IMG/VR virus record: IMGVR_UViG_3300023184_000025
Span: 62,001-126,000 of that record
DNA length: 64,000 nt
Reading direction: 5' to 3' (one strand)
Positions 1 through 64,000 of this stretch are shown here, piece after piece. Below the pieces are notes generated by a model that saw nothing but the letters and a program-made list of their open reading frames with translations, was not told where the DNA came from and made no database searches. How positions within the stretch are numbered: the first letter of the stretch is position 1; the number at the start of each line of letters is the position of its first letter. A program made the translations under genes and the position numbers.

Positions 1-34
1 GCCCCTGGGGAAAATTATACCTCTACGCAAGTTT

Positions 35-484
35 TTATTTGGCACGATTGTTAAGATATTGTTCGTGTTGTATCCATTTATTTTTTACCAAGAATCCCCA
101 TTCACGTTTCTGTGTACCGGGCATGAACATGGTCCAACATTCTACACTAGGGTCTAGTTCAATGCGATGAAAACTATTAGCACTACAAGTGCGAAAATGA
201 CCAGGCTTCCGCCAATGTGCAATTTCTCCAACTTTCTCTCCTTGGTTATTAAACTGTGGAATCCATTCCCAGTAGCCACCTTTTAAAATGAGAGTGGCAT
301 AAGGCCAAGGATGGTCATGCACATCATCAGGATCTGATTTGAGAAACTTGTGTATAAAGATGTTAAATGGAAACCATTTCCTATCTTTGAGAAAAACATA
401 GTATCGTTCCAGATATGGTTCGTTGCTTTGTCGATCCAGAATCAATCGATACCGTCCTAGTCGATGCATGAGTGTTTTAATCAT
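35..484 (-). CDS. Cupin-like protein (HDHPW motif)
   Basis: HDHPW...FHRIEL cupin-type motifs; start moved to ATG 484, 6 nt after a -10 box. Confidence 0.6.
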   Translation of the reverse strand: MIKTLMHRLGRYRLILDRQSNEPYLERYYVFLKDRKWFPFNIFIHKFLKSDPDDVHDHPWPYATLILKGGYWEWIPQFNNQGEKVGEIAHWRKPGHFRTCSANSFHRIELDPSVECWTMFMPGTQKREWGFLVKNKWIQHEQYLNNRAK

Positions 485-490
485 ATATGT

Positions 491-519
491 ATTATACACT
501 AAAATAATTTATTAGTCAA
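491..519 (-). promoter_or_regulatory. Sigma70-type early promoter TTGACT-N17-TATAAT
   Basis: Consensus hexamers with 17-nt spacer. Confidence 0.8.
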
Positions 520-546
520 GTTTAATGTAGAGTTAAATATTGCACT

Positions 547-1206
547 ATGGAATTCTCCGCTACTAATTGGTTGACTTGGCAACGTGCTTCTAATGCTGTT
601 AATTTTTTGGATCCACCATTTAGATTAGGCAACTATTATCCAGATTGGTTCAAAAATCTTAAAGCTGACGTTAGACATTACTTGCCCCAAGGTCATATGC
701 AAAATAACACAGCCCGGGTATGTTTAGGCTTACGTGGTATCAATAGTGTGGGATGGACCATCATTGATCCAAAGTACCCATACATTGGCGGCGCCGTGGT
801 ATTCCATCCTGAGCAGTTACATGGTACCAAGTGGTGCGAAAAAGATTCTTCTGGTGAATATGTTTGGAAAATAGTCCTTAATGCATTACCCTGGAGAGCA
901 AAAATGGCTCCAGGATGGAGATTGATTGTTGGAGATTATCCATTGGCATTCAGTGAGGATTGGCATACATTTTCAGGTTGTGTGGATGCAAACTACAAGA
1001 TCAATGATGATGGCCAATTGGGATCCTTTTACAAATATGATGAGCCCATTGACCCCAACTTTAACTATTACAATATTGAATCAGTGATGGCTGTTAAACA
1101 GCACATGGTTGCTACTCCATCAGGAGCTGTGACTTTTTCAATCATTCCATATTATGATCCTGATTATCAGGCACCGATGTTCAAAGGCTATCCAAGTCTT
1201 GATTAA
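547..1206 (+). CDS. Hypothetical protein
   Basis: 219-aa ORF, TAAATA at 534-539, terminator after the stop. Confidence 0.7.
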   Translation: MEFSATNWLTWQRASNAVNFLDPPFRLGNYYPDWFKNLKADVRHYLPQGHMQNNTARVCLGLRGINSVGWTIIDPKYPYIGGAVVFHPEQLHGTKWCEKDSSGEYVWKIVLNALPWRAKMAPGWRLIVGDYPLAFSEDWHTFSGCVDANYKINDDGQLGSFYKYDEPIDPNFNYYNIESVMAVKQHMVATPSGAVTFSIIPYYDPDYQAPMFKGYPSLD

Positions 1207-1215
1207 TCAGTCAAG

Positions 1216-1242
1216 CAAAAGCCCTACTTGGTAGGGCTTTTG
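1216..1242. terminator. Bidirectional intrinsic terminator
   Basis: CAAAAGCCCTAC-TTG-GTAGGGCTTTTG between convergent genes. Confidence 0.8.
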
Positions 1243-1287
1243 GCAAATGTGTCCAGTTTGGGCTGGACAGCGAATCTAGATTCTAGA

Positions 1288-1557
1288 TTAGACTAAACCA
1301 AGGGCCAGAGCCTTGTAACCAGCGGCAACAATCTTGCGGCTTGGCTTGCCGAGTGCGTACTCGGTAACACGAATGCCATTACCGGCTGTGCGGCTGTTGG
1401 CATAAACAGCAAAGCCGTTTTGGCGGATGCGGCTTACTTCAGCACCCAAGTTACCAACGCCAAAGCGTTTCTTGGCCTCAGCTGGGCTGAGTGTTTCACC
1501 GCTTTGCAAGGCGCGGAAGACCTTGTAAGTTTTAGTAGTTTCGTTAAAATGTTTCAT
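1288..1557 (-). CDS. Small winged-helix/HTH DNA-binding protein
   Basis: LSPAEAKKRFGVGNLGAEVSRIR HTH-like pattern; SD AAAGG. Confidence 0.6.
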   Translation of the reverse strand: MKHFNETTKTYKVFRALQSGETLSPAEAKKRFGVGNLGAEVSRIRQNGFAVYANSRTAGNGIRVTEYALGKPSRKIVAAGYKALALGLV

Positions 1558-1612
1558 AGTTTTTACCTTTCAGATTTAAAATAATGATGTTTTGTTTTTG
1601 CATCATGTGCTT

Positions 1613-1641
1613 ATTATAATATGTTTAGCGTAGATATGCAA
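1613..1641 (-). promoter_or_regulatory. Sigma70-type promoter TTGCAT-N17-TATAAT
   Basis: Hexamers with 17-nt spacer. Confidence 0.65.
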
Positions 1642-1697
1642 TAGCGTTTGGCAAACTAAGTTAAAACAGTTTGCCGATTACATGGACAATGTTTATT

Positions 1698-1931
1698 TTA
1701 TGTCCACTTCAACAACGATATAGTGTAATCTTTTGGATCTGACCATGTAACCCATTCTATTTCGGCATCAACATTGAATCCGTTGATCTGCAAAAACTTG
1801 AGAGCTTCTTCTCGGGCCTGTAGTCGTTTGGTCTGATCAAAGTTGGCTAATCTTGCGCCAAATCTCTGATCCAACTCGGTGCGAAGTCTAGCAAAATTGT
1901 TAAGTTGGTGAAATCTAATGCGTTTGGTCAT
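1698..1931 (-). CDS. Hypothetical protein
   Basis: ATGA overlap with the upstream gene. Confidence 0.65.
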   Translation of the reverse strand: MTKRIRFHQLNNFARLRTELDQRFGARLANFDQTKRLQAREEALKFLQINGFNVDAEIEWVTWSDPKDYTISLLKWT

Positions 1932-2275
1932 ACTGTGATTTTAACGTGTTTACAGTCGCCGCGAAATCTAAAACCACTACAAGTACAAGAATAGGTTCCG
2001 TTAAGTTCTGACACTTTGTATTCATCACCTTTACTACCTTTTACAGTCCACACACGACCTTCAGGTTGTTCCTCTTTAGCCTGGAATTTCCATGAATTTG
2101 GCACTTCAACAAATTTGCGACCACGTACATCGAACCCAATGGGCTTTTTAAATCTAAATGGGGAGGCGGTGCCATGCCTTACATAGGCATACATTTTGCT
2201 TTTGGAATCATTTAAAAAGTAAACATGGTTTGGGAACTTATCGGCCCACTCGGTCACTTCAAGAAATGCTTTCAT
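1928..2275 (-). CDS. SWIM zinc-finger protein
   Basis: C-terminal CTC...CKH motif. Confidence 0.7.
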   Translation of the reverse strand: MKAFLEVTEWADKFPNHVYFLNDSKSKMYAYVRHGTASPFRFKKPIGFDVRGRKFVEVPNSWKFQAKEEQPEGRVWTVKGSKGDEYKVSELNGTYSCTCSGFRFRGDCKHVKITV

Positions 2276-2454
2276 GATTTTAACGTTACACTAGATTTGA
2301 ATACGCCACCTATTACCACTATGGCCAACCAAGTCTCAAACGAGTAAGGAATAGCCAGTGAAGGAAACAATGTATTCAATGACCAAATGGTTGCAACAGG
2401 GCCAATAACGACCAAAAATACAACGAATAGAATTGCAAGAAAAAGTTTTGACAT
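2272..2454 (-). CDS. Small two-TM membrane protein
   Basis: Hydrophobic 60 aa, SD AAGGA, coupled to the next gene. Confidence 0.65.
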   Translation of the reverse strand: MSKLFLAILFVVFLVVIGPVATIWSLNTLFPSLAIPYSFETWLAIVVIGGVFKSSVTLKS

Positions 2455-2458
2455 AAAA

Positions 2459-2617
2459 TTATCCTTTTATTTGATGACGGTATTCACGTTTAAGCCAATA
2501 TTTGTATTTGTGAAAATACTCTTTCATGGTCATACGTGGCTGGCCCCAACCATCGTGTTCGTCGCAGTTGTCTCTCCAGAGATCATTGAGCCATTGACGA
2601 AACGGTTTAGCAGTCAT
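2459..2617 (-). CDS. Small hypothetical protein (52 aa, not in the ORF track)
   Basis: MTAKPFRQWLNDLW...HQIKG; ATGA overlap; fills the gap exactly. Confidence 0.65.
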   Translation of the reverse strand: MTAKPFRQWLNDLWRDNCDEHDGWGQPRMTMKEYFHKYKYWLKREYRHQIKG

Positions 2618-2907
2618 ACTACCTCTAACATGTTAGCAGGAACTTTCCACAACCCAGTGGTCAATCGACCATTATTAGATTCACGAATTGTAATGTATTT
2701 GATAGCAATCTTTTCCACAGTACCAACAACAGTTACTCCACGTTTGGCACTGGTGAACTTTACGGTGCTACCAATGGTCACACTTCGTTTCTTTTGTTGC
2801 GTGAGTTGGACACGGGCAAATCGAATTGCATCACCAATGCTAACAAGCTCATCATTGGTAAATGATCCGGCAATAATTGCACTATTAATTTCTTGGATGG
2901 TAGTCAT
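2614..2907 (-). CDS. Hypothetical protein (C-terminal SH3-like beta barrel)
   Basis: SD AAGGA before MTTIQE. Confidence 0.65.
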   Translation of the reverse strand: MTTIQEINSAIIAGSFTNDELVSIGDAIRFARVQLTQQKKRSVTIGSTVKFTSAKRGVTVVGTVEKIAIKYITIRESNNGRLTTGLWKVPANMLEVV

Positions 2908-2915
2908 ATGTTTCC

Positions 2916-3122
2916 TTAACATTCAATATCAATATTACGACCTTTGTCTAGATCTAAACGAAGGTTTCTACTTACTCTCTCTGCAATGATTTGTTCAACT
3001 CTGCGTTCTTCAATCTTTTTAGCATAGTCTTCAGTTCGTTGTTTTTCCAGCCGATTTTGATCAATTCGATACTGTTCTAGATTGTGTTTTACAACACTTT
3101 GTTCTGCTCTTGAGATATTCAT
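2916..3122 (-). CDS. Hypothetical protein
   Basis: SD AAGGA; operon context. Confidence 0.6.
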   Translation of the reverse strand: MNISRAEQSVVKHNLEQYRIDQNRLEKQRTEDYAKKIEERRVEQIIAERVSRNLRLDLDKGRNIDIEC

Positions 3123-3134
3123 ACTTGCAATCCT

Positions 3135-3512
3135 TTACGCTACCTTGCGAAAATATTGGTAGGGCAGGCCCAGGTCGTAGCACAAGTATTCCCAATCACC
3201 ATTGGCTGAGCTAGATTGCATGATCCAGCGAAGTGCAGTCTCACGGTCACCAGCACCCATACAGATGGTGTTGATAACATGACGTTCAAACTTGTCGATG
3301 GCCTCGGCCTCAGAAGCCTTGCGAGCGATCTCTTCTTGCTCAATAGCTACACCAAGTCCTTCAAACTCAGCATCAAACTGCTCCAAAGTCCAAGTTGAAG
3401 TGTCAACACCACGTGGGCGAACACCGTAAGCGTCCTTGTACATATCCCAGTAAAGTTCCCGGGCTTGTTCTAGCTCTGACAGCTCGTCCCAAGATTTAAA
3501 TTCTGTAGTCAT
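3135..3512 (-). CDS. Hypothetical phage protein (YWDMYKDAYGVRPR motif)
   Basis: SD AAGGAG before MTTEFK; own promoter. Confidence 0.7.
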   Translation of the reverse strand: MTTEFKSWDELSELEQARELYWDMYKDAYGVRPRGVDTSTWTLEQFDAEFEGLGVAIEQEEIARKASEAEAIDKFERHVINTICMGAGDRETALRWIMQSSSANGDWEYLCYDLGLPYQYFRKVA

Positions 3513-3542
3513 TTGTGGCTCCTTATTTCTTACTATGTTCAT

Positions 3543-3571
3543 ATTATAGCAAATTGGGATTATTTGGTCAA
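3543..3571 (-). promoter_or_regulatory. Early promoter TTGACC-N17-TATAAT
   Basis: Member of a repeated promoter family. Confidence 0.85.
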
Positions 3572-3685
3572 CCGTTTTATCAACAACTGATTCAGGGTTG
3601 GTTTGAGTCCTAGCTTCTTACGGAGCAGTTCACCCAGAGTTGGCTTTTTGATTTTTGTCATCTTCTTTTGTTTTTTTGTTTTCAT
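3560..3685 (-). CDS. Highly basic 41-aa peptide (not in the ORF track)
   Basis: MKTKKQKKMTKIKKPTLGELLRKKLGLKPTLNQLLIKRLTK; ATG 6 nt after a -10 box. Confidence 0.55.
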   Translation of the reverse strand: MKTKKQKKMTKIKKPTLGELLRKKLGLKPTLNQLLIKRLTK

Positions 3686-3691
3686 GTTCTA

Positions 3692-3720
3692 ATTATAGCA
3701 AAAGGGCAATTATTGGTCAA
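3692..3720 (-). promoter_or_regulatory. Early promoter TTGACC-N17-TATAAT
   Basis: Repeated promoter family. Confidence 0.85.
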
Positions 3721-3950
3721 CCAAATGCTTTTACTAGCCCTGTGAGCCCAATAATTACACTTACAAAGTTAACAAACATCTGTGGTTTATTTGCAACACG
3801 GATTGTCCATATTAAAAATAAGATAGTTCCCACAAAAAATGTAAGGATATTGTAAGGATATGCCGCAGGTCCAACGGCGTTTAAGCTGTGGCCTGCAACA
3901 ATAAACAGGGCTCCAGCCCACTGTAGTATTTCGTTAGTATCTAATTTCAT
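3717..3950 (-). CDS. Small three-TM membrane protein (PnuC half-like)
   Basis: Three hydrophobic segments. Confidence 0.6.
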   Translation of the reverse strand: MKLDTNEILQWAGALFIVAGHSLNAVGPAAYPYNILTFFVGTILFLIWTIRVANKPQMFVNFVSVIIGLTGLVKAFG

Positions 3951-3956
3951 GTTATT

Positions 3957-3985
3957 ATTATAGCAAAATGGTAATTATTGGTCAA
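3957..3985 (-). promoter_or_regulatory. Early promoter TTGACC-N17-TATAAT
   Basis: Repeated promoter family. Confidence 0.85.
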
Positions 3986-4038
3986 CCAAAATTTGTTGTG
4001 AAAAAACAACAAGAATTTAATAAAATTTACCCATTTTG

Positions 4039-4068
4039 TGTCAACGATCTTGTGAGCGCAGGCGTTAT
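4039..4068 (+). promoter_or_regulatory. Putative ECF-sigma promoter TGTCAAC-N17-CGTT
   Basis: Same architecture at 49991-50020. Confidence 0.5.
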
Positions 4069-4119
4069 TATATTATACAGAGATAATTCTGTATATTTTA
4101 ACTTTAAAGGAAATTTACC

Positions 4120-4335
4120 ATGAAATTAGTCGCAACATTAATCGCTTCAGCATTTGCTGTCACTGCTTTTGCCGCAGAACCTGCCAAAAAAGAAGAAAAG
4201 AAAGCTGATGCCAAGCCTGCTGTTACAGCGCCGGCCAAGCCAGCACCTGCCGCAACTGCGCCAGCAACGCCTGCAAAAAGTGAGCCTGCTAAGAAGGACG
4301 CACCAAAAGCAGACGCAAAGACAGCCGCGAAATAA
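4120..4335 (+). CDS. Secreted Ala/Lys/Pro-rich small protein
   Basis: Signal peptide ending AFA, low-complexity body, SD AAGGA. Confidence 0.75.
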   Translation: MKLVATLIASAFAVTAFAAEPAKKEEKKADAKPAVTAPAKPAPAATAPATPAKSEPAKKDAPKADAKTAAK

Positions 4336-4499
4336 TCTAGAAGAAGATGATGACTTTGAGATCAACGACGAAGTCACATTTGGACGTAATCGCAGGAGTT
4401 CACAGTTTGGAAAAGTTATACACGAGGACGAAGACCTTTCCGATTATGTCCTAAATAGATTGTACTTGGCCAGGATGTTGGCCTTAAAAAAACGTCAGG

Positions 4500-4531
4500 A
4501 AGTTTGGGGGTAAAATCCCAAACTTTTTTTT
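4500..4531 (+). terminator. Intrinsic terminator
   Basis: AAGTTTGGG/CCCAAACTT stem plus T run. Confidence 0.75.
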
Positions 4532-4561
4532 GACTATTTTCTCAGTAGAAACCATTAGAGA

Positions 4562-4576
4562 TATTGCAACGCAACA
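4562..4576. promoter_or_regulatory. PhaR-like operator TATTGC-N3-GCAACA
   Basis: Near-identical to the palindrome at 11334-11348; abuts TAAATA 4577-4582. Confidence 0.5.
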
Positions 4577-4624
4577 TAAATACTCCGTAGAAACCACGAG
4601 TACCTACTGACAAGGACACATATA

Positions 4625-4801
4625 ATGACATATCTATCAAACAAAATGCTGTCTATCTTGGAACGTTTAAGTGAAATGTTCCCTGGTAGTAGTTACCAAA
4701 GCCGCTTGGAACAATATCTAAGCACCAAAGGCATTACCGATGCCGCACAGTTGGAAAATTATATCCGACATTTTAATTCTCAAAAGGAAAACTATCTATG
4801 A
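4625..4801 (+). CDS. Small protein, DUF3563-like (58 aa, not in the ORF track)
   Basis: SD AAGGA; RLEQYLSTKGITDAAQLENYIRHF. Confidence 0.6.
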   Translation: MTYLSNKMLSILERLSEMFPGSSYQSRLEQYLSTKGITDAAQLENYIRHFNSQKENYL

Positions 4802-4896
4802 AAAAAATCGTCAACACACTTTACAAAGGCTTAATTAACTGGGCCGAAACTATTGCCGCTTATCGCAACAGTAATGCCAGTAAACACTACTATTAA
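4798..4896 (+). CDS. 32-aa peptide
   Basis: ATGA overlap, SD AAGGA; MKKIVNTLYKGLINWAETIAAYRNSNASKHYY. Confidence 0.55.
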   Translation: MKKIVNTLYKGLINWAETIAAYRNSNASKHYY

Positions 4897-4897
4897 A

Positions 4898-4996
4898 ATG
4901 AACTTTATAGACACCGTAATAATGTTGCTACGCTGGAAGCAACAAGGGTGGGAAGTACATCCTGTTATTGATGATGACTTTACTGGCTGGTTTTAA
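4898..4996 (+). CDS. 32-aa peptide
   Basis: Starts 1 nt after the previous stop; MNFIDTVIMLLRWKQQGWEVHPVIDDDFTGWF. Confidence 0.45.
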   Translation: MNFIDTVIMLLRWKQQGWEVHPVIDDDFTGWF

Positions 4997-4997
4997 G

Positions 4998-5450
4998 TTA
5001 CAACAACCAACCTAGATCTAGACGCTGATGTATCCAGGGATAAATTGGCGTTTCAAAATCCATATACCAAATGCCATTCCAGCCCAGGTAATTGGCATGT
5101 ACGATCTTATCCTTGTTTCCTAGCCAATCGTCAGGATATGTTGGCTGATATTTAGAATAAACTTTGAAATCTGATTTGATATTTTGAAATCTAACAGAAT
5201 CAATAATCACTGCCATGTCTAGTTCTGGCGGCTGTATTTCTTTATAATTTTTATTAAAAAACTCAATGCTTAGTCTATGCTGTCCAGGATACACCGACTG
5301 TACAATTAGAAAATCCTGGCTATGTGAATCTGTAACTGTCCATAACACATGATCATCAAGCTTGATAGTATATTCAGGAACAGTTGTTACCATTCTTGTA
5401 CTGACTGAAAGATTAATTTTGATATCGTTTTTTTGCATAACCGTACTCAT
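4998..5450 (-). CDS. Hypothetical protein linked to radical SAM gene
   Basis: Overlaps the 3' end of the radical SAM gene. Confidence 0.65.
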   Translation of the reverse strand: MSTVMQKNDIKINLSVSTRMVTTVPEYTIKLDDHVLWTVTDSHSQDFLIVQSVYPGQHRLSIEFFNKNYKEIQPPELDMAVIIDSVRFQNIKSDFKVYSKYQPTYPDDWLGNKDKIVHANYLGWNGIWYMDFETPIYPWIHQRLDLGWLL

Positions 5451-6720
5451 CTAAAAATTCTGCTAGTTCTGGCACAAACTCACGCAAGTCATGTTCTCGC
5501 AATTGATCAAACTTAGTACAATAGTCAGTTAGCTCTTGTCTAACAGTTTCTATATTGACTCCAGTCTGGTACAACAATCCTATAACCATTTGTGCATGAT
5601 GGGATATTGATTCTACCACTCTTGATTGATTTCTAACATTAATATCGTGCAGTATATCTTTATCTTTAAGAATAAATCTTGACAGTCTTGATTTAATTAT
5701 TTCCTTAGCTGAATTAGGAAGGTAACAGGGTCTAAAAAACTCTGGACGATGCAGGACATTACTGTCAATAATAATAGAATGTTCTAGACAAAAATCTAAA
5801 AGTTTATCGTAATGCATCAGACTTAACAGTTGAGGAACTGAGCGTAATACTGTGCTAAATTTTTCATTGGTGCAAGCCAGATATTGTCGAATGTTGTCGA
5901 CAATCTTGTTAGTTTTTCCTGGGTATCGAATATAATCATTGCTAATATCAAGGTTTTCAATGCTGATTTCAATCTGCACAGATTTAAATTTTTCTAATTG
6001 TGTCATCAACTCAGGGTCGTAGATAGTTCCATTGGTTACAAAAGTCAGATGAAAATCTGTGTGATTGTTATTGCACAAGAACGTTATCAAATCTCTAAAT
6101 CGCTTGTGGTACAACGGTTCTCCGCCCATGACATGCAGACAAATAATATCATTGTTGTTTAACAAGTGATCACAGAATTTTCCCCAGGTGGGTGTATCGG
6201 TCCAGTCGTGTTTGATCGGAATACTGGAATCTCTTAGACCAATTTTATTCAAATCAGCGGCTAAGAGTGTGCTGTTAAATCCATCACACATTACGCAGGC
6301 CATATTGCAAATATTACTAAAACTGATATGATAAAATCTTGGACTAGATTTATCAGCATTAATAATTTTCCAAACAGGACTTTCTTCGGCGCTTTGTTGG
6401 AAATCCTGTCCCGGAAATATAGCAGCCTGCAGATTTCTGCGACTACGAAATGTTACTTCACTATGCTGATCTTCTTTATAACAACGATGACATCGGGCAA
6501 CAGAGTCTCCGTTGAGTATGTTTTTTCTTGCTGATTGAACTGATTTTGAATTTGAAAAATATTCATCCACAGTCATTAAATTAATATGCTCATTGCCCGG
6601 TAAGTCAGCACGATCAGCAAAATGACAAAAGTTCATTGTGCCGTCAGAATTGATCCTGACTTCAGTCCAGGGACTGATACAAAAAGTTTGTTGGTTGATA
6701 TTCAATTTATTTTGTTCCAT
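5413..6720 (-). CDS. Radical SAM protein with N-terminal SPASM/twitch-like Cys cluster
   Basis: CNMACVMC, GGEP, TNG motifs. Confidence 0.85.
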   Translation of the reverse strand: MEQNKLNINQQTFCISPWTEVRINSDGTMNFCHFADRADLPGNEHINLMTVDEYFSNSKSVQSARKNILNGDSVARCHRCYKEDQHSEVTFRSRRNLQAAIFPGQDFQQSAEESPVWKIINADKSSPRFYHISFSNICNMACVMCDGFNSTLLAADLNKIGLRDSSIPIKHDWTDTPTWGKFCDHLLNNNDIICLHVMGGEPLYHKRFRDLITFLCNNNHTDFHLTFVTNGTIYDPELMTQLEKFKSVQIEISIENLDISNDYIRYPGKTNKIVDNIRQYLACTNEKFSTVLRSVPQLLSLMHYDKLLDFCLEHSIIIDSNVLHRPEFFRPCYLPNSAKEIIKSRLSRFILKDKDILHDINVRNQSRVVESISHHAQMVIGLLYQTGVNIETVRQELTDYCTKFDQLREHDLREFVPELAEFLDEYGYAKKRYQN

Positions 6721-6748
6721 TGTTGTTACTTATCGTGGTAAATATAGG

Positions 6749-8326
6749 ATGCGAGACTTAATCAATATTCTAGATAACTTTGTGTTTGAAGCACGTGGTC
6801 TTAGTGCCAGAAATCCCGGCGATGAGTTTGTACGTACCGGATCCACTGATGATAAGGACAAAATTGTTTTTCAAGGCATGCAATTTTACCCAGATCCGGG
6901 AAAATATCCCAGTTACGAAGATATGATCGCGGCGTTTGATCAAGTACAACGATCAATCAAACACCCAATTGAAAAAATTAATCAACCGTCTGCACGTACA
7001 CTGGCATTTGCAATTGCACAATTTGATACTGCTGTTGGTCGTAGATATCTTGCCAAGTTTGCCTCGGACATTAAACCAGTACGCACCCAAAATACCTTTT
7101 TTCAAACAGTAGATATCCCTGGCGGATTTAATCAAGTTAGTGCAAGAGGCAGCAAAGAAAAAGTTGGATACAAGCCCAGCGATGTGTTAACTAATTTTAA
7201 GAGCCAAACTGCGGCCGGCATACTAGAACAAATTCGATCCAAGTTTGGCGCGGACAGCACTGAGTATCAGGCGGCAGCAATTTTTAACAAGTCCACACAG
7301 TTCCCAATTGTGGTTCCTGCAGGTAACATGGACTTTGGGGCTTTTCGAGATTATTTCTGCGAGATGTTACAACCTATTGCACTGATGAATAGCATGCCAG
7401 TCAAGGGCAACGCCGGTAAGGCCGCTGAACTATTTCTGGGTGGCAACTACAGTGATTGTGTTGTGTCATTCAATGAAGGTGTGGGCGGAGAACTCTATGA
7501 CAGTTTATTAGTAGCGCCAAATGGCAAACAGATTAAACTATCTAGTAAGGGCGCAAAAGGTGCAATGGCATCCAGTGTTAACTTACTCAAGAGTGTGCGT
7601 GAACTTGAAGCGGCAGGGATGACACAGTTTACTGAGCAGTATGCAGATGTAATTGATATCTTGGAAACCATCAACAAAGGCAATCACGACTCGGGACCAT
7701 TGAACCTTGCCATACAACTTGACATGATTGACAAAACTGAAGCACAACAGGTAATGACTTTAAAACAGTACGCTGGTGTAAAGGGCTTTGATATTGACAA
7801 TACCGACCTTACTGACAATCTCAAAGCAATCTACAAAGAACGCAAAGCTGATGATCCATCTAAAATTGTTCCGTTAAATCACCTGGTATCTAGCATTGCC
7901 TACAAAGTCTGTAACGAAATTAATTTAAAAACAAATTTCAGTGAAGCAGGTGCAGATATTCTCAACAACTCTGCGTTTGTTCAAATGTACACTGAAGCTA
8001 AAAAAGGCAAAGAAGAATTTATCATCACTGGGTTTACCACAGTATGGCCCAGCAAGTTGTTTACCGAAGTAACATTAGAAGCACAAAAGAGTTATTCAAG
8101 TACTTCAAGTTCAGGAGGCAAGCTGGTGTTTAATATCAACAAAGAACCTAGAGTAGAACTCAACGTAGAAAAGTCAGCTACTACAAATGCGCCAGGCGCA
8201 AACAAAGCCGGGGAGTTGGTAGACTATATTCCACCACGCAGTGATATCAAAGCGGCGGGTGATGTTGGCACTCCAAAGCACCCTGACCAGGCATTGGGTC
8301 GTAAGCGTCGCCCTGGTGGCCGTTAA
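6749..8326 (+). CDS. Large hypothetical protein, probably head-packaged; possible degenerate PD-(D/E)xK domain
   Basis: TAAATA 4 nt upstream of MRDLINIL; YDS...IKLSSKG motif. Confidence 0.6.
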   Translation: MRDLINILDNFVFEARGLSARNPGDEFVRTGSTDDKDKIVFQGMQFYPDPGKYPSYEDMIAAFDQVQRSIKHPIEKINQPSARTLAFAIAQFDTAVGRRYLAKFASDIKPVRTQNTFFQTVDIPGGFNQVSARGSKEKVGYKPSDVLTNFKSQTAAGILEQIRSKFGADSTEYQAAAIFNKSTQFPIVVPAGNMDFGAFRDYFCEMLQPIALMNSMPVKGNAGKAAELFLGGNYSDCVVSFNEGVGGELYDSLLVAPNGKQIKLSSKGAKGAMASSVNLLKSVRELEAAGMTQFTEQYADVIDILETINKGNHDSGPLNLAIQLDMIDKTEAQQVMTLKQYAGVKGFDIDNTDLTDNLKAIYKERKADDPSKIVPLNHLVSSIAYKVCNEINLKTNFSEAGADILNNSAFVQMYTEAKKGKEEFIITGFTTVWPSKLFTEVTLEAQKSYSSTSSSGGKLVFNINKEPRVELNVEKSATTNAPGANKAGELVDYIPPRSDIKAAGDVGTPKHPDQALGRKRRPGGR

Positions 8327-8898
8327 CGTGCTAGACGGCTGATACTATCGCAGATACCAAATGCAAGTGCTTCTTCTGCACTGAGCCAAACATCATGTGG
8401 TGGCAACAAGCATTGCTTGAGTTTTTCTTCATCAAGTCCAGTTGCCTGCTTATAAAGATTAACCATGCGTTTTTGGCACAGCTCAAATTCTTTAATTGTG
8501 GCAAACAATTCATGCGCTTTGCCTTCGGATCCCCAGCTGAACTGGTGACTTAGAATACTGGTATTTGGAGTTAGAAGTCTACGTCCAGGTGAGCCAGCTA
8601 AAAAGATCAATAAACCTGCTGAAGAAATTTGTCCTAACCCAACTGTTTTAATTGGGATATTGCTACTTTGCATAACATCAATTAGGGCAAAGGCAGATTC
8701 AACTTCTCCACCCTCGCTACAAATCATCAACAGCAATTCTTTTTTCTTTTTCTTAACAACATAGTTGGCATGCAAAATCCACTCGACTACTGGCTTAACG
8801 CTTTCGGTGTCAACTGGACCCATAAAGGCATACATACCAGCTTCAAGTAAGCTTTGTCCAGGGCTAATGTAATCTTCATCATCTTTAATTTGTGTCAT
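8323..8898 (-). CDS. clpP: ClpP-like protease subunit
   Basis: ICSEGG, GQISSAG, ILSHQ, DVWLSAEEA motifs. Confidence 0.85.
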   Translation of the reverse strand: MTQIKDDEDYISPGQSLLEAGMYAFMGPVDTESVKPVVEWILHANYVVKKKKKELLLMICSEGGEVESAFALIDVMQSSNIPIKTVGLGQISSAGLLIFLAGSPGRRLLTPNTSILSHQFSWGSEGKAHELFATIKEFELCQKRMVNLYKQATGLDEEKLKQCLLPPHDVWLSAEEALAFGICDSISRLAR

Positions 8899-8918
8899 GT
8901 AATTTCGCTCAAAAGAAA

Positions 8919-8962
8919 AGGGCTAGCTAAAAGTGTGTTATAATATACTTTTAGCTAACCCT
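8919..8962. other. Long intergenic inverted repeat
   Basis: AGGGCTAGCTAAAAGTGT / ATACTTTTAGCTAACCCT. Confidence 0.6.
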
Positions 8963-8978
8963 AGTACTTATGGTGAAC

Positions 8979-9566
8979 TTACTCGGGCTTTTGAGTTTCT
9001 TTCCGTTCCATCTCTTTAAAGCTTTCACGACTACGGGTTTCGGCTAGTCTACGCTGGTTACGAGCATCGGTCACTTTCTGGATTCCGTTTGCTTCCCCAA
9101 TTGGTAGTGCAATTAAAACATAAGCTCTAAAACGCCCATTTTCAGAAATAACCTTGATACCTTCTGCGGCAACTTCTACGCCCGAAATATCAACACCTGG
9201 GCAATAGGTTTTGATTGCCAGTTCGCTGAACTCAGTACTGGCATTCTCACTGTCTGTTCGGTAAATCTTGCTTTGCTGGTCTACACGACCGCCTGCACTC
9301 ATACAAATTTTGCCAAATGCAACAGTTTTAGCCTTGGTAACTGCCATGCTATAGTCTGGGCTCACAGCCGTACCATTCTGATATACAGCAGATTTAGAAA
9401 CTGGTAGATTAGTCATCCATTTGGGTGCTTTGTCAATGGCCTGTTCAGCCGCTTTTTCTCTACGCTGTTCATCATCATAGGCCCTGCGTTCGTAAGGGTC
9501 TTTGGGAGACGAACTACATGCCGCCAAAATAACCACAATGGGTGCCAATAAAATAAGTTTTTTCAT
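8979..9566 (-). CDS. Lipoprotein (LPP20-like)
   Basis: Lipobox LAAC; P.W motif. Confidence 0.7.
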   Translation of the reverse strand: MKKLILLAPIVVILAACSSSPKDPYERRAYDDEQRREKAAEQAIDKAPKWMTNLPVSKSAVYQNGTAVSPDYSMAVTKAKTVAFGKICMSAGGRVDQQSKIYRTDSENASTEFSELAIKTYCPGVDISGVEVAAEGIKVISENGRFRAYVLIALPIGEANGIQKVTDARNQRRLAETRSRESFKEMERKETQKPE

Positions 9567-9575
9567 AATTTTTCC

Positions 9576-9698
9576 TTAACGAGTTTTAATCCATTCGCCG
9601 GCTTTTTTAAGATCTTCGCCGGCACCACCTACTGCCCCGCCCATGGTTCCACAGGCTGTGAGCATCGAGACAAGTAAAATAACAACTGCTTTTTTCAT
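9576..9698 (-). CDS. Entericidin EcnA/B-like small lipoprotein (40 aa, not in the ORF track)
   Basis: LTAC-GTMGGAVGGAGEDLKKAGE. Confidence 0.65.
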   Translation of the reverse strand: MKKAVVILLVSMLTACGTMGGAVGGAGEDLKKAGEWIKTR

Positions 9699-9823
9699 TT
9701 TGCCATCTCCTGACTTTGAGTTTTAACCGAGTCCACTCCTTTGTCAATCATACGAGCAATACCGCTGAATCCAACAGTAGCAAGTATTAGACCAAAAATG
9801 GTTCCAATAACAAACATCTTCAT
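9695..9823 (-). CDS. Small single-TM protein (42 aa, not in the ORF track)
   Basis: SD AGGAGG; MKMFVIGTIFGLILATVGFSG... Confidence 0.65.
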   Translation of the reverse strand: MKMFVIGTIFGLILATVGFSGIARMIDKGVDSVKTQSQEMAK

Positions 9824-9855
9824 TATAGCCTCCTGGCGTTAATTAACATAGCACA

Positions 9856-9884
9856 ATTATACATAAAATGCAATATCTAGTCAA
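9856..9884 (-). promoter_or_regulatory. Early promoter TTGACT-N17-TATAAT
   Basis: Consensus hexamers. Confidence 0.75.
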
Positions 9885-9885
9885 G

Positions 9886-10443
9886 TCAAAATTTGTCTGT
9901 AACTACCCATTTGCCTTCTCGGATTTGGCAAATAACACCCTGGTATGTTCGGATATCTCTAGCAACAAAGTTAGATTCCACAAACCATTTACATTCGGTT
10001 CCATTATGATAAAAACGGTTTGGGTATTCTGGATGGGGCCTAAATTGACCAACATCACCAACTGTACCAACTTGTGTGCTGGACAGGACGGACAATGTTG
10101 GTTGGTCCTTGCAGATCAGAGTCTTTTCACTAGTGGTTTGATTTTTGCCCACACGTTCTCTAACCGAATCGTCGGCTCTAGAAACTGCAATAGCACAGGC
10201 TTCATTTTCGGGACGGTCGCCGGACCAATTGTACTCTCCAAAAGCAGTATGCCAATTTACCCCTACTCTGGCCCTAAAGTCAACTAGACATTTTTTGCCA
10301 GTTGCAGTAGCAACCACATCTCTCCTGATCTGACTGCGTTCTGCAATAACCACAGAAGTTTTGGTAACGGAACGATCTTGTAGTACACATTCTTGAGCAC
10401 CAACAGCCGCTGGTATCAGTAAAAGTATTAATGTTTTTTTCAT
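9886..10443 (-). CDS. Secreted Cys-containing protein
   Basis: Signal peptide, six Cys. Confidence 0.7.
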   Translation of the reverse strand: MKKTLILLLIPAAVGAQECVLQDRSVTKTSVVIAERSQIRRDVVATATGKKCLVDFRARVGVNWHTAFGEYNWSGDRPENEACAIAVSRADDSVRERVGKNQTTSEKTLICKDQPTLSVLSSTQVGTVGDVGQFRPHPEYPNRFYHNGTECKWFVESNFVARDIRTYQGVICQIREGKWVVTDKF

Positions 10444-10781
10444 GAGCAATCTCTTGTCAAGTGCAGTAGATGTTGATTAATCAACCAGTTTGTGCGACCA
10501 CTGTGAATACTTTGTCGCTGATAGTGTTCTTCATTGTCTGTCCAACGGCTCCAGGGTTGTGTTAAATTTCCCACACCTGCTAGCATACGTTCATCTCTTC
10601 CAGAACGCATGCTCTGCAGAAACTTAATTTGCTGTTCTTTAATACGACAATTAATTTGAAAGCTTTCCAAATCAATAGCATGTATCGGCTGTTGTACAGC
10701 ACAGCCACTAAACAGGCTGACAAATATAACGGATGCGCCAAATGCGGCTACGAACCTGGCGTTGAAATTCTGCAGAATCAT
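10440..10781 (-). CDS. Putative lipoprotein
   Basis: FSGC lipobox-like. Confidence 0.6.
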   Translation of the reverse strand: MILQNFNARFVAAFGASVIFVSLFSGCAVQQPIHAIDLESFQINCRIKEQQIKFLQSMRSGRDERMLAGVGNLTQPWSRWTDNEEHYQRQSIHSGRTNWLINQHLLHLTRDCS

Positions 10782-10923
10782 TTTGGGTACTCTGAGTTTC
10801 TAACCATCTGATTATGGCATGTCGATTGGCACAATCATCTGGAATGAGTGTGACGTCAACAGGCGGCCGGGTAGATGTACACCCTGTAATTAATAAAATG
10901 GATAAAAGAAAAATCCTGTTCAT
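10708..10923 (-). CDS. Putative small lipoprotein
   Basis: ITGC lipobox; ATG 6 nt after a -10 box. Confidence 0.6.
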   Translation of the reverse strand: MNRIFLLSILLITGCTSTRPPVDVTLIPDDCANRHAIIRWLETQSTQNDSAEFQRQVRSRIWRIRYICQPV

Positions 10924-10929
10924 GTAGCT

Positions 10930-10958
10930 ATTATACACAAACAGGATTTATTGGTCAA
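10930..10958 (-). promoter_or_regulatory. Early promoter TTGACC-N17-TATAAT
   Basis: Repeated promoter family. Confidence 0.85.
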
Positions 10959-10975
10959 CTAGACCGATAGCCAAA

Positions 10976-11251
10976 TTACTTCTTGGCTGTGGTATTTTGG
11001 TAAGCTTTCATAACGCCTTCACCAAATTTGGTGTAGTCAAATTTCATTGCTTCCTGGCTGGCTTTTACCATTTCTTGTGCCACTGTGGTAAACGTATCTA
11101 CTCCGACCTTGGCGGCTTTTTTGGTGTAGTCTGCTTGGGCGTCAATGAACTTGACCATTGAGTCTTTAACAGTTTCGTTTTGAATGAATGTGTTAACAAA
11201 AGTTTTTTTACCGGTTTGAACGGTGTCGATTAGTGCGTCTGCTGTGAACAT
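10976..11251 (-). CDS. Phasin-like amphipathic helical protein
   Basis: All-helical Ala/Thr/Lys-rich sequence; PhaR-like box upstream. Confidence 0.5.
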   Translation of the reverse strand: MFTADALIDTVQTGKKTFVNTFIQNETVKDSMVKFIDAQADYTKKAAKVGVDTFTTVAQEMVKASQEAMKFDYTKFGEGVMKAYQNTTAKK

Positions 11252-11257
11252 AGTGTT

Positions 11258-11309
11258 CTCCTTTAATTAAGCGAGTTTACGATTTAGGACCCGGCCTATC
11301 CAGCGTCCT
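11258..11309 (-). promoter_or_regulatory. ROSE-like RNA thermometer leader
   Basis: CUC-G-CUU pairs with SD AAGGAG with a bulged G; upstream hairpin. Confidence 0.55.
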
Positions 11310-11317
11310 TAGTCTAT

Positions 11318-11348
11318 ATTATATATGATAAATTGTTGCGTTGCAACA
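11318..11348 (-). promoter_or_regulatory. Sigma70 promoter (TTGCAA-N17-TATAAT) with PhaR-like palindrome TGTTGC-N3-GCAACA over the -35
   Basis: Perfect palindrome at 11334-11348. Confidence 0.6.
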
Positions 11349-11460
11349 TTTTTACGTGTTATTTTGGTATGTTTGGATAAATTGATAGTGTTATATGGAA
11401 GTGTACTAATAAAATACCATTATCTTAAAGATCATAGTAAATAACACATAGGAGAATCAA

Positions 11461-11754
11461 ATGATTACATTTATTAAAAAACTTTTTGGGCTAGAAAAAC
11501 CCTCAGTTACAGAAGCACCGTATAAGGTAGAGACACCGACATCAGTTGTAACACCACTGACGGTGGGGTCTGAAGGAGTTGCACCAGCGGTTAAACCCAA
11601 AGCTGTTGTGGTTGAAAACACCGAAATTATACCCGTGAGCTTTTCTGACATACCAGTAATGGTTGCTACAACAAAAACACCTGCTAAAAGAGGACCCGCA
11701 AAACCAAAAGTTGCTAAAACGCCGCGAACACCTACAAAACCTGCGGCAAAATAA
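11461..11754 (+). CDS. Protein with N-terminal amphipathic helix and histone-H1-like Lys/Pro/Ala tail
   Basis: TAAATA 11438-11443, SD AGGAG. Confidence 0.7.
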   Translation: MITFIKKLFGLEKPSVTEAPYKVETPTSVVTPLTVGSEGVAPAVKPKAVVVENTEIIPVSFSDIPVMVATTKTPAKRGPAKPKVAKTPRTPTKPAAK

Positions 11755-11763
11755 ACAAGGTCA

Positions 11764-12471
11764 CTAAGTCTTTGCGCCGGAGAAATAATGTGCGGCGATC
11801 ACCGACTGTACAAGGCTGTCTAGGCTGTTAACAATGGGTATGCCATCCTCAATGGAAATGTTGATACTCAAGGGCAATTCGGTACAGCCTAGAACCACAG
11901 CTTGTGCGCCACGATCGATCAAGCTATGAATTACTTTCATTAGCAACAACTGAGATTCTGTAATCTTGCCGGCCTTGACCAGGTCAATAGCAGGTTGTAC
12001 AAAAAAGTCCATTTCAGCACGATCTGGAACTATACATCTCCAGCCTTGTTGCTCTAGTCTTTCTTGATATAAACCATATTCTATTGTGCCTTGTGTGCCC
12101 ATGATGCCAATGGTGGTATTGTCAAGCTGTAATTTACGGAGCTCGTCGGCTATGCTTTCTACTATGTGTAAGATGGGCACACCCATTTTGACCATGTCAT
12201 TGTACCAAAAATGTGCTGAGTTACAAGGAATAACAATACTGTCACACCCTAGTGTTTTTAATGCCTGTATACCTTGTAACATCAACAGTAATGGCCGATT
12301 GTCGCCGGCCTGTATACTTGTACTACGATCAGGAATTCTTGGCTCATTCCACAACACAAAAGGTATGTGTTCTTGATCGCAAGTGGCCGGCGACTGCCTG
12401 ATTAATCTAGTTACAAACTCTGCTGACGCTGCCGGTCCCATGCCTCCTAGTATGCCAAGTTTTTTTACCAT
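11764..12471 (-). CDS. Aspartate/glutamate racemase
   Basis: GILGGMGP, PCNSAH and GCTELP (both catalytic Cys present). Confidence 0.9.
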   Translation of the reverse strand: MVKKLGILGGMGPAASAEFVTRLIRQSPATCDQEHIPFVLWNEPRIPDRSTSIQAGDNRPLLLMLQGIQALKTLGCDSIVIPCNSAHFWYNDMVKMGVPILHIVESIADELRKLQLDNTTIGIMGTQGTIEYGLYQERLEQQGWRCIVPDRAEMDFFVQPAIDLVKAGKITESQLLLMKVIHSLIDRGAQAVVLGCTELPLSINISIEDGIPIVNSLDSLVQSVIAAHYFSGAKT

Positions 12472-12530
12472 ATTAAAATTAATACTATTAGTATGACTAT
12501 GATGCCAGCAATGACTCCTGGTAGTCTCAT
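12465..12530 (-). CDS. 21-aa single-TM peptide (not in the ORF track)
   Basis: MRLPGVIAGIIVILIVLILIW; overlaps both neighbours. Confidence 0.55.
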   Translation of the reverse strand: MRLPGVIAGIIVILIVLILIW

Positions 12531-13132
12531 TTTTTATCAAACAGTAAACTTGACGCAACAATTAGTACAGTCTGTGCTAACTCTACTTCTGTTGGTTGCT
12601 CTTTCCAACCTACACTTATTTGTCCTATAAACAATCCAGGGTCTGCTGGCACGCTTATGCGACACATGTATGTTACTCCATAGTTTTTATAAGTAAATCC
12701 AATATAACTTTGTGGTGTTAGATACGGACCGCATGGAATTTTGCCTGACATTAATCCAATTACATCTTCGTTGTTGCTGTGATTCTTAGTAAGCAACCCC
12801 ACATTGGTTCCATCATGGACTGTGTCATGTCCTGAGCCTCGTGTAGTTAGATATACTAATTTTCTGGTGTTCAGTAATGTGTTAACTTGGAATACAGCCA
12901 CAAGCTCTGCATCTGTATTCTTTAGTATAAAATTGACTGCTTGTTCATATTTGCCGTTCATCTTGGGCAAGGCCTGTTGAGCACGATAACTTGCCATGAA
13001 GTTATCTTTTTCAGTATAGGCTACCCATCCTAAAAAAGTGAATAGGCAAAGGAACACAACTGTAAATAGGCGAAATGGACTTTCGCCTATAAACTTTAAC
13101 AGTTCAAGCAGTAACTCTTTAAGTTTGTCCAC
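12527..13132 (-). CDS. T4 holin T-like protein (N-terminal TM plus periplasmic GAF-like domain)
   Basis: Size, topology and pattern similarity to T4 T, aligned by eye from memory. Confidence 0.5.
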   Translation of the reverse strand: MDKLKELLLELLKFIGESPFRLFTVVFLCLFTFLGWVAYTEKDNFMASYRAQQALPKMNGKYEQAVNFILKNTDAELVAVFQVNTLLNTRKLVYLTTRGSGHDTVHDGTNVGLLTKNHSNNEDVIGLMSGKIPCGPYLTPQSYIGFTYKNYGVTYMCRISVPADPGLFIGQISVGWKEQPTEVELAQTVLIVASSLLFDKK

Positions 13133-14396
13133 CGGCAGTTACCTCTTTGTCGCATACAAATGCTGTGACTGCTACGTTGCCGTGTACATGACTTGCTGTG
13201 CGAATCATATCCATTAATGGATCAACTGCTATCAACAATACCAATACAGCTTCGCTTGGTAGTTTTAACAAATCACAAACAACTGCTACAGTAGCAACTG
13301 TTAAGATACCTGTTGTACCTGCACTTGCTAATCCGGCTAAAATACTACCAAACAATACAACTGCTAAACCGGTAAGTCCTAGAGGAGCATCATAGATGTT
13401 GGCAATGAATACTGTAGCAATAGCATAGTAAACAATGCTACCAATACGGTTAACAGTGAAACTTAGTGGAACTGTTAGTTCAACTCCACCTTTGTCAAAA
13501 TGTAGTTTATGTAAGGCTTCTTGTGCGTATGGAATACAAGCCAATGAACTACGTGAACTAATAGCAACAATTAATGTTTCTTTAGTTTCACGGATAACAG
13601 TGGCAAGGCTTAATCCACTACGTGCCCAAATCACAGCAGTACCTGCGGCAACTACTAATAGTCCGCCAATGAACTGTTGGAACACAAAGTCAAACATTGT
13701 TAAGAAAATACCAACTCCAACTTTACCAACTTGACTGCTGATCATTGCCAACAATGCAAATGGTAGGAAGTAGTTTAAGAATTTGAAAATACTAATACTT
13801 GCTTGTTGAACACTCTTCAGTACTTCAACCAACATACGTTGTCCTTCTGTTTTCAAGTGACCCAGTGCAACTCCAAATATCAAACAGAAGATAACAATCT
13901 TCAAACTTTCACCATTGTTCAGTGTGGCAAAAATGTTTTCTGGGATAAACTTCTCTGCCATTTTACCAGCACTGACTGCGGGTGCCGTTGACATTGGTTC
14001 GTGAAGGGTAATGTTTAATTCAGTTCCGGTATCTTTGTTGTTGACTAGTACACCAAATTCTGTTTTCTTCTCAGGAGTCATTTCTGTACCTGTTACTAGT
14101 ACAGTTCCTACACCAATAACAGCAGCCAAGAACATACTGCCAACAAAGCCCACAATAATTTTGCGAATTAATTCCTGACTACCTTCTTTTTGTAATAGCC
14201 CAATGATACCAACTAGAATAGTTGCTAACAAAAATGGTAGTACAACTACCTTTAGCAAACTAATATAGATACTACCAATACTGTCAAGACCCATACTAAA
14301 CTCAGGTGCGTAAACGCCGCCTAAAATACCTGCGATAATTGATCCTAAAATAGTCCAAGGACTAGTCAGGAAACTTTTTAAATGTGTTGTTGTCAT
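13119..14396 (-). CDS. Dicarboxylate/amino acid:cation symporter (DAACS, GltP family)
   Basis: IPENIF, SSRSS hairpin-1 motif, DMIRT TM8 motif. Confidence 0.9.
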   Translation of the reverse strand: MTTTHLKSFLTSPWTILGSIIAGILGGVYAPEFSMGLDSIGSIYISLLKVVVLPFLLATILVGIIGLLQKEGSQELIRKIIVGFVGSMFLAAVIGVGTVLVTGTEMTPEKKTEFGVLVNNKDTGTELNITLHEPMSTAPAVSAGKMAEKFIPENIFATLNNGESLKIVIFCLIFGVALGHLKTEGQRMLVEVLKSVQQASISIFKFLNYFLPFALLAMISSQVGKVGVGIFLTMFDFVFQQFIGGLLVVAAGTAVIWARSGLSLATVIRETKETLIVAISSRSSLACIPYAQEALHKLHFDKGGVELTVPLSFTVNRIGSIVYYAIATVFIANIYDAPLGLTGLAVVLFGSILAGLASAGTTGILTVATVAVVCDLLKLPSEAVLVLLIAVDPLMDMIRTASHVHGNVAVTAFVCDKEVTAGGQT

Positions 14397-14405
14397 GCTA
14401 AATCC

Positions 14406-15239
14406 TTATTTCTTTTCAGCTTTGTAGCGATCCATTAACTTTTTAGTGTCAATGTTGTTGTATTCATTCTTAATAACGTAATTAACAATGCTTAACAATT
14501 GAATCGATTTGGGATTTACTGCTACTGCAATATAGTCCACGCTGTCACTAATTGCAATTGTTTTGGTACTAATTGCGGCATCTGGCTTTTCGAAGGCAAT
14601 TTTCTTAATTTCAAATTCGTCACGGTAAGCGGCAGCAATAGTGCCCTTGGTAACATTATCAATAATCACATCCCATTTTTCTTCAGGAATAAATGTTGCG
14701 TTAGGAAAGTTAATACGAGCAAATGTGTCGTAGCTGGAATTCTTGATAAAACTTATCTTGCCATTGAAGTCACGGATAACTTGATATGTTTCTTTACCTT
14801 GACTGTTTTGACTTAGCCATAGACGATTAACAATTAAACTTTGTCTTAGCTTAACATAAGGATCACTGAATCTAACTACTTGTAGTCGAGGACCAGTTAC
14901 TGACAGTTTACTAACTGCAATGTCTGCTTTGCCTTCTCTGATCTGTTCAACAACTTCAGCAAAGCTTTCTGCATCGCGTCTGAACTGCACAGGAACTCCA
15001 AGTAGGACACCAATTCGTCGAGCTATCTCGACGTCAAGACCATGAATGTTATCCCCTTCTCCGGAGAAGAAAGGAGGAACATCTTTTTTGGTCATTGACA
15101 CAACAAGAACATTAGCTTTCTTGATTGCGGCAATATCTGAAGGTAGTGGTACTGTTGAGTTAGCCAGCTGTGCTTGTCCCGTTGCCGGGGTAGTCCACAG
15201 GGTAACTAGTACGGATAGTAATAATAGTAGTTTTTTCAT
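14406..15239 (-). CDS. Periplasmic amino-acid-binding protein (SBP family 3)
   Basis: Signal peptide; PPF, GLDVEIA, GKADIA, FSDPY motifs. Confidence 0.9.
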   Translation of the reverse strand: MKKLLLLLSVLVTLWTTPATGQAQLANSTVPLPSDIAAIKKANVLVVSMTKKDVPPFFSGEGDNIHGLDVEIARRIGVLLGVPVQFRRDAESFAEVVEQIREGKADIAVSKLSVTGPRLQVVRFSDPYVKLRQSLIVNRLWLSQNSQGKETYQVIRDFNGKISFIKNSSYDTFARINFPNATFIPEEKWDVIIDNVTKGTIAAAYRDEFEIKKIAFEKPDAAISTKTIAISDSVDYIAVAVNPKSIQLLSIVNYVIKNEYNNIDTKKLMDRYKAEKK

Positions 15240-15244
15240 AATTA

Positions 15245-15252
15245 TATTTATA
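15245..15252 (-). promoter_or_regulatory. T4-like late promoter TATAAATA
   Basis: Exact T4 late consensus 5 nt before the ATG. Confidence 0.65.
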
Positions 15253-15319
15253 GTCAAATGTCCAGGACATACTTGCATTATGCCGAACAGTATCTAATAG
15301 AATTGTTGATTTAAAGAAT

Positions 15320-15346
15320 AAAAAAAGAGCCTTTTTTGGGGCTCTT
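15320..15346 (-). terminator. Intrinsic terminator
   Basis: AAGAGCC/GGCTCTT stem plus U run. Confidence 0.75.
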
Positions 15347-15427
15347 GGTACTGGTTACGCAAATCCAGCGACACGCTATCTTGTGCCCGGTTTTAAAGGG
15401 TTAAAAACTAACATTAAATGCTAGTCA

Positions 15428-16084
15428 TTACTTTCCTAATAATGTATCAACTTTAGCTTCAGCGGCGTCTAAACGTGCTTCAATAGCATCTAGTGCTGAA
15501 TTTGAAGGAATAGCAACTGCTTCAACAACTTGTTGAACTACTTCAGGAGCAACAGCTTCAACACCTGTTGCGGCAGCAATAACTTCGGCAACTGCTTCAG
15601 CAACTTGTTGTGCTACTTCGGCGGCCGGAGCTGGCATGTCAGCCACTGCTTGCATGATAGCTTCTGTGATTGCAATCGGGTCAACTACAACCTCTGGGTC
15701 GGCGGCGACGACTGCTTGAACTGCGGCTGAAATGATGTCAGCAACTTCTTCATGAGCAACTGCTTCTGATTCAACTTGTGCTGTAATAACGTCAGCAACA
15801 ATGTCAGCGGCTTCTGCGTGGTCAGCACTTGGAGAAAGTGCAACTACTTCTGCAACTGCGCTTTGAATGCTTTCAACTGCTTGTGCCGCTGCCGCAACAA
15901 TAGCGTCAACGTGTTCTTGAGTTTTTACAGCAATTAATTGCTCTACTTGAACTTCAACAACGGATAATCTTGCGTCTAGTTCTTCAATACTAGTAGCACC
16001 GTCTGTATTAACTGTTGTACCGGTTAAATTTGCTAATTTGGCTTCTACGGCTACTAATCTTGTAGCTAAATCATCTAATCTCAT
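15428..16084 (-). CDS. Acidic Ala/Val/Glu-rich helical protein with coiled-coil ends
   Basis: No F/W/Y/C; strong SD AAGGAG. Confidence 0.75.
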   Translation of the reverse strand: MRLDDLATRLVAVEAKLANLTGTTVNTDGATSIEELDARLSVVEVQVEQLIAVKTQEHVDAIVAAAAQAVESIQSAVAEVVALSPSADHAEAADIVADVITAQVESEAVAHEEVADIISAAVQAVVAADPEVVVDPIAITEAIMQAVADMPAPAAEVAQQVAEAVAEVIAAATGVEAVAPEVVQQVVEAVAIPSNSALDAIEARLDAAEAKVDTLLGK

Positions 16085-16148
16085 GGGTTTCTCCTTGTGG
16101 GGTTAGTTTGTGTGCCACCATGACACATAATTATTTAACAGATATTAT

Positions 16149-16166
16149 GTGACAGTGATGTTACAA
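16149..16166 (-). promoter_or_regulatory. Pho box TTGTAAC-ATCA-CTGTCAC
   Basis: Two 7-mers at 11-bp period matching CTGTCAY. Confidence 0.6.
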
Positions 16167-16167
16167 A

Positions 16168-16890
16168 TCACGACCAATATTTAGATGAGTCCAAACTATC
16201 CCAATATTTTTTATTGTTGCGATTTGCAAAGTTCTTGACAAGATACTTGGCCATGCCCATGTATCCCATTTTCTTAAACCTGCGCGAATCTTGGCCAAAG
16301 TGGTGTCGAACAATTCGAAACTTTCTAGGGCTGTATTTCCTAGATAAAAAGTAATCTTCCGACGTTGAAAACTGTTCAGGAAATCCTCCAAACTCCTCAA
16401 AACGATCTCTGCGGGTCAGCATGAATGCTCCCACAGCAAATGGACTAATGTATTTCAACACATGATTGATTAGGTTAAATGCTGTGAACCCAATCTTGGC
16501 ACGTAGGTCCTTGTCATAGCATTTAATATTGAGTCCAATAAGATCTAAATTTTTACGCTCAATTAAATTAACTGCATCACGTATAACCGTAGGTTTAAAG
16601 AAGCGAACATCAGCATCAATAAACAAGATGTAAGGTGTAGTTACCAGTCGTGCTCCACAATTTTTAGCAAAGGAAACAGGCCCACCATCTATGATTTCTA
16701 CATTCAAATTGCCCTTTGTTGCTTGGATAACTTCACGGGTATTGTCAGTTGAGCAGTCTGCAATAATAATTCTAGTGCTACCTATCATTTGATTGCGCAG
16801 ATGTGTTAGAAGATAGGAAATATAGTTTTCCTCATTCTTACAAGGAATCACAATAGTAATTTTATCACTGAATTTTATTGTTTCTTGCAT
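16168..16890 (-). CDS. Glycosyltransferase family 2
   Basis: IVIPCKNEE, DCSTD, FIDAD, SED motifs. Confidence 0.9.
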   Translation of the reverse strand: MQETIKFSDKITIVIPCKNEENYISYLLTHLRNQMIGSTRIIIADCSTDNTREVIQATKGNLNVEIIDGGPVSFAKNCGARLVTTPYILFIDADVRFFKPTVIRDAVNLIERKNLDLIGLNIKCYDKDLRAKIGFTAFNLINHVLKYISPFAVGAFMLTRRDRFEEFGGFPEQFSTSEDYFLSRKYSPRKFRIVRHHFGQDSRRFKKMGYMGMAKYLVKNFANRNNKKYWDSLDSSKYWS

Positions 16891-17045
16891 TCTGCTACCA
16901 CCTTAAAATTGTCAAACTTCAGTTTGTACTTAATTGTATTTAATGTCTGCAGGCAAGAGTGTTGATCCAGGAAAGTCAATTCTATCCGTCCCGGAACGTC
17001 CTGAGGATTGTTTACGTGAACTGCCAGTATTATCAGTATCCACAC
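16875..17045 (-). CDS. Small protein (56 aa, not in the ORF track)
   Basis: GTG start with SD AAGGAG; MWILIILAVHVNNPQDVPGRIEL...ECKKQ. Confidence 0.55.
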   Translation of the reverse strand: MWILIILAVHVNNPQDVPGRIELTFLDQHSCLQTLNTIKYKLKFDNFKVVAECKKQ

Positions 17046-17793
17046 GGTCTTTCTCCTTGGTCCATGTAACTATTTCCCATGTACCATCGTGGTGTTCTAC
17101 CAGTGCTGTACAACTTTCAACCCAGTCGCCATCATTCATATACGCAACACCATCTATGGTTTTTATTTCAGCGTGATGTATGTGTCCACAGATCACACCG
17201 TCAAACCCACGCTTCTTGCAGTAAGCGGCAAGATTCTGTTCAAATTTGAATATAAAGTCTACGGCTTTTTTTACTTTGTGTTTAAGATACTTACTAAGAC
17301 TAAAGTACCCAAAACCCATGCGATGACGGATCCAATTGAATTTGCTATTAAGCGATAAAATAATGTCATATGCTTTGTCTCCTAAAAATGCTAGCCATGG
17401 TGCCAGTCTGGTAATGCCATCAAACAGGTCACCGTGTGTGACTAGATAGTGCTTGCCGTTGGCACCTATATGTTCGATTTGATTGTGTATTTCTACATGA
17501 CCAAAACTAAAACCATACGGTATCATGGGTCTTAGAAACTCATCGTGGTTGCCTGCTATATAAACAACACGGGTGCCACGCTTGGCATGACCCAGAACTC
17601 TTCGTACTACATTGGTGTGGCTTTGCTTCCAACGCCATTTGTTTTGTTGTATGCGCCAGGCATCAATGATATCCCCTACCAAATATAATGTGTCGCAGGA
17701 ATTGTGTTTGAGAAAGTTGTTTAACTTATCCGCTTGACAGTCTTTGGTACCAAGATGAACATCGCTGACAAAGATACTGCGGTATGTCTTCAT
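16930..17793 (-). CDS. PlcP/LpxH-like metallophosphoesterase
   Basis: SDVHLG, GDIID, GNHD, HGD, CGHIH, GDWVES motifs. Confidence 0.85.
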   Translation of the reverse strand: MKTYRSIFVSDVHLGTKDCQADKLNNFLKHNSCDTLYLVGDIIDAWRIQQNKWRWKQSHTNVVRRVLGHAKRGTRVVYIAGNHDEFLRPMIPYGFSFGHVEIHNQIEHIGANGKHYLVTHGDLFDGITRLAPWLAFLGDKAYDIILSLNSKFNWIRHRMGFGYFSLSKYLKHKVKKAVDFIFKFEQNLAAYCKKRGFDGVICGHIHHAEIKTIDGVAYMNDGDWVESCTALVEHHDGTWEIVTWTKEKDRVDTDNTGSSRKQSSGRSGTDRIDFPGSTLLPADIKYN

Positions 17794-17824
17794 CTATTAT
17801 TTAAGATAAAGACTAACAAAGATC

Positions 17825-17842
17825 ATTACAATTTTATTACAA
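17825..17842 (-). promoter_or_regulatory. Pho box-like TTGTAAT-AAAA-TTGTAAT
   Basis: 11-bp period direct repeat upstream of the plcP-like gene. Confidence 0.55.
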
Positions 17843-17844
17843 AA

Positions 17845-18594
17845 TCATACTCTTGTTGATATTTTAGCCAACTTTAAAAAGCCAAATAATTTAAGATACA
17901 TCCATCCAACGTCAAATTCAAACCAGCGTCGACTCAGACGAGGATTGCCTGGATCAAGGTGATGGTTATTGTGTAGTTCTTCACCACCAATGACAATTCC
18001 CCAAGGACTGAAGTTACGACTATGATCTTTGGTTACGCCATTTCTGTACCCTATCCAATGCCCAACACCGTTGACAACACCTGCGGCCCAGAATGGAATC
18101 CATAACATCTGAACTCCCCACACTACAAATCCCCACCAGCTGAAACAAAGTAAATTTATGCCCAATAGCAAAGTAATTCCTAAACGACTGTGTGCGGAAT
18201 ATATGTTGTGTTCTATCCAATCATCCGGGGTTCCAACACCATAGGCATTGACCATGTTTGTATCTTTGCTTGCTGAATGATATAATCCTGCTCCTTTGAA
18301 TAACACATGCCAGAATCCATAAACATGCGGAGAGTGAGGATCGCCTTCTGCATCACTATGTCTGTGATGTTTGCGATGTATTGCTACCCACTGTTTGGTA
18401 ACCATGCCTGTTGTCAACCATAACCAGGCTCGCATAAAATGTTCAAGTATCGGATTGAATTCTATTCCCCGATGCGCTTGGCCACGATGTAAAAATAAAG
18501 TAACACATACTATGGTAATATGTGTCGCTGTCAATGTGTATATTAGTGCTATCATGTAGTATATAGCTGACAAAAATAGTGCTACATATAGCAC
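17845..18594 (-). CDS. desA: Membrane fatty-acid (delta-9-type) desaturase
   Basis: His boxes HRGQAH, HRKHH, HNNHH. Confidence 0.9.
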   Translation of the reverse strand: MLYVALFLSAIYYMIALIYTLTATHITIVCVTLFLHRGQAHRGIEFNPILEHFMRAWLWLTTGMVTKQWVAIHRKHHRHSDAEGDPHSPHVYGFWHVLFKGAGLYHSASKDTNMVNAYGVGTPDDWIEHNIYSAHSRLGITLLLGINLLCFSWWGFVVWGVQMLWIPFWAAGVVNGVGHWIGYRNGVTKDHSRNFSPWGIVIGGEELHNNHHLDPGNPRLSRRWFEFDVGWMYLKLFGFLKLAKISTRV

Positions 18595-18609
18595 TATTAC
18601 TACAAGGGA

Positions 18610-18897
18610 CTAAGCAAGCATCCTAATCAGGCCAATACTGTCAATGGTGGTTAGCAATAGGTAGTTAGCCAACATGCCAAATGATTTCCTAGTATAAGCA
18701 GCCCAAGCATAGAGAGCGCAGCCAGCAATCCAAATAGGGTACAGAATAAGTAGAGGCGGAGTTGGGACTGTTGTTGCCATAGTAATGGAACAGCCAATGC
18801 TAATAGCCCAAGCGAGCAACTCAATAACAAAACGAATTCTATTAGACTTAAAGTCATCTTGTATCCAATCAAATGTAGGTTTTAAAAGTTCATTCAT
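18610..18897 (-). CDS. Small three-TM membrane protein
   Basis: Hydrophobic; ATGA overlap. Confidence 0.7.
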   Translation of the reverse strand: MNELLKPTFDWIQDDFKSNRIRFVIELLAWAISIGCSITMATTVPTPPLLILYPIWIAGCALYAWAAYTRKSFGMLANYLLLTTIDSIGLIRMLA

Positions 18898-19952
18898 GAT
18901 TTGTTGGGGAAAAAATCCTGCATCACACCTTCTCTGTGCAGGTCAAGTGTTACACAATGTATGCCACCGTCCCAAAAATATCTATGTCTAAACGGCACAA
19001 TGTGAGGAGTAATACCATATCTATCCAAGGCATCAAACACTTGTTTGTTGTAGTTAAACACCATGACATTCTTGGGATCAATAATCAACATGTTGACATC
19101 AAACACAGTTTCTTCTACGTATCCTGTCCAATGTCCCAGCCAGGTTTCAATAGTTTCAATTACATCATTGTCGTATTCAAAACCTGGGATCCACCACTTG
19201 CCGCGATTTTTTTGTTTTAAATCTAAAAATGGTTTAACCTTGCTCCAACTTTGGTCTTGAAGATACACCACTTCCCATCCAGGAAAAGTTTTTTCATAAG
19301 TGGGGATGTCACACAAACTAATAATCAATCCAGGACAAACAGGGCAGAATACGCCATCGGCATGACCACCAGTTTTAACTATATGATTTCTTGTATGTAA
19401 AAAATTTTCATTAATTTCTTTTTCAAGATTTCTTACTTGATCTATATTGGGCATTGTTCCAAAATATAAATCTTTTCCTATCCTAGATATCATTGCACCA
19501 TTGATAGTTGGGTGATTACTTATTTTAATTTGATTGCCCTGAGATTGTACATGTTTTACAATATCTCCATAACAGTCTTGCATGGTGGCAGTTAGCTGAC
19601 TGCTATTCCACGTGCTGATATTTGTGTTAGAACCGAGAAACATTTCTGAATCTGGCTTAGATGTATAAAAATCTTCTCCAGCCATGATCATAATATCCCT
19701 CGGACACATTGGTGGTGGAATATATCTTTCGCCTAATATTTTTTCTGTAGGAAAATTAGGCCTTAGTATCTCTACTCCAAATTCTTGCAATTTTTCGATT
19801 ATGTGCTGGTAATCTTCTTCTGTTTCGGTGGCTATTTTTTCCATGAGTTTACGCACATGTGTTACCTTAATCCATGAATAAAATTCAGGTGGGTAGCTAC
19901 GACCTACTACACAAACTTTCAAAGGATCCCAGTGTTGGTACACACTATACAT
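18894..19952 (-). CDS. Amidinotransferase (glycine/inosamine amidinotransferase family), copy 2
   Basis: WDPLKVCVVG, CPRD, GHADG, GGIHCVT motifs. Confidence 0.85.
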   Translation of the reverse strand: MYSVYQHWDPLKVCVVGRSYPPEFYSWIKVTHVRKLMEKIATETEEDYQHIIEKLQEFGVEILRPNFPTEKILGERYIPPPMCPRDIMIMAGEDFYTSKPDSEMFLGSNTNISTWNSSQLTATMQDCYGDIVKHVQSQGNQIKISNHPTINGAMISRIGKDLYFGTMPNIDQVRNLEKEINENFLHTRNHIVKTGGHADGVFCPVCPGLIISLCDIPTYEKTFPGWEVVYLQDQSWSKVKPFLDLKQKNRGKWWIPGFEYDNDVIETIETWLGHWTGYVEETVFDVNMLIIDPKNVMVFNYNKQVFDALDRYGITPHIVPFRHRYFWDGGIHCVTLDLHREGVMQDFFPNKS

Positions 19953-19980
19953 TTACATGTCTTTCATAAACCTGTTCACT
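19927..19980. repeat. 54-bp exact direct repeat (second copy 21142-21195)
   Basis: Covers the uvsE 3' end and the amidinotransferase start. Confidence 0.9.
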
Positions 19981-20031
19981 GTTAAAGTTATCTTGAATAC
20001 ATTCAGGTGTGGGCTTTAGTAGTTCATTCAT
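19945..20031 (-). CDS. 28-aa chimeric ORF at the duplication junction
   Basis: MNELLKPTPECIQDNFN + SEQVYERHVNV. Confidence 0.55.
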   Translation of the reverse strand: MNELLKPTPECIQDNFNSEQVYERHVNV

Positions 20032-21167
20032 TTTTTATTTGGAAAAAAGTCTTGCATCACACCTTCTCTGTGTAGATCAAGTGTTACACAGTGGATGCCG
20101 CCGTCCCAGAAATATCTGTGTCTAAAATTAATAACGTGTGGAGTAATTCCATATCTACTTAGTGCTTCAAACACGCGATCGTTGTAATTGAACACAATGA
20201 CATTTTTTGGATCAATAATCAGCATGTTGACGTCAAACACAGTTTCCTCAACATACCCGGTCCAATGTCCTAGCCAATTTTCTACAACATCAACCACATT
20301 CTGATCGTATTCAAAACCCGGTATCCACCATTTACCGTTGTTTTTGGCTTTTAAATCTTTGAATGGTTTAATGTGGTCCCAACTCTGTCCTGGGAGATAA
20401 ACAACTTCCCAGCCTGGAAAAGTTTCTGCATAAGTTGGTACATCTTTTAAACTAATAATTAGTCCAGGACAAACCGGACAGTAAACAGCATCTCCGTGAC
20501 CACCGGTATTGATAACATGTGTACGATTATTTGGAAACTCTTGGTTGACCACTTGTTTGATCTTGTTCTGATCGTCAGTGTACGATTCTGTGGCAAAGTA
20601 TAAGTCTTTACCAATTCGAGATGCCATCATTCCTTGCACACAGGGATGAGGACTGGTCTTTATTATATTACCCTGTGATCGAATACGATCAAATATTTTT
20701 TTATAAGGGGAGTGATGACGAAATACTTCTTCTTTGCTTGCATCAAGCCAATTGTGTACTTCAAGGCATTCCTGTTGTACATGACTTGGTAAATCAGTGA
20801 TGTCTACTGATTTTTCTGGCCAGCTTGGATCTTTAACTACGTTATAGAATTCTTCCCACTGATTTTTTGGTCTATAAAATGTCTCACCAATCATAACCAT
20901 AATGTCTCTGGGTTGCAGAGGAGGAGGTGTAAAAGGAGTCCTTGTCTGATTAAACCATTCTACAGGAATCTCAGGACGCAATACCTCTACACCAAAAGTT
21001 TCTAGCACCGTTGCAATTTTTTGCAGATCTTCTTCTGTTTCAATGGCAATACGCTCAAACAGTCTGCGCACATGTGGGACTTTGATCCAGTTATAGAACT
21101 CAGGTGGGTAGCTACGACCTACTACACAAACTTTTAATGGGTCCCAGTGTTGGTACACACTATACAT
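20028..21167 (-). CDS. Amidinotransferase, copy 1
   Basis: Same motifs; paralog of 18894-19952. Confidence 0.85.
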   Translation of the reverse strand: MYSVYQHWDPLKVCVVGRSYPPEFYNWIKVPHVRRLFERIAIETEEDLQKIATVLETFGVEVLRPEIPVEWFNQTRTPFTPPPLQPRDIMVMIGETFYRPKNQWEEFYNVVKDPSWPEKSVDITDLPSHVQQECLEVHNWLDASKEEVFRHHSPYKKIFDRIRSQGNIIKTSPHPCVQGMMASRIGKDLYFATESYTDDQNKIKQVVNQEFPNNRTHVINTGGHGDAVYCPVCPGLIISLKDVPTYAETFPGWEVVYLPGQSWDHIKPFKDLKAKNNGKWWIPGFEYDQNVVDVVENWLGHWTGYVEETVFDVNMLIIDPKNVIVFNYNDRVFEALSRYGITPHVINFRHRYFWDGGIHCVTLDLHREGVMQDFFPNKK

Positions 21168-22179
21168 TTACATGTCTTTCATAAACCTGTTCACTAGCCA
21201 GGTTCTTGCCTTTGGCTTCGCATTGAATATCAAATGTATCAGCAAAGGTCAATGCCCAATCGGTCACAGCGTCGTTCCAATAGAAGTCACTGTGTGCCCG
21301 GAGTTTCTGTTTCTTATAACCTCTAGCAAGAAGTTTATCAAGATCGGGTCTAGTTCCTCGGTCATGGTCAACCAAAAGGTCCTCGCGACTAACACTATAA
21401 TGAAGTGCAGGACGAGCGCCGCGCCAAGAGTCAATAACCCGCTTGACACGATCGTCCTGCGCGGTAATGTACTCTCCCGAGTTAATCCAGTGGTGGTGTA
21501 GGTCCAATACAAGAGCCACATGCTGAGCCACAGCCAAAGTAGTGTCAAGTCCATTTGTCATCTCATCATTCTCGATGGTAATTAAGTTTCTTGCTTCGGG
21601 GCTGAGCCTACTCAGAGTCTGCAAGAATTTAGCGGCACCACCTTTACCGCTCAAGTGTACGTTGATCTTGAACCCGTTGTCATGCCATGTGTTACCATAG
21701 CCCATCCACCGTGCCATATCAGCGTGGTATTCAAATTCCAGGATTGAACGTTCTACAATTTCATCTGCTTCGCTTGCTAGTACACAAAACTGGCCAGGAT
21801 GGAAACTCAAACGCACACCGTATTTACGTGCGGCTTCGCCTACGGGGGCAAAGATCTTTGCACAGTGATCTTGAATTTCTTGCCGTTGCCACCAGGCAAT
21901 CCATGATGGTTCAGTATAGCCCTGGAGCATTTCGCTACCGAGACGAACCATTCTACGTTCAGGGGGTAGTGTGGCTACACGTTCGATCATCCGCACAGCC
22001 GCCGATGTATTGTGATTCATGATATCCCATTGGCGTTGGTCTGCTTCGTCCGCATGCTCACGAAGCCACCTCATGGTAGTTGATCTGCCGTTTAGGTCAC
22101 GGTCTTTTGCGTTAACTTTCATACCGCCACATTCTGTGGGGTCATTAAGCCATTTGCAACAAAATCCAATTCGTCCCAT
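21160..22179 (-). CDS. uvsE: UV damage endonuclease
   Basis: RLSFHPGQF, NVH, IENDE, LDLHHH, AHSD, EAKGK motifs. Confidence 0.9.
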   Translation of the reverse strand: MGRIGFCCKWLNDPTECGGMKVNAKDRDLNGRSTTMRWLREHADEADQRQWDIMNHNTSAAVRMIERVATLPPERRMVRLGSEMLQGYTEPSWIAWWQRQEIQDHCAKIFAPVGEAARKYGVRLSFHPGQFCVLASEADEIVERSILEFEYHADMARWMGYGNTWHDNGFKINVHLSGKGGAAKFLQTLSRLSPEARNLITIENDEMTNGLDTTLAVAQHVALVLDLHHHWINSGEYITAQDDRVKRVIDSWRGARPALHYSVSREDLLVDHDRGTRPDLDKLLARGYKKQKLRAHSDFYWNDAVTDWALTFADTFDIQCEAKGKNLASEQVYERHVNV

Positions 22180-22187
22180 AGTGGCTC

Positions 22188-22379
22188 CTACCATTGATGA
22201 ATAACGTTAACACAAATAAAGAAACATGTGATTATATGTATGATAACCCAAAATGTCTTAAGGAAAAGCGCAATTCTAGCTTCACGCAAAGAAAGAATGG
22301 GAACATCGGGTCGATCTTCATCTGTCTGGCCCATCAAATGCCCAGTGGCTCTGGACCAGATGCGTTCAAGTGAATTCAC
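22188..22379 (-). CDS. Small membrane protein
   Basis: C-terminal TM; SD AGGA. Confidence 0.65.
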   Translation of the reverse strand: MNSLERIWSRATGHLMGQTDEDRPDVPILSLREARIALFLKTFWVIIHIITCFFICVNVIHQW

Positions 22380-22401
22380 AATAAAATCCTAGTGAGTTTG
22401 T

Positions 22402-22956
22402 TTACACTAGTAATTTTAACACATTTGGCATTACATCGCAAGTGAGATTGGATAATTTTTTAAAGGATTTGTCAACAGAATTTGGATGATCAACCAAAAC
22501 CCATTGCGTATCTGGGCTAGCCATAATAATACTATGTATTAGGGCAAAATAATTGAAGTTTTTATGCTCTTGAAATCTGTCAGAGGTTTTTTCTTTTTCA
22601 GATAAATCAAATCCAGCTAATAATACAATATCCGAAATGTTGCTAACTAGGTGTAATGCCACAACATCTTCTGGGCAGTCTACTTCCTGTGTAAATGTAC
22701 CTTCGTAGAGTTTAACACCCATTGGTCTTCCTATAGATTGGTAATAGTCTTTAGGCACATAAAAATTACAAACAGCTTGAAATGCACGTTGAATTAATTC
22801 TTGTGCTTTTGTCATGTCGTGACATATAACATTGTCAGTGGAGCATCCACGCCAGGTCTTCCATGAACCCCAGGTTGGACCTATGCTTTTAATAGAATCA
22901 AGGTTAACTGTTGGATCAATTTGATAGCTGTCGGCAAATACCCAATTTATTTTCAT
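22402..22956 (-). CDS. Hypothetical protein, possible Maf/sialyltransferase-like fold
   Basis: ALHL...IVLLAGFD motif. Confidence 0.45.
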   Translation of the reverse strand: MKINWVFADSYQIDPTVNLDSIKSIGPTWGSWKTWRGCSTDNVICHDMTKAQELIQRAFQAVCNFYVPKDYYQSIGRPMGVKLYEGTFTQEVDCPEDVVALHLVSNISDIVLLAGFDLSEKEKTSDRFQEHKNFNYFALIHSIIMASPDTQWVLVDHPNSVDKSFKKLSNLTCDVMPNVLKLLV

Positions 22957-24230
22957 TCAACAGCCTTTAAAGATTGCCAACGAAATGCGCCAATACATAC
23001 CCAGGCAAACGGAGTGTTGGGTTTTGGATCACTGTTAAACACAATGTCTCCGCGTGAGCCACTATATCCAGGAACTGTTGGTTCAAATGCAATACGATGT
23101 TTGTCAATTCTAATTTTTTTGACAGTGGTCTGACCTTCGGCATCTATATCAATGCTGGCCTGTCTATTAACACCGATCGACAATCCTTGTTTCCGACCTG
23201 TTCCAAAATATGCTTGATCTTTAGAAATTTTGCCCGACAACAACGATACTTCTTCGTCCCACACACTCAGAGCCATCTCTGGTTGATTGGTATTGATACC
23301 CACACGTTTATTGATAACCGCTAGAGTATCAAAGATTTTGGCCTGGCCCAAAACAGCAAGTTCTCTAAGAGTGCCAACTTTTTGTAAATTTGATTCAACA
23401 ATTGTTGGATTAATACTGTCATTTGCAATAAGTGGTTTTCCGTTTAGTGTAACTTCACTGAAGTCAATTCCCCCAGCCTTGGCAATATCCAATACTTGAT
23501 TAACTAAATGATTTTTCCATTCATCGTTGGATAGTTCTAGTGTGAGTGACGCAATTTTTGTAGCAAGTTCATTCCACGAATTGTTATCGGTGTTGATTTG
23601 TCCTTTTACAACAAGATTTTGTACTGTTAATGTGTCATCAACAATGGCATTTTTAGAAATAAGATTATTTTCTACTATCACAGTATCGTCAGTGACAATT
23701 AATTCTAATTTGGTTGATTGATCAATAATGCCTGAAGTTTTAAAATTGGTAATTAGTCGATCTTGCCAACGAGTAATACCGTTGTCAATTTCATTAACTA
23801 ACATTTTGTTTAGATCTATTCCGCTGATCTTTTGCAAAAGTTTTAGTGACATTTGCTTGTGAATAGTATTTTCAATTTTGTTTAACCAAGTAGAATCAAC
23901 TACTAGATTATCAATTGTAGACTCAACAAAAGTCTGCACAGAATTATCAACTGCCATTGATATTTTACTAGCATCTATGTATGAATCTAATCCAGGCACA
24001 TGCCCTTGTTCAAATAATTTAGTAACACTATTTTGTACAGTGGATACCAAATCAGGAACTGTTGATATATTGCTAAATTTTGCAGTAATCCTATCTTGTA
24101 CATGTTTTGTAATTTGTTCTTCAATGGCATTGAGCCATTTGCCGTTGCTCATGACGGCAGCAACTTGTTCAGCAACTGCTTTTGCTATTTGTTGTTCTAC
24201 TAACTCTGTTACCGATTTGGTGTCAAGCAT
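22953..24230 (-). CDS. Putative virion/tail-associated protein
   Basis: Helical N-terminus, beta-rich C-terminus ending GDIVFNSDP...WVC. Confidence 0.5.
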   Translation of the reverse strand: MLDTKSVTELVEQQIAKAVAEQVAAVMSNGKWLNAIEEQITKHVQDRITAKFSNISTVPDLVSTVQNSVTKLFEQGHVPGLDSYIDASKISMAVDNSVQTFVESTIDNLVVDSTWLNKIENTIHKQMSLKLLQKISGIDLNKMLVNEIDNGITRWQDRLITNFKTSGIIDQSTKLELIVTDDTVIVENNLISKNAIVDDTLTVQNLVVKGQINTDNNSWNELATKIASLTLELSNDEWKNHLVNQVLDIAKAGGIDFSEVTLNGKPLIANDSINPTIVESNLQKVGTLRELAVLGQAKIFDTLAVINKRVGINTNQPEMALSVWDEEVSLLSGKISKDQAYFGTGRKQGLSIGVNRQASIDIDAEGQTTVKKIRIDKHRIAFEPTVPGYSGSRGDIVFNSDPKPNTPFAWVCIGAFRWQSLKAVE

Positions 24231-25140
24231 GTTCTCTCCATAAATCTAATGTCGTACAGTGAAAACCGCCGCCTAATGTTCTACTATGTCGTAATTCCAA
24301 CGGAACTACTGTAAAACCTCGTTGCTCTAGTATGCGTATCAACTCTGTTTGCTTTTGGTCAACAATCACTGTTGTTGGGTCAACCACTAACATATTTAAG
24401 GCAATCCACTTGCTAGCATACGGGTAATTATAGAAGTCTTGCTCAATAACTTCATCTATATAAATTTTATCCCATTTTTCAAAAATTTTAGGGCAATTTG
24501 ATGAATTAACCCTGCTACCATTCAACAATACAAGGCCTTCGCGCAATGCGGTAATTGTAGAGTCAATATGCACACCACTATAAAAATTACAAATTTCAAT
24601 CTCCACATCCGGGAACTGTTGTTGTAGCCAATCATATGCGGCACGATTGCCTGATGGTGACTCTAAAAATAGCATCTTATCGTTTAGACGCAGTAGATTG
24701 GCCGCATCCAAAATCATACCTTCATTCCTGGGCATGTGTAGATAATTTGGTGACAAGTCAACAATGTTGTGATAGCATTGTAATTCCATGTTTCGACATG
24801 GATACATCATGGCAGTATCTACAATGGTGTCTTTATAAACTAGCAATCTGTCACGTGGGCAATAGTTGTACATTCCATCATGTGTTTGAAAGTTAAGTGG
24901 TTCCGGACGCACAACTTCTACACCTAGGCTGATCAGGGTTGTTGCCAACTTATCCAGATCTTCATTGGCTTCGTCAATGATCCTTTGAGGCACAGGACCA
25001 CGTGGAACAGGAGTTTTTTTCCAGGAAGTTTTGTTACTTTCCAATTTAAACACAGGATCGTTCACAGGCCAGTTTGCATCTGTGGCAGATCCAACTACAC
25101 AAGTTTTAAGTTTATCCCATTCGTTTTGGCTATAAATCAT
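24223..25140 (-). CDS. Amidinotransferase, copy 3 (StrB1-like)
   Basis: NEWDKL, CPRD, HIDST, GGGFHCTT motifs. Confidence 0.85.
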   Translation of the reverse strand: MIYSQNEWDKLKTCVVGSATDANWPVNDPVFKLESNKTSWKKTPVPRGPVPQRIIDEANEDLDKLATTLISLGVEVVRPEPLNFQTHDGMYNYCPRDRLLVYKDTIVDTAMMYPCRNMELQCYHNIVDLSPNYLHMPRNEGMILDAANLLRLNDKMLFLESPSGNRAAYDWLQQQFPDVEIEICNFYSGVHIDSTITALREGLVLLNGSRVNSSNCPKIFEKWDKIYIDEVIEQDFYNYPYASKWIALNMLVVDPTTVIVDQKQTELIRILEQRGFTVVPLELRHSRTLGGGFHCTTLDLWREHA

Positions 25141-25655
25141 AGATGTCCAGTAATTTGAAGAGTGTACCTTGGTTCAAGTCCAATGTTAGCTGCCATATGT
25201 GGAGTATCGTATGACCATTCAACCACGGTGCCGGCTTGCCAATTAACAACAGGTTCTCCTAACACTTCAAGATAATGTCCTGACTTCCAGTCTTCTACCA
25301 GAACAATAGCTCGTCTTATTTTGTGCTCTTGACCTTTTAATTTAAAAATATCAACATACCTAACATAAAGATCACTATGGGCTGGCATCACTGTTCCAGT
25401 ATGCATTCTGTAATAAGCAGTACCAATATCTTTCCATCCCCGAGATTCAAACAAATTAATAAATTTTTGATTCCACGATGGTAATTGATGTCTCATGTCA
25501 CAAAGGTCACCAGTAATTTTGCTCTGATATCCTTGATTGATCCAATGGTTAACACTTATTGGATCGTTAAACGGTTCATTGATGTAGTCAAGATGTTTGT
25601 ATTCATTATCCCAGAATACATCAATGTTGTACTTACGACTGTCGTGTGTTGCCAT
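25137..25655 (-). CDS. 2OG-Fe(II) oxygenase-like protein
   Basis: HSD...H...RYTLQITG. Confidence 0.65.
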   Translation of the reverse strand: MATHDSRKYNIDVFWDNEYKHLDYINEPFNDPISVNHWINQGYQSKITGDLCDMRHQLPSWNQKFINLFESRGWKDIGTAYYRMHTGTVMPAHSDLYVRYVDIFKLKGQEHKIRRAIVLVEDWKSGHYLEVLGEPVVNWQAGTVVEWSYDTPHMAANIGLEPRYTLQITGHL

Positions 25656-26871
25656 AGTGGATAATTTTGTAACCTGTCATATCAACCATTTTGCGCCATG
25701 GATCTACAATGATACTGCCAGCTTCAATAGGAGTATAGAATGTATCGTCTCGTACATCTCCAGTGTATCCATAGGTAATTTGTCGATTGTGTGCCATTAA
25801 TAATACCACAGGGCCTTTGACAGATGCAATTACATCGTTGTTGTCATCTGCCAATGGATCTAAATATTTAACGGTGCGGCCTGCTTCTTTAATGTAGTGC
25901 CCAATTAAAGTGCTGTAGCTACCAATACAATAAGGAACATCAGGCTTGTATGCTTTGCCATGAATGATAATTGGTAAATTTTTCTTTTCAGCAATATCAA
26001 CAAGAAATAGTGCTAGATTTTTTGCTTGAACTTCTCGAGCATGCATGATTGTATCAAACAAGTCATATCCAATGTCATACTCTTCAGCCAGCCAGCGCAA
26101 GGCAATGTTGTCACGTGGGTGGCATGCTCCTGCATCGCCCATGCCAGCTGTCATGTACTTGGGTCCCATAATACGCATGTTTGACTGTGCCAGTGCGTCA
26201 GTGACAACGTCAACGTTGATGTTACCAATCTTTAGTGCAAAGTCTTGAATCATGTTGACCAGTCCTACCTTGGCACTGATGAATGTATTATAGAAGATTT
26301 TGATGGCTTCGCATTCGTCCCAGGTGCCAGTCACATAACGTGGATTGTTTTTCATCAATGGACGATAGATATCTATTAGATCTCGCATTTCGCTGGCATC
26401 GCCTGTTTCTGTACCAATCATGACCATTTCAGGATTGGCCATGTCCCATTTTACGCTTCCCATGGCAATCAAATAAGGGTTGTATAAAAACTGATGTTTG
26501 TTATCTAACAACGTGGCAAAATGTCTACGTGTAGTTCCTGGAAGTACTGTAGAAATCAACACTACTCGTTTTGGTGTGGTGGCAAATTTGTTTACTTTAA
26601 CCAGGGCATCCTTAACTGCGTCGTGTCCAAAATCTTTTGGCTCCATATGACTAGATGGTACACTTCCGTCATACCCTTCGGTATGCGGTGTTGGTACAGC
26701 AATGAAAATCCAGTCACTCTTGTTGACTACCTCTTCGATGTCACAAACTTTAACCGACTCGCTTTCTCGTGGGTAAATATCATAACCACGTACAGTATAT
26801 TTTTCAGCGAAGACTTCTGCGCAATCCAAACCTAGCTTACCTAGGCCAATAAACCCAATATTATTTGACAT
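25633..26871 (-). CDS. UDP-glucose/GDP-mannose dehydrogenase family protein
   Basis: GLGKLG, AVPTP, STVLPGT, GACHPRD, AYKP motifs. Confidence 0.9.
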   Translation of the reverse strand: MSNNIGFIGLGKLGLDCAEVFAEKYTVRGYDIYPRESESVKVCDIEEVVNKSDWIFIAVPTPHTEGYDGSVPSSHMEPKDFGHDAVKDALVKVNKFATTPKRVVLISTVLPGTTRRHFATLLDNKHQFLYNPYLIAMGSVKWDMANPEMVMIGTETGDASEMRDLIDIYRPLMKNNPRYVTGTWDECEAIKIFYNTFISAKVGLVNMIQDFALKIGNINVDVVTDALAQSNMRIMGPKYMTAGMGDAGACHPRDNIALRWLAEEYDIGYDLFDTIMHAREVQAKNLALFLVDIAEKKNLPIIIHGKAYKPDVPYCIGSYSTLIGHYIKEAGRTVKYLDPLADDNNDVIASVKGPVVLLMAHNRQITYGYTGDVRDDTFYTPIEAGSIIVDPWRKMVDMTGYKIIHYGNTRQS

Positions 26872-28174
26872 GTTAATTCCTATTGATAAAATGTATCACT
26901 ACCTCGAAAGTTGTGTTGATTGTGATGTATTAATTTATCACTTTTATCCACACGGTAGTAAAGAAATTGAAGACCTTTCACAGTTTTCTAGTAAAGATCG
27001 TTCTTGGTTTGAATGGAACACCAGTTTGCTTATGGTCATGCACGATCAGGAACCTTTGAATTTTGACTATTACGATGAGGATAATTTAACAAACAGTATG
27101 TTACCTTGGTTTGATAAACACGACAAGTTAACTGCAAAAACCATGGAATTGGTGCCCGAAACTAAAGATATTTTAAGTAGACAAAACTTAAACTTTGTCT
27201 GTTACGGTCGTTCAATCTATGATAAAACGCTAATTTGTCACAGTGAGCAAAGATCTGAAAATTTAAAAAAGTACCAAGAAAATAACATGGTAGGGGTTTA
27301 TTGGTGGAGTCATGCAATTATTTCTAGAGACTGGTATCGTTATGCCGAACTTGATCCGTTGTTGATTTATACAAACTCATTTAACAAAGACTTTAACATT
27401 TACAATCGAGCATGGTCTGGTTCTAGAGAATATCGTGTAAAATTTACAGACCTGCTTGTTGAAAACAATTTGATTAATAACTCAAACATTAAATTTTCTA
27501 CTACCTGTGATCAACAACATTATCAACAATATCTTTATAAAAATCCAAAATTTATACCTAACAATGATTTATCAATGTTGCCTGAACCAACAGCGTCATC
27601 GACTTATAGTGCAGATTATTCTGCGGACGACTACAAAGAATGTTGGTTTGATGTTGTGCTTGAAACACTATTTGATGATCAACGGTTGCATATCACAGAA
27701 AAAACCCTACGACCAATTGCCTGTGGCAAACCATTTATTTTGACAGCCACACACGGAAGCCTTGAGTATCTTCATAGTTATGGTTTTAAAACATTCGGGG
27801 ATTACATCAACGAAAGCTATGATTCGATCTCAGATCCGTATCAACGATTAGAAGCAATAATTCAGTTAATGACAAAAATATCAATGCTATCACCAAATGA
27901 AAAAGAAGAACTTAATAAAAAATTTCTTCCTATAATCAAATACAATCAGCAAAGATTCTTTAGTAAAGAATTTAGTGACCGGGTAATCAACGAATTTAAA
28001 ACAAATTATAAATTGGCCAGAGACATTGCTAATCAGCATTGCACTGGACAAGCTTGGAAATTTGTTAACAAACTTAACTGTACCAATCCTGAAATAAAAG
28101 AAAATCTGTTTAGCGAGAATCCCAAAAAATCCAAAGCTGATATTATTAAGTTTTTTAAACTAATTAAAAGCTAA
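26870..28174 (+). CDS. Putative glycosyltransferase-like protein
   Basis: VVLET...ITEKTLRPI...PFI...GFKTF motif; paralogous motif in 58783-59847. Confidence 0.55.
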   Translation: MLIPIDKMYHYLESCVDCDVLIYHFYPHGSKEIEDLSQFSSKDRSWFEWNTSLLMVMHDQEPLNFDYYDEDNLTNSMLPWFDKHDKLTAKTMELVPETKDILSRQNLNFVCYGRSIYDKTLICHSEQRSENLKKYQENNMVGVYWWSHAIISRDWYRYAELDPLLIYTNSFNKDFNIYNRAWSGSREYRVKFTDLLVENNLINNSNIKFSTTCDQQHYQQYLYKNPKFIPNNDLSMLPEPTASSTYSADYSADDYKECWFDVVLETLFDDQRLHITEKTLRPIACGKPFILTATHGSLEYLHSYGFKTFGDYINESYDSISDPYQRLEAIIQLMTKISMLSPNEKEELNKKFLPIIKYNQQRFFSKEFSDRVINEFKTNYKLARDIANQHCTGQAWKFVNKLNCTNPEIKENLFSENPKKSKADIIKFFKLIKS

Positions 28175-28529
28175 TCTTTTTTTCAATTACTCCGGCCCAA
28201 TGTTCTCCCGGATCTGCTTGTTTGTATTCTTTAATGCGTATAGCAACATCGTCATAAAAACTGTTGAGTTCACCTCGCCATTTGCCCATTAAATGCTCAA
28301 GTGCATCTTCGCAGTACTTCCAATTTTTAAGACGATAGTTTTTCATCATGTTATTGTGCAATTCTCTAAAACGATCCAGAGTCACAAACTCTTCAAGACC
28401 CACCTTTTCAACCAGGCAATATGCAGTTACTGGGGTAGCAGACCCTGAAAACAATAATGTATCTAATTCAAGTATTGTGTATTTTTGATCAATTTCTTTG
28501 ACGTTTTCTTCACCTAAAATTATGTTCAT
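28164..28529 (-). CDS. Hypothetical protein
   Basis: 121-aa ORF with SD AAGGA. Confidence 0.7.
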   Translation of the reverse strand: MNIILGEENVKEIDQKYTILELDTLLFSGSATPVTAYCLVEKVGLEEFVTLDRFRELHNNMMKNYRLKNWKYCEDALEHLMGKWRGELNSFYDDVAIRIKEYKQADPGEHWAGVIEKKISF

Positions 28530-28555
28530 GGTCTAAATCCTTTTAAATATGTATC

Positions 28556-29344
28556 ATGCAATTTTCATTTGATCTTATTTCAGACCTTCATTTAGAAACG
28601 TGGCCCGAGTTTAATTGGGAAGGCCAAGCCACCAGCCAATTCTGTATTGTTGCTGGGGATGTTTCAAAAAGTCACCAACTCCTTTCACAGTCCCTCAGTC
28701 ACCTTAGTGACTGTTACCAAGGTGTTTTTTATATCGACGGCAACGACGAGCATAAACAAAATCTCAATCAAATTGGGGGCAATTACAAAGAAATTCAAGG
28801 TATCCTTGATGAGTTTCCAAATGTCATTTATCTTCAAGACAACGCTGTGGTAGTCAATGGTGTAGCAATCATTGCAACCAATGGTTGGTGGACCTGGGAC
28901 TTTGATGCTGATCTTGATCCGGTCGAAAGCAAACAAGCATTTAGAGATAAGTTCAACTGTGAATCCTGGGTTCCTGAGGTTATTGAAAGTATTGCATTTA
29001 ATGATGTTGATTATCTGTCTTCGTCAGTTAAACGGCTACAAACTCATAGCGATGTTAAAAAAATTATTGTTGTCACACATACAGTACCGTCTAGAGATTT
29101 AATTAGTCACGACGTTGAACTAATAGGAACACATAGATACAATACCATGGGTAATAGTTTTATTCAACAAATACTACACGAAGATTCAGAAAATAAGATT
29201 AGTCATTGGTGCTTTGGGCATTATCATGGCAGCGTTGATCGAGTAATTGACGGAATACGATATGTTAACAACTGTAAAGGAAGAGGTGATACACAATGGA
29301 AGAAGTCAGTTTATCATCCTTTACGAATTGAAGTTGATTTTTAA
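28556..29344 (+). CDS. Calcineurin-like metallophosphoesterase
   Basis: SDLH, AGD, GNDEH, THTVP, FGHYH motifs. Confidence 0.85.
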   Translation: MQFSFDLISDLHLETWPEFNWEGQATSQFCIVAGDVSKSHQLLSQSLSHLSDCYQGVFYIDGNDEHKQNLNQIGGNYKEIQGILDEFPNVIYLQDNAVVVNGVAIIATNGWWTWDFDADLDPVESKQAFRDKFNCESWVPEVIESIAFNDVDYLSSSVKRLQTHSDVKKIIVVTHTVPSRDLISHDVELIGTHRYNTMGNSFIQQILHEDSENKISHWCFGHYHGSVDRVIDGIRYVNNCKGRGDTQWKKSVYHPLRIEVDF

Positions 29345-29643
29345 GCAATCTCGGGTTCTAATTTAATCTGCAGTGGGTACCCTTCGGTTCTGGCACTAAC
29401 AGTAATTTCAATTCCCTTTTGCTCGGCAATTTCATACGGCAAAACTGCAACACAGGCAGATCCTGCATCGTGAATATCTGTTGTAATTTTTTCAGCGGTA
29501 ACTGTGGTATATTCAAAATATTGAATTAAACTTCCAATTACAAATTCCATAGATGTTTGATTGTCGTTGATATAGATAACCTTAAACATTGGAGGCTCTG
29601 CCAATCTTACGTTTGGTTTAATTCTATTTTTGGTGTCGGCCAT
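29341..29643 (-). CDS. clpS: ClpS adaptor
   Basis: FKVIYINDNQTSMEFV, IHDAG, YEIAEQK, YPL motifs. Confidence 0.9.
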   Translation of the reverse strand: MADTKNRIKPNVRLAEPPMFKVIYINDNQTSMEFVIGSLIQYFEYTTVTAEKITTDIHDAGSACVAVLPYEIAEQKGIEITVSARTEGYPLQIKLEPEIA

Positions 29644-29664
29644 TGTTATTATCTTCCTTTGCGG

Positions 29665-29695
29665 ATACTTGTAGGGCACCGTGCCCTACAAGTAT
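29665..29695. repeat. Perfect 15-bp inverted repeat
   Basis: ATACTTGTAGGGCAC-C-GTGCCCTACAAGTAT. Confidence 0.85.
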
Positions 29696-29713
29696 TTAAC
29701 ATTAACTATTATA

Positions 29714-30148
29714 TTATGAAGCGTAGTTAATTGCAATAGTTTTTGGCTTGGCTGAGTCAGGAATTACACGCTCTAGCTTGACAGATAAGATTCCGTCTTT
29801 GGCCACAGCATCCTTAACTTCAACATGATCACCTAGACTAAATGTGCGAATAAACTTGCGAGCACTAATGCCCTGATGACGGAAAATATATCCTTCGGGC
29901 GTTGTTTCTGTTTTTTCGCCGGTGATAATAATTTCACCGTCTTTAACAGTGATTTCAAGATCGCCTTGATTAAATCCGGCCACGGCAACCTGTACTTCGT
30001 AGGTGTTTTCACCTGTTTCTACAATGTTATATGGAGGATAATTAGTTGCGGCGTGATCGATCTGATTAACAATACGATCAAATAGTCTATCAACGCCAAT
30101 AGCGTTACGATAGAAGGGGGTGATATCAAAAGATGTGATTTTAGTCAT
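29714..30148 (-). CDS. Small heat-shock protein (Hsp20/IbpA-like)
   Basis: NYPPYNI, AVAGF, GISARKF, GIL motifs. Confidence 0.92.
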   Translation of the reverse strand: MTKITSFDITPFYRNAIGVDRLFDRIVNQIDHAATNYPPYNIVETGENTYEVQVAVAGFNQGDLEITVKDGEIIITGEKTETTPEGYIFRHQGISARKFIRTFSLGDHVEVKDAVAKDGILSVKLERVIPDSAKPKTIAINYAS

Positions 30149-30155
30149 GTCATTT

Positions 30156-30206
30156 CTCCTTTATTAAGCAAGTTGACTATACATGTAGCCCGACCATCGG
30201 CGCTAC
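30156..30206 (-). promoter_or_regulatory. ROSE-like RNA thermometer leader
   Basis: CUU-G-CUU pairs with SD AAGGAG; upstream hairpin; precedes the sHsp gene. Confidence 0.7.
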
Positions 30207-30267
30207 AAAGTATATTTATACAGGAAATTTCTAGATAAGTCAATACTGTTTGGCGTTTTTGTCTACC

Positions 30268-30711
30268 TTAGCTGTGTAAGTTATGTTGTCGTTTGTCTTT
30301 AAGAATAGAAAGAGTCAGGCGAGCTACACAAGTCAATTTGCCAGCATCATTTTTTAAATCAATGGCCCACACATGAATAGAATTGCCTAATTGAATAGGA
30401 CAAGCTGTTGCAGTTACCCATCCTCTTTTTACTGGGGCAATATGATTGGCATTGATATCTAATCCCACGCATCGAAATCCTGATTCAATTGCATAATAGG
30501 CAGCATAAGATGCTACGGTCTCTGCCAGGACTACATTCATGCCACCGTTTATAGAACCCCAAGGTTGCATGGTTTTATGGTCAACAGGAATACGTGCAGT
30601 CACATAATTGTCACCAATGTCTGTAAATTCAATACCTACATGTTCCCCACTATTTCCTTTACTCAATGCATTGAGCAAGTCTAATGATATAGGTTTTTTC
30701 CAAATGGTCAT
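30268..30711 (-). CDS. Hotdog-fold thioesterase (PaaI/MenI-like)
   Basis: QPWGSINGG, LAET, VGLDINANH motifs. Confidence 0.85.
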   Translation of the reverse strand: MTIWKKPISLDLLNALSKGNSGEHVGIEFTDIGDNYVTARIPVDHKTMQPWGSINGGMNVVLAETVASYAAYYAIESGFRCVGLDINANHIAPVKRGWVTATACPIQLGNSIHVWAIDLKNDAGKLTCVARLTLSILKDKRQHNLHS

Positions 30712-30749
30712 TAATTATTCTCCCAACATTAATTGTGGTTACTATACCT

Positions 30750-30962
30750 CTATTTGATATTCCTGACCTTGTATTCGCAGTCTGCCCAAGTAATAAAAAA
30801 CAAAGTAAAGTGCTCAGGTTGATTTAATCCAAGTCGATATTTTAAACCCTTGGCTACTTTAGTTGTATAAGGTATGTTGTGTTTTTTTGCCCAGAGATCA
30901 ACTGCATCTTCAAGGTCATCAAAATTGTCCATTGCGTTTAAAATATCAAATTCAATGTACAT
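30750..30962 (-). CDS. Hypothetical protein
   Basis: 70-aa ORF in operon. Confidence 0.6.
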   Translation of the reverse strand: MYIEFDILNAMDNFDDLEDAVDLWAKKHNIPYTTKVAKGLKYRLGLNQPEHFTLFFITWADCEYKVRNIK

Positions 30963-31013
30963 TAATAAAGTTTTTTTTGGGAGCTCTTGACTTTATAGAA
31001 CTGCTTTCCCCAA
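30962..31013 (-). pseudogene. Possible deletion remnant of a phage bS21 gene
   Basis: SD + TTG-GKAVL-stop-SQELPKK(+1 A)LY-TAA overlapping the next ATG. Confidence 0.35.
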
Positions 31014-31023
31014 AATATTTTCC

Positions 31024-32220
31024 TTATATGTTATCAGGATTATTTATTAGGTCGGCATTGATATTCACGCATTTAATTTCTCGCTTGACATAGTCTCGTA
31101 GTTTAAACATGTGCGGCATTAGTGCTCGTTCAACTTCGGATTGCAAAGCTCTTGCTCCAGTTCCTGAATTAATTGCACGTTTTACAATTGCGTCAATACT
31201 GCTAGATTCAAAATTTAGTTCAACTTGATCTTGTTTGAAAATCCAACGATATTGATCTAAGATATTGTGTTTTACTTCAGTCAGTACACGAGTCATTGAT
31301 GACTCATCTAATTCTTCCAAAGTAACTACACTAGGAAAACGTCCTACAAATTCAGGAATCATTCCAAAACGCACCAGGTCGTCTGGAGTAACCTGGGTCA
31401 GGTCAACATCTCTGTTAGAAATCATTTCTGTGTTAAATCCAATATTTGATCCGTTGATACGATTTTTTAAAATGCTGTTAAGGCCAACAAATGCTCCACC
31501 TGTAATAAACAAAATTTTACTGGTGTCAATTTCGATCATTTCGCCTCCGGGATGTTTTCTACCACCGGAGTTTGGAATACGACATACAGTACCTTCAACT
31601 AGCTTTAGCAATGCTTGTTGAACACCTTCTCCTGATACGTCCCTGGTGATACTAGTGCTTTCACTTTTACGTGCAATTTTATCAATTTCATCTACAAATA
31701 CAATTCCATGCTGTGCTTTTTCAACGTCATTACCCGATGCCGCATATAATCGACTAATCAACATTTCAACGTCGTCACCAACATAGCCTGCTTCAGTAAT
31801 ACTGGTAGCATCTGCAATAACAAACGGAACATCTAAATATCTTGCCACTGTCTTGGCAAGAAGTGTTTTACCTGATCCAGTTGGGCCAAGCATAAGAATG
31901 TTGGCTTTGGATAGTTCAATTTCTGTTCCTATGTTTTGTAGTCGTTTGTAATGATTAACAATTGCAACGCTAAGAACAACTTTTGCACGATCTTGACCAA
32001 TAACGTATTGATCAAGAAATTCTTTAAGCTTCATGGGATCCATGCGTTCTACGTCATTGATGATTTCTGCTGGGGGCTGGTCTTCTAACAAGTCCTGGCA
32101 TAATGTAACACATTCGTTGCAGATTGCAACATCGTCACTGACAATTAGTTTTTTTACTACGTCTTTTTCTTTACCACAGAAGCTACAGGCGTGTTTGTGT
32201 TGTTGCAGTACAGCAGTCAT
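31024..32220 (-). CDS. clpX: ClpX ATPase
   Basis: CSFC/CNEC zinc domain, [28 protein letters not shown] motifs. Confidence 0.95.
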
Positions 32221-33701
32221 TAAATTGGTCCTTGTTTAAGTTTTTCTTCGATTTGAGAACGTTCACTGTCATTGAGCAGTTCAGGGTCGTACTCGCCTGA
32301 ACTTATTTTACTAATTAAATAATCAATATAAGAGTCATTGTATACATATCTGTCGGTTAATTTTTTATCAACTTCAATCCATTTTTGTCCATTATATTTA
32401 AATAACTTGGTTGGTTGGTATGTTATGTTAAGATACATGTCTCCTTTTGCAGAAGACTCGGGCAATTGGTCTCCATAAGGAATGTCTGAATCTTCATCAC
32501 TGGTGTTTAAATAATCCTCCCAGGGCGAATGATCAATAAAACCTGCGTCAACTAATCGCCGTTGATTTTTTAAAGTTTCTTTAGGATTATCTGCTTTCCA
32601 CCGACGTTTAGCTTCTTTGACTGCTTCGGAATCGTTATCAACTTCTTCTTGAACTTCTTCTTGAACTTCTTCTTCAACTGGGTCACAATCCGGGTTAGCA
32701 CAAACAAATCCTATGCTAGGCACATCGACTAATGGTATGCCACATTTTACACAAGGTATAGTATCTGGTTCAATTGATAGTATTTCAACTGGAGAAGTTT
32801 CTGGATCCTTAGGGAATAATTCTGTTTTGACTGCAACTTCGCCTTCGGGCAATCCAAATGCTTCTACTGATTTTTTAAGTTGGGCAATCTGTTCTTCGGT
32901 TAACGGCCCATCGTCTTCTTCGTATGCTGGTGTTTTTTCTAAATCTTCTTTACGCCACTTTAAACTTTCAGTTGCGGCCAACAACATCATGATAGCCAAC
33001 GGATCAAACACAGCAACAATGATGATAATAACCCAGGTAACTGCTTTTTCCAACAAGTTGGCATCGGGGTTATCCCCGTAGACAAATGCGGCAATGTATT
33101 TTATCGGTCCAACTTCGGCTTCTACTTTACGAACTTCTGCCGCAATCGGCGCTCGCTGTTCAGCAAGTATGCTAACTTTTTTCTGTTCGGCTTCAATTTC
33201 AGCAAGGAGACGCCCACGTTCCTTTTGTTGACTCCTACGGAGAGCCACGGACTTATCTGCACCCGTTTCTGTTGTACTTCGACCCATGACTTGGTCCACT
33301 GCCTCATCCATTTGTTTAAGCGCCTTACGATTTGCATCTATATTGTCCTTGGCTGTTTTAATTTTTTCATCGTATACTGCAATCTTGGCCTGCACATCAC
33401 CTGATACTAGGCTTTGGTCACTGTGTGCTTTTGACAAGAATCCAAAAATACCCATTGATGTTATTATCATCAATATACCAACTGCTGGCACTAGATACAA
33501 TTTCATGGTTAACCGGCAACGGTGCCAGTATTCATGTAGCCAGACCGTTACAACTAGTTTAGCAACCTCAAGTACGGACCCCATAATCATGATGGGCACC
33601 ACCGCCGCCGCAAATATAGCCGCTAGGCCTGCAATTGAATAGAAAGCGGCAATGGCAGATAAAGATAGGGCTATTGCCAAAGTTAGTAGTGACAAAAACA
33701 T
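32220..33701 (-). CDS. Membrane-anchored coiled-coil protein with acidic tail
   Basis: N-terminal TMs, coiled coil, fourth TM, CxxC pair. Confidence 0.7.
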
Positions 33702-33703
33702 AG

Positions 33704-33973
33704 TTAGTTATTTACCGGTTTTTTAATCTCTTCTTTGATCAACTCAACTCCTGTTTTAAGCGTAATCCATACACCAAACTTAGAATCCGGCACTTCAAAC
33801 CAAACATCAACTCGAGGGTCAATTGACCATTTAACTTTATCAAGTTTACGCCGTACCTTTCCTTGACAACACCATTCTTTACCAAACAAGCGGCGACACT
33901 CAGCCATGACATTATACCATTGCTGAGAGTTTTTTATTGCAAAATAAAACTTGTGGTATTCTTTATTTTCCAT
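33704..33973 (-). CDS. Hypothetical protein
   Basis: 89-aa ORF. Confidence 0.6.
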   Translation of the reverse strand: MENKEYHKFYFAIKNSQQWYNVMAECRRLFGKEWCCQGKVRRKLDKVKWSIDPRVDVWFEVPDSKFGVWITLKTGVELIKEEIKKPVNN

Positions 33974-34035
33974 CCATATCTTTATCTGCGACCTTCTTTA
34001 AAATAATAAAGTTTCTTCATTGAAGAATGGCTATA

Positions 34036-34251
34036 TTATTCTAATCCAAAATGTTTGAGTAAAGCTTTTTCCTTGCCAGATACTGTGGCACATTCGCGAA
34101 CAATGCCTTCAGCAAATAACTGTAATTCATCCAGGCGCAAGGCACAGAATAAACTTGGATTTGCTTTAAATGCATCAAGAAAGTCCTCCTCATTGAGTTT
34201 TTCTTTAAAAGCACTATCGGCAATTTTAATAAAATTTTCATGCATAGTCAT
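34036..34251 (-). CDS. Hypothetical protein
   Basis: ATGA overlap with the ligase; FAEGIVREC...KHFG motif. Confidence 0.65.
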   Translation of the reverse strand: MTMHENFIKIADSAFKEKLNEEDFLDAFKANPSLFCALRLDELQLFAEGIVRECATVSGKEKALLKHFGLE

Positions 34252-35621
34252 AATTTTTCTCCTTGTTCAAATCCACGGAATCGCAAAAATCGAGGAAACC
34301 TCAGACTGTACGATCCGTCTTGGTTTTGCGTAACTGCGTCAGCTTCAACTTCAACCACGCACCCCAAAAGTTTATCCCTAGCGGTCCAATACTCATCGCG
34401 ATCGCTATCAGACAAACCACTGCCAACATTAACCCTAATATTTCGGTCATTATCGACTCCTTCACAAATTATAGCACCCAACCGGCCAAGATTGCGACCG
34501 GTTCCTTCTTCGAAACCCACAATATCGAGATCAACAGTGATAGTAGGTTTCCATTTCATCCAAAAGTCTGAACGTTTGCACTCGTAAGGTGCATCCATTG
34601 TTTTGATCATAATGCCTTCGTAGCCTTCTTCTACTGACGCTTCGGCAAACCTACGCATGACATCATGCCCTTCTGCTGTGTCTAAGTCCACATCCATACC
34701 AGGCATGATTTGCACACACCCATTTTCTGGTAACATTGCTTGAGCACGTTTTAAGAGATCAATTCGCTTGTGCTGTTGCAAATTACAAAAGCCTTCACGG
34801 AACTCTGTCAACGGCAAGATGTCAAACACATGATACACCATGTTGTCTGTTCGAGCATTGCTCTTGCGTTGAGCCTGTTTCATCAGGTCCTGGAAATTCT
34901 TGCCCACAATCTCGCCATCCAACACAAACTGTCCACCAAAGGCAGAATTACGTTGAAATGCTTTGCGATGTTCTTCAACAAAGTCAACAATCTGTGGGAA
35001 GTTCTCAAACTCTTTGCCATTACGACTGTACAATGTACAAGCAGATCCATTCACAACTGCCAACACACGCACACCATCCAGCTTGACTTCCAGGCGCTTG
35101 ATGCCTTTTAGTTTCTTGGGCTGGTCTGTAGAGTCCTGTGCTAGCTGGCAACTGAAGATTGGTATCTTCCATTCAGTCTTGCCCAGTACTTTGTTTAGAG
35201 TTTTCTCTGAGATACCGCATCTCAAGTCCTTGATCAACACCCGTCGAGCCAAGTTATTCCACTCGTCTGAGTCAAACATTTGACTGCAAGTTTCAATTGC
35301 CTCTCTTGCACGATTACCGGTGACGCTTCTGGTACGTAGACTTTCTAACAAGGCCCAAAACGTAGTCCAGGGGTTAGGCATACCGGTCAGTCCGTTGGTC
35401 TCGGGTACCTGACGGATGTTAAAAGTGTAGAAAGGATTATAGGCCTGGTAGCAATTAAAGAGAAAACATTGTGCATCGGCACTACCAAGTCTTGCCGCCA
35501 TTAGTGCTTTTTCAATGGTTTTTTCTTTGTGTATGCGACTGTCCGAACTTTCTAAATCACGTATCCAGCCTGCGGCCATTGTGTTGTCAAACCTTTCGTC
35601 GCTAAAATTAATATCTTGCAT
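34248..35621 (-). CDS. ATP-dependent DNA ligase
   Basis: KLDGVR, LDGE, EGIMIK, WMKWK, SLRFPRF motifs. Confidence 0.95.
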   Translation of the reverse strand: MQDINFSDERFDNTMAAGWIRDLESSDSRIHKEKTIEKALMAARLGSADAQCFLFNCYQAYNPFYTFNIRQVPETNGLTGMPNPWTTFWALLESLRTRSVTGNRAREAIETCSQMFDSDEWNNLARRVLIKDLRCGISEKTLNKVLGKTEWKIPIFSCQLAQDSTDQPKKLKGIKRLEVKLDGVRVLAVVNGSACTLYSRNGKEFENFPQIVDFVEEHRKAFQRNSAFGGQFVLDGEIVGKNFQDLMKQAQRKSNARTDNMVYHVFDILPLTEFREGFCNLQQHKRIDLLKRAQAMLPENGCVQIMPGMDVDLDTAEGHDVMRRFAEASVEEGYEGIMIKTMDAPYECKRSDFWMKWKPTITVDLDIVGFEEGTGRNLGRLGAIICEGVDNDRNIRVNVGSGLSDSDRDEYWTARDKLLGCVVEVEADAVTQNQDGSYSLRFPRFLRFRGFEQGEKL

Positions 35622-35626
35622 AGTAT

Positions 35627-36121
35627 TTAACTTCCTGTAGAAAGGATAAGTGTACGTGGATCATCTTTGGCAATTTTAAAACCTTCAATAAACATGTGGT
35701 GTTCATCACCGCTGTCACGGATACAGGCATTGGCCGCAACATACAATGCCGACCAGGTCAGTCCATTGATCTCAGAAATCACTGTGTCGTCGCCCCAATG
35801 ATCTTTGTATAACACACGATTCACACCTTCAAAGGGATGACGATCGCTGAGATTGTTTGCGTCGTAGACACTCCACACAGCTGACAATCCTAGTTGATTT
35901 TGAACATCACTGTAATGCTCTTGTTTAAGTTCAAACGACTTGCTGTCTTGTTCGTATGCACTGGTAAGACCTTTGCGAATGTCTGTTGCGGCACGGGCCA
36001 GCTTGATGTACAGTTCAGGTTTGAGTACTTCTTCAAGCTGTGCCCTGACCTGATCCAACTCCCACAAGGCGTTGTGTATAGTCTTGAATTCTTCAGCAGT
36101 GATTGTAGGGCTACAGTTCAT
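35627..36121 (-). CDS. Hypothetical protein
   Basis: 164-aa ORF with SD AAGGA. Confidence 0.7.
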   Translation of the reverse strand: MNCSPTITAEEFKTIHNALWELDQVRAQLEEVLKPELYIKLARAATDIRKGLTSAYEQDSKSFELKQEHYSDVQNQLGLSAVWSVYDANNLSDRHPFEGVNRVLYKDHWGDDTVISEINGLTWSALYVAANACIRDSGDEHHMFIEGFKIAKDDPRTLILSTGS

Positions 36122-36127
36122 TATAAA

Positions 36128-36280
36128 TTATTCCTTAACAAACGACACACCTGATGCCATTATCATCAGACCAAATGATGCTGTCAATGCGGCGTAAAAT
36201 AAATCAAGATCTGTTTGACTGTGCTCAATGCCACCGACTGCACCAAAGGCAATCAATAACCCAATCATAATTCTAATCAT
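36128..36280 (-). CDS. Small two-TM protein (50 aa, not in the ORF track)
   Basis: TAATG overlap; MIRIMIGLLIAFGAVGGIE... Confidence 0.6.
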   Translation of the reverse strand: MIRIMIGLLIAFGAVGGIEHSQTDLDLFYAALTASFGLMIMASGVSFVKE

Positions 36281-36756
36281 TATGCTGTTTCCTTTACAGT
36301 TTCCAAGGCTTCTGACAGCAATACCAGTTTGTTATAAAACTTTGTATCACTCTCGTAAGTGTTACCCACATACCAGACACCATCTTGCATAATATAATAC
36401 CATTCTGCACAGCATCCGTCGGCACGTTCAAAGAACTTGGCAAAGGTTAAATCCACTGCAAAGTCGACGCCTTCTTCTCCACGGTCACGACCGTAGAACG
36501 TGCATGAATCTCCGTGGTCCAACTTGTATTGCTCACGTTCCGCTGGCGTGAGGTCAAAGTGACTGAAGGCATGTTTTTCGCCGATGTTCGGGCGGAGGCT
36601 ACTGAGGTCCCCAAGGGCCACAAGGTGGTTTGCTTTTGCTGAGTCATAGTGTTCCTGTAGAATAAGACCATTGTGTTCGAGATAGCCATCCCAGTGACAG
36701 TAAACTGATTTACATTTATCACCATGCATAACTGCGATGCGACTACGAGTACCCAT
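36280..36756 (-). CDS. Hypothetical phage protein (MGTRS...YCHWDGY)
   Basis: SD AAGGAG, own promoter. Confidence 0.75.
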   Translation of the reverse strand: MGTRSRIAVMHGDKCKSVYCHWDGYLEHNGLILQEHYDSAKANHLVALGDLSSLRPNIGEKHAFSHFDLTPAEREQYKLDHGDSCTFYGRDRGEEGVDFAVDLTFAKFFERADGCCAEWYYIMQDGVWYVGNTYESDTKFYNKLVLLSEALETVKETA

Positions 36757-36787
36757 ATCAAGCTCCTTTGTGTTTCAGTATATGTAT

Positions 36788-36816
36788 ATTATAGCAAATT
36801 GGGAATTATCGGTCAA
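36788..36816 (-). promoter_or_regulatory. Early promoter TTGACC-N17-TATAAT
   Basis: Repeated promoter family. Confidence 0.85.
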
Positions 36817-37235
36817 CCTAAAGGAATGACCCTGGGATTGTTGGCCAGTACCTTTTTGGCACTTGCAAGAAATTTGGTATCACGTTTAAAATCTGCAAGA
36901 CGGCTTTCGGGATAAAACTTGACAGTGAGTTCATCAATATTAAAGTGAGCTTTCTTAATCTGATCTGCTACCTTGTTATACGGTTGTGTCTCTAGCTCTT
37001 TGATTAGGGACTGTTCTTTGGCCACAGCCTTTTCAAATTTAGTTTTGTCTTTGTGATAGGTTGCAATGTAGTCTGTCCTAAGTTTAACATTAGTATGACA
37101 CATGTCAATTCCCCATTGTAAATGATGTTGGGCTTCTGCTAGATTCTTGTACTGCCTGGGCGTCTTACGCTCAGTCCAGCCCATGTCATTGACCTGCAAG
37201 TAGGTACCATTGTCTAATAGGATAGTGTGTTTCAT
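36813..37235 (-). CDS. Hypothetical protein
   Basis: SD AAGGA, own promoter. Confidence 0.7.
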   Translation of the reverse strand: MKHTILLDNGTYLQVNDMGWTERKTPRQYKNLAEAQHHLQWGIDMCHTNVKLRTDYIATYHKDKTKFEKAVAKEQSLIKELETQPYNKVADQIKKAHFNIDELTVKFYPESRLADFKRDTKFLASAKKVLANNPRVIPLG

Positions 37236-37268
37236 TTTGGTGGCTTCCTTTTTAATTGCAGTACAAGT

Positions 37269-37297
37269 ATTATAACAAAACGGGAATTATCGGTCAA
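37269..37297 (-). promoter_or_regulatory. Early promoter TTGACC-N17-TATAAT
   Basis: Repeated promoter family. Confidence 0.85.
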
Positions 37298-37623
37298 TCG
37301 ATATATTTTGGATACTTGGGACGTTTAGGGCAGAAGGGACAGTCGGCATCCTTGCAAACGCCTTCCAGCCACTTGTTGCAAGGGTCACAATAATTGCTGT
37401 CAAATTCAACATTATAACTACGGAAAGTTCCACAATGAAAACACCCAATATCTTCCTCAGGGTCGAACTGTAGTCGGACCTTGGGATTGGCATTACGACG
37501 ACTAAGATTTGGATTGCGGTCGTGCGCCTCCGCTTTCATTGTTGTGAGATACGGTCTACAATTTTCCCAACCATTATGCATCATAATCTTACTCCGAAAA
37601 TTCGTAAAACTTAACGCTGGCAT
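37294..37623 (-). CDS. Cys-rich small protein (true start probably internal)
   Basis: CxxC, CxxC and C-x4-CxxC motifs. Confidence 0.55.
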   Translation of the reverse strand: MPALSFTNFRSKIMMHNGWENCRPYLTTMKAEAHDRNPNLSRRNANPKVRLQFDPEEDIGCFHCGTFRSYNVEFDSNYCDPCNKWLEGVCKDADCPFCPKRPKYPKYID

Positions 37624-37849
37624 CCAACTTTTGTAATTCTTTTGCCGCCGCAGTCAATTCCTTGTAACGTGATTGGACCAGGCTACGGGGCAATTCACCA
37701 TCGCATGTGAGATTCTCAGGACTCAGATCTGAGTCGATTGAATCAGCAATCTTCTGACGGTCAGTAGCATTGTCCAGGGTAAGTTCTTTGGCGCCAAAGA
37801 TTGTGGCATAAGCGTTTTTACGAACTAGGTATGTTTTTAATGCTGACAT
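37589..37849 (-). CDS. Hypothetical phage protein (LSPENLTCDGE motif)
   Basis: SD AAGGAG, own promoter. Confidence 0.75.
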   Translation of the reverse strand: MSALKTYLVRKNAYATIFGAKELTLDNATDRQKIADSIDSDLSPENLTCDGELPRSLVQSRYKELTAAAKELQKLDASVKFYEFSE

Positions 37850-37879
37850 TGTTAACTCCTTTTTAATTACTATACAAGT

Positions 37880-37908
37880 AGTATAGCAAATTAACAATTA
37901 TCGGTCAA
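37880..37908 (-). promoter_or_regulatory. Early promoter TTGACC-N17-TATACT
   Basis: Repeated promoter family. Confidence 0.8.
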
Positions 37909-37916
37909 CCAAAAAG

Positions 37917-37942
37917 AAAACCCCAGGAATTCCTAGGGTTTT
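37917..37942. terminator. Intrinsic terminator
   Basis: AAAACCCCAGG-AATT-CCTAGGGTTTT. Confidence 0.65.
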
Positions 37943-37963
37943 TGTTGTAAAAAAGCCACAAAT

Positions 37964-38185
37964 TTAGGTTGACAAGCAACGAAATAATTGGGAATTCAGA
38001 TCATCAATTTCTTCGCGAGGAACATAGAAATCTGTAGTACTATCGTAGTACTCACCGGCTTTGGGGTCATAGTACAAAACCCTGCCATTGACATAATGAA
38101 ACGGACCTTCTAGCCCTTTGCGGGGCAAAAAACGGTCATCCTTTTGAAACTTTACCCAGGCCATTTCTGAACTCCTTGTCAACAT
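37964..38185 (-). CDS. Hypothetical protein (GLEGPF...YYDPK motif)
   Basis: SD AAGGAG before MAWVKF (likely true start). Confidence 0.65.
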   Translation of the reverse strand: MLTRSSEMAWVKFQKDDRFLPRKGLEGPFHYVNGRVLYYDPKAGEYYDSTTDFYVPREEIDDLNSQLFRCLST

Positions 38186-38369
38186 AAAATTGGATTAGTT
38201 CTCGTTGAATTTGTGTGATCAAATCACCGTGGTCTTCGTTGACAACAAAACGTACCGGGCATCTGCCCCAGGCTTCATTTTGGTTAAAGTCAGCAAACCA
38301 CTTTCGATGTTCTTTGTTGTAAGGGTTAAACACAACCCAGGGGCGACCGTGCAATGATAATCTACTCAT
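38136..38369 (-). CDS. Hypothetical protein
   Basis: SD GGAG; promoter at 38409-38437. Confidence 0.7.
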   Translation of the reverse strand: MSRLSLHGRPWVVFNPYNKEHRKWFADFNQNEAWGRCPVRFVVNEDHGDLITQIQRELIQFYVDKEFRNGLGKVSKG

Positions 38370-38408
38370 TTAATAGGCTCCGTGTTCTAAAGTTTTAAAC
38401 ATAACGCA

Positions 38409-38437
38409 ATTATAAAATAATTCCAATTTTGTGTCAA
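38409..38437 (-). promoter_or_regulatory. Early promoter TTGACA-N17-TATAAT
   Basis: Perfect sigma70 consensus. Confidence 0.85.
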
Positions 38438-38456
38438 CCTCTAAGTTAGTAACTGC

Positions 38457-40334
38457 TTACAATTGGGTATCTGTAGGAACACCAACAGCACCCAAAGCGG
38501 CAATATTTCTAGCTTCACGCATTGACGCAATAATTGCCTGGCCTGTCTGGTTGCTGGTATCAGCTACACTATTGATGTAGTCTGCGGCTTGTCCGGGCTC
38601 TACATCTTTACCATAAGAGTGCAGACTTGACGCAAACGACAGCACAGAAGATGTTGCATTTGGCTGTAGGTTAGCAAAGTCAATCTGTGCTTTAGTCTGA
38701 TTGGTTTTTTCTCTTTCCAACTGAGCTGCCATATTACCAAATGCCGATGTTGTTATAGCAACATTGGTGGAATTTGTTGTGGCAATGTTTGAAATATCGC
38801 TGGCCGCAATTGGGATTAGCACATCAAAAACACTAGCATACAAACTTGGAGCAGAGTTTGCTGGCCCATACGTTCCTGCACCGGGCTGTGGTGCTGGTAT
38901 TATAATTTCTCCCAGTTCTGCCGGTGGTGGCGACGGATTTGGATTAGATTGATTGTAGGATCCACTTAACACGTAATTCATCACTGTAAAAACGCCAAGC
39001 TTGACAGAACTATTTGGATTTCCGTTATCAAATGATAGAGTGTAAAATGCGTTTGCTGTTGCAAGGTTTGACATGGTTGCTGTCACAATCGGTAATTCAA
39101 CATTTTGTGTGGCGCCAGCGGCTGTACCGATTACGTCGTTTAATACAAGAGTATTCCCTGGACCAGTTCCTGATCCCAGCTGAGATTGTAGTGTAGAACC
39201 AACTGAAGCCGGCACCGGTGTTGTTAACGCATTTATATCTCCAAGACCTGTGTTGGTTTCTATGCCAGTAACAGCTTTGCTCATTGATACCAGCGTGGAA
39301 TTAAAAATTCCCTTGATCTGCATTAGAGATGCTACCAGTGCTTTGTTAGCCAAGGCTTGGTCTTGAGGGATAATTTTTTGTAACGTGTTATAAAGATCAA
39401 TGTATGTTTGTGGCAATACTGTTGCTAATTGTTGATTAACGCTGCCTGACTGGTCTACATAAATTTTTTGTAATCCGTTGGCAGTAGGTGCAGTAAATCC
39501 GCCAAAGCTGGTAGGGAAAATCTTAACAGGGTTTAATAAATCAGCCATTGTTGAAATATTACTTGTGGTAACTTTCATAATAGCATTGACCTGTGATAGT
39601 GCATCACCTGTAATTTTTGTCATGCCTTCATACAAGGCCTTGTTTACGTTTTCGGCAAACTCAACTTTGGCTATACTGTTTAATTGACTGTCAGTGGCAC
39701 CGGCAGCAATGGCCATGGCACGTATAGCAGGTGTTAGTCCGGCAACATTTATAAACTGTTTTAGTAATGCGGCTGGGCTACCAAGACTATTAAGGTCTTT
39801 AAGATTGATCAGGCTGCCAAGCTTTTGCAGATCTTCACCAAACTTTTGCAAATTTGAATTAACACTGGAAAATCCACCAGTGGTCAGATCATCCATGTTG
39901 GTAAACGTGGTTGCAAGTGTTTTAGATTTTTCGTTGGCCTTTAAGAATTCGTTGGCCTGTGAAATGTATCCTTTTGACTGAGAAAAGATTTGCGTAAATT
40001 TGCTGACATCACTGTTACCTGTTTCTGTATTGGCGATCATGGTGATATAGCCAGTAAACCCAGTGGTATAGGTATTGCCTAATACATTGGCCGCTGTTGA
40101 TGGGATAGCATTAGTAACAGCAGGAAAGTTTGATGCTCCTAGTGTTTGTAAATTGGCTATTGTGGCATTGCCAATATTGCCAGCAATGGCATTGGCCACC
40201 ACACCCATGAACTGCTTAACAACAGCAACGTTGTTGTAATTGGTAATATTTAAAGTTAGATTACCACTGACAGTGATGCCTTGATTTTCTGTAAGGCCTG
40301 CGCTGGCAATCAATTGAGAAGGACTCAGACCCAT
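38457..40334 (-). CDS. Putative virion (baseplate/tail) protein
   Basis: 625 aa, Ala/Asn/Thr/Gly-rich, directly after PAAR. Confidence 0.55.
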   Translation of the reverse strand: MGLSPSQLIASAGLTENQGITVSGNLTLNITNYNNVAVVKQFMGVVANAIAGNIGNATIANLQTLGASNFPAVTNAIPSTAANVLGNTYTTGFTGYITMIANTETGNSDVSKFTQIFSQSKGYISQANEFLKANEKSKTLATTFTNMDDLTTGGFSSVNSNLQKFGEDLQKLGSLINLKDLNSLGSPAALLKQFINVAGLTPAIRAMAIAAGATDSQLNSIAKVEFAENVNKALYEGMTKITGDALSQVNAIMKVTTSNISTMADLLNPVKIFPTSFGGFTAPTANGLQKIYVDQSGSVNQQLATVLPQTYIDLYNTLQKIIPQDQALANKALVASLMQIKGIFNSTLVSMSKAVTGIETNTGLGDINALTTPVPASVGSTLQSQLGSGTGPGNTLVLNDVIGTAAGATQNVELPIVTATMSNLATANAFYTLSFDNGNPNSSVKLGVFTVMNYVLSGSYNQSNPNPSPPPAELGEIIIPAPQPGAGTYGPANSAPSLYASVFDVLIPIAASDISNIATTNSTNVAITTSAFGNMAAQLEREKTNQTKAQIDFANLQPNATSSVLSFASSLHSYGKDVEPGQAADYINSVADTSNQTGQAIIASMREARNIAALGAVGVPTDTQL

Positions 40335-40337
40335 TTT

Positions 40338-40628
40338 TTATCCTGCAAATACATCGCCGGATCCTTGACTAATTTGTGTGCATTGTGGGCCAAGGGCGTC
40401 ACCAACTCTGGCAATGGGTTTACCATTCACAAATACAGATCCCGACCCACCAGTGACTTTTGATTCGTGAATAGGGCATTTGCCCTTTTTAAGTTTATGC
40501 GGATCAGTACTGTCGCCTTGGCGTACAACGCCAACGCCGTTTACTTTTACGTCTCCACTGCCAGAGATCAACGTAGGCGGACTACAATCAACCACACACT
40601 TATCACCAATTCTTGCTACTGCTGGCAC
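40338..40628 (-). CDS. PAAR-repeat spike-tip protein
   Basis: PAVARIGD, VVRQGD, PIARVGD; GTG start at 40628. Confidence 0.9.
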   Translation of the reverse strand: MPAVARIGDKCVVDCSPPTLISGSGDVKVNGVGVVRQGDSTDPHKLKKGKCPIHESKVTGGSGSVFVNGKPIARVGDALGPQCTQISQGSGDVFAG

Positions 40629-40818
40629 GTTCTCTCTCCATAAGATCTTTAAATCTACTTTTCCAAAGATCAATTTCATCGTGATCTTTATCATTGTGTG
40701 GCAGCGGAGGAATCTCCGGGTCAAACTCAATAACATGATCAAGAATTTCGGGAATGTCTTCGTACCTTAGATAGGTATTGACTTTCCCGTTAACCATAAT
40801 TTTAAAGCAATGCGGCAT
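40603..40818 (-). CDS. Small protein upstream of PAAR
   Basis: YEDIPE...HVIEF.P..PP.PH pattern seen in T4-like phages. Confidence 0.65.
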   Translation of the reverse strand: MPHCFKIMVNGKVNTYLRYEDIPEILDHVIEFDPEIPPLPHNDKDHDEIDLWKSRFKDLMERERASSSKNW

Positions 40819-41117
40819 TAGCCCGTGATAATTTGCTTGCTAATTGGTGCAATTCCAGTGGTAGCCTGAATGTAACTGTTACGAACATCCTCACGAGCTT
40901 CGGCAATCATTGCCCAACTAGAATTATTTAGTCGCATATCTTTGTCCTTGTTTGCACTAAACAAAGTTGGCATCATTTGTAAACCTTGTGGGCTTAGTAT
41001 GCAACTAATTGGTTCTTTGATAATCATGTAATCAGCATGAATTTCAAGTATCTTTGCAACTAGTTCTTCTCCGGTAATGAGTTTAAATGTATAAGTTTCG
41101 TTAATTTTTGGTGTCAT
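40818..41117 (-). CDS. Sm-like fold phage protein
   Basis: FKLITGEELVA...YIQATTGI. Confidence 0.6.
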   Translation of the reverse strand: MTPKINETYTFKLITGEELVAKILEIHADYMIIKEPISCILSPQGLQMMPTLFSANKDKDMRLNNSSWAMIAEAREDVRNSYIQATTGIAPISKQIITG

Positions 41118-41377
41118 AGTGTTCCTAAGTTAATACCCAAACGTGTTCTAATTTCGTCTGCGTTAAGCTTACTTAAACCTTGAAAGCCACCATCGACAAA
41201 TAATTTATTGCCGTTGTAAATTTGTGGAACTGTGCGGTGTCCTTCACCAACAATAAAGTCACGGGCACCGGTGTCTTGGTCAATTTTAACTTCATTAAAT
41301 GGTATTTCCCATTTTGTTAGTAGTGCTTTTGCCTGATCGCAAAATGGGCAATGATTTTTTGAATATACTGTTATCAT
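41114..41377 (-). CDS. Glutaredoxin
   Basis: CPFC, TVPQI, GGF motifs. Confidence 0.92.
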   Translation of the reverse strand: MITVYSKNHCPFCDQAKALLTKWEIPFNEVKIDQDTGARDFIVGEGHRTVPQIYNGNKLFVDGGFQGLSKLNADEIRTRLGINLGTL

Positions 41378-41402
41378 TATTGTTTTCCTAATATAGATTA
41401 AT

Positions 41403-42530
41403 TTATAAACTTAATCCTGTAAATGTATTTGAATCAACATCTTGTTTTGTGCCGCCGACAATGTAACTAGAGATTTCTGTTTCCTGTGGCGCTACCTGTA
41501 CCTCTGCGCCAGCAATCCATTTAGCAGTCCACGGTAATGGATTACTGCCCAGTTTCATTCCACAGTCTAACCCTATTGCAGTCATGCGTTTACAGGTCAA
41601 CCAGTCCACGTAGTCAGATAACAATTTTTCGTTGAGTCCAATCATTGATCCATCTTTAAACAAATACCGTGCCCAGGATTTTTCTTGTGAGGCAGCGGCC
41701 AAAAACATTTTTTCACATTCAACTTTGGTTTCTTCTCTGATAGAAGCAAAGTCGGGATCATCTTTAGGTAGGATTTTAATCAATGTTTGTGTAGATGCCA
41801 GGTGCAGATTTTCGTCGCGAGCAATTAATTTAATAATCTTGGCATTGCCTTCCATTTTCTTGAGTTCTGCAAATGCCCAACTACAAGCAAAACTAACATA
41901 AAAACGAATGCCTTCAAGTGCATTGACGCTGTTGATAGCTAACCATAGTTTTTTCTTAAGTTCATATTCGTTCACTACAATATCTTTGCCATTAACGACG
42001 TGATTGCCTGCACCCAGATATTGATATGCAGTACTTGCTTCGATGCAGTCATCATAATATTTACTGATGTCCTTGGCACATTCCATGATTTCTTCAATGT
42101 TAGTTAGTTCATCAAATACTACACTTGGATCAGAAAATACATTTCGAATAATGTGAGTGTAACTGCGACTGTGAATAGTTTCGCTAAATGCCCAGGTCTC
42201 AATCCAAGTTTCTAATTCAGGAATTGATACCAATGGTAAAAAAGCAAGATTAGGACTGCGGCCTTGTACACTATCTAACAAGATCTGTCGTTTTAAATTG
42301 CTAGTAAAAATATGTTGTTCAAAGGTTGTTAAGTCTTTAAAGTCTTTAGCATCTCGTAATACATCAACTTCTTCTGGTCTCCAAAAGAAACCCAATTGTT
42401 TGTCAGTCAACTTGTCAAATTGTTTGTACTTTAGTGTTTCGTATCGTTGTACGTTAACCGGTCCGGCAGGGTCCAGAAAAGCTAGTTTTTCCGTGTGGTG
42501 TTTTGTTGTTATTGGATTGAATACCGACAT
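41403..42530 (-). CDS. nrdB: Ribonucleotide reductase class Ia beta subunit
   Basis: [27 protein letters not shown] motifs. Confidence 0.97.
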
Positions 42531-42542
42531 GTTATTTCTCTT

Positions 42543-44861
42543 TTAAATCTTACAACTGTCACAATCATCCATGGATTGATCAACAGTAGAGTCAATACTT
42601 TCTAACAGTATTGACTTTCCTTGCGACAGTCTTTCTGCGTCAATTTCTCCGCTGCCATCGTATGTATTGAAATAGTATAGCTGTTTACCACCATACTTGA
42701 AGAACATGATAAGATGCTTGAGCATTTCGCTCATTGGAATCTTTTCATCTTCAAAGAATTGTGGATTATAACTTGTGTTAACACTAATACCCTGATCAAT
42801 ATATTTTTGCAGAACTGCCATAATTTTCAAATATCCCTCTGGGCTTTTTTGACTCCATAGCAATTCATATTTGTTTTTTAGTCGACGATACTCTGGCACA
42901 ACCTGCTTGAGCACACCATCTTTACTTTGTTTGATAGAAACATAACTACGAGGTGGTTCAACCCCGTTGGTACTGTTACTAATCTGCGCACTGGTTTCTG
43001 CTGGCATTAGAGCCATTAATGTAGAATTGCGTATACCATGCTCGCGCAGTTGACTACGCAGACCTTCCCAGTTAACATAGTCAACATGCGGTACTAATTC
43101 ATCAACTTCATGTTTGTATGTGTCAATGGGGAGAATGCCATCACCGTATTTGGTTTCATTGTTTTTAGGACATGCTCCTCTTTCTTTGGCAAGATCTGCG
43201 CTGGCTTTGATTAGATAATAACTCCAGTACTGTGCCCACTTGTCAACCACCGGCAATGCCCGTGGATCAGTATAGGTTAGATCATTTTTTGCTAACCAGT
43301 AGGCAAAATTGATAATACCAACGCCCAACGGTCTACGATTCTGTGTAGCAAGTTCAGCGGCAATAACAGGATAACTCTGATAGGATAACAAATTGTCTAG
43401 TCCTCGAACAGCAAGTGTGCAGGCTTTTTCCATGTCTTCAGGGTCCTTGAACACTCCCCAGTTGATAGCACTCAGTGTACATAGTGCAATTTCGCCTTCG
43501 GCGTCATGGATATCTTTAAGGGGTTTAGTCGGTAAATCAATTTCACAGCAAAGATTGCTTTGTTTAATTGGTGCAAGTTCAGGTTTAAAACTGCTGTGAC
43601 TGTTGGCATGATCAACATTTTGCAAGTACACACGACCTGTGTCTTTACGTTCTTGCATGAATGCAGTAAACAGATCAATTGCCTTGACTTTCTTTTTACG
43701 CAACTTGGTATTACGCTCGGCTGTTTCGTATAGTTCTCTGAACCGATCTACATCTGCATAAAATGCATCAAACATTTCAGGAACATCGTGTGGACTAAAC
43801 AAAGTGATGTCGCCGCCAGTGAGTAATCGTTCGTACATGACCTTGTTGAACTGTACTCCGTAGTCCATGTGACGAACACGATTGTCTTCAGTGCCTTTAT
43901 TGTTTTTAAGAACCAACAGATCCTCAACTTCTAGATGCCATACTGGATAATACAATGTTGCCGCTCCATTGCGAACCCCACCTTGACTACAACTGCGTGT
44001 GCCAGCCTGGAACATCTTATAAAAAGGAATAACACCGGTATGATATGCATCACCGTTACGAATAGGACTACCAATGGCACGAATACGGCCGGCGCCTATG
44101 CCGATGCCAGCCTTTTGACTTACATATTTTACAATACTAGATGTTGTGGCATTGATGCTGTCAAGACTATCGTCAGTTTCAATTAGCACACAGCTACTGA
44201 ATTGACGTTGCGGTGTTCTAACTCCAGCCATCACCGGAGTAGGCAAACTAATTTGATGTGTGCTAATTGCATCGTAGTAATCTTTGACCCACATCATCCG
44301 TGCTTCTCGAGGATATTTACTAAACAATGTTGCCGCAATAAGCAGGTATGCGATCTGGGGTGTTTCTAATATCTCTTTGGTTACACGATTTTGTACAAGA
44401 TACTTGCCGCGGAACTGTTCCATGGCTGCATAGGTCAACTGGTCATCACGATCATGTTTAATGTATCCATTTAAACGTTCCCACTCCTCGGAACTATAAT
44501 CATTTATCAACTCACGGTCGTAGAATCCACGAGCTACGTTTTGTTCCACTAATTGGAAAAGATTGCATGGTTCATATTTGCCATAGACTTCTTTACGCAG
44601 ATGATAGTTGATTAAACGACCAGCAACATATTGGTAATTTGGTGTTTCTTCACTGATTAAATCAGCGGCGCTTTTGATCAGGGTTTCTTGGATGTTTGCA
44701 GTTGGGATTCCATTATAAAACTGTAAATGGCTTTTGATTTCTAGTTCACTAGCACTGACTCCTGTGATTCCTTCTGTTGCCCAAAAAACTACTTTATGCA
44801 TTTTTTCGAGATTGAGTGGTTCTCGAGTACCATCTCTTTTTGTTACTTGTATTTGTGTCAT
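42543..44861 (-). CDS. nrdA: Ribonucleotide reductase class Ia alpha subunit
   Basis: ATP cone, SSC, SNLCCEI, YY, C-terminal CDSC. Confidence 0.97.
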   Translation of the reverse strand: MTQIQVTKRDGTREPLNLEKMHKVVFWATEGITGVSASELEIKSHLQFYNGIPTANIQETLIKSAADLISEETPNYQYVAGRLINYHLRKEVYGKYEPCNLFQLVEQNVARGFYDRELINDYSSEEWERLNGYIKHDRDDQLTYAAMEQFRGKYLVQNRVTKEILETPQIAYLLIAATLFSKYPREARMMWVKDYYDAISTHQISLPTPVMAGVRTPQRQFSSCVLIETDDSLDSINATTSSIVKYVSQKAGIGIGAGRIRAIGSPIRNGDAYHTGVIPFYKMFQAGTRSCSQGGVRNGAATLYYPVWHLEVEDLLVLKNNKGTEDNRVRHMDYGVQFNKVMYERLLTGGDITLFSPHDVPEMFDAFYADVDRFRELYETAERNTKLRKKKVKAIDLFTAFMQERKDTGRVYLQNVDHANSHSSFKPELAPIKQSNLCCEIDLPTKPLKDIHDAEGEIALCTLSAINWGVFKDPEDMEKACTLAVRGLDNLLSYQSYPVIAAELATQNRRPLGVGIINFAYWLAKNDLTYTDPRALPVVDKWAQYWSYYLIKASADLAKERGACPKNNETKYGDGILPIDTYKHEVDELVPHVDYVNWEGLRSQLREHGIRNSTLMALMPAETSAQISNSTNGVEPPRSYVSIKQSKDGVLKQVVPEYRRLKNKYELLWSQKSPEGYLKIMAVLQKYIDQGISVNTSYNPQFFEDEKIPMSEMLKHLIMFFKYGGKQLYYFNTYDGSGEIDAERLSQGKSILLESIDSTVDQSMDDCDSCKI

Positions 44862-44864
44862 TGT

Positions 44865-45290
44865 TTAACCTATTAAATGGCGTACTTGTTCGCCGTCGAC
44901 TGTTTTTTTAATTTTAATGTTTGCGGTAGAAATATTTAACAACTCTTCCGTGGACCAATTCAATATATATTTCCCTTGGTTGATTAGGACTAAATTAGTC
45001 TCTTCACAACTGGCCAATTCAATGTTGTTAATGTCTGGATGATCTATCATTATAGTAGTATACACTATTCCTAGAGATCTTGCAAGATCACAGAACAGAT
45101 TATCTGATAAAAGTTCCCAGGGATTTGGCCAAGTTTCCTGATCGTCCCAGTGTAGATGATAAGGAGTCCAGGGTGTTTGTTGCCACCACCGGTTTATTTT
45201 GTTTAAAGAAGATTCGAGGCTAAGATTCTTAGCCTCTTCTCGAAGAATGGACCATTGTATTAAACGGTCCTCAAATTTTACAGGCCACAT
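44865..45290 (-). CDS. Hypothetical protein
   Basis: 141-aa ORF in operon. Confidence 0.7.
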   Translation of the reverse strand: MWPVKFEDRLIQWSILREEAKNLSLESSLNKINRWWQQTPWTPYHLHWDDQETWPNPWELLSDNLFCDLARSLGIVYTTIMIDHPDINNIELASCEETNLVLINQGKYILNWSTEELLNISTANIKIKKTVDGEQVRHLIG

Positions 45291-45293
45291 TAA

Positions 45294-46880
45294 TTAAGCA
45301 AGGTGAGCAATAGAATAGGTTAGTGTTCCGGGGTCCCCGGTGTTGGTTGTTGCATATTTTACAGATACAGTATTAACTACCTGTGTGGCAGAAAGTGTGA
45401 CTCCAGCAGTTAAGTTTTCAGTGTAGTCATCACTGTAAGATAATGTTAAACTACTGTCATCGCTGACTTGCGCAGTAACAATCATTGTGCCGTGTCTGAT
45501 TGAACTAGAACGAGAGATGGTATAATCAAGTCTAAAGGCCTTGGTGTCAACTGAATTGACACTAAAGATTGTTTGGTTGGACTGATTATTACCTAGAGTA
45601 AAAGTTTTTCCTGATTCTCTAGCATATCTGCCCAGTTGAATCAATGTGGTAGTGTCCACTGACCCGCCAACAATGTCTATCCGTGGGTAGATGTTGTTGT
45701 CAGCATCTGTTCTTGCAAACAAATCACTGACTGAAATATTATTATCATTGCCAAATTTAACAACTGAACAAGCTGGGCTAGTTGTGTAATTGTTACCAAC
45801 GTCTAAGAATGCATTATATGCACTAACGTTTAATCCGACTTCGTCATAATATATGCCTTCAGCATATATTCTATCAAATATGTTGTGTACGGCACGGAAT
45901 CCCGACGGGCCTCCATTAATGGGTGTTCCTTCTCCAAGTACAATACCTCTATAGAGTGTGTCAAATTTACTGTTGCTAACTGTTATACCTTCAATTTGAT
46001 AATCTGTGTTTATACCATATGTTAGGCCTTGGAACTGACATTTATCAAATACTATTTGATTGCAAACCAAGTTTGTTGTGCTATAAAATCTCACACCGGC
46101 AACGTCGTCGATACTTTGATTTGTGCTAATGTCAGTGTCCGACAATGGTCCAATAAAGTTAACACTATCAAACCAACATTGTGTTGCATCTTCAACATTG
46201 AAAATATCCGTTACCACTGTACTTTCAAAAGTCATTGAAGAAATTTCAATGTTGCGAGGAGCAACTGCTCCATTGTTTCCAATATTTGCACCAGTTTGTT
46301 GTTGACTATCACCATAACGTGCAACATAAGCAGATAAGCTACTTAAATCAGTAGAAATATCAAGTTGGATGATAGAGCAGTTTGCACCTTCGCCGACTAG
46401 TTTTGCGTAAGTTGGAATAATAAGTGATTCTGTAATTTTATATGTTCCGGCTGGAAAATACAAAGTTCGACGTATCTGACTATTTGTGTCTCTACAATAA
46501 AGTTGGAATAATGCTCGATTAATGGCTTGGGTATCGTCAGCATGGCCATCACCTTTTGCTCCAAAATCTCGTACATCGGCAATATCATCTAGTTTGGCCT
46601 GAAGCGTTCTAATAGTTGGGTCGTCTGGAGTTGGCCCGGTCTGTGCGGCATACCCCACAGCAATATCTTGATAAGTGTAATTGCTTAAAACAGTGATGTC
46701 TGAAAATTCTGTTAAAATTTCAGTGTTGCCGATGACTGGAGCACCTTCGTCGGGTGTTCCGTTGCCTATAAAAAGTTGGCGACTGTCAATACACCAGCCG
46801 AATTCAGCTCCCGAAAGCTGTGGAAGGTTCTCCTGGAGACCTTTCCGATTTGTAATTCTTGATACTTGTACTATAGCCAT
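45294..46880 (-). CDS. Tail fibre/spike-like protein with pectate-lyase-like beta helix
   Basis: LPQL..AEFGW..D...LFIGNG N-terminus; VRDFGAKGDG..DDT, YFPAGTY motifs. Confidence 0.75.
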   Translation of the reverse strand: MAIVQVSRITNRKGLQENLPQLSGAEFGWCIDSRQLFIGNGTPDEGAPVIGNTEILTEFSDITVLSNYTYQDIAVGYAAQTGPTPDDPTIRTLQAKLDDIADVRDFGAKGDGHADDTQAINRALFQLYCRDTNSQIRRTLYFPAGTYKITESLIIPTYAKLVGEGANCSIIQLDISTDLSSLSAYVARYGDSQQQTGANIGNNGAVAPRNIEISSMTFESTVVTDIFNVEDATQCWFDSVNFIGPLSDTDISTNQSIDDVAGVRFYSTTNLVCNQIVFDKCQFQGLTYGINTDYQIEGITVSNSKFDTLYRGIVLGEGTPINGGPSGFRAVHNIFDRIYAEGIYYDEVGLNVSAYNAFLDVGNNYTTSPACSVVKFGNDNNISVSDLFARTDADNNIYPRIDIVGGSVDTTTLIQLGRYARESGKTFTLGNNQSNQTIFSVNSVDTKAFRLDYTISRSSSIRHGTMIVTAQVSDDSSLTLSYSDDYTENLTAGVTLSATQVVNTVSVKYATTNTGDPGTLTYSIAHLA

Positions 46881-46925
46881 GTTGTGAGATCCGTTTAGTT
46901 CTAGTATTTATTCAGGATTGCAAGC

Positions 46926-47645
46926 TTACTGTTGTAGATAGAATTGCTCTACTTTACGCCACCACTGGTCTCTATAGTGCTCAAACTCTGCGCCTTCAAT
47001 CACAAATTCTTGATATTCCGGGGGCTTAATGATGTTAAACTGGTCGTCTAAGTCTGGTTTAACGCACATTAAAACAACACCTTTTTTAATATTTGTTCCG
47101 TGCAGTTCGTTGTGCGCTTCGGCGTAGGCACACAATTGCATAAAATAATCATCTACCCATTCGCGTTTTTTAGGTTTATTAGTTTGTTTATAATCCAAGA
47201 TAGCTTCTTGGTTTAGGTGTATTCCTGCACCATCTGTGGTACCTGCATAGATATTAGGAAAATACAGCGGAACTTCAATACCCCAAAACTCATCGACGTT
47301 TTTTAAACCTTTGTCCGCTACAACTTTAGCCATGGCATGACTGGGCCATGAATAAGGGTTACTGCCCGGATCTTTAATTTCGCCGTCACGTACATACTGC
47401 TCAAGATATGTGTGCATACGTGTTCCTCGGTTGGCGGCTTCTGTGGTGATCTGTTGTGCTTTTTCTACCCCTACACTTCGGCGCCAGCGATTTAAAGCTT
47501 CGACTTTTTCTTGTGGTTTAGTTTTATCCAAAATTGTAGTTACGCTAGGAAGATTTTTGCCGTCGGGTGTGGCATAAAAACGTTTACCATCGACGGTGAC
47601 TCGAGGAATTGGTTGGTAGTTATATCGGTTAATTAATTTTGTCAT
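46926..47645 (-). CDS. PD-(D/E)xK exonuclease
   Basis: PSVTTIL, GTRMH, E...AGTTD...DYK, QLCAY motifs. Confidence 0.85.
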   Translation of the reverse strand: MTKLINRYNYQPIPRVTVDGKRFYATPDGKNLPSVTTILDKTKPQEKVEALNRWRRSVGVEKAQQITTEAANRGTRMHTYLEQYVRDGEIKDPGSNPYSWPSHAMAKVVADKGLKNVDEFWGIEVPLYFPNIYAGTTDGAGIHLNQEAILDYKQTNKPKKREWVDDYFMQLCAYAEAHNELHGTNIKKGVVLMCVKPDLDDQFNIIKPPEYQEFVIEGAEFEHYRDQWWRKVEQFYLQQ

Positions 47646-48240
47646 TGTGAATTTTATCAAGTTGGTTTTCTTTAAGTGGATCGTATGCGGTATGCGGTCT
47701 AAACACTTCTGATTCCATCATTGAATCAAACGTGTCTTTGCACTGATTATAATTTTTAATTAAAGTTTTAATATTATGTGGGGATTTTTGAGTTTCTTTT
47801 ATTTTTCTAATTGGAACAATGTTTAGTCTGTCAAATACCAGTTGATAGTTATTGATGAAATCTTCAAAATAAAAAATTTCTATGTTCTTATATAATTTTG
47901 CAGTTTCAGAAGTTGTGCAACTTTGTTGATACCACCGATGCCAATTAAACTGATATGCAAATTCTGAATCAGAGCCAGCACAATCAATATCAAATGGTTC
48001 TATAGTGTTTCCTGAATATTCAACATATTCGTTGGTTCGTTTGGCAATGCACATTGACAAAATAGATGCAAGAAGGTCTCTTCGGTCGCAAATTACTAAA
48101 ACTGAATTTTTATTGATAGTTGGTAATACCAGATCATGTGTATGTGTAACTTGGTGCCAGTCAACACAACATCCAATAAGTTTGCTTAAAAATATACTGC
48201 CGGTCCTGCCAGCAGATGTAACCAGGTACTCAACACTCAT
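47629..48240 (-). CDS. Sulfotransferase-like (Stf0-type) protein
   Basis: GRTGS PAPS loop, RRD...S, FEDF motifs. Confidence 0.65.
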   Translation of the reverse strand: MSVEYLVTSAGRTGSIFLSKLIGCCVDWHQVTHTHDLVLPTINKNSVLVICDRRDLLASILSMCIAKRTNEYVEYSGNTIEPFDIDCAGSDSEFAYQFNWHRWYQQSCTTSETAKLYKNIEIFYFEDFINNYQLVFDRLNIVPIRKIKETQKSPHNIKTLIKNYNQCKDTFDSMMESEVFRPHTAYDPLKENQLDKIHNDKIN

Positions 48241-48563
48241 TACACTCTAAAACTTTCTCCGCAACCGCAACGATCTCTTTCATTGGGATTGATAAAATCC
48301 ATGCCTTGTTTGAGACCATCGCTTTTCCATACCATGGTTAGTCCATTTAGATAAGGCATATCTTTTGGACTAACATAAACTTTAAAGCCGCTTGGATCTT
48401 CATAGTCTACTACATCATCCAGTGGGTTGTCAACAAATTCTACTCGATAGGCTAATCCACTACAGCCAGTGGTATGCACACTTATTCGTATTCCTAGACC
48501 TTTGCCTCGACTGACTAGTGCTTGTTGTATTTTTTCTGAGGCGTCATCAGATATATTAATCAT
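48240..48563 (-). CDS. iscA: Fe-S cluster carrier IscA
   Basis: GCSGLAY, CGCGESF motifs. Confidence 0.92.
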   Translation of the reverse strand: MINISDDASEKIQQALVSRGKGLGIRISVHTTGCSGLAYRVEFVDNPLDDVVDYEDPSGFKVYVSPKDMPYLNGLTMVWKSDGLKQGMDFINPNERDRCGCGESFRV

Positions 48564-49146
48564 TTTTAAAATAACCTCCGCAAGCAAAGCTAACACGTAA
48601 TATATCATCAACTACAGGGCCAAGTGGTTGATGCAGGCAAGAGCCGTTATGCCCCACTAGCTGGCCCGGCTCGGGCAAAATTCTCTCTGTGACATTTAAA
48701 TTGGTGTCATAATAGAGTAATGGGCCGCCCCAGCTTTGTTCCCAGGTTGGGTTTAAATAAATCACAGTTGATTCGTAGCTAGAAATATCATCTTCTAGGT
48801 CTCTATGAATTACATCATCCTGTCCTTTTGTTAGCCCGTTAATTACAAAATTAAATATTTGAAAATTTGGACCATATGCCTGCATAACTTTATTTAGAAT
48901 TGTAACCCAGATTGGAGATATGGTTGACTGCCAATTAGGCTGATTTATAAACCAGGTACTAGGGTCTGACTGTAATATTTTACCTGAGTAACTAGAAAAC
49001 ACTCGATAACGCCATACATTTTTAGTTACGCTGTTATCAAAAGAACACCTCTTAGAATATTGCCACTTTGGGATATTTTCAATTTCAGTCCAGGCCAGAT
49101 CTAATTCGTCTTTTGTTAAAAAATTTGGAATATTTCTTAAAATCAT
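48556..49146 (-). CDS. 2OG-Fe(II) oxygenase
   Basis: HRD, YLNPTW...WGG, H...R motifs. Confidence 0.8.
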   Translation of the reverse strand: MILRNIPNFLTKDELDLAWTEIENIPKWQYSKRCSFDNSVTKNVWRYRVFSSYSGKILQSDPSTWFINQPNWQSTISPIWVTILNKVMQAYGPNFQIFNFVINGLTKGQDDVIHRDLEDDISSYESTVIYLNPTWEQSWGGPLLYYDTNLNVTERILPEPGQLVGHNGSCLHQPLGPVVDDILRVSFACGGYFKND

Positions 49147-49529
49147 CTAGCATGTCTTTTTTTATAATCTTCTACAGCCGCTTTGATTGCGTCTTCTGCA
49201 AGAATAGAGCAGTGAATCTTAACAGGGGGCAGGGCTAGTTCTTCGGCAATTTCGGAATTTTTAAGTTGGCTGGCTTGGTTGATGTGCATGCCTTTGACCC
49301 ATTCTGTAACAAGGCTCGAGCTTGCAATAGCCGATCCGCAACCATACGTTTTGAATTTTGCATCTGTAATAATACCTGTATCATGATCAACCTTTATCTG
49401 TAATTTCATTACATCTCCGCAAGCAGGTGCGCCCACCATGCCGGTGCCCACATCTTCGTCGTCCTTTTCAAAGGAGCCCACGTTGCGGGGATTTTCGTAA
49501 TGATCAATTACCTTGTTTGAGTATGCCAT
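49143..49529 (-). CDS. iscU: Fe-S scaffold IscU
   Basis: GAPACGD, GCGSA, LPPVKIHC motifs. Confidence 0.97.
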   Translation of the reverse strand: MAYSNKVIDHYENPRNVGSFEKDDEDVGTGMVGAPACGDVMKLQIKVDHDTGIITDAKFKTYGCGSAIASSSLVTEWVKGMHINQASQLKNSEIAEELALPPVKIHCSILAEDAIKAAVEDYKKRHAR

Positions 49530-49537
49530 GTGATTTC

Positions 49538-49657
49538 CTAATTCATTATTCCGTGGGCTATGCACCATAGCTCTAAACTTATCTTATACAATAAGTATGT
49601 GCTGAGTAATCCTGTTAGCAACAACAAGATCTTGTTTTGTAATAACTTTGTTGTCAT
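49538..49657 (-). CDS. Small TM protein
   Basis: ATGA overlap; hydrophobic. Confidence 0.5.
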   Translation of the reverse strand: MTTKLLQNKILLLLTGLLSTYLLYKISLELWCIAHGIMN

Positions 49658-49965
49658 TGAGTGCAAGTCCGTGTGCGTGTGATTGTTCCGTCTGCGTGTT
49701 GTGTTTCTGTCCAAGGTGTACAATTTTGTTGCACAACCACTGGAGGATTTTGTACAATTACAGGCGGTTGAACAATAACCTGCTGTTGTTTGGCAATTTC
49801 ATAACCTATTACACCTGTTACAACAGGTGCAACCCACCACCCGATACCTGGACCACGATAATATCCATGATGATGGTGACTATAACGAATGCCGTTTCCA
49901 TGATGTTGTGCCAATGCCGGCAATGTTGCACAGGTTAATGCCAGGGTGATGAATAATTTTTTCAT
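49654..49965 (-). CDS. Secreted His/Pro/Val-rich small protein
   Basis: Signal peptide ending ALA; QPPVIVQNPPVVV. Confidence 0.7.
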   Translation of the reverse strand: MKKLFITLALTCATLPALAQHHGNGIRYSHHHHGYYRGPGIGWWVAPVVTGVIGYEIAKQQQVIVQPPVIVQNPPVVVQQNCTPWTETQHADGTITRTRTCTQ

Positions 49966-49990
49966 AACATTTCTCCGAAAGTATTATAAT

Positions 49991-50020
49991 ATAACGCCTT
50001 AGAACTGTTATTAGTTTACA
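49991..50020 (-). promoter_or_regulatory. Putative ECF-sigma promoter TGTAAAC-N17-CGTT
   Basis: Matches 4039-4068. Confidence 0.5.
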
Positions 50021-50046
50021 GGATTTAACTGATTAAGTCAAGTCTT

Positions 50047-50382
50047 TTATAAACCTTTTTTGTTCAAAGCTCGTTTGGCCATTTTGTCAACTGTGTCTCT
50101 AGCCTTGTCTACGGACATGGTAGAGTCTGGAACTTGTGCTCCTGCAAAAACGATGTCGTTGCCCTGAATATTATCTATTAGATTACTAAGGGGAGGTTGT
50201 TGTATTGCTGTTATCAATTGATCCTTACTAAGACTAATTCCCATACTTTGGGCTAATCTTAAAAAGGCATCAACTGATATTTGTTTTTGGGCGTTGGTGT
50301 CACCCGCACGTCCAATTAAAAATTGTGTTAACGCTTCGAGTTCTGAATTGTTAACACCTTGTTCAATCTCGTCTAGTCGCAT
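50047..50382 (-). CDS. Putative head-associated protein
   Basis: MRLDEIE N-terminus; TAATG overlap. Confidence 0.6.
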   Translation of the reverse strand: MRLDEIEQGVNNSELEALTQFLIGRAGDTNAQKQISVDAFLRLAQSMGISLSKDQLITAIQQPPLSNLIDNIQGNDIVFAGAQVPDSTMSVDKARDTVDKMAKRALNKKGL

Positions 50383-51287
50383 TATCGACGATCACGACCC
50401 AACGACGACGCTGGAGGTAAATCATCTTCGGCAGCGTCGACATCTAGGTCGGCAGCATCTGCGTCAAGATCAGCGGCATCGCCATCTAGGTCAGCACCAG
50501 CATCAAGATCGGCAGCTGGGTCAGCGGCTAAATCTTCTTCGCCAGGAACAACAGGTGCTTGTCCAGTTAATACGGCTTGGGCGCCTTCAAGTTGAGTTTT
50601 GCCTGCTTGCACAGCACCCAGCAATGTGCTCAATGCGGCTGTGGCATCAGCTTGGAACTTGGTGGCTTGATCAATCCCCATGTCGTTACGAATGCTGTCA
50701 GTCAATGCTGGTAAGTCTTTGAACTGCATTTCAGATATCTGTTCAAGCATTTTTTGAATCTGGTCAACCATGTCCTGTGCGGCTAGCACAACTTGAGCTT
50801 GTTGAATTTCGCTTTCTCTTAATCGACGTTTTGCAATTCTTGTTGTCTCTGCCATGCCTAAATTAGGTTGGCTTATTTGCTTCTGAATATTACGAACCTG
50901 TTCCTGCGCTGCCTTCAGTTGATCTTGTAGAGCTTTTTTCTGCTTGGCAATTTGAGCAGCCTGCTGTGCAGGGTTAACTGCTGGCTGACCAGGAACAGCG
51001 CCTGGAGCAGTAGGTGCAGTACCTGGTGTTGGAGGAATTTCCTCTGACAGTCTACTAGCAAGTCCTTGCTCAAGCATGATTAGCTTTAGGTAAGCAGGCT
51101 GTCTTTCACTCTTGTGAAAAGCAGGAGTGCGTTGATGCTCTTTGATTAGGTTTCTAACCTGTGTGAGCATCTGGCGTGTTTGGCCAGTGTTTAACCGGTC
51201 AAAGTGTACAGAATAACCTAAACGGTTTTCAAGTACCTTTTCGGTCTGTTTTGAAATTCGACGTGCGTCCAGTTCTTGCAGTTTCAT
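50382..51287 (-). CDS. Putative prohead core/scaffold-like protein
   Basis: Coiled coils, LxE sites, acidic DLDA repeats; TAAATA 51311-51316. Confidence 0.5.
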   Translation of the reverse strand: MKLQELDARRISKQTEKVLENRLGYSVHFDRLNTGQTRQMLTQVRNLIKEHQRTPAFHKSERQPAYLKLIMLEQGLASRLSEEIPPTPGTAPTAPGAVPGQPAVNPAQQAAQIAKQKKALQDQLKAAQEQVRNIQKQISQPNLGMAETTRIAKRRLRESEIQQAQVVLAAQDMVDQIQKMLEQISEMQFKDLPALTDSIRNDMGIDQATKFQADATAALSTLLGAVQAGKTQLEGAQAVLTGQAPVVPGEEDLAADPAADLDAGADLDGDAADLDADAADLDVDAAEDDLPPASSLGRDRR

Positions 51288-51756
51288 TATTGAATCCTCT
51301 AATTTGCCAGTATTTAGCCAGATTTACACATTTGTCTAGCTGTTCTTTTATAGATACTATGTGCATCTTTTTGCTTTGAACTTTAAGATATGCAATTTCT
51401 CTATGATTTTGATCTTTAAAACTTCGAGCCAGCAATTCACGAACGCCGACATCTCTAGATAAATGTGTGAGTTTTTCATCTAGCATTTTTATAGTATTAG
51501 ATAAGGTATACTGATTGTACTTGTCTGAAATGCACCAACTAATAGCATGGCGCATTACTGAAAATTCTCCACAGACAGTATCTCTTATTTTAACTACAAA
51601 TACGTTGTTTTCTTTAAAGATAAAGTATTTGTCAAACACCTGGTATTGATTGTTTCCTTCTAATGGAATAATCATATTGGTTTTCAACGAATCCAGGTCA
51701 GGCTGGACTAGTTGCTCAAGACGAACCAGTGCGTTTTTTATTGTTTGTTTTTTCAT
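51229..51756 (-). CDS. Hypothetical protein
   Basis: 175-aa ORF. Confidence 0.65.
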   Translation of the reverse strand: MKKQTIKNALVRLEQLVQPDLDSLKTNMIIPLEGNNQYQVFDKYFIFKENNVFVVKIRDTVCGEFSVMRHAISWCISDKYNQYTLSNTIKMLDEKLTHLSRDVGVRELLARSFKDQNHREIAYLKVQSKKMHIVSIKEQLDKCVNLAKYWQIRGFNNETARTGRTSNFKTDRKGT

Positions 51757-52013
51757 TTAAGTATATACTGTGTCACTAACCAAGCCACTGTGGCAGTTAG
51801 TGTCCCAATAATTCCTAAGCCCCAATTGATCAACTGAGTGTTTCGTTTTTCTGCCATTGACTGAACCATGGCATGCATTTCTTTAATGTCATTTTTAATT
51901 TCGTCGATGCAAACAATCATGCTGTCTATACGAATTTCCAATGCATTGTAGCGTTCTGCGCACAGTTCAACGTGTGCTTCTAAACTTTTCTTTTCAATAT
52001 CAGTTGTATCCAT
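51753..52013 (-). CDS. Coiled-coil protein with C-terminal TM
   Basis: LEAHVELCAERY motif plus TM. Confidence 0.65.
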   Translation of the reverse strand: MDTTDIEKKSLEAHVELCAERYNALEIRIDSMIVCIDEIKNDIKEMHAMVQSMAEKRNTQLINWGLGIIGTLTATVAWLVTQYILK

Positions 52014-52031
52014 GATTGTTTCCCCAATACG

Positions 52032-52457
52032 TTATTTATTGTGTGCAGACTCAAAAACAATGTTTGTTCTAGGGATTAACACACCATCAAATCTATCTGT
52101 TTCTTCTAAGTTAACCAACATAGGAACACCGTTGCAGTCGTAGTATAGTGCGCCTACACTATCGTTGCCTAATTGTAAGGCAGTTGGTTGTTCAACTGTG
52201 AATTCAAATTCCCAGATCTTTTTTCCATCTTCTATCACTGTCACAGGATCAGTAATGTCTACAGGAGAGGTTCTAAGACTAATGATTTGATTAACTGTTT
52301 CCCAGTTTCTCTGTTGATTTCTAGCATGATGCCAATCAGTCTGATTATTAACAGTTGTACCTGTTTTTGTTGTTAACGGTATCTGTGAGGATTTAAAATG
52401 ACTTTTTATACCAGTTGGCGTAATGTCAAAATACGTATAACATCTTAATCTTATCAT
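52032..52457 (-). CDS. Hypothetical protein (FDITPTG...RNQQRNWET)
   Basis: TAAATA 4 nt before MIRLRC. Confidence 0.7.
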   Translation of the reverse strand: MIRLRCYTYFDITPTGIKSHFKSSQIPLTTKTGTTVNNQTDWHHARNQQRNWETVNQIISLRTSPVDITDPVTVIEDGKKIWEFEFTVEQPTALQLGNDSVGALYYDCNGVPMLVNLEETDRFDGVLIPRTNIVFESAHNK

Positions 52458-52473
52458 ATGGTATTTAACGGCC

Positions 52474-52501
52474 AAAAAAAACCCTGGAATAAATCCAGGG
52501 T
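52474..52501 (-). terminator. Intrinsic terminator
   Basis: ACCCTGGA/TCCAGGGT stem plus U run. Confidence 0.75.
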
Positions 52502-52523
52502 AGTTTTACACGGTGAGTGTTGA

Positions 52524-52994
52524 TTAGGCCAACTTGAAGCCTGGGTTAGTAACAAGTGTGCCGCTAACGTTAACACCAGTCACTGTACCATCGCTGGCTG
52601 TGATCTGGATGTTGCCAAGAGCTTGCAATTGTGTCTGCAATGTGCCAGCAGTATAAGCGCCACTTGGGTAAATAGCGTAGCTGATTTGACCGTTTGAAGC
52701 GTCGCCTTCTACTTGGTAGATAGCAATAGTAGATGTAGTCTGGATCGACTGGTTGAGTTGAACAACAACACCTGGATTGAATACTGTACCGCCGCCACTG
52801 TAGTTACCCAGTTGTGGACGCAGATCGATTGCTGTAGCTGAGCCGTCTTTAACTAGAACTTTGAAAAAGTCTAGCTTTGGACCTTGCATCTGCACTAGTG
52901 CATCAGCTGAAATTGTACCAGTCTGTGGACCGTTGTTAATGTCTAACGCAAATACCGGTTGCGCATCACCGTTGAATGGTGGAAAATATGCCAT
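52524..52994 (-). CDS. Putative abundant virion structural protein
   Basis: TAAATA, strong SD, own terminator, G/T/A/N-rich. Confidence 0.55.
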   Translation of the reverse strand: MAYFPPFNGDAQPVFALDINNGPQTGTISADALVQMQGPKLDFFKVLVKDGSATAIDLRPQLGNYSGGGTVFNPGVVVQLNQSIQTTSTIAIYQVEGDASNGQISYAIYPSGAYTAGTLQTQLQALGNIQITASDGTVTGVNVSGTLVTNPGFKLA

Positions 52995-53063
52995 TTTAAA
53001 ATCTCCTTATGTTTGTGGCCTTGTTGGGCCTGCTTTTATTTATGTCAAATCGGAAAAAATGGC

Positions 53064-55016
53064 TTATCTGGGATTGTTTTGTTGGGCGTTACCAGCTGAA
53101 AAAACGCCGCGGTTTACCAGCTTAACCAGGCCGTGAGGTGTGTTAACCACAAACCCTTCGCCTTCGGCTTTACCAGCTGTGGTTTGTTTTAATCCATTCA
53201 CTTGTTGTTCAAGCTGTTGCGCCATGCCAAGCTTGGCATTATAAATGCCGTCCCAAATTTGTTGTAGGCCTGTGTATGCAGGACTGGGAACAATTTTACC
53301 TGCTCGATCTAAAGTGAACAATTTGCCTGGCAGGTTGTCAGTTTTAGCATTGTATTGTCCTTGAACATCCGGATTGCCAGCCACTAACTCAGCATATTGT
53401 TTGCCGCTGGTATTGACTTTGAGCCAGTTGTGTAGGCTCAGCGTTGTGCCGCCAATGATGCGCTGATTGAAATAGGTCTGAATTCTCTGTCTGACAGATC
53501 CAGGAAGCGAGTTCAGCAATTCGTCTACTGCCGTGCCGTATGTGGATACTGCTTTTTTGGCCGCTGAAAGATTGGGCTTAGACAGTTTGAATTTTGTGCC
53601 CAGAGTTGGTGTTAATATAGCCACACCACCCGGTACATTCTCTAATCCTTGTCCATCCCATACTTGTGCTGTTTTATCACCCAGCTTGTTAAAGTGTTGA
53701 TGCACAACAATGCCTCCCGACTTGCCATTGATAATTTGTCCTTCGGGGCTGTTGGCTGGGATAGAATATTGAACCAAATTGGGTCTGAACTGGTATTCAC
53801 CGCTGGTGGGTGTTAGCTTGCCAGCCCACAACAAATCCCCCCAGTAAAATCCTGAGCCTTTGGTAGCCGCATCTAGGCCAGGCCAAATAGCTTTTAACTT
53901 AGGGTATAAATCTGTTCTTAAATTGCCACTTTTCTTTTGTTGATCGTATTTGATCCAATCTTCAGGGCTTTGTGCGGCATAGCCAGCGTCGAACATGTAC
54001 TTGTCCATCACAGACAGACGTCCATTGGGCAAGCGACCAAAGACCAATGCAGGTTTACCGTCCCATTTGATTGTGATATTTTTGTCATTGCTGGCGGCAG
54101 CTTCTAGGCCTTGTATGGCTCGAGATGCGGCTTGGCTATTGCCCATAAAGAAAGCATCTTCGGGGTGCGGAATTCTTGGATCTTTCTTGGCAGGCATTGT
54201 TGTGTCGGCTTCAACCAAGGGTTGCATGCCTTGATTAACAATTCTGTCACGAAGTTTTGCAATAAAACTCACATCACTTTCTTGCACTTGCCCTGGCTCT
54301 TGTAAGCCGTCTCTGGTTAGGTATTCTCTAAAGTCCTGTAACTTGGCTTCACGGTCAGGATCTTTGGACAATGCGGTATAGATGTTTTCAACTGTGGACA
54401 AATCTTTAATAGTAGCTGTAGGGCCAAGTAAAATTTTTGCCGCTTGATCAGGATCCAGAGTTAACACATTTTCTGTGGCACGACTAATGATTCCTTTGGC
54501 ACTGGCCTTAAGTCCCAATGCTTTGGCCACGCTACTCATCAAGACATTTCTATACATGCCTTTGTATTCTGAACCGGCGCCTCCACCTAACCAAAAAGTA
54601 CCCCAATTGAGATTGGGCATTAACATAAAGTCCGTTTGCACAAATCCTTTTGTTGGATCTCCTGCAATAGGAGTTTTAAAATGTACTGCTTCGCCGCTTA
54701 ATTTTACCCATTCTTTTGGGTCTTGTTTCATTTTAATAATGAACTGGTCTAGATTTGCTTTTAACTGTGGTTTACTGATTTCGTTGCTATCAACTGCAAG
54801 GTCCAGGTCACCAGATGTGGGTTTTTTTCCTGTACTGCCCAGCCAGCGTCGCGGATATCCAGTGGATGGATCTTTGTCGTCGCTTAGATCAAGACCTGTG
54901 ACTCCTTCTAACCATTTAATGGTTGCCGGAACATCACTTTGACTGATACGCTGTGTTAATGGCTGACCCTGTGCATCTTTAAACACGTTGCCGCCTTCTA
55001 GCAACCTGTTGATCAT
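53064..55016 (-). CDS. Nucleotidyltransferase + ligase-like (KWDG) fusion protein
   Basis: LGSTG...GDLDLAVD; HPED, IKWDGKPA, EGFV, VKLVNR motifs. Confidence 0.65.
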   Translation of the reverse strand: MINRLLEGGNVFKDAQGQPLTQRISQSDVPATIKWLEGVTGLDLSDDKDPSTGYPRRWLGSTGKKPTSGDLDLAVDSNEISKPQLKANLDQFIIKMKQDPKEWVKLSGEAVHFKTPIAGDPTKGFVQTDFMLMPNLNWGTFWLGGGAGSEYKGMYRNVLMSSVAKALGLKASAKGIISRATENVLTLDPDQAAKILLGPTATIKDLSTVENIYTALSKDPDREAKLQDFREYLTRDGLQEPGQVQESDVSFIAKLRDRIVNQGMQPLVEADTTMPAKKDPRIPHPEDAFFMGNSQAASRAIQGLEAAASNDKNITIKWDGKPALVFGRLPNGRLSVMDKYMFDAGYAAQSPEDWIKYDQQKKSGNLRTDLYPKLKAIWPGLDAATKGSGFYWGDLLWAGKLTPTSGEYQFRPNLVQYSIPANSPEGQIINGKSGGIVVHQHFNKLGDKTAQVWDGQGLENVPGGVAILTPTLGTKFKLSKPNLSAAKKAVSTYGTAVDELLNSLPGSVRQRIQTYFNQRIIGGTTLSLHNWLKVNTSGKQYAELVAGNPDVQGQYNAKTDNLPGKLFTLDRAGKIVPSPAYTGLQQIWDGIYNAKLGMAQQLEQQVNGLKQTTAGKAEGEGFVVNTPHGLVKLVNRGVFSAGNAQQNNPR

Positions 55017-55978
55017 TTTTTACCTTTAGATTCAACCACTGCTATTTTTTTCTTTTTCTTGACTCTACTCTCTTTTAAGTCAGTACCTCCTGTGCGCATC
55101 CACATATTTCGTATGGCTGATCTCACAGCTGGAGAGCCAGTGGATCCATCAGCATCTGCAAACTCATCAAACATCTTGGTAATCTTTTCTGCAAACTCAT
55201 TTGAATTTGGTTTTACTGGTGCTGCCGGGGCAGACGCAGGTTCAGGAGTTGTGCCGCCTGCCATTTGTTGCTGTGCGGCATTAGCGGCAGCGGTTTGCTT
55301 TTGTTGTCTAATTTGTGCAGGTGTTTGTGCTGGTGTAATAGTTGGATTAGGCGCCATTTGTTGCTGTGCAGTGGTGGCAGCAGCCGCTTGCTTTTGTTGT
55401 CTAATTTGTGCAGGTGTTGGTTGAGCAGGTGTTGGTGTTGTTGCTGGAGTAGTAGCCGGTGGTGTTGTTGCTGGTGGCGTTGCTGGAGTAGTAGCCGGAG
55501 TAGTAGCTGGTGGCGTTGCTGGATTATTTCCGCCGCGTTGACCTTTGGGTTGTCTTTGTTGCATACGTGCGGCACTAGTTCTGACAGCCAACGACTGAAA
55601 TGCCGCAGGTAACTCCTTGGGAGCATTTTTCTTAGATGCAACATACTGAATAGCCTGATCTACCCGAGCCTTGCTGGTCGGGTCAAGTTGACTCATTTGA
55701 CCACCTAACATAACTTTGTTAACAAAATCTGAAAGGTTAGCAGTATATTCCTGATCACTAATAGGTTGTCCCATATTAGCACGTTGCAGATTCACGGTCT
55801 TGTTAATCCAATTTTGGGAGGCAACCTGTGCCAATTTTTTCATTGACTCGTCGTTTTGCATGGCTTTGATTTTTTGATCGTAGCTCATGTTTGCCAATGC
55901 AGGATCTCGGCTCACAGCCGCTTTTAAATAATCCATAACACCTGCTTCGGTAAGTTTTGTTAGCTCATGAATCTGCAT
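55013..55978 (-). CDS. Putative head-associated protein with Pro/Ala/Thr/Gln repeats
   Basis: MQIHELTKLTE N-terminus; internal repeats. Confidence 0.6.
   Translation of the reverse strand: MQIHELTKLTEAGVMDYLKAAVSRDPALANMSYDQKIKAMQNDESMKKLAQVASQNWINKTVNLQRANMGQPISDQEYTANLSDFVNKVMLGGQMSQLDPTSKARVDQAIQYVASKKNAPKELPAAFQSLAVRTSAARMQQRQPKGQRGGNNPATPPATTPATTPATPPATTPPATTPATTPTPAQPTPAQIRQQKQAAAATTAQQQMAPNPTITPAQTPAQIRQQKQTAAANAAQQQMAGGTTPEPASAPAAPVKPNSNEFAEKITKMFDEFADADGSTGSPAVRSAIRNMWMRTGGTDLKESRVKKKKKIAVVESKGKK
55260..55525. repeat. Coding repeats: 2 x ~66 bp at 93-bp period plus PATT array
   Basis: TPAQIRQQKQ.AAA..AQQQMA twice; PATT/PATP tandem. Confidence 0.85.
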
Positions 55979-56225
55979 TTGTTCTTCTCACTGTTCTAGT
56001 AAATTTACTTGGGTCTTTGTCCCTTATTGCATTGAACAGTTTGCGAACTAGATTTTCTGACTGCTCAGGCGTAAATGATGACTCAATTTGTTCAATCAAT
56101 CTTATAGCTGATGCTATAACATGGTCAGCGCGGCTTTCAATGATATAGCGTTTATCCTGATCTTTATGTCGATCATTGTATAAACCATCTAATTCTTCAA
56201 GAATACTACGTGTTTTCTTTTGCAT
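55965..56225 (-). CDS. Hypothetical protein
   Basis: TAAATA 56249-56254. Confidence 0.7.
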   Translation of the reverse strand: MQKKTRSILEELDGLYNDRHKDQDKRYIIESRADHVIASAIRLIEQIESSFTPEQSENLVRKLFNAIRDKDPSKFTRTVRRTNADS

Positions 56226-56288
56226 AATTTGCTCAGGACCTTTAATATTATTTATTTGATTATAACATAGTTTGTCTGTAAATACAAT

Positions 56289-57350
56289 ATGGATACATTT
56301 TGCGTATTACCGTGGTTTAGCAAAGAAATTGACTATAACCACAACGAAACACCGTGTTGTTTATTGCCCAAGAATCACAATCTTGAAGAAATTAAAAAAG
56401 ACTTATTATCTGGTCAACAATCATCTGCTTGTCAAAAATGCTGGTCATTGGAAGATCAAGGTTTAAAAAGTGATCGTCAAGTTAAAAACGAATCTTTAGA
56501 TTTTTATTGGGATAAAGACTTAACAAAAATCATGGAGGATGCCACACACGGTATTACTCCTACACGCATACTAAAATTAACAACCAGTTATACTTGTAAT
56601 GCTACCTGTGTAAGCTGTGGCGCTGGTGCAAGCAGTAGCTGGGCACAACTTGATCGTCGCACAGATCCAACTATACCAATTAAAAAATACAAATTCATTG
56701 ACATAGAAAAAATCAAGCAAGGTGTAGATTTTAAAGAATTAAAAATGCTAAGTTTGCTCGGCGGTGAACCACTGTACGAAAAGAAAAACTTTGACCTGCT
56801 AGAACATTTGCTCGATACAGGCAACGATCAACTATTTGTAAGTATGATAACAAACGGAAGTGTTGTACTGTCAGATAAACAAAAAAGAATACTGTCAAAA
56901 TTTAAAAATCTTAATTTTTCTCTCAGTATTGACGGAGTTGGACCAGTTTTTGAATATCTTAGATTTCCGTTAAAATGGGATCAGTTGATTCAGAATCTTC
57001 AATTCTTTAAAGAAATTTCTGAGAATGTTAGTTCAAATTATACATTAAGTAATTTGAATTTATTGTACCATAATCAAACAAAACAATGGTTTGATCAAAA
57101 TCATATAGTATATTCTGTAAATCCAATTTATAAACCAGTTTGGTTACAGCCAAGATCGTTGACATCAAGTATCAAACAGGTGCTTAAAGAAAAACTCAGC
57201 CCAATGGATTATAACATGTTTGTGGGAGTAGTACACACAGATCAAGACCAACAAAATTTTAATTTAATGTTGGAAAATATCAAATTACAAGACTCTTCAA
57301 AAAATATTTTAATTAAAGATTATTTGCCTGAACTTGTTAACCTGTTTTAA
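56289..57350 (+). CDS. Radical SAM protein with N-terminal Cys cluster
   Basis: CNATCVSC, GGEP, TNG, SIDG motifs. Confidence 0.85.
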   Translation: MDTFCVLPWFSKEIDYNHNETPCCLLPKNHNLEEIKKDLLSGQQSSACQKCWSLEDQGLKSDRQVKNESLDFYWDKDLTKIMEDATHGITPTRILKLTTSYTCNATCVSCGAGASSSWAQLDRRTDPTIPIKKYKFIDIEKIKQGVDFKELKMLSLLGGEPLYEKKNFDLLEHLLDTGNDQLFVSMITNGSVVLSDKQKRILSKFKNLNFSLSIDGVGPVFEYLRFPLKWDQLIQNLQFFKEISENVSSNYTLSNLNLLYHNQTKQWFDQNHIVYSVNPIYKPVWLQPRSLTSSIKQVLKEKLSPMDYNMFVGVVHTDQDQQNFNLMLENIKLQDSSKNILIKDYLPELVNLF

Positions 57351-58779
57351 TTTGTCCTAGCAATTGCTTTAATTTAGCACTTTGAACATCAGCTGACACC
57401 TTCGGTGGTTGTTCCCATGCTGGTGTTCCTGTAGGCTTTTCCCATTTGGTTGACGTTGGAGTTACAGTTGTGTTGTCAGTCACATTACTTTTTGTTTTGA
57501 TTGAGTCCATAATGTTAAACTTAGGACCTCCTCGAAAATTATCATTATCTGCAATGCCTGGATCAGTAATACGCATAGTTTCAATGTTGTATTCCAAATC
57601 AATCTTTTGTCCTACACCTGTTGAACTCCGACTCTTCATGCACTGGATTTGATACTTGCCACGCTCTTTCATAGCGCGACTTGTAAAGATACCAAACACG
57701 TTGTCAGCTGTATTAATTTTAGAAATACCACCTGAAATATGACTGTGGTCAAATTCAATTTCTTCCACAGCTGATCGATTCAACTGCGATGCTGTAACCA
57801 TTAACATGCCAAGTTCCTTGGCCAAGTTACGTAATTCCTCACTCACATACTTGTCTTTTACAAACAAGTCATTGGGGCTAACCTTGGCACTTACCGGCAT
57901 CAACAAGTCCAAATAGTCAATCATCATAAAGTCTACTTTGATTCCTGTCTGGATCTGTACTTCTTTAACATAACTCCTAATGTCATTAATGTTGCTTTGT
58001 GCTGGCAATGCCTTGACTCGATATTGTCCAGATTTTTTACTGACCAGTCGAACCTTCAGAGTAGTAGTATCAATGTCTTTGCGGATGTCTTTGGTACTCA
58101 TGCTGGTTAGCATAGCATCTGTGCGCAAACTAGTGAGCTCTTCACTAAGTTCCAGTGTAATGTACACTCCACTGAGTCCTTGTTGTAACCAGTTAAGCGC
58201 AATGTTCATCATGACCAAACTCTTGCCTGATCCTGATCCGCCTGCAAAGATGTTGAGTTCGCCCCTGCTAAATCCACCATACAACAACTTATCCAGTTGC
58301 GGCCAACCTGTTGATACTTGCCCACCCGAGTTAAAGTATTTGTTGATACGTGCCGCAGGATCAGCAAAGTAATCTGTGCCCATGTCTTTGGTGAGAGAGA
58401 TTTGCACAGCGTCTTTGATCAGTTTTTCTACAGGTTCAAAATCGCCTTTTTCCAACAGGTCTGCACTTTTAAGAATAGCACGTTCAAGTTCCTGACGCTT
58501 GGTAAACGATTCAAACTCTCCCATAAACCAATCAAAGTGTCCTCCGTTTAAATCTGGTACGGATGCAAGTTTGATTCCTGTGGTGGCACTGATCTGTGTC
58601 CTGTCAGGCATAGTTTTGTGTTTGTCGGTGTGTTCTTTAATGAACTCGGCTGCCGGTCTTAAACTACGATCAAAGTTTTGCGGATTGTAAATATTTTGAA
58701 CACGCACATAACTACTTGCGTCCTCAAGCATCATTTCTAAGAATAATCGTTGAACATCAACACTATAGTTAGTAAGCAT
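57337..58779 (-). CDS. DnaB/gp41-like replicative helicase
   Basis: GGSGSGKS, IDYLDL, TASQLNR motifs. Confidence 0.92.
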   Translation of the reverse strand: MLTNYSVDVQRLFLEMMLEDASSYVRVQNIYNPQNFDRSLRPAAEFIKEHTDKHKTMPDRTQISATTGIKLASVPDLNGGHFDWFMGEFESFTKRQELERAILKSADLLEKGDFEPVEKLIKDAVQISLTKDMGTDYFADPAARINKYFNSGGQVSTGWPQLDKLLYGGFSRGELNIFAGGSGSGKSLVMMNIALNWLQQGLSGVYITLELSEELTSLRTDAMLTSMSTKDIRKDIDTTTLKVRLVSKKSGQYRVKALPAQSNINDIRSYVKEVQIQTGIKVDFMMIDYLDLLMPVSAKVSPNDLFVKDKYVSEELRNLAKELGMLMVTASQLNRSAVEEIEFDHSHISGGISKINTADNVFGIFTSRAMKERGKYQIQCMKSRSSTGVGQKIDLEYNIETMRITDPGIADNDNFRGGPKFNIMDSIKTKSNVTDNTTVTPTSTKWEKPTGTPAWEQPPKVSADVQSAKLKQLLGQIKTG

Positions 58780-58782
58780 AAT

Positions 58783-59847
58783 TTAAATAATCTCTAAAAT
58801 TGTTTTTCCAAATTCTGCTAAATTGTTTGCCTGTCGTTGTCGATCAAAAAATAATTTTTGATTGTGTTGGCAAATGTCATCAATTTCATTTGTATGGGTT
58901 TTACTACTATCAACCAATTGTTTAATTGCCTGAACAACTTTTTGCATTCGTAAATCTAGGTTTTTTTCTGAATCATACGATTCGTCACAGAAATTTGCAA
59001 ATGTTTTAAATCCCTGGGTTTTTAATTTAGCTAGAATATTTGTATCTCCTAAAATAACAAACGGGCGGCGGTGCGCTAATATTTTAAATGTTTTTTCTGT
59101 ACAATATGGCTCCGTTATGTCTCTAACAGTGGTTTCCAATGCCACATTAACTTTGGCAATTGCATGCATTTTTTTGTGAGGCAAATGATCTAGAGATCTG
59201 CTCATATTGGTATCATAGAAACTAGGATAACATGTATGTAAAGAATACTTTTCTAAATTTACTTTATTAAAGTAAACTTCAATTCCCAATTGCTGAAATC
59301 TAAGATCAGTTTCTAAAATATCTTGCAAATTGTCTGTGACTATGGTTAAATTGTCTCGAAGCTGATCAAACAGTTTCATGAATTGTATTCTATGTGGCCT
59401 AGGACTACCAAATGGTATTACCACATCATATATTGCATTACCCAACGGTTCTCTGTTTATTTCGTAGTATAGTGTAGTGTTGGTAAACTCATTGAATATA
59501 TGGTGGTCCCAATAGTCAAACCCAACAGTTGTATAATTTTTAAAATTATTCAAATGTTTATGACCAGTTATCAATAGTGCATTTGGAGGGAACCATTCAT
59601 CAGATGTCCAATAGTCATGATGGCCTTCAAATACACAACCATAGTTATCAACTTCAGAATCTAGGAATCCTTTCCAATCTTTAATTACAAAATTTTTTTC
59701 AAAGTTTCCAAACTCAAGTTTGTCAAACTGATTTTGTTGACTATAGTAAGCACTAATTCCTGCATACACCCAAGATTGTGTATAAAATGGAGCATGCTGG
59801 GGGAGATCTTTTTTTAGTATTTCTAAAGATGTAAATTTATTTTTCAT
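58783..59847 (-). CDS. Putative glycosyltransferase-like protein
   Basis: RPHR, VALET, TEKTFK...PFV, GFKTF motifs. Confidence 0.55.
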   Translation of the reverse strand: MKNKFTSLEILKKDLPQHAPFYTQSWVYAGISAYYSQQNQFDKLEFGNFEKNFVIKDWKGFLDSEVDNYGCVFEGHHDYWTSDEWFPPNALLITGHKHLNNFKNYTTVGFDYWDHHIFNEFTNTTLYYEINREPLGNAIYDVVIPFGSPRPHRIQFMKLFDQLRDNLTIVTDNLQDILETDLRFQQLGIEVYFNKVNLEKYSLHTCYPSFYDTNMSRSLDHLPHKKMHAIAKVNVALETTVRDITEPYCTEKTFKILAHRRPFVILGDTNILAKLKTQGFKTFANFCDESYDSEKNLDLRMQKVVQAIKQLVDSSKTHTNEIDDICQHNQKLFFDRQRQANNLAEFGKTILEII

Positions 59848-60830
59848 GATAATTTTTTGACAAGTTGTTTTTTCTTCATTTCTATTTTGATTTTACTAGT
59901 TTCTCTATTTGCAAATATACTTTGCAATGTTGCTAGCTTGCCAAATTTAATTACAGCATCATTGACATCTTTAACGTCACTGGGCCAACTAGGAATACTT
60001 ACTGCCCATCCCAGTTCTACTGCACGATCAATTAATTCAACACCAGCTTTGTCCATATCGGGCACCACAGTGATTTCTTTGCCCAGGCTACGTATTAATC
60101 TAGCTTGACTATCGCTTACAGTATTATGCATTAGTGCAATACCGCCAATGCTTAGTGCATCAAATATACCTTCCATTACTAAAACATGCTGCCAGTTGTT
60201 GTGCTGTAAGTCAGTGCCAAATACGTAGCCTGGTTGTGAGTGATTAATATATTTAGGAATTTTGTTATCTAAGAATCTAGCACACCAGCCTATGATCTTG
60301 CCGTCATATGTGAATGGCACAGTGACATGCAGTCTGGTCCAGTGTATACTGTCGTTTTTGACAGCAGTCATGATTGGATAGTCTTCAGGAACACATCGTT
60401 GCCTTAGGTAATTCCAGTAGTACTGATGTTCGGGCGTGACTTGTTCAGTGTATGGTGGAAAGTCATCTGACTCGTCAAACTCAATTGCACTTACGGCATT
60501 GGATACCCGTTGTCTATCTTCCAAGATGCCGTGTATGTTGCGATGTCTTAGGCTTTCAAGATTGAGCATTTCAATTTCGTTGTCGGGTACACCCATCCAT
60601 CCCATAAGTCGTTTAGCTTTAAAGCTAACTGTGCGACCTAACACAAAACTGGCTGTGTAGGAACAGTTGAAACAGTGATAACTCCAACCTTGTTCAGTTA
60701 TCTTGATGCCCCCACGCCCACGGCGGTCCGCACTATTACCATTATGGGTACAACACACAGCATTAAAACTGGTCCAGCCCTGTGGGCTAGATTTTTTCTT
60801 AACAGGTAGATAATTGATTATGTCTATCAC
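59844..60830 (-). CDS. DNA primase (zinc-binding + TOPRIM)
   Basis: CC..H / HCFNC, EGIFDA, PDMDKAG, KDVND motifs. Confidence 0.9.
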   Translation of the reverse strand: MIDIINYLPVKKKSSPQGWTSFNAVCCTHNGNSADRRGRGGIKITEQGWSYHCFNCSYTASFVLGRTVSFKAKRLMGWMGVPDNEIEMLNLESLRHRNIHGILEDRQRVSNAVSAIEFDESDDFPPYTEQVTPEHQYYWNYLRQRCVPEDYPIMTAVKNDSIHWTRLHVTVPFTYDGKIIGWCARFLDNKIPKYINHSQPGYVFGTDLQHNNWQHVLVMEGIFDALSIGGIALMHNTVSDSQARLIRSLGKEITVVPDMDKAGVELIDRAVELGWAVSIPSWPSDVKDVNDAVIKFGKLATLQSIFANRETSKIKIEMKKKQLVKKLS

Positions 60831-61564
60831 TTAGACATTATAACACGATCTATCTCTTGTTGCAACATGTTTTGTAGTATTATATGTCCGTTTTCATTGG
60901 GGTGTCCGCCCGGAAACGTTAATTCCATTTCGTTTGGATGTTGGCGTAGCCAATGTACAAAATTAAATCCTGGCAATATTTTGGAAGGAACTGTGATTTC
61001 TTCTTGTGGCGGGCTTATGTCCCAGATCAACATTGGTAGATTTCTTCTAGCTGCCACACCATCAAAAAAGTACAACGCTTGTTCGTAGTTCAGCATTGAC
61101 AATGGGTCACTTTCACTCAGTACCATGTATCGTTTAATCATATCGGTCCATTCGCGAGTCACAGCACCGTCTTGGACTCCAGCATGTACCCACGAACTGT
61201 GAACAAATCTATCCCACGTGGGAGCATTAGGGTAAGTTTCATGATTAGGGTTATAAAAACTCATTCGACTACCTTCGGTTAATCCTACTAGAACAATACA
61301 TTCTTCAGGTCTAGGTTCGTTGCGTAACCACCACAAAAAAGTCCACATAGTGCTCTGTAAACTGCCACCAGGTATGCCAAAGTTTTTTGTGGGCAATTGA
61401 TAATGTCTACCAAGTAATCCCAGGAAGCATTTTCGTTCACGATAAGACGTATTCTCTACTAGACTTGGATGTGCATCAGGATTGTGTTTTAACAACTCTG
61501 GGTCAATTAACTCGTCGCCCCAGAACCAACTGTCTCCAAACCCAACAATTTTTTTAAATTTCAT
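60827..61564 (-). CDS. SGNH/GDSL hydrolase-like protein
   Basis: FGDSW, NFGIPGGS, GHPNENGH motifs. Confidence 0.7.
   Translation of the reverse strand: MKFKKIVGFGDSWFWGDELIDPELLKHNPDAHPSLVENTSYRERKCFLGLLGRHYQLPTKNFGIPGGSLQSTMWTFLWWLRNEPRPEECIVLVGLTEGSRMSFYNPNHETYPNAPTWDRFVHSSWVHAGVQDGAVTREWTDMIKRYMVLSESDPLSMLNYEQALYFFDGVAARRNLPMLIWDISPPQEEITVPSKILPGFNFVHWLRQHPNEMELTFPGGHPNENGHIILQNMLQQEIDRVIMSK
60837..60865 (-). promoter_or_regulatory. Sigma70 promoter TTGCAA-N17-TATAAT inside the upstream gene
   Basis: GTG of primase 6 nt after the -10. Confidence 0.6.
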
Positions 61565-62352
61565 CGGTACTGTATTAAATCAATGTTTCCGTCAGATATA
61601 CCAAATGATAATCTTAGATAAGGATGATACCCCTCAACGTTGATGCCTAATCTTTCAACTGCATGAATAAAGTTTATTTCTGACACAGTATTACTTGTTT
61701 TTAAATCTTCAAAGTCTACATCGTACCATTCAACAGTATTGGCTGTGGCATCTGACGATCCTTGTACTTGAAGTGTGCCAGTAAAGTCCACTGGATCAAT
61801 TTGGAATGTAGTAATACGTGTACCATTTGTGGTAATTGTACTGGTGTAATGGATAGAGCTGTCAGGGGCTTGGCTTGGGATAGTTAATTCTTGGCTGGCA
61901 ACAAAAGCTGGAAATACGCTGTCTACAATATCAATATTCCCACGAGCGCCTGCATAGTCGTCTGTGAATACTGCTTGATTTAAAACGCCGGACGTAATTT
62001 CTAAACTCCAACTAGCGGGCTGTGCTTGAAAATATGTTGTCTCTTCGGCAGTGACAGTTACTTTAGCTCTACCTGTTGGTGCATTAAGTGTTACAAGCTC
62101 TTTGGCATATAACAAATTTTCTCCGTCTTGACTAATCATACGAAACGTAAACGTTGCGCCTGTGATGTTTACAGGTTTTTGGTCCTGGTTTAGAAATTGG
62201 AATAAAATAACATTATCCACTCCTAAATTTAATTTTAAGTCTTTTGCGTACACTGGTTGCCACCTTCTATCAAAAGTTGAGCCAATGCCTGACGTGTCAA
62301 TCAGAATTACCTGTTGGATTTGCTGATATAAATAGGCAGTGGTTGAATACAT
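61561..62352 (-). CDS. Putative virion structural protein (BppU-like beta domain)
   Basis: TAAATA 62369-62374; F.NQDQKPVNITG motif. Confidence 0.55.
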   Translation of the reverse strand: MYSTTAYLYQQIQQVILIDTSGIGSTFDRRWQPVYAKDLKLNLGVDNVILFQFLNQDQKPVNITGATFTFRMISQDGENLLYAKELVTLNAPTGRAKVTVTAEETTYFQAQPASWSLEITSGVLNQAVFTDDYAGARGNIDIVDSVFPAFVASQELTIPSQAPDSSIHYTSTITTNGTRITTFQIDPVDFTGTLQVQGSSDATANTVEWYDVDFEDLKTSNTVSEINFIHAVERLGINVEGYHPYLRLSFGISDGNIDLIQYR

Positions 62353-62373
62353 TTGGATCTCCAACTAATATTT

Positions 62374-62751
62374 ATGGGTGATAATATCTTTACAAAATTG
62401 ACTAAAAAGTATCCGTTTATAACTCTGTGTTTATATGCAGGGATAGAATACGTAGGAATTATACAAAATCAAGATGACGCAATTACAACAATCTACGACT
62501 TTGGTGATGTTTCTGACCCTGAACTAAAAAAGCTGTTTATTGAGCTGGCCAATGATTGGTGGTGGGAAAGTAACCATAGTATACCTATAAACATATACTT
62601 AAAAGCAGAGTGGGCTCCATTTAAGCCATATTTAAGAACTTTTGCCAACAAAGACCTTGAAATATTACACGGACCTGTTTGCAGTTTAAGTGACATCTCT
62701 CGACGAAAAAGTAAACGTAAATCAATTACATTAGTCAGGAAGATTGACTAA
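62374..62751 (+). CDS. Hypothetical protein (WWWESN motif)
   Basis: TATAAATA at 62327-62334. Confidence 0.7.
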   Translation: MGDNIFTKLTKKYPFITLCLYAGIEYVGIIQNQDDAITTIYDFGDVSDPELKKLFIELANDWWWESNHSIPINIYLKAEWAPFKPYLRTFANKDLEILHGPVCSLSDISRRKSKRKSITLVRKID

Positions 62752-63331
62752 TTTTTTCAAATTGATCTGCTTCGTTTAACAAATTCATGTGCAGGGCCAC
62801 TAACACAGCATAGCTAATTGCATGTGATTTTTTAAATGTATATCCACGACTATCATCACCGTTCCAAACATCAGCAAAGACGGTGTTCCAATCTTTATTT
62901 TGTAAGTGTGCTTTTCCTGGCCTAATAATACTGATAAACGCAGCCATCCTAGTTATTGAATCTGGTTGCATTGACTTTAACAATTCTGTATAGTTTCCAA
63001 CGTGTACCAACCGAGAAGCCCAGGCGTTATCTGTCCATAGTCTTGTCCATGTGGGTGTGGTTTTGATCATTTGATCATAGTGTTCAGGATTTTTAACCAA
63101 CTGATAAACGCTCATGTTTAAAAAGTCTATCTTAAAATATCCACGTTGTTCGGCTTCTTCGTAGTTTATAGCCGCACACTGATTCACTGGATCAAATGGA
63201 ATATCAGTAACGTAAACACCACTGTTGTGTCGACGCACTTGTTCATTAATTGACTGTCGTGCAGGAATATGCTGTATTAATTTTAATACTGTTTCTCTGT
63301 CAGCAAAATCAATATCAATATCTGCGCTCAT
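62735..63331 (-). CDS. Miniature DNA polymerase III alpha (DnaE)-like catalytic fragment
   Basis: DIDIDF, HNSGV, KIDFL, IRPG, GYTFKKSHAISY motifs. Confidence 0.8.
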   Translation of the reverse strand: MSADIDIDFADRETVLKLIQHIPARQSINEQVRRHNSGVYVTDIPFDPVNQCAAINYEEAEQRGYFKIDFLNMSVYQLVKNPEHYDQMIKTTPTWTRLWTDNAWASRLVHVGNYTELLKSMQPDSITRMAAFISIIRPGKAHLQNKDWNTVFADVWNGDDSRGYTFKKSHAISYAVLVALHMNLLNEADQFEKISQSS

Positions 63332-63999
63332 TACCATCCTGCCTTTGCTAAAATATCCTTAGCATACTCTTGATCTGCCATGTAATCTTTAAATTTTTGT
63401 TGCCAAACATCTGCGTCAATGTATGGCCATATCATTGCAATTTGATTTTCATCTAAGCTGTTTAGGAACTCCTGGCCACTGTCACAGTTGTAAATTATCC
63501 AAGGACTAATCTTGCCAGTGGTAATTGCATGACAGATTATATTGATGTTACCGTATCTAAGATAATCCTTTGATGCATGACCATTCTTCTCTTCCCAGTC
63601 AATACTATGTTCAATGGACCTGGCCAAAGCATCATTGACGGACTCAATTTTAAGATACCACAACAGATACTCTGTGTAGATAGTATCTTTACACCAATAA
63701 TCAAGTTTTTTATTTTGTTTGACCACCCATTCAGTAAACCTAGCTGGATTAATTGCTCGAATATCCACACAGTATCTACCAAACTTGGCAAATGCTCGAT
63801 AATACGAACTGTTGGCAAAGTCATCAAATGTTTTTAATTTGGCCGACCCTTGTGTGACTTCATAGAATTTTAAATATGCTTGGAACCCAAGCTGGACTCC
63901 GCGTTCATTCTGATCTTGTCTGCGCTTCTTTTGTTCACAGACGTGTACTGCTAAACTATTTTCTCTAGAAAAGTCTTTTTTACAATACTGGCACTGGTA
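63331..63999 (-). CDS. Zinc-finger protein, 5' end outside the window
   Basis: Frame open to the window edge: YQCQYCKKDFSRENSLAVHVCE. Confidence 0.7.
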   Translation of the reverse strand, partial: YQCQYCKKDFSRENSLAVHVCEQKKRRQDQNERGVQLGFQAYLKFYEVTQGSAKLKTFDDFANSSYYRAFAKFGRYCVDIRAINPARFTEWVVKQNKKLDYWCKDTIYTEYLLWYLKIESVNDALARSIEHSIDWEEKNGHASKDYLRYGNINIICHAITTGKISPWIIYNCDSGQEFLNSLDENQIAMIWPYIDADVWQQKFKDYMADQEYAKDILAKAGW

Positions 64000-64000
64000 T

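What the first reader, a model, noticed from the sequence alone, without database searches (positions are those of the whole stretch)
18894..28174. Three amidinotransferases inside a sugar-modification neighbourhood: possible guanidino-glycan pathway
All three retain Asp/His/Cys catalytic motifs. One is coupled in an operon with a nucleotide-sugar dehydrogenase, 2OG oxygenase, tail-like protein and Maf/sialyltransferase-like protein, with a GT-like gene divergent. Established: this family transfers amidino groups from Arg to amines such as glycine or inosamine phosphate. Inference: synthesis of an unusual cationic sugar for virion, host-surface or DNA decoration.
Basis: partly seen in the sequence, partly recalled or inferred. 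Interest (0 to 1): 0.7.

Follow-up and report, generated by a model that had tools for sequence, protein, structure and literature searches.

The report
Phage amidinotransferases in sugar-tailoring module
A 345-kb T4-like freshwater jumbo phage carries three (six genome-wide) arginine-amidinotransferase-like genes, one locked into a widely conserved module with an oxygenase, a sugar dehydrogenase and a glycosyltransferase, which points to an uncharacterised guanidino-modified sugar whose product and target are not yet known.

Summary
Three intact AGAT/StrB1-family (pentein) genes lie at 18894-19952 (A1), 20028-21167 (A2) and 24223-25140 (A3), all on the minus strand. They are of two very different kinds.

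A3 is a canonical StrB1-like enzyme (PDB 1bwd, E 1e-62). It keeps every catalytic and arginine-binding residue.

A1 and A2 are a tandem duplicate of a phage-only clade. They keep Cys, His and two Asp. They have Asn/Gln in place of AGAT Asp254 and nothing in place of Arg322.

The stable module is GT-B glycosyltransferase (26870-28174) | NDP-sugar 6-dehydrogenase - small 2OG/Fe oxygenase - A3. Each part is present in 72-80 of 80 related viral contigs. The oxygenase-amidinotransferase pair, often with the glycosyltransferase, recurs at 30-39% identity in cyanophage S-SCSM2R and in MAG contigs. There it sits beside DegT aminotransferases, SDR enzymes, GT2s and a GDP-mannose dehydratase.

The gene between A2 and A3 is a UvdE endonuclease, not a sugar enzyme. 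The "tail-like" and "Maf-like" genes are accessory, in about 20 of 80 contigs.

The genome has no ThyA-type hydroxymethylase, DpdA or cyclitol synthase. This weakens the DNA-decoration and streptidine readings.

Best reading: arginine-dependent amidination of an amino sugar for a glycoconjugate, acceptor unknown (confidence about 0.4).

The parts
24223..25140 (-). A3: StrB1-like L-arginine amidinotransferase (305 aa), core of the module
   Evidence: PDB 1bwd E 1.2e-62. D97, D145, H191, D193 and C295 are invariant and R210 nearly invariant in the family. Present in 80/80 related loci. More than 7,400 homologous 90%-clusters.
25137..25655 (-). o172: small 2OG/Fe(II) oxygenase (P4H-like DSBH); its stop overlaps the A3 start
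   Evidence: Invariant H93, D95, H153, R115, N157, Q167. Model pLDDT 91.5. Foldseek top hit is P. putida prolyl-4-hydroxylase, TM 0.61/0.57. Present in 78/80 loci. 30% identical to S-SCSM2R ORF308 in the same position.
25633..26871 (-). Divergent NDP-sugar 6-dehydrogenase (UGD-like, 412 aa)
   Evidence: Pfam N, central and C domains. phrog_9148 E 1e-85. TIGR03026 E 1e-38, below its cut-off. GxGxxG and the catalytic-Cys motif 'GACHPRD' are read in the translation. Present in 80/80 loci. A 52%-identical copy sits next to the A3 homolog in L186.
26870..28174 (+). o434: GT-B fold glycosyltransferase, divergently oriented; one of at least 6 paralogs in the genome
   Evidence: Model pLDDT 93, pTM 0.90. 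T4 BGT is top by Foldseek (prob 0.99) and by VIA-align (Z 11.2), followed by POGLUT1, fucosyltransferases and T4 AGT. Invariant R189, E265, E277, K278. Present in 72/80 loci. Within two genes of pentein genes in 8 non-syntenic viral loci, and beside or near them in L184, L186, L187, L188 and L190.
20028..21167 (-). A2: A-type (phage-only clade) amidinotransferase homolog, 379 aa
   Evidence: AGAT E 1.1e-17. D88, Q178 (AGAT D254 position), H224, D226, C360. 4,370 homologous clusters, none with a precomputed Pfam domain.
18894..19952 (-). A1: tandem duplicate of A2 (60.8% identity), 352 aa
   Evidence: Sister to A2 in the tree, support 95/89. D86, N151, H197, D199, C333. The A2-A1 tandem pair was seen only in the identical contig L008.
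21160..22194 (-). UvdE-type endonuclease: conserved neighbour, probably not part of the pathway
   Evidence: Pfam UvdE E 4e-31. phrog_8420 E 3e-71. TIGR00629 E 1e-26. Present in 76/80 loci.
22402..22956 (-). o184: accessory gene with a possible MptE-like (Maf/WaaZ-type) Rossmann-like fold
   Evidence: Atlas feature lead of 0.90 to clusters with PF01973. No structural match above TM 0.5 outside its own family. Present in 21/80 loci.
   Evidence: No Pfam, PHROG, NCBIfam, PDB-sequence or isolate-phage match. Present in 18/80 loci.
18610..18897 (-). o95: small predicted membrane protein that follows the A-type gene or UvdE in relatives
   Evidence: Hydrophobic segments are read in the translation. 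tblastn match in 49/80 loci. Gene orders.
16168..16890 (-). GT2-family glycosyltransferase, 2 kb downstream of A1
   Evidence: GtrB-like PHROG E 2e-6. TIGR04283 E 2e-17, below its cut-off. Present in only 4/80 loci.

Best explanation
The region belongs to a T4-like freshwater jumbo phage and holds two kinds of amidinotransferase-family enzymes.

A3 is a working StrB1-type L-arginine amidinotransferase. With the 2OG/Fe(II) oxygenase translationally coupled to it, the adjacent NDP-sugar 6-dehydrogenase and the divergent GT-B glycosyltransferase, it forms a sugar-tailoring module. Proposed mechanism (inferred, not shown): a nucleotide-activated amino sugar is made by the phage's own DegT aminotransferases and GDP-mannose 4,6-dehydratase, encoded elsewhere in the genome, or by the host. 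This sugar, or the sugar after transfer, receives the amidino group of L-arginine on its amine through the Cys295 thio-uronium intermediate. That yields a guanidino sugar plus ornithine. The dehydrogenase supplies a uronic acid and the oxygenase adds a hydroxyl, either to the sugar or to the acceptor residue. An o434-family GT-B attaches the product to an acceptor, more likely a protein or envelope glycan than DNA.

A1 and A2 are a lineage-specific tandem duplicate of a separate phage-only clade. They retain the Cys/His/Asp core but lack the Asp254 and Arg322 equivalents. They therefore probably handle a guanidino donor or an acceptor other than a free alpha-amino acid. Their link to the A3 module is indirect: their relatives are also found beside o434-like GTs and 2OG oxygenases.
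For: Shown:
- Family membership and residues.
- Two deep clades at 100/100 support, with A1 and A2 as sisters.
- Module conservation: A3 80/80, UGD 80/80, o172 78/80, o434 72/80 related IMG/VR loci, with the inserts next to it varying.
- The same oxygenase-then-amidinotransferase order at 30%/37.5% identity in Synechococcus phage S-SCSM2R, inside a GT, GT25, GT2, DegT-like and radical-SAM cluster.
- L187: PF13640 2OG oxygenase, then A3-like, then o434-like GT, all contiguous.
- L188 and L190: o172-like, then A3-like, with an o434-like GT nearby.
- L186: o434-like GT | A3-like, UGD-like (52% identity), SDR, DegT, GT2, GT2.
- L184: DegT, o434-like, A3-like.
- L189: GMD-like, SDR, DegT, carbamoyltransferase, A3-like (for these five loci).
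- CP220: the amidinotransferase lies beside two GT-A genes.
- The A-type gene of S-SCSM2R lies beside KdsA/KdsB, a GT and 2OG oxygenases.
- A-type genes lie within two genes of o434-like GTs in 8 non-syntenic loci.
- The genome also encodes 2-3 DegT aminotransferases, GMD, an SDR, a NodU/CmcH carbamoyltransferase and at least 6 o434-like GT-Bs. The sixth paralog, A6, sits directly beside two of these GTs and near the DegT genes.

From established knowledge: StrB1 and AGAT use L-arginine and a Cys-amidino intermediate, and DegT enzymes make the amine of amino sugars.
Against: - No product, donor or acceptor is shown.
- No guanidino sugar is known to me in any natural glycan (from memory; not searched for here).
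- The DegT and GMD genes lie more than 50 kb from the module.
- The conserved neighbours further along (UvdE, ClpS-like, Hsp20, AAA+) show that part of the conservation is plain synteny among related phages.
- The MAG contigs with the diverged module may themselves be viral: L187 has 28% GC and L186 has 36% GC.
- The oxygenase is structurally nearest to a protein prolyl hydroxylase. This fits protein modification as well as it fits sugar chemistry.
- A1 and A2 lack two residues that AGAT needs, so they may not be amidinotransferases at all.
Confidence: 0.4

Rival explanations
1. Small-molecule natural product. The amidinotransferases, with the phage's radical SAM enzymes, halogenase-like flavoprotein, carbamoyltransferase, DegT enzymes and GTs, build a diffusible guanidino compound. 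This could be an aminoglycoside-, aminocyclitol- or nucleoside-antibiotic-like molecule acting on competitors or on the host. The authors of the S-SCSM2R paper suggested this for their phage.
For: A3's nearest solved relative is the streptomycin enzyme StrB1. The enzyme repertoire is typical of such clusters: Trp-halogenase-like, NodU/CmcH carbamoyltransferase, B12-radical SAM, DegT. Two metallophosphoesterases flank the module. The S-SCSM2R interpretation is in PMC12801897.
Against: No cyclitol-forming enzyme is present: no DHQ-synthase-like sugar-phosphate cyclase and no myo-inositol-1-phosphate synthase. The genes are scattered over about 240 kb rather than forming one cluster. At least six GT-B paralogs fit glycoconjugate assembly better than one small molecule. 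No export function was identified.
Confidence: 0.2
2. Protein modification. The P4H-like oxygenase hydroxylates a residue of a virion or host protein, and the GT-B O-glycosylates it (Skp1- or collagen-like logic). The amidinotransferase-like enzymes act on protein side chains, converting Lys or Orn to a guanidino group, or act on peptidyl-arginine in the case of the A-type.
For: o172's best structural match is a protein prolyl hydroxylase, and L187 has a PF13640 oxygenase in the same slot. The GT-B model resembles the protein O-glucosyltransferases POGLUT1/2 and SdgB. S-SCSM2R has 2OG oxygenase + GT25 next to its A3 homolog. Its A-type protein and a prolyl-hydroxylase-like protein were detected in purified virions (PMC12801897). 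The A-type lacks the Arg322 clamp for a free alpha-carboxylate.
Against: A3 keeps the Arg322 equivalent and all the residues that bind free arginine. No amidinotransferase is known to act on proteins (from memory). UGD, DegT and GMD point to sugar-nucleotide chemistry. No target protein was identified.
Confidence: 0.15
3. DNA hypermodification. The BGT-like GT-B enzymes place a tailored, cationic sugar on phage DNA bases, with the oxygenase creating the hydroxyl acceptor on a base.
For: T4 beta- and alpha-glucosyltransferases are among the best structural matches of o434 (ranks 1 and 5; rank 1). In L150 an A-type gene and an o434-like GT lie between gp46- and gp47-like genes. From memory, T4 carries alpha-gt next to gene 47. 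A DNA endonuclease (UvdE) is a constant neighbour.
Against: No ThyA-family dCMP/dUMP hydroxymethylase and no DpdA/TGT is present in a genome estimated 99% complete. o172 matches P4H-type oxygenases and not TET/JBP or AlkB among the top 50. All six GT-B paralogs are acidic to neutral (pI 5.4-6.9). The structural matches are at the level of the GT-B fold only (12-13% identity).
Confidence: 0.1
4. Plain auxiliary metabolism of free guanidino compounds: guanidinoacetate/creatine (GATM-type), homoarginine, or amidinated polyamines (HsvA-type) for DNA condensation in a very large capsid.
For: Source annotations call these genes glycine amidinotransferase. Ocean virus AMG surveys discuss a viral creatine pathway (PMC11360552). 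HsvA is among the PDB matches. The phage encodes an amino-acid-type transporter and binding protein upstream.
Against: A3 is twice as similar to StrB1 as to AGAT (215 vs 100 bits). The constant partners are a GT, a sugar dehydrogenase and an oxygenase, not a methyltransferase or polyamine enzymes. The transporter genes occur only in near-identical contigs.
Confidence: 0.1

Closest known systems
StrB1, scyllo-inosamine-4-phosphate amidinotransferase of Streptomyces griseus (PDB 1bwd)
   Same: A3 aligns over its full length at E 1.2e-62. It has identical active-site motifs (CPRD, DAAN, H-I/V-DST, NxSR, GGGFHC.TLD) and, like StrB1, is shorter than AGAT.
   Different: A3 is phage-encoded. No cyclitol-forming enzyme was found in the genome. 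It is partnered with a 2OG oxygenase, an NDP-sugar dehydrogenase and a GT-B, not with streptidine genes. The substrate is unknown.
L-arginine:glycine amidinotransferase AGAT/GATM (PDB 1jdw); also CyrA/SxtG and HsvA
   Same: It is the best solved match of A1/A2 (E 1e-17; family profile 3e-25). The Cys407, His303, Asp305 and Asp170 equivalents are conserved.
   Different: The A-type has Asn (33 of 41 sequences) or Gln at the Asp254 position and a hydrophobic residue or gap at Arg322. It has large inserts and forms a separate phage-only clade on a long stem (branch length 2.58).
Synechococcus phage S-SCSM2R ORF308-309 and ORF266-267 (PMC12801897)
   Same: The same oxygenase-then-amidinotransferase pair (30% and 37.5% identity) sits inside a glycosyltransferase cluster. 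A second, A-type gene lies beside 2OG oxygenases and KdsA/KdsB.
   Different: The authors annotate these as antibiotic-synthesis genes. There is no UGD-like or o434-like partner. That phage is a 244-kb marine cyanophage.
Campylobacter phage CP220/CPt10 putative glycine amidinotransferase (PMC2853527)
   Same: It falls in the StrB1-like clade (about 26% identity) and lies beside two nucleotide-diphospho-sugar transferases in a variable cluster.
   Different: It is surrounded by five radical SAM genes. The upstream 173-aa gene is not detectably related to o172. Its branch in the tree is very long.
T4 beta-glucosyltransferase (PDB 1c3j/1nzd) and other GT-B enzymes
   Same: It is the best structural match of o434 by two methods (Z 11.2, 260 residues aligned). 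Both are GT-B enzymes of T4-like phages.
   Different: Identity is 12-13%. The protein is acidic. No hydroxymethyl-pyrimidine pathway was found in the genome. POGLUT1, fucosyltransferases and others score almost as well.

Membership tests
Amidinotransferase family (AGAT/StrB1; pentein / guanidino-group-modifying superfamily) | Full-length sequence similarity to solved members | tested here: met
   A3: 1bwd E 1.2e-62, AGAT 1e-27. A2: AGAT 1.1e-17. A-type profile: AGAT 3e-25, HsvA 1e-21, StrB1 1.6e-19. Pfam itself gives only a sub-threshold ADI hit for A1.
Amidinotransferase family (AGAT/StrB1; pentein / guanidino-group-modifying superfamily) | C-terminal nucleophilic Cys (AGAT Cys407), and His303/Asp305 and Asp170 equivalents | tested here: met
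   A3: C295, H191, D193, D97. A2: C360, H224, D226, D88. A1: C333, H197, D199, D86. Cys, His and the Asp305 equivalent are invariant in both family alignments. The Asp170 equivalent is invariant in the A3-type and present in 40 of 41 A-type sequences.
Amidinotransferase family (AGAT/StrB1; pentein / guanidino-group-modifying superfamily) | Triad Asp (AGAT Asp254) and substrate-carboxylate clamp (AGAT Arg322) | tested here: inconclusive
   Met by A3 (D145, R210). Not met by A1 (N151; I216) or A2 (Q178; V243, or a gap in hhalign). Across the A-type family the Asp254 position is N in 33 of 41 and D in 2 of 41. A spatial replacement could not be checked without coordinates.
Amidinotransferase family (AGAT/StrB1; pentein / guanidino-group-modifying superfamily) | Transfer of the amidino group of L-arginine to an amine, releasing ornithine | not testable with these tools
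   This needs an enzyme assay.
NDP-sugar 6-dehydrogenase (UDP-glucose/GDP-mannose dehydrogenase family) | Three-domain architecture with an N-terminal GxGxxG and a catalytic Cys | tested here: met
   Pfam N (6e-13), central (8e-15) and C (5e-4) domains. 'GFIGLGKLG' and 'GACHPRD' are read in the translation. The whole-protein score is below the TIGR03026 cut-off (133 vs 190 bits), so this is a divergent member with unknown sugar specificity.
2OG/Fe(II)-dependent oxygenase (DSBH, P4H-like) | HxD...H iron triad, basic residue for the 2OG C5 carboxylate, double-stranded beta-helix fold | tested here: met
   H93, D95 and H153 are invariant. R163 (R/K across the family) lies 10 residues after H153. 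Model pLDDT 91.5. 299 PDB matches at E<=1e-3, dominated by 2OG oxygenases. There is no Pfam hit for o172 itself.
GT-B glycosyltransferases | Two Rossmann-like domains with the C-terminal nucleotide-sugar-binding R/K and E residues | tested here: met
   Model pLDDT 93. 22 PDB representatives at Z>=8, with all of the first 22 rows being GT-B enzymes. Invariant R189, E265, E277, K278. No Pfam or CAZy family could be assigned.
T-even-type DNA glucosyltransferase system (hydroxymethylcytosine glucosylation) | Co-occurrence with a ThyA-family dCMP hydroxymethylase that supplies the acceptor base | tested here: not met
   PF00303 finds nothing in the genome, which is estimated 99% complete. The control rings in 10 of 14 genomes.
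Streptidine / aminocyclitol pathway | A cyclitol-forming enzyme (myo-inositol-1-phosphate synthase or DHQ-synthase-like sugar-phosphate cyclase) together with the amidinotransferase | tested here: not met
   PF07994 and PF01761 find nothing in the genome. A host supply cannot be excluded.
MptE-like / Maf-type nonulosonate or KDO transferases (for 22402-22956) | Recognisable PF01973 domain or a structural match to it | tested here: inconclusive
   No Pfam, PHROG or NCBIfam hit. The Atlas feature score is 0.90 to a cluster in which 34% of members carry PF01973. Structural neighbours outside its own family have TM below 0.5.

The most novel reading that the evidence does not exclude
The oxygenase, StrB1-like amidinotransferase, GT-B and uronate-dehydrogenase module makes an arginine-derived guanidino sugar. 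The phage installs it on its own virion or, through BGT-like GT-B enzymes, on its DNA. To my knowledge this would be the first natural guanidino-glycan and a new class of cationic phage hypermodification. The phage-only A-type clade (more than 4,000 sequence clusters, unseen by Pfam) would be a pentein activity with a new donor or acceptor.
Probability: 0.15. Interest if true: 0.9.

Novelty: new variant of a known kind. Interest (0 to 1): 0.6.

Why it matters
Phage amidinotransferase genes have so far only been labelled by similarity: 'glycine amidinotransferase', 'antibiotic synthesis', 'creatine pathway'. They have never been assayed. This analysis shows three things.

- They fall into two deeply separated clades.
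- Both clades are very abundant in freshwater and marine viral metagenomes: at least 7,400 and 4,370 clusters at 90% identity.
- The canonical clade is tied to a specific, testable four-gene module.

If the product is a guanidino sugar, that would add a new cationic building block to glycobiology. It would also add a new way for large phages to decorate virions, hosts or DNA. The A-type clade offers a natural experiment on what the pentein active site does without the Asp254/Arg322 pair.

Tried and rejected
- **DNA decoration through known routes.** I searched the genome for a ThyA-family hydroxymethylase and for DpdA/TGT. Neither is present.
- **Streptidine-type pathway.** There is no inositol-phosphate synthase and no sugar-phosphate cyclase.
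- **Link to the Campylobacter phage deazaguanine modification.** The amidinotransferase occurs in the CP220-type phages listed. The cited literature gives no role for it, and this genome has no DpdA. I dropped this lead.
- **CP220 gp085 as an o172 homolog.** No similarity was found.
- **'Tail-like' o425.** No support from Pfam, PHROGs, NCBIfam, PDB sequences or isolate phages.
- **o434 in isolate phages.** No match.
- **Promoter and terminator scans.** The counts do not differ from shuffled sequence: 57 vs 50.4 expected promoters, and 3 T4 late-promoter motifs vs 4.6 expected. I make no statement on operon boundaries beyond gene overlap.
- **Megablast of the region against isolate phages.** No match.
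- **First structure job for o172.** I repeated it without that row.
- **Metatranscriptome contigs.** At about 90% identity they lie on UvdE, A3 and the o172/UGD junction. They come from an RNA library that may contain DNA, and from relatives, so they are not counted as evidence of expression.
- **Not done.** No complex prediction was run, because no binding claim is made. The 1.84-billion-representative search was not used.

Full report
**Setting.** The window is bases 62001-126000 of a 345,154-bp viral contig that CheckV rates 99% complete. The contig has a T4-type major capsid gene (Pfam Gp23, E 3e-100). Its relatives carry gp46/gp47-, UvsX- and T4-baseplate-like genes. GC content is about 40%. 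Near-identical DNA occurs in lake and freshwater metagenomes from several studies. This is therefore a real and recurrent T4-like freshwater jumbo phage. No isolate phage matches the region at the DNA level.

**The observation.** From 26871 down to 18610 all genes lie on the minus strand, mostly with overlapping stop and start codons. In transcription order they are:
- a UGD-like dehydrogenase (25633-26871)
- o172 (25137-25655)
- A3 (24223-25140)
- o425 (22953-24230)
- o184 (22402-22956)
- a doubtful 63-codon ORF
- UvdE (21160-22194)
- A2 (20028-21167)
- A1 (18894-19952)
- a 95-aa membrane protein, o95 (18610-18897)

o434 (26870-28174) is divergent. A1, A2 and A3 all match phrog_25854 and solved amidinotransferases.

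**Two kinds of enzyme.** A3 matches StrB1 at E 1.2e-62, against 1e-27 for AGAT. It keeps the equivalents of AGAT Asp170, Asp254, His303, Asp305, Arg322 and Cys407, namely D97, D145, H191, D193, R210 and C295. All are invariant or nearly so in its family.

A1 and A2 are 60.8% identical to each other but only 23-24% identical to A3. They are nearer to AGAT than to StrB1. Direct, profile and profile-profile alignments agree on the following points:
- They keep Cys, His and both substrate-binding Asp residues.
- The Asp254 position is N151 in A1 and Q178 in A2. Across the clade it is Asn in 33 of 41 sequences.
- The Arg322 position is hydrophobic or falls in a 3-residue gap.

A maximum-likelihood tree separates a StrB1-like clade from a phage-only A-type clade at 100/100 support. 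The StrB1-like clade contains A3, S-SCSM2R ORF309, CP220 gp086 and MAG homologs. A1 and A2 are sisters at 95/89. The genome has three more A-type paralogs: A4 and A5 at 204-207 kb and A6 at 264.5 kb.

**The partners.**
- The dehydrogenase has all three UDPG_MGDP_dh domains and the catalytic Cys motif. It scores below the NCBIfam cut-off, so it is a divergent member.
- o172 has no Pfam hit. Its family alignment has an invariant HxD...H triad and an R/K ten residues after the second His. Its model (pLDDT 91.5) matches 2OG oxygenases, and best a bacterial prolyl-4-hydroxylase.
- o434 has no sequence-family hit. Its model (pLDDT 93) is a GT-B glycosyltransferase. T4 beta-glucosyltransferase ranks first by Foldseek and by an independent all-against-all aligner (Z 11.2), closely followed by POGLUT1, fucosyltransferases and T4 alpha-glucosyltransferase.
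- The gene between A2 and A3 is a UvdE-type endonuclease.
- o184 has only a language-model lead to MptE-like (Maf/WaaZ) clusters.
- o425 matched nothing.

**What is conserved.** I fetched 80 IMG/VR loci through A3, at 59-100% identity. The counts by tblastn are:

| Gene | Loci with a match (of 80) |
|---|---|
| A3 | 80 |
| UGD | 80 |
| o172 | 78 |
| UvdE | 76 |
| o434 | 72 |
| o184 | 21 |
| o425 | 18 |

The usual gene order is o121 - o434 - UGD - o172 - A3 - (variable insert) - UvdE - (an A-type gene in a few loci) - o95. The A2-A1 tandem pair was seen only in the identical contig.

Part of this is synteny. The conserved genes beyond o121 are a metallophosphoesterase, a ClpS-like protein, Hsp20 and an AAA+ protein, which have no evident chemical link to the module.

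The decisive evidence is the recurrence at low identity in other backgrounds:
- In the marine cyanophage S-SCSM2R, ORF308 (30% identical to o172) directly precedes ORF309 (37.5% identical to A3). Both lie inside a run of glycosyltransferases, a DegT-like gene and a radical SAM gene.
- In contig L187 (28% GC), a PF13640 oxygenase, an A3 homolog and an o434-like GT are contiguous.
- In L188 and L190, an o172-like domain precedes the A3 homolog, and an o434-like GT is nearby.
- In L186, the order is o434-like GT | A3-like - UGD-like (52% identity) - SDR - DegT - GT2 - GT2.
- In L184, the order is DegT - o434-like - A3-like.
- In L189 (62% GC), the order is GMD-like - SDR - DegT - carbamoyltransferase - A3-like.

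These last five loci are documented. In CP220 the homolog lies beside two GT-A genes.

The A-type clade has its own ancestral slot in T4-like phages: T4-baseplate-like, then c16, c15, the A-type gene and DUF6614, near gp46/47. c16 and c15 each lie within two genes of the A-type gene in 26 of 80 loci. The A-type gene is also within two genes of o434-like GTs in 8 loci not syntenic with the window. In S-SCSM2R it lies beside KdsA/KdsB, a GT and 2OG oxygenases.

**Genome-wide repertoire.** The phage encodes:
- two full-length DegT aminotransferases and a third, shorter one
- a GDP-mannose 4,6-dehydratase and a further SDR
- a NodU/CmcH carbamoyltransferase
- many radical SAM enzymes
- a Trp-halogenase-like flavoprotein
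- at least six o434-like GT-B paralogs

A6 sits directly beside two of these GTs and close to the DegT genes.

The genome lacks a ThyA-family pyrimidine hydroxymethylase, DpdA/TGT, myo-inositol-1-phosphate synthase and a DHQ-synthase-like cyclase. All six GT-B paralogs are acidic to neutral.

**Interpretation.** Shown:
- the families and the residues
- the conserved four-gene module
- its recurrent placement among amino-sugar and glycosyltransferase genes

Inferred: A3 amidinates the amine of an amino sugar, using L-arginine. The acceptor is most plausibly an NDP-4-amino-deoxyhexose of the GMD/DegT type, as the L189 arrangement suggests. The dehydrogenase and the oxygenase tailor the same sugar or its acceptor. 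An o434-type GT-B then transfers it.

The acceptor is unknown. I rank protein or envelope glycan above DNA, because no known base-activating enzyme is present and because the GTs are acidic. The BGT/AGT resemblance keeps DNA open.

A1 and A2 are intact and conserved enzymes of a separate clade with an altered active site. Their chemistry cannot be assigned. Their loss of the Arg322 clamp suggests a substrate without a free alpha-carboxylate.

The rival readings cannot be excluded and are scored separately. They are a diffusible natural product, protein hydroxylation and glycosylation with side-chain amidination, DNA hypermodification, and plain guanidino-compound metabolism.

**Comparison with the literature.** Phage amidinotransferases are mentioned only as annotations:
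- CP220/CPt10: 'putative glycine amidinotransferase' in a radical-SAM-rich variable cluster (PMC2853527).
- S-SCSM2R: 'antibiotic synthesis genes', with the A-type protein found in the virion preparation (PMC12801897).
- AMG surveys: a viral 'creatine biosynthesis' pathway in an ocean survey and a K00613 'glycine amidinotransferase' entry in a karst-lake single-cell study (PMC11360552; PMC8226683).

I found no paper that assays one or that links it to a nucleotide sugar. The families are abundant. None of the listed A-type proteins has a precomputed Pfam domain.

**Verdict.** The enzymes belong to known families. The phage-borne oxygenase/amidinotransferase/GT-B/dehydrogenase module and the A-type clade are, as far as I could find, undescribed variants. 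Interest is moderate to high because the hypothesis is directly testable with a handful of recombinant proteins.

Noticed in passing
window 13119-14396 and 14406-15278 (minus strand): The phage encodes a sodium:dicarboxylate-symporter-family transporter (Pfam SDF, E 1e-64) and a family-3 periplasmic amino-acid-binding protein (SBP_bac_3, E 4.5e-17). They are present only in near-identical contigs. They could supply an amino acid such as arginine, but this is pure conjecture.
   Followed up: partly
G000:C1:204258-205487, 205927-206898 and 264471-265532: Three further A-type amidinotransferase paralogs (A4, A5, A6) bring the genome total to six. A4 and A5 sit in the ancestral slot (T4-baseplate-like, c16, A4, c15, A5, DUF6614) near gp46/47. 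A6 sits beside two o434-like GT-B genes, DegT genes, a radical SAM gene and a Trp-halogenase-like gene.
   Followed up: partly
window 58783-59847 (minus strand); G000:C1:146646-147596, 265525-266736, 266685-267800, 302988-304076: Five more paralogs of the o434 GT-B family, none recognised by Pfam. One of them lies inside the window next to the DnaB-like helicase gene.
   Followed up: partly
window 17845-18594 (minus strand): A membrane fatty-acid-desaturase-family di-iron enzyme (Pfam E 1e-12), conserved in about 23 of 80 related loci. Its role is unknown.
   Followed up: no
window 29341-29679, 29714-30148, 31024-32220 (minus strand): A ClpS-like adaptor, an Hsp20 and a ClpX-like AAA+ protein form a conserved proteostasis block just beyond the module.
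   Followed up: no
loci L178-L182 (MAG contigs labelled Haliscomenobacter, Terrimicrobiaceae, Bacteroidetes UBA11400, Legionella): These 'bacterial' MAG contigs are syntenic with the phage over many genes at 40-90% protein identity. They are almost certainly phage DNA binned with bacteria. The two Haliscomenobacter contigs might be a host hint.
   Followed up: partly
G000:C1:193317-194306 (minus strand): The Gp23 major-capsid match contains one in-frame TAA. This could be the end of the ORF within the alignment, an intron or a split gene.
   Followed up: no
G000:C1:250347-261769, 263222-264469, 273890-275071, 321028-322908: An unusually rich accessory set: at least seven radical SAM proteins (one with a B12-binding domain, one with a SPASM domain), a NodU/CmcH carbamoyltransferase, a Trp-halogenase-like flavoprotein and a Na+/H+ exchanger.
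   Followed up: partly
window 25237-26068 and other stretches of 21001-27000: Contigs from a metatranscriptomic library (run X20), about 90% identical, lie on UvdE, A3 and the o172/UGD junction. They come from relatives, and DNA carry-over is not excluded.
   Followed up: partly
window 26865-26892 (plus strand): The best sigma-70-like site of the region (TTGACA, 16 nt, TAAAAT with an upstream TG; 11 of 12 matches) sits exactly on the head-to-head start codons of the dehydrogenase and o434. The Atlas record of o434 starts at residue 8.
   Followed up: no

What the first reader, a model, noticed from the sequence alone, without database searches (positions are those of the whole stretch)
19927..21195. 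Tandem-duplication scar kept as an in-frame chimeric coupling ORF
The spacer between the two amidinotransferases encodes MNELLKPTPECIQDNFN, a diverged copy of the start of 18610-18897 (MNELLKPTFDWIQDDFK). This is fused in frame to SEQVYERHVNV, the exact end of UvsE (54-bp exact repeat). It defines both duplication breakpoints and preserves translational coupling at both ends, while the paralogues have diverged centrally.
Basis: seen in the sequence. Interest (0 to 1): 0.6.

Follow-up and report, generated by a model that had tools for sequence, protein, structure and literature searches.

The report
Recombination scar between two phage amidinotransferases
Two amidinotransferase genes sit head to tail in a lake jumbo phage, joined by a real 28-codon leftover ORF, but the second gene is most likely a swapped-in foreign allele, and nothing shows that the leftover ORF is kept by selection.

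Summary
On the minus strand the order is UvdE, AT-A, a 28-codon ORF, AT-B, then a 95-aa membrane ORF. Two units, 21195..19981 and 19980..18847, abut without a gap.

The junction ORF joins the first 17 codons of the membrane gene to the last 11 codons of UvdE. Both stop/start overlaps (ATGA and ATGTATAG) are reproduced. A 54-nt exact repeat marks the 5' end of each unit.

It is not an assembly artefact. A second IMG/VR contig is identical over 8.9 kb, and contigs from several studies carry the junction.

- AT-A and AT-B are 61% identical, with saturated synonymous sites. They are no closer to each other than to about 30 homologues in other phages.
- Conserved ends with a variable centre is the profile of the whole family.
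- The membrane-gene remnant has decayed only about 22%.
- The nearest relative (L009) has AT-A alone, and most relatives have no AT gene in this slot.

AT-B is therefore most likely a foreign allele stacked or swapped in by recombination. An open, in-frame junction is expected by chance, and no second lineage carries it, so selection for coupling is untested. This is an ordinary kind of scar in an interesting hypervariable slot.

The parts
21160..22194 (-). UV-damage endonuclease gene (UvdE/UvsE family). The likely true start is the second ATG at 22179, which has AGGAG 7 nt upstream.
   Evidence: Pfam PF03851, E 4e-31. phrog_8420, E 3e-71. 44-46% identical to UvdE of cultured jumbo phages.
22231..22259 (-). 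Best sigma-70-like promoter match upstream of UvdE. It is a consensus match only.
   Evidence: AAGACA-17-TATAAT, 10 of 12. No promoter-like or terminator-like site lies in the spacer 19945-20031.
19981..21195 (-). Tandem unit 1 (1215 nt): last 33 nt of UvdE plus its stop, AT-A, and the first 51 nt of a membrane-ORF copy.
   Evidence: Alignment of the two units; the repeat finder families D1 and D2.
20028..21167 (-). AT-A, 379 aa, amidinotransferase homologue.
   Evidence: PDB hits to L-arginine:glycine amidinotransferase (E 1e-17), SxtG, HsvA and StrB1. 96% identical to the single slot gene of L009.
19945..20031 (-). 28-codon chimeric junction ORF. Its ATG overlaps the AT-A stop (ATGA), and its TAG lies 5 nt inside AT-B (ATGTATAG).
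19981..20031 (-). Remnant of the membrane-ORF head (17 codons), decaying. It has F9P, D10E, W11C, D15N and K17N.
   Evidence: 40/51 nt to its own head and to the L009 head, while those two heads are 48/51 to each other. W11 and D15 are near-invariant in the roughly 45 relatives' heads. Four to five synonymous against six non-synonymous changes.
19927..19980 (-). Copy 2 of the 54-nt exact repeat: a 33-nt UvdE tail plus the first 21 nt of the AT gene. This is the presumed translation initiation region of AT-B.
   Evidence: Identical to 21142-21195. 0/54 differences against 11/51 in the adjoining remnant.
21142..21195 (-). Copy 1 of the 54-nt exact repeat.
18847..19980 (-). Tandem unit 2 (1134 nt): UvdE-tail copy, AT-B, and the first 51 nt of the functional membrane ORF.
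18894..19952 (-). AT-B, 352 aa, amidinotransferase homologue. From about codon 25 to the stop it is as far from AT-A as any family member.
   Evidence: No orthologue above 66% identity outside this phage genotype.
18610..18897 (-). 95-aa hydrophobic ORF of unknown function that follows UvdE in nearly all relatives.
   Evidence: tblastn on 80 related loci. No Pfam or PHROG hit.

Best explanation
**What it is.** The spacer is the novel joint left by an unequal, illegitimate recombination in an uncultured freshwater jumbo phage (345 kb). The joint connects codon 17/18 of the membrane ORF to codon 334 of UvdE, so two amidinotransferase genes now lie head to tail in one operon.

**Origin of the two genes.** They are not a young duplicate pair that drifted apart in the middle. 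AT-A is the resident allele, shared with relative L009. AT-B, from about codon 25 to its stop, is a different and long-diverged allele of the same family. Two routes fit:
- The same unequal crossover with a co-infecting relative carrying another allele in this slot brought it in, and about 100 nt at the 5' end were later homogenised.
- Homologous replacement overwrote the inside of the second copy of a simple AT-A/AT-A duplication.

**The slot.** The position between UvdE and the membrane ORF is a hot spot. Most relatives have nothing there, and others carry single alleles that are 96%, 61%, 42% or 36% identical to AT-A.

**The junction ORF (inferred).** It is a by-product.
- Its membrane-derived half decays at roughly the neutral rate.
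- Its UvdE-derived half is preserved to the base, because it is the native region upstream of the AT start codon.
- None of the four starts AT-A, mini-ORF, AT-B and membrane ORF has a Shine-Dalgarno motif, and all overlap the preceding stop.
- Ribosomes therefore probably pass along the chain by termination and reinitiation, with the mini-ORF translated passively as a relay.
For: **Shown**
- Exact head-to-tail units and the chimeric joint.
- Two assemblies and contigs from several studies agree.
- About 70 of 80 UvdE relatives have UvdE running straight into the membrane ORF, often overlapping it. L009, L010, L013, L015 and L072/L074 have one AT gene of very different identity.
- AT-A and AT-B are 60.8% identical. 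About 30 homologues in other phages and gene contexts are 59-66% identical to each.
- Nucleotide identity of AT-A to AT-B exceeds the family background only at codons 1-20 and marginally at codons 351-370.
- Synonymous differences are saturated in the centre (pS 0.82-0.85), dS is about 1.4 in the C-terminal third, and dS is 0.49 with dN 0 in codons 1-25.
- The remnant is 78% identical to the membrane-ORF heads. Its changes fall at positions that are near-invariant in the relatives' heads, and its synonymous to non-synonymous ratio is compatible with neutrality.
- Window against L009 gives dS 0.36-0.64 for UvdE, AT-A and the membrane ORF alike. Both flanks of AT-B are therefore L009-like.
- 36% of the genome's genes have an SD-like motif against 5.6% background, and the four starts here have none.
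- The stop/start overlaps are conserved in slot alleles as distant as 42% (L015). L072 at 36% keeps only the downstream one.
- No promoter-like or terminator-like site lies in the spacer.

**Inferred**
- The order of events.
- Gene conversion or selection acting on the 54 nt.
- Translation by reinitiation.
Against: - The protein tree is star-like. An AU test does not reject AT-A plus AT-B as one clade (p 0.65), and the constrained tree even scored better than the quick free tree. Phylogeny therefore does not exclude an old in-situ duplication.
- No donor carrying an AT-B-like allele was found in IMG/VR or JGI metagenomes.
- The remnant is only 51 nt, so its age has wide error. It could have been reset by conversion.
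- The 54-nt identity needs an extra assumption in every model.
- There are no expression data. No listed run that holds the stretch is on record as RNA.
Confidence: 0.6

Rival explanations
1. Old in-situ tandem duplication of one AT gene. Long divergence followed, fastest in the substrate-binding centre, with occasional gene conversion at the unit ends. One copy was then lost in L009 and other relatives.
For: - The architecture is that of a tandem duplication.
- The AU test does not reject AT-A plus AT-B as a clade.
- The 5' 96 nt with 3 differences, and the slightly raised identity of the last 20 codons, could be conversion tracts.
- Deletion between direct repeats is easy.
Against: - Synonymous saturation of the genes contrasts with only about 22% decay of the neutral remnant.
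- Backbones with UvdE 94-95% identical carry AT-A alone, a third allele at 61%, or nothing. Vertical descent would need several ancient paralogues and many differential losses.
- AT-B codons 311-360 are closer to alleles from other phages (85-95%) than to AT-A (72-85%).
- No second lineage has the array.
Confidence: 0.2
2. One reading: the chimeric mini-ORF is maintained by selection, in frame and open, because its translation is needed to hand ribosomes from AT-A to AT-B. This can be true on top of either origin.
For: - Both overlaps are intact, and the mini-ORF, AT-B and membrane-ORF starts have no SD motif.
- The same overlap geometry is conserved across very divergent slot alleles.
- The 33 nt before the AT-B start are unchanged while the neighbouring 51 nt have 11 changes.
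Against: - Frame: two of three junction frames would stop at or next to the AT-B ATG (TAG overlapping it, or TAA abutting it). This is read directly from the sequence.
- Openness: 60% of simulated sequences with 11 random substitutions stay open.
- The peptide itself changes at conserved positions.
- Only one genotype carries it, so conservation cannot be measured.
- The 54-nt identity is equally explained by gene conversion.
- No significant RNA structure was found.
Confidence: 0.2
3. Assembly chimera: the two AT genes belong to different strains and were joined through the 54-nt repeat.
For: - The repeat exceeds the k-mer length, so Logan contigs break at it.
- One low-depth contig (X7, record 32) takes a different path through the repeat.
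Against: - The joint of membrane head to UvdE tail shares no sequence that could mislead an assembler.
- It lies inside contigs from three studies with no mismatch: X1 19951-20044, X2 19951-20066 and X3 19951-21129. Each has 30 nt on the UvdE-tail side, one short of the 31 letters the tool requires to count a record as bridging.
- Two separate metagenome assemblies are identical over 8.9 kb.
- With AT-A joined to the remnant and AT-B joined to the membrane ORF, only the reported order gives a linear path.
Confidence: 0.01

Closest known systems
Novel-joint (chimeric) ORFs at tandem-duplication or unequal-crossover junctions in bacterial and phage genomes
   Same: Head-to-tail units without a gap, with a joint that fuses the start of the downstream gene to the end of the upstream gene. 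The joint fixes both breakpoints. Established knowledge.
   Different: The two copies are not near-identical. The inside of the second is a long-diverged allele, so the array looks like allele stacking or replacement between related phages rather than plain amplification.
Translationally coupled overlapping genes in bacteria and phages (ATGA-type stop/start overlaps, termination-reinitiation)
   Same: The 4-nt and 8-nt overlaps at every gene boundary from UvdE to the membrane ORF, starts without SD motifs, and 42 ATGA overlaps genome-wide.
   Different: Coupling was not measured here. A 28-codon leftover ORF acting as a relay is an inference.
Amidinotransferases of the guanidino-group-modifying superfamily (AGAT, StrB1, SxtG, HsvA). 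Phage examples are annotated in cyanomyovirus S-SCSM2R (PMC12801897).
   Same: Sequence homology over the whole length for AT-A. The catalytic Cys motif GG(I/F)HC and the His-x-Asp motif align.
   Different: 25-35% identity or less to any cultured-phage or solved protein. The substrate is unknown. There are six family members in one phage genome.
Hypervariable accessory-gene slots (mosaic modules, 'morons') between conserved phage genes
   Same: The same position holds nothing or very different alleles in backbones whose flanking genes are 75-95% identical.
   Different: The inserted genes all belong to one enzyme family and are always fitted into the flanking genes' stop/start overlaps. No mobility gene lies beside them.

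Membership tests
Tandem-duplication / unequal-crossover junction | Two homologous units directly head to tail | tested here: met
   21195..19981 and 19980..18847 abut, and homology stops at the same points in both.
Tandem-duplication / unequal-crossover junction | The novel joint consists of the distal end of the unit followed by its proximal end, and is found nowhere in single-copy relatives | tested here: met
   Membrane-ORF head joined to the UvdE tail. A degenerate pattern for the joint hits only the same phage genotype in IMG/VR. L009 lacks it.
Tandem-duplication / unequal-crossover junction | The copies derive from one gene in the same genome (true duplication) | tested here: inconclusive
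   dS is saturated and the two are equidistant from about 30 other alleles, which argues against. The AU test does not reject a shared clade.
Tandem-duplication / unequal-crossover junction | Present in the DNA, not made by the assembler | tested here: met
   Second assembly identical. Junction k-mers lie in contigs from three studies. No long reads were available.
Translationally coupled operon | Stop of the upstream ORF overlaps or abuts the start of the downstream ORF | tested here: met
   ATGTATAG and ATGA at all four boundaries. Conserved in slot alleles of relatives.
Translationally coupled operon | The downstream start lacks its own ribosome-binding site | tested here: met
   No GGAG, GAGG or AGGA within -18..-4 of the AT-A, mini-ORF, AT-B or membrane-ORF starts. 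36% of genome starts have one.
Translationally coupled operon | Downstream translation depends on upstream translation | not testable with these tools
   Needs reporter or ribosome-profiling experiments. No listed run that holds the stretch is on record as RNA.
Amidinotransferase (guanidino-group-modifying enzyme superfamily) | Sequence homology to characterised amidinotransferases | tested here: met
   AT-A against AGAT, E 1e-17 over residues 4-374. AT-B against HsvA, SxtG, AGAT and StrB1, E 1e-7. The Pfam ADI hit is below the curated cut-off.
Amidinotransferase (guanidino-group-modifying enzyme superfamily) | Catalytic Cys near the C-terminus and the His-x-Asp motif | tested here: met
   GGIHC aligns with GGFHC of AGAT and GGSFHC of HsvA. 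GGHGD and GGHAD align with PHID of AGAT. All are invariant in 32 family members.
Amidinotransferase (guanidino-group-modifying enzyme superfamily) | Third residue of the catalytic triad (Asp254 of AGAT, numbering recalled from memory) | tested here: inconclusive
   The HMMER alignment places a Gln opposite it, in a poorly aligned stretch. No structure was predicted.
Amidinotransferase (guanidino-group-modifying enzyme superfamily) | Amidino-group transfer activity and substrate | not testable with these tools
   Biochemistry is needed.

The most novel reading that the evidence does not exclude
The UvdE / membrane-ORF boundary of a large clade of freshwater jumbo phages may be a dedicated landing site. 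Very different amidinotransferase alleles would be inserted, exchanged and occasionally stacked there, always fitted into the neighbours' stop/start overlaps. Each cassette would travel with the roughly 30-nt tail of UvdE that serves as its translation start region. The 28-codon leftover ORF would then be a working ribosome relay that lets a newly stacked enzyme be expressed at once. The enzyme diversity, with six family members per genome, would reflect an arms race over some amidino-modified molecule.
Probability: 0.2. Interest if true: 0.55.

Novelty: new member of a known kind. Interest (0 to 1): 0.3.

Why it matters
By itself the scar is a clean textbook example. It dates and maps a recombination event in an uncultured phage, and it shows which part of a junction is preserved (the region in front of the start codon) and which decays (the peptide-coding leftover).

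The wider context is more useful. One gene boundary accepts highly divergent amidinotransferase genes in otherwise similar jumbo phages. This gives a natural series (empty, single, stacked) for studying how phages gain and express accessory enzymes. It also flags an enzyme family of unknown substrate that these phages keep in up to six copies.

Tried and rejected
- **DNA search of cultured phages with the 4-kb region:** no match.
- **Protein tree:** unresolved star. The careful search did not finish, so the quick tree was used. The AU test could not separate the origins.
- **Sharp drop of identity to L009 at the joint:** suggested by blastn. Rejected after a sliding-window alignment and dS showed that the membrane ORF and the 5' part of the desaturase are as L009-like as AT-A. 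The divergent patch starts only near 18360.
- **X7 contig running remnant, repeat, AT-A with three AT-B-type bases:** not used as evidence. The 35-nt identical block after those bases exceeds k-1, so a graph mis-turn can produce it.
- **RNA folding of both start regions and both stop/start overlaps:** z-scores from -1.5 to +0.8, so no evidence of structure.
- **Promoter and terminator scan:** nothing in the spacer.
- **Other tandem AT pairs (L098, L136, G000 204258-206898):** about 340-440 nt separate the copies; in L098 the flanking sequences point to an intervening gene. None was examined for a scar.
- **Literature search for tandem duplication plus translational coupling in phages:** no paper.
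- **Not run:** structure prediction, complex prediction, Rfam and the large protein searches. The family assignment and the question in hand did not need them.
Full report
**Setting**

The window is bases 62001-126000 of a 345,154-bp virus record (Ga0214919_10000007). The record has 40% G+C and CheckV rates it 99% complete.

Several features mark it as a phage of bacteria:
- Genes are densely packed in long same-strand runs, with 42 four-base ATGA overlaps.
- PHROG hits include ribonucleotide reductase, DnaB-like helicase, DNA ligase and tail spike.
- Its UvdE is 44-46% identical to UvdE of cultured jumbo phages such as NCTB, Dickeya AD1 and Erwinia Y3.

Sequencing runs that hold the region come from lake and freshwater metagenomes.

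**Check of the observation**

On the minus strand the genes run in this order:

| Gene | Coordinates |
|---|---|
| UvdE | 22194..21160 |
| AT-A (379 aa) | 21167..20028 |
| 28-codon ORF | 20031..19945 |
| AT-B (352 aa) | 19952..18894 |
| Hydrophobic ORF (95 aa) | 18897..18610 |
| Fatty-acid desaturase | follows the 95-aa ORF |

- The small ORF reads MNELLKPTPECIQDNFN-SEQVYERHVNV.
- Its first 17 codons copy the head of the 95-aa ORF (40/51 nt). Its last 11 codons and stop copy the end of UvdE exactly.
- An alignment of the two units shows homology beginning at 21195/19980 and ending at 19981/18847. The units are therefore strictly head to tail.
- 19927-19980 equals 21142-21195 (54 nt), with different bases on both sides.
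- Every boundary is an overlap. ATGTATAG joins UvdE to AT-A and the mini-ORF to AT-B. ATGA joins AT-A to the mini-ORF and AT-B to the 95-aa ORF.

**Is it real DNA?**

- A second IMG/VR contig (3300023174_000044, 262 kb, from another metagenome) is 100% identical over 8,953 nt across the whole array.
- Logan contigs from four studies were laid on the region, and the pieces listed for three of them (X1-X3) carry no mismatch.
- The contigs break at the 54-nt repeat, as k-mer graphs must. Three of them run from 30 nt of the UvdE tail through the joint into the remnant and AT-A. They are X1 19951-20044, X2 19951-20066 and X3 19951-21129.
Even so, every k-mer across the joint is present in them.
- The membrane head and the UvdE tail share no sequence, so an assembler cannot invent this joint.
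- One low-depth contig in X7 takes another path through the repeat. A 35-nt identical block can explain that path, so I did not use it.

**What the genes are**

- UvdE is a clear UV-damage endonuclease.
- Both AT proteins are homologues of L-arginine:glycine amidinotransferase, SxtG, HsvA and StrB1.
- The catalytic Cys motif (GGIHC) and the His-x-Asp motif align with those enzymes and are invariant in 32 family members. The third triad residue could not be placed.
- The genome holds six members of this family.
- Phage amidinotransferases have been annotated in a cyanomyovirus (PMC12801897), but that protein is only 27% identical.

**Relatives**

I examined 80 IMG/VR loci whose UvdE is 73-95% identical.
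- In about 70 of them UvdE runs straight into the 95-aa ORF. In the closest AT-less relatives (L011, L012, L063) the two genes overlap out of frame by about 20 nt.
- A single AT gene sits in the slot in a few loci:

| Locus | UvdE identity | Identity of the slot AT gene to AT-A |
|---|---|---|
| L009 | 95% | 96% |
| L010 | 94% | 61% |
| L013 | 85% | 61% |
| L015 | 84% | 42% |
| L072/L074 | 77% | 36% |

- The insertion point differs slightly in L015 and L013.
- Only the window's own genotype has two AT genes. A degenerate pattern for the joint hits nothing else in IMG/VR.
- No AT-B orthologue above 66% identity exists in IMG/VR or in the JGI metagenome contigs.

**Are AT-A and AT-B a diverged duplicate pair?**

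- They are 60.8% identical. About 30 homologues from other phage contigs, most in quite different gene neighbourhoods, are 59-66% identical to each of them.
- The profile 'ends alike, centre different' appears in every pairwise comparison within the family. It reflects constraint, not the history of this pair.
- Nucleotide identity of AT-A to AT-B exceeds the family background only in codons 1-20 (95% against at most 85%) and marginally in codons 351-370. In codons 311-360 AT-B is closer to alleles of other phages than to AT-A.
- Synonymous differences are at the random level in the centre (pS 0.82-0.85). dS is about 1.4 in the C-terminal third, and dS is 0.49 with dN 0 in codons 1-25.

The remnant of the membrane head gives a contrasting age.
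- It should evolve neutrally, and it does carry W11C, D15N and F9P at positions that are near-invariant in the relatives' heads.
- It differs from its source at only 11 of 51 sites.
- The functional heads of the window and of L009 differ from each other at 3 of 51 sites.
- That amount of decay, about 0.2-0.25 per site, is of the order of one lineage's share of the window-to-L009 synonymous distance (dS 0.36 for UvdE, 0.64 for AT-A, 0.63 for the membrane ORF).

So the joint is roughly as old as the split from L009, while the two gene bodies are far older. Both flanks of AT-B are L009-like. I first read a blastn result as a sharp drop of identity at the joint. A sliding-window alignment and the dS values corrected this. 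The membrane ORF and the start of the desaturase are still L009-like, and a separate divergent patch begins only near 18360.

**Most likely history**

The inside of AT-B, from about codon 25 to the stop, is a foreign allele. Two routes fit the data.
1. An unequal crossover with a co-infecting relative carrying another allele in the same slot, followed by homogenisation of about 100 nt at the 5' end.
2. A plain AT-A/AT-A duplication whose second copy was then overwritten by homologous exchange. The crossovers would lie in the conserved 5' codons, where a 35-nt identical block sits, and at the membrane head.

The rival is an old in-situ duplication with loss in L009. The protein tree is a star, and the AU test (p 0.65) allows an AT-A plus AT-B clade, so phylogeny does not exclude this rival. 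It does require several ancient paralogues and many losses in backbones that are 94-95% identical, and it leaves the young remnant unexplained.

**The 54 identical bases**

There are 0 differences in 54 nt next to 11 in 51 nt, which is not chance. If the UvdE-tail copy drifted like the remnant, about 7 changes would be expected in its 33 nt. Two explanations are open.
- Gene conversion from unit 1. Homology ends exactly at the joint, which would bound the tract.
- Selection on the region from -33 to +21 around the AT-B start.

The ortholog comparison is only mildly suggestive: 1 difference in L009 and 7 in L010. I cannot decide between the two.

**Coupling**

The geometry favours termination-reinitiation along the whole chain.
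- None of the four starts has a Shine-Dalgarno-like motif, whereas 36% of this genome's starts do, against 5.6% background.
- The overlaps are conserved in slot alleles as distant as 42%; L072 at 36% keeps only the downstream one.
- The only promoter-like match lies upstream of UvdE, and the spacer has neither a promoter-like nor a terminator-like site.

The argument that the in-frame open ORF is 'kept' is weak.
- Reading the UvdE tail in its three frames gives a TAG overlapping the ATG, a TAA abutting the ATG, or an immediate TGA. Two of three junction frames would therefore serve equally well.
- 60% of simulated heads with 11 random substitutions remain open.
- There is no second lineage in which to look for conservation or breakage.
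- RNA folds around the starts are not distinguishable from shuffles.
- No listed run that holds the stretch is on record as RNA.

**Verdict**

This is a real, well-defined recombination scar of a known kind. The idea of recent duplication with central divergence is not supported. Selection on the mini-ORF is untested and is not needed to explain what is seen. The more interesting aspect is the slot itself, a hot spot for exchange of amidinotransferase alleles in freshwater jumbo phages.

Noticed in passing
L011:6960-7080, L012:6960-7080, L063:6960-7080; window 21160-21200 and 18880-18900: In AT-less relatives the 95-aa ORF starts inside the UvdE tail, with a 20-nt out-of-frame overlap (…GTTTATGAACGATATATTGCTTAA). 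In AT-bearing genomes an 8-nt motif ATGAAnGA stands at both ends of the inserted gene, which resembles a target duplication or a microhomology. The old start codon survives inside the UvdE tail.
   Followed up: partly
G000 204258-205487, 205927-206898, 264477-265514; window 24223-25140: There are four more members of the same amidinotransferase family in this genome, six in all. The pair at 204-207 kb is separated by about 440 nt, as in L098. Many relatives carry an AT gene on one or the other side of that gene, sometimes next to a DegT-like aminotransferase start.
   Followed up: partly
window 11400-18360: Compared with the genome of L009, identity is about 90% on both sides. This stretch is 62-78% identical over 18360-16130 (desaturase 3' part, metallophosphoesterase, glycosyltransferase) and has no homology over 16130-11690 (Ala-rich ORF 15428-16084, binding-protein-like ORF 14406-15278, ORF 13119-14396). 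It is a replaced mosaic module.
   Followed up: partly
window 22179-22194: The longest UvdE ORF starts at 22194. AGGAG lies 7 nt before the second ATG (22179), and relatives align from residue 5-8 on, so the real start is probably 22179.
   Followed up: no
window 21135-21141 (run X7 record 32; run X1): Low-depth contigs show AT-B-type bases at 21135, 21138 and 21141 in an AT-A context, one of them continuing into the remnant. This could be a strain with a longer identical tract (gene conversion) or a graph artefact.
   Followed up: partly
G000 177761-177975 and 180784-183299 (outside the window); window 55295-55418: The genome has other exact direct repeats: two 104-nt copies 111 nt apart, several repeats inside the 1676-aa ORF at 180204-185234, and a pair of 31-nt repeats 93 nt apart in the window.
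   Followed up: no
window 22402-26871: Upstream neighbours are a 425-aa ORF without family hits, a third AT-like gene (305 aa, phrog_25854, E 9e-30), a 172-aa ORF and a 412-aa ORF that I read as dehydrogenase-like but did not scan. Together with the glycosyltransferase-like ORF at 16168-16890 (also read by eye, not scanned) this suggests a sugar or small-molecule modification region.
   Followed up: no

Follow-up and report, generated by a model that had tools for sequence, protein, structure and literature searches.

A jumbo phage protein combining a polymerase X-like domain with a ligase-like DUF6267 domain: a candidate fill-and-seal enzyme

The 345-kb genome of an uncultivated jumbo phage contains a gene whose product appears to carry two different nucleotidyltransferases in one polypeptide, which raises the question of what such a protein would do for the phage. 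We analyzed a 64,000-nucleotide stretch of this genome, called here the window, in which the gene (P0001) is a single unbroken ORF of 650 amino acids on the minus strand, running from an ATG start at position 55016 to position 53064. The initial annotation had proposed a Pol beta-type nucleotidyltransferase fused to a ligase-like domain in a probable head protein.

Two conserved domains in one protein

The features of P0001 are the following, with positions given in the window:

53064..55016, minus strand: whole gene, PolX-like domain, linker and ligase-like DUF6267 domain (ORF list and translation)
54201..55016, minus strand: N-domain, residues 1-272; about residues 1-210 form a family X polymerase-like palm and thumb, followed by three extra helices (AF2 model)
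54801..54839, minus strand: G60-S61 ... D70-x-D72, predicted nucleotide-binding Gly/Ser and first two catalytic carboxylates, invariant in 28 homologues
54630..54632, minus strand: D129 (VQTDF), predicted third catalytic carboxylate, invariant
54201..54305, minus strand: interdomain linker, residues 238-272, with L-Q-E240, L-V-E269 and the helix ARLRDRIVNQG, all conserved (model pLDDT 40-66)
53067..54200, minus strand: C-domain, residues 273-650, DUF6267, a predicted ligase-superfamily nucleotidyltransferase fold with a helical insert at about 484-603 and no OB domain (Pfam, AF2)
54057..54068, minus strand: motif I, K317-W-D-G320, with the predicted AMP-accepting lysine, invariant, on model strand 314-317
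53829..53840, minus strand: G393-D394-L-L, candidate motif III on the central strand 389-398, assigned by position, G393 and D394 invariant
53109..53159, minus strand: motif IV, E620-G-F-V, and motif V, V-K632-L-V-N-R636, on two adjacent C-terminal strands of the model

All motifs listed in the initial annotation are real. They were located at G60-S61, D70-L-D72, Q127-T-D129-F, K317-W-D-G320, G393-D-L-L, E620-G-F-V and V631-K-L-V, and an alignment of 28 full-length homologues (47-78% identity) showed G60, S61, D70, D72, D129, K317, W318, D319, G320, G393, D394, E620, G621 and K632 to be invariant, as are H284/E286/D287 and the segment E7-G-G-N10. At the sequence level, these motifs are not chance strings. 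More than 3,600 homologues were found, most of them 600-660 amino acids long and with the same two-domain layout. P0001 had no match in NCBIfam, the whole sequence and the alignment profiles A2 and A3 retrieved nothing meaningful from the PDB sequences, and none of the ligase and PolX HMMs detected P0001 itself. In AF2 models, each half forms a domain of its own with high confidence (pLDDT 89.9 for N and 94.0 for C).

Structural comparison places the N-domain model close to the family X DNA polymerases. In VIA-align, the best 10 of 48,161 chains were all PolX enzymes, with Z-scores from 7.1 to 9.9 and 152-182 residues aligned over palm and thumb; among them were Pol beta (9.9), TdT (9.7), Tth PolX (9.6), Pol lambda (9.4) and ASFV PolX (8.7). 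The alignment with Pol beta covers 166 amino acids and pairs model residues 6-210 with residues 102-335 of the polymerase. There is a clear drop from PolX to other Pol beta-fold transferases, which reached a Z-score of 6.8 at most over a core of about 85 residues, and the RNA-specific transferases also matched over the core only. A Foldseek search of the PDB gave Tth PolX, Pol lambda and Pol mu at E-values of about 6e-6 and a probability of 1.0. The Pol beta fold proposed at the outset is therefore supported, but the domain is not a generic member of it: in the model, both its palm and its thumb are like those of family X DNA polymerases.

Sequence profiles were less sensitive. The N-domain has no match in Pfam, and neither PF14792 nor PF14791 matched P0001 or the phage genome at E-values up to 10. 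Nevertheless, in one relative (P0426) the stretch corresponding to G60-D72 passes the threshold of DNA_pol_B_palm (PF14792; 26.1 bits against a cut-off of 25), and another (P0208) shows a sub-threshold match to the thumb. G60, S61, D70, D72 and D129 remain invariant across sets of 28 to 36 homologues. The Polbeta and NTP_transf_2 matches of a third relative (P0211) were dropped as evidence because residues 303-393, where they fall, form an additional domain distinct from its N-domain. The 8-kDa dRP-lyase and helix-hairpin-helix domains are absent from the N-domain, which is only 272 amino acids long and whose alignments begin at about residue 100-140 of Pol beta.

The C-domain corresponds to the Pfam family DUF6267 (PF19782; E-value 1.3e-24, 87.7 bits against a cut-off of 27), with residues 283-643 matching positions 5-371 of the 376 in the profile. 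DUF6267 is a large phage family, on which we found no publication in the literature searched. In VIA-align, the best 22 of 48,161 chains were all ATP-dependent RNA or DNA ligases, with Z-scores from 5.0 to 7.1 and 144-199 amino acids aligned. The nick-sealing RNA ligases NgrRnl (7.1) and REL1 (6.8) came first, and T4 Rnl2 (6.2), T4 Rnl1 and Trl1 were also present; capping enzymes followed the ligases at 4.4 and the ligase domain of LigD (1vs0) gave 4.2. Since each of these Z-scores is modest and falls individually in the range where the tool warns that matches may be unspecific, the evidence lies in the consistency of the top matches. Less than 1 Z unit separates the RNA ligases from the DNA ligases, and we read this as a tie. 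Foldseek lists for this domain were weak and likewise full of ligases, and the first named folds that BFVD gave beyond the C-domain family were phage and giant-virus RNA ligases.

The motifs agree in part with this placement. Motif I (KWDG), motif IV (EG) and motif V (K) are kept in the ligase order, with G393-D394 as a candidate motif III by its position; E620, G621, K632, V634 and R636 are invariant in the 28-homologue alignment, and the block of motifs IV and V also aligns with the PA5oct-type protein P0468. The variants are unusual: motif I lacks the Arg of KxDGxR, the candidate motif III has Asp and not Glu, and motif V reads K-x-V and not K-x-K. The protein ends 14 residues past motif V (R636) and no OB strands are seen in the model, whereas the known DNA ligases, to our knowledge, carry an OB domain. 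The profiles PF01068, PF09414 and PF09511 did not match P0001, for which Pfam gives DUF6267 only, and the genome scans found a separate canonical ligase only; an hhalign comparison of the C-domain profile with this DNA ligase of the same phage revealed no relation. In two relatives (P0169 and P0171) a split intein is inserted directly after the Gly of KWDG. Inteins favour the active-site motifs of replication and repair enzymes. The ligase-like assignment thus held on structural grounds, and the models indicate that the C-domain belongs to the DNA/RNA ligase and capping-enzyme superfamily, as a member that lacks the OB domain and had not been recognised before. This placement, together with that of the N-domain in family X, provides functions that can be tested for thousands of aquatic-phage proteins.

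Genomic surroundings and relatives

The genes near P0001, and the separate ligase gene, are these:

57337..58779, minus strand: DnaB-like replicative helicase (Pfam DnaB_C; phrog_19, E-value 3e-69)
55013..55978, minus strand: upstream gene P0322, 321 aa, with a small N-terminal domain, a long low-complexity region rich in P, T, A and Q, and a Lys-rich tail (translation)
52524..52994, minus strand: downstream gene, 156 aa, no family match (ORF list)
52032..52475, minus strand: 147-aa gene, homologue of PA5oct EST35_0234, a virion protein by MS (blastp E-value 2e-5)
50382..51287, minus strand: 301-aa gene, homologue of PA5oct EST35_0237, a virion protein by MS (blastp E-value 1e-13; phrog_14154 'virion structural protein', E-value 7e-15)
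34248..35621, minus strand: canonical ATP-dependent DNA ligase, encoded by this phage as a separate gene (phrog_114, E-value 4e-94; NCBIfam ligase models; PF01068, E-value 5e-25)

P0001 lies in a replication and nucleotide-metabolism region. The stop codon of P0322 overlaps its start codon (ATGA); P0322 has no family matches, and a 33%-identical counterpart precedes the gene homologous to P0001 in contig L004. On the other side, the 156-aa gene is probably the last of the transcription unit, and a terminator-like hairpin, recognised by consensus match only, was located 3' of it at 52481-52501. The T4 late-promoter motif was not enriched and sigma-70-like sites occurred at chance level, so no statement on the timing of expression is possible. 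A helicase gene also lies upstream of the P0001-homologous genes in contigs L004, L005 and L019 and in the Kyanoviridae S-WAM1, HTVC008M, Melnitz and P-HM1; the position just downstream of the replicative helicase/primase is thus kept in this phage, its metagenomic relatives and Kyanoviridae. Elsewhere the genome encodes 28 tRNAs and a tmRNA, as well as an HxGH nucleotidyltransferase about 110 kb from P0001, and profile scans of it detected no Rnl1, Rnl2 or RlaP. A standalone ligase DNA-binding domain (AAX44695.1), reportedly present in cyanophages, was considered as a companion, but neither this genome nor the PA5oct-type phage has it. Three genes of the window are similar in size to the AAX44695.1-type domain, a coincidence.

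Among the relatives, the two domains may be fused, in the order N-C or permuted as C-N, or encoded by separate genes that are neighbours or lie two genes apart. In most of them, which include thousands of metagenomic phage proteins, the N-domain is fused or adjacent to the DUF6267 domain. An HxGH nucleotidyltransferase is fused or adjacent in 14 of 54 multi-domain relatives and appears again in cyanophage operons and in fusions of the S-PM2 type; one relative carries HxGH together with NUDIX, the layout of the NMNAT-Nudix NAD+ enzymes. Occasional fusions involve Tad3, ART-PolyVal, NUDIX and NT5C, and some relatives form part of giant multi-domain proteins that carry these same domains and an amidoligase domain. 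Tad3 is an inhibitor of Thoeris (PMC13728456).

Relatives occur widely among aquatic phages, cyanophages without a known ligase among them. Neither PF01068 nor PF01653 ligases were found in five Kyanoviridae genomes, and in the four that were checked for ligase-like genes (S-WAM1, HTVC008M, Melnitz-3 and P-HM1) DUF6267 was the only one found. For the ligase apparently missing from T4-like cyanophages and pelagiphages, DUF6267 is a candidate. We also considered the gene upstream of DUF6267 in Kyanoviridae as a hidden homologue of the N-domain, and no such relation was detectable in S-WAM1, HTVC008M, Melnitz or P-HM1; the only upstream gene of this kind with N-domain motifs encodes a 444-aa protein in contig L005.

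Possible functions of the two domains

We propose that P0001 is a two-enzyme protein that fills and seals broken polynucleotides, probably gapped or nicked duplex phage DNA, a proposal that in our judgement is evenly balanced between right and wrong. With D70, D72 and D129 as catalytic residues, the N-domain would act as a minimal family X-type polymerase and extend a 3'-OH by a single nucleotide or a few. The C-domain would act as a divergent ATP-dependent ligase whose helical insert replaces the OB domain: AMP would first be attached to K317 of KWDG and then handed on to a 5'-phosphate, after which the nick would be sealed. Gap filling and sealing would in this way be coupled in one polypeptide, as in the cooperation of Pol beta with Lig III, of Pol lambda or mu with Lig IV, of ASFV PolX with its ligase, and in LigD. 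Candidate substrates are intermediates of repair, recombination or lagging-strand synthesis; the incoming genome may be another. The analysis shows the folds, the conservation of the catalytic residues, the pairing of the two domains across phages and the setting among replication genes, whereas we infer the catalysis, the nucleotide donor and the nucleic acid acted on; DNA is favoured because of the polymerase-like fold and the genomic context. If this proposal is confirmed, the OB-less ligase with its inserted helical module and the minimal PolX could be useful enzymes. We know of no earlier phage fusion of a polymerase X with a ligase.

The modest Z-scores of the C-domain, its variant motifs and the silence of the ligase and PolX HMMs count against the proposal. 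Other observations speak against DNA as the substrate: the phage already has a canonical DNA ligase, the C-domain lacks an OB domain, and its nearest folds are RNA ligases. They would suit a role in RNA repair, in which the N-domain, like RlaP, would replace the nucleotides that a cleaved tRNA or other RNA has lost and the C-domain would rejoin the ends, countering host anticodon nucleases and similar defences. The lack of an OB domain, the 28 tRNAs and the tmRNA, and the lack of a canonical RNA ligase or RlaP in a genome with its own DNA ligase all suit this possibility, and there is a precedent for a Pol beta-fold transferase working with RNA ligases (PMC7824862; bioRxiv 10.64898/2025.12.29.696909). 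However, the N-domain follows PolX through the thumb while RNA-specific transferases do not, it is not an RlaP by HMM, the gene sits among replication genes, its neighbours showed neither a polynucleotide kinase/phosphatase nor a 2H end-healing partner, and the tie between RNA and DNA ligases takes weight from the ranking of the C-domain matches. We regard RNA repair as possible, though on the improbable side. Simple DNA repair also leaves the HxGH, Tad3, ART-PolyVal, NUDIX and NT5C fusions of the relatives unexplained. The recurrent HxGH partner and the NMNAT-Nudix-like layout would fit a pair of nucleotide or cofactor enzymes that, together with an NMNAT/PPAT-like protein, make or modify a small nucleotide, for example an NAD+-related one, or AMPylate a protein. 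Yet both folds indicate polynucleotide enzymes, the top matches include no relatives that act on small molecules only, and the HxGH gene of this phage is distant from P0001; such a function seems to us very unlikely.

A different matter is whether the protein travels in the virion, a question of delivery that can be combined with either substrate. P0001 would then enter the capsid, be split at [LI]xE sites by the prohead protease to give a polymerase-like and a ligase-like enzyme, be delivered along with the DNA and, ahead of phage gene expression, act on restriction damage or in NAD+/nucleotide counter-defence; any packaging or cleavage is what we infer. Only three [LI]xE sites occur, at E7, E240 and E269, in the N-terminus and the linker and outside the folded cores; E7 is invariant, the two linker sites are conserved in 24 and 27 of the 28 sequences, and the linker sequence is compatible with T4-type prohead protease sites. 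The phage encodes a T4 gp21-type prohead protease about 79 kb further along the genome. However, by an estimate from typical residue frequencies, three sites are about the number expected by chance. In PA5oct, the N-domain homologue EST35_0231 (hhalign probability 98.4) and the homologues of two genes downstream of P0001 are annotated as virion proteins by ESI-MS/MS (PMC7318152), and the relatives in giant multi-domain proteins resemble polyvalent proteins (PMC5512222). Against this, the ligase-like EST35_0228 is not marked as MS-detected in the annotation, and the MS matches of the PA5oct study include 'virion-unrelated enzymes' (PMC7318152). Pfam and PHROG searches revealed no MuF, portal, capsid-targeting or peptidase module in P0001. 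A location in a head module was rejected: the gene adjoins the helicase, has radical SAM, RNR, exonuclease and ligase genes as its other neighbours, and is far from the prohead protease. The 'probable head protein' of the initial annotation is thus not supported by position and retains the indirect support of the PA5oct virion annotations, and we consider a packaged and injected P0001 rather unlikely. If the link to the virion were true, the phage would deliver nucleic-acid repair enzymes along with its genome.

More speculative, and in our opinion unlikely as a whole, is a combination of these elements. Packaged P0001, cut at [LI]xE into a minimal PolX and an OB-less ligase, would be injected to mend the incoming DNA, or cleaved tRNA, before the phage genes are expressed, and DUF6267, perhaps aided by its HxGH partner, would supply the ligase that has long been missing from marine T4-like cyanophages and pelagiphages.

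Comparison with known systems

Some relatives of P0001 recall the polyvalent proteins in being giant and in carrying ART-PolyVal, amidoligase, NUDIX and anti-Thoeris domains, and one homologue is virion-associated; P0001 itself has two domains only, and its polymerase-like and ligase-like families are not described in the study of those proteins (Iyer et al. 2017, PMC5512222). RlaP (PF10127; T4 NrdC.11 and the RlaP of RtcB operons) is likewise a Pol beta-superfamily transferase genomically coupled to a ligase, an analogy of organisation, and it has been proposed, and partly shown, to add one or two nucleotides before ligation (PMC7824862; bioRxiv 10.64898/2025.12.29.696909). Membership of the N-domain in this family was rejected, as PF10127 remained unmatched in the N-domain (E-values up to 1) and in the genome. 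Furthermore, the N-domain has a PolX-type thumb whereas PfRlaP is described with a helical domain, and its partner ligase is DUF6267 and not Rnl1, Rnl2 or RtcB. NgrRnl (Rnl5), T. brucei REL1 and T4 Rnl2 share with the C-domain a nucleotidyltransferase core without the OB domain of DNA ligases. Yet their accessory domains are appended, whereas that of the C-domain is inserted between the middle and last motifs, and the C-domain has the variants KWDG, GD and K-x-V and no matches to the Pfam RNA ligase families.

Bacterial LigD, the polymerase-phosphoesterase-ligase of NHEJ, also fuses a polymerase to an ATP-dependent ligase for break repair, but its ligase comprises the nucleotidyltransferase and OB domains while that of P0001 is OB-less. 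The LigD polymerase is of the archaeo-eukaryotic primase type and does not have the Pol beta fold. In the pairs of ASFV PolX with the ASFV ligase, and of Pol beta, lambda and mu with Lig III or Lig IV, filling is likewise the task of a family X palm-plus-thumb polymerase and sealing that of an ATP-dependent ligase. ASFV PolX is similarly minimal, also lacks the 8-kDa and helix-hairpin-helix domains, and aligns with the N-domain model over 159 of 176 residues. In spite of a sequence similarity to the ASFV and eukaryotic families that is below HMM detection, P0001 would represent a comparable pair, with the difference that both activities would be joined in one polypeptide and that its ligase carries a helical insert and no OB or DNA-binding domain.

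Folds of the two domains

A jumbo phage, whose record of 345 kb was judged 99% complete, is the source of the 650-aa protein P0001.

53064-55016, minus strand: P0001 gene, a single open frame of 650 codons with an ATG start (ORF list, translation)

Over 3,600 relatives, almost all of them unnamed metagenomic proteins of 600-660 residues, were retrieved by a word-based search. All the motifs listed in the initial annotation lie in the open frame (GS at residue 60, DLD at 70, QTDF at 127, KWDG at 317, GDLL at 393, EGFV at 620 and VKLV at 631) and are not due to chance, as shown by the residues invariant across an alignment of 28 relatives with 47-78% identity. These are E7-G-G-N10, G60, S61, D70, D72 and D129 in the N-domain (residues 1-272) and H284, E286, D287, K317-W-D-G320, G393, D394, E620, G621, K632 and R636 in the C-domain (273-650). 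The [LI]-x-E-G-G-N sequence opening the N-domain (window 54996-55016, minus strand, residues 1-10) is invariant in all homologues and is also kept where this domain sits inside a larger protein.

The N-domain showed no match in Pfam, NCBIfam or the PDB sequences. Its model, folded with 36 homologues (pLDDT 89.9), retrieved at the top of a Foldseek search of the PDB exclusively family X DNA polymerases (Thermus PolX, Pol lambda and Pol mu, with a probability of 1.0, E near 6e-6 and some 200-216 columns). In an independent all-against-all alignment, the ten top-ranked chains out of 48,161 were Pol beta, TdT, Pol lambda, Pol mu, Leishmania Pol beta and the PolX of Thermus, Deinococcus and ASFV, with Z 9.9 over 166 residues for Pol beta and 8.7 over 159 of the 176 residues of ASFV PolX. 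The score then falls: terminal uridylyltransferases, cGAS-like enzymes, poly(A) polymerases and CCA-adding enzymes reach at most Z 6.8 over only some 85 core residues. Because PolX enzymes top the structural lists and other transferases align by their core at lower Z, the N-domain as modelled is specifically PolX-like, with palm and thumb and, in the minimal layout of ASFV PolX, without the 8-kDa and helix-hairpin-helix parts. The link at the level of sequence is thin: no PolX profile detects P0001, and the family member P0426 passes Pfam DNA_pol_B_palm across its GS...DxD stretch.

The C-domain (model pLDDT 94) corresponds to Pfam DUF6267 (residues 283-643, E 1e-24), a family on which nothing was found in the literature searched. 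Foldseek gave only weak matches, yet its lists were full of ligases. With the exhaustive aligner, places 1 to 22 of the 48,161 chains were all ATP-dependent polynucleotide ligases, led by the Naegleria nick-sealing RNA ligase (Z 7.1), trypanosome REL1 (6.8) and T4 Rnl1 (6.4), followed by fungal Trl1, T4 Rnl2, archaeal Rnl3 and many DNA ligases (Z 5-6.3) and, after these, by capping enzymes (4.4), every single one of these values lying within the range that the aligner calls unspecific. When viral models were compared, RNA ligases were the first named folds to appear beyond the DUF6267 family. Since one small superfamily tops the whole list and motifs I (KWDG), IV (EG) and V (K632), identified by position, are ordered, invariant and on the expected strands, assignment of the modelled domain to the ligase superfamily is firm. 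Unlike known ligases, it carries a helical module (about 484-603) inserted ahead of motif IV, has no OB domain, as the chain stops 14 residues past motif V, shows G-D instead of G-E in its candidate motif III, and lacks the second lysine of motif V. The initial calls of a Pol-beta-type nucleotidyltransferase and a ligase-like domain were thus right and are made sharper by these model comparisons.

Partnership of the domains

When 1.8 billion representatives were searched with a profile, the N-domain turned up in 1,374 clusters. Among the best 150, 42 were N-C, three C-N and 66 N alone (short, and in many cases fragments or split genes), and further forms included an HxGH nucleotidyltransferase partner (H-N-C, N-C-H, C-N-H and H-N). 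The two domains belong together. On metagenomic contig L004 the C gene directly follows the N gene, and on L005 a 444-residue protein keeping the N-domain motifs precedes a C-only gene. In PA5oct-type Pseudomonas jumbo phages the N homologue is 237 residues long (hhalign probability 98.4), and two genes away a ligase-like protein of 446 residues is encoded, which bears KIDG and EGYV...VKIV and whose fold match was confirmed in BFVD.

Two relatives, P0169 and P0171, have a split intein that starts right after KWDG, and the ligase domain resumes in a separate gene after a C-intein (ending ...VHN, then Ser), with an extra ORF in between.

L019:5001-8177, metagenomic relative: fractured gene (P0171, P0470, P0469)

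Its first part holds the N-domain and about 45 initial ligase-domain residues, with KWDG at the end, and then the N-intein (Cys1); a 253-aa ORF follows, and then a gene opening with a C-intein of about 37 aa (VHN, Ser) and the rest of the ligase domain. The intein sits exactly at the predicted active-site motif.

Other combinations were seen. P0211 (393 aa) has, instead of DUF6267, a second, unrelated Pol-beta-type nucleotidyltransferase after the N-domain (PF18765/PF01909, residues 303-393), and one viral cluster in the ESM Atlas fuses DUF6267 with a Cu/Zn superoxide dismutase domain. Some distant giant relatives carry Tad3, ART-PolyVal, NUDIX, NT5C and amidoligase domains: P0446 (1,802 aa) shows four stretches matching the N-domain, together with HxGH and NUDIX; P0367 joins HxGH, DUF5661, Tad3, a Thoeris inhibitor (PMC13728456), and the N-domain; NT5C-type HAD phosphatase and amidoligase domains occur among the others, P0352, P0360 and P0371. 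ART-PolyVal occurs in one of 54 scanned relatives.

Genomic neighbourhood and virion association

Near the P0001 gene are genes for a DnaB helicase, a radical-SAM enzyme, ribonucleotide reductase, an exonuclease, a NifU-like protein and a canonical ATP-dependent DNA ligase.

55013-55978, minus strand: upstream gene, 321 aa, with a P/T/A/Q-rich low-complexity middle (ATTP-type repeats) and Lys-rich tail
52481-52501, minus strand: terminator-like hairpin, 8 pairs then a T run, after the 156-aa downstream gene (consensus match only)
49143-49568, minus strand: NifU-like Fe-S scaffold gene
56289-57350, plus strand: radical-SAM gene
48556-49146, minus strand: protein with conflicting labels, PHROGs 'DNA endonuclease V' (phrog_274, E 4e-12) and NCBIfam 2OG-Fe(II) oxygenases (below cut-off)
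G000:C1:4630-5622 (L003:1159-2151), minus strand, outside the window: HxGH ('GGFHPFHAGH') cytidylyltransferase-like protein, 330 aa
G000:C1:287900-307992, outside the window: cluster comprising 28 tRNA genes plus one tmRNA gene (tag ANDEQFALAA)

The stop of the upstream gene overlaps the P0001 start (ATGA), and L004 has in the same place a counterpart 33% identical to its product. The hairpin may close a transcription unit ahead of virion-protein-like genes. On several contigs with no relation to each other (L004, L005, L019), NifU-like and radical-SAM genes recur a few kb from the polymerase-ligase gene, which suggests a conserved block. The endonuclease V label is doubtful because cyanophages carry 2OG-Fe oxygenases in the corresponding neighbourhood. 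The helicase neighbourhood is kept in metagenomic relatives and in Kyanoviridae, where DUF6267 comes after the gp41 primase-helicase; in the four genomes checked it lies just downstream, always after an overlapping 350-485-aa gene of unassigned fold. In cyanophages a 'cytitidyltransferase' follows, or is fused to, DUF6267. The 330-aa HxGH protein, whose PPAT/NMNAT-type matches are weak only, belongs to this adjoining or fused family and shares 37% identity with the third domain in fusions such as P0053 (ligase-like, PolX-like and HxGH).

The [LI]xE tripeptide occurs just three times in P0001, at E7 in the N-terminus and at E240 and E269 in the low-confidence linker, and each site is conserved; we take [LI]xE to be the cleavage consensus of the T4 prohead protease. 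A T4 gp21-type prohead protease is encoded about 79 kb further along the genome. The proposal of a head protein is supported only indirectly: the gene lies outside any head module, but gene order downstream is syntenic with PA5oct, whose N-domain homologue EST35_0231 is annotated as structural by ESI-MS/MS, as are its counterparts of the window genes at 52032-52475 and 50382-51287 (PMC7318152). The ligase-like EST35_0228 carries no such annotation, and that study cautions that its detections include some enzymes with no relation to the virion (PMC7318152). The placement of the tripeptides is compatible with packaging and processing of P0001 but is proof of neither.

Predicted reaction and relation to known repair enzymes

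The best-supported reading is that P0001 would be a coupled enzyme, extending a 3'-OH first and sealing the break next. Gaps and nicks in duplex DNA are the favoured substrate because the PolX thumb is retained in the polymerase-like domain, replication genes accompany the gene, and no ligase-like gene other than DUF6267 was found in the Kyanoviridae genomes checked. ATP- and NAD-dependent ligase profiles were absent from S-WAM1, HTVC008M, Melnitz-3, P-HM1 and P-SSM2 (KU686210, KC465899, MZ577098, GU071101 and AY939844), in agreement with a published remark that this group is without any known ligase (PMC7824862); the DUF6267 check covered the first four, and all carry the gene. RNA repair in the style of RlaP with an RNA ligase (PMC7824862; bioRxiv 10.64898/2025.12.29.696909) is the chief competing reading. 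It is favoured by a C-domain without OB domain and nearest to RNA ligases, by the many tRNAs of the P0001 phage, and by the canonical DNA ligase that this phage, like PA5oct-type phages, already encodes, while no Rnl1, Rnl2-type ligase or RlaP was found in its genome.

Bacterial LigD seals DNA breaks through a short ribonucleotide patch. By analogy, P0001 might possibly act in this way, which would suit both the DNA- and the RNA-favouring facts. The recurrent HxGH partner is explained by none of the three readings, sealing of duplex DNA included. In domain content the giant relatives recall polyvalent proteins, although the paper on those (PMC5512222) includes neither the PolX-like nor the ligase-like family considered here. 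The finding on P0001 is real, and its domain identities have gained precision. We regard the family as a variant, so far uncharacterised, among known repair enzymes and not as a new kind of system.
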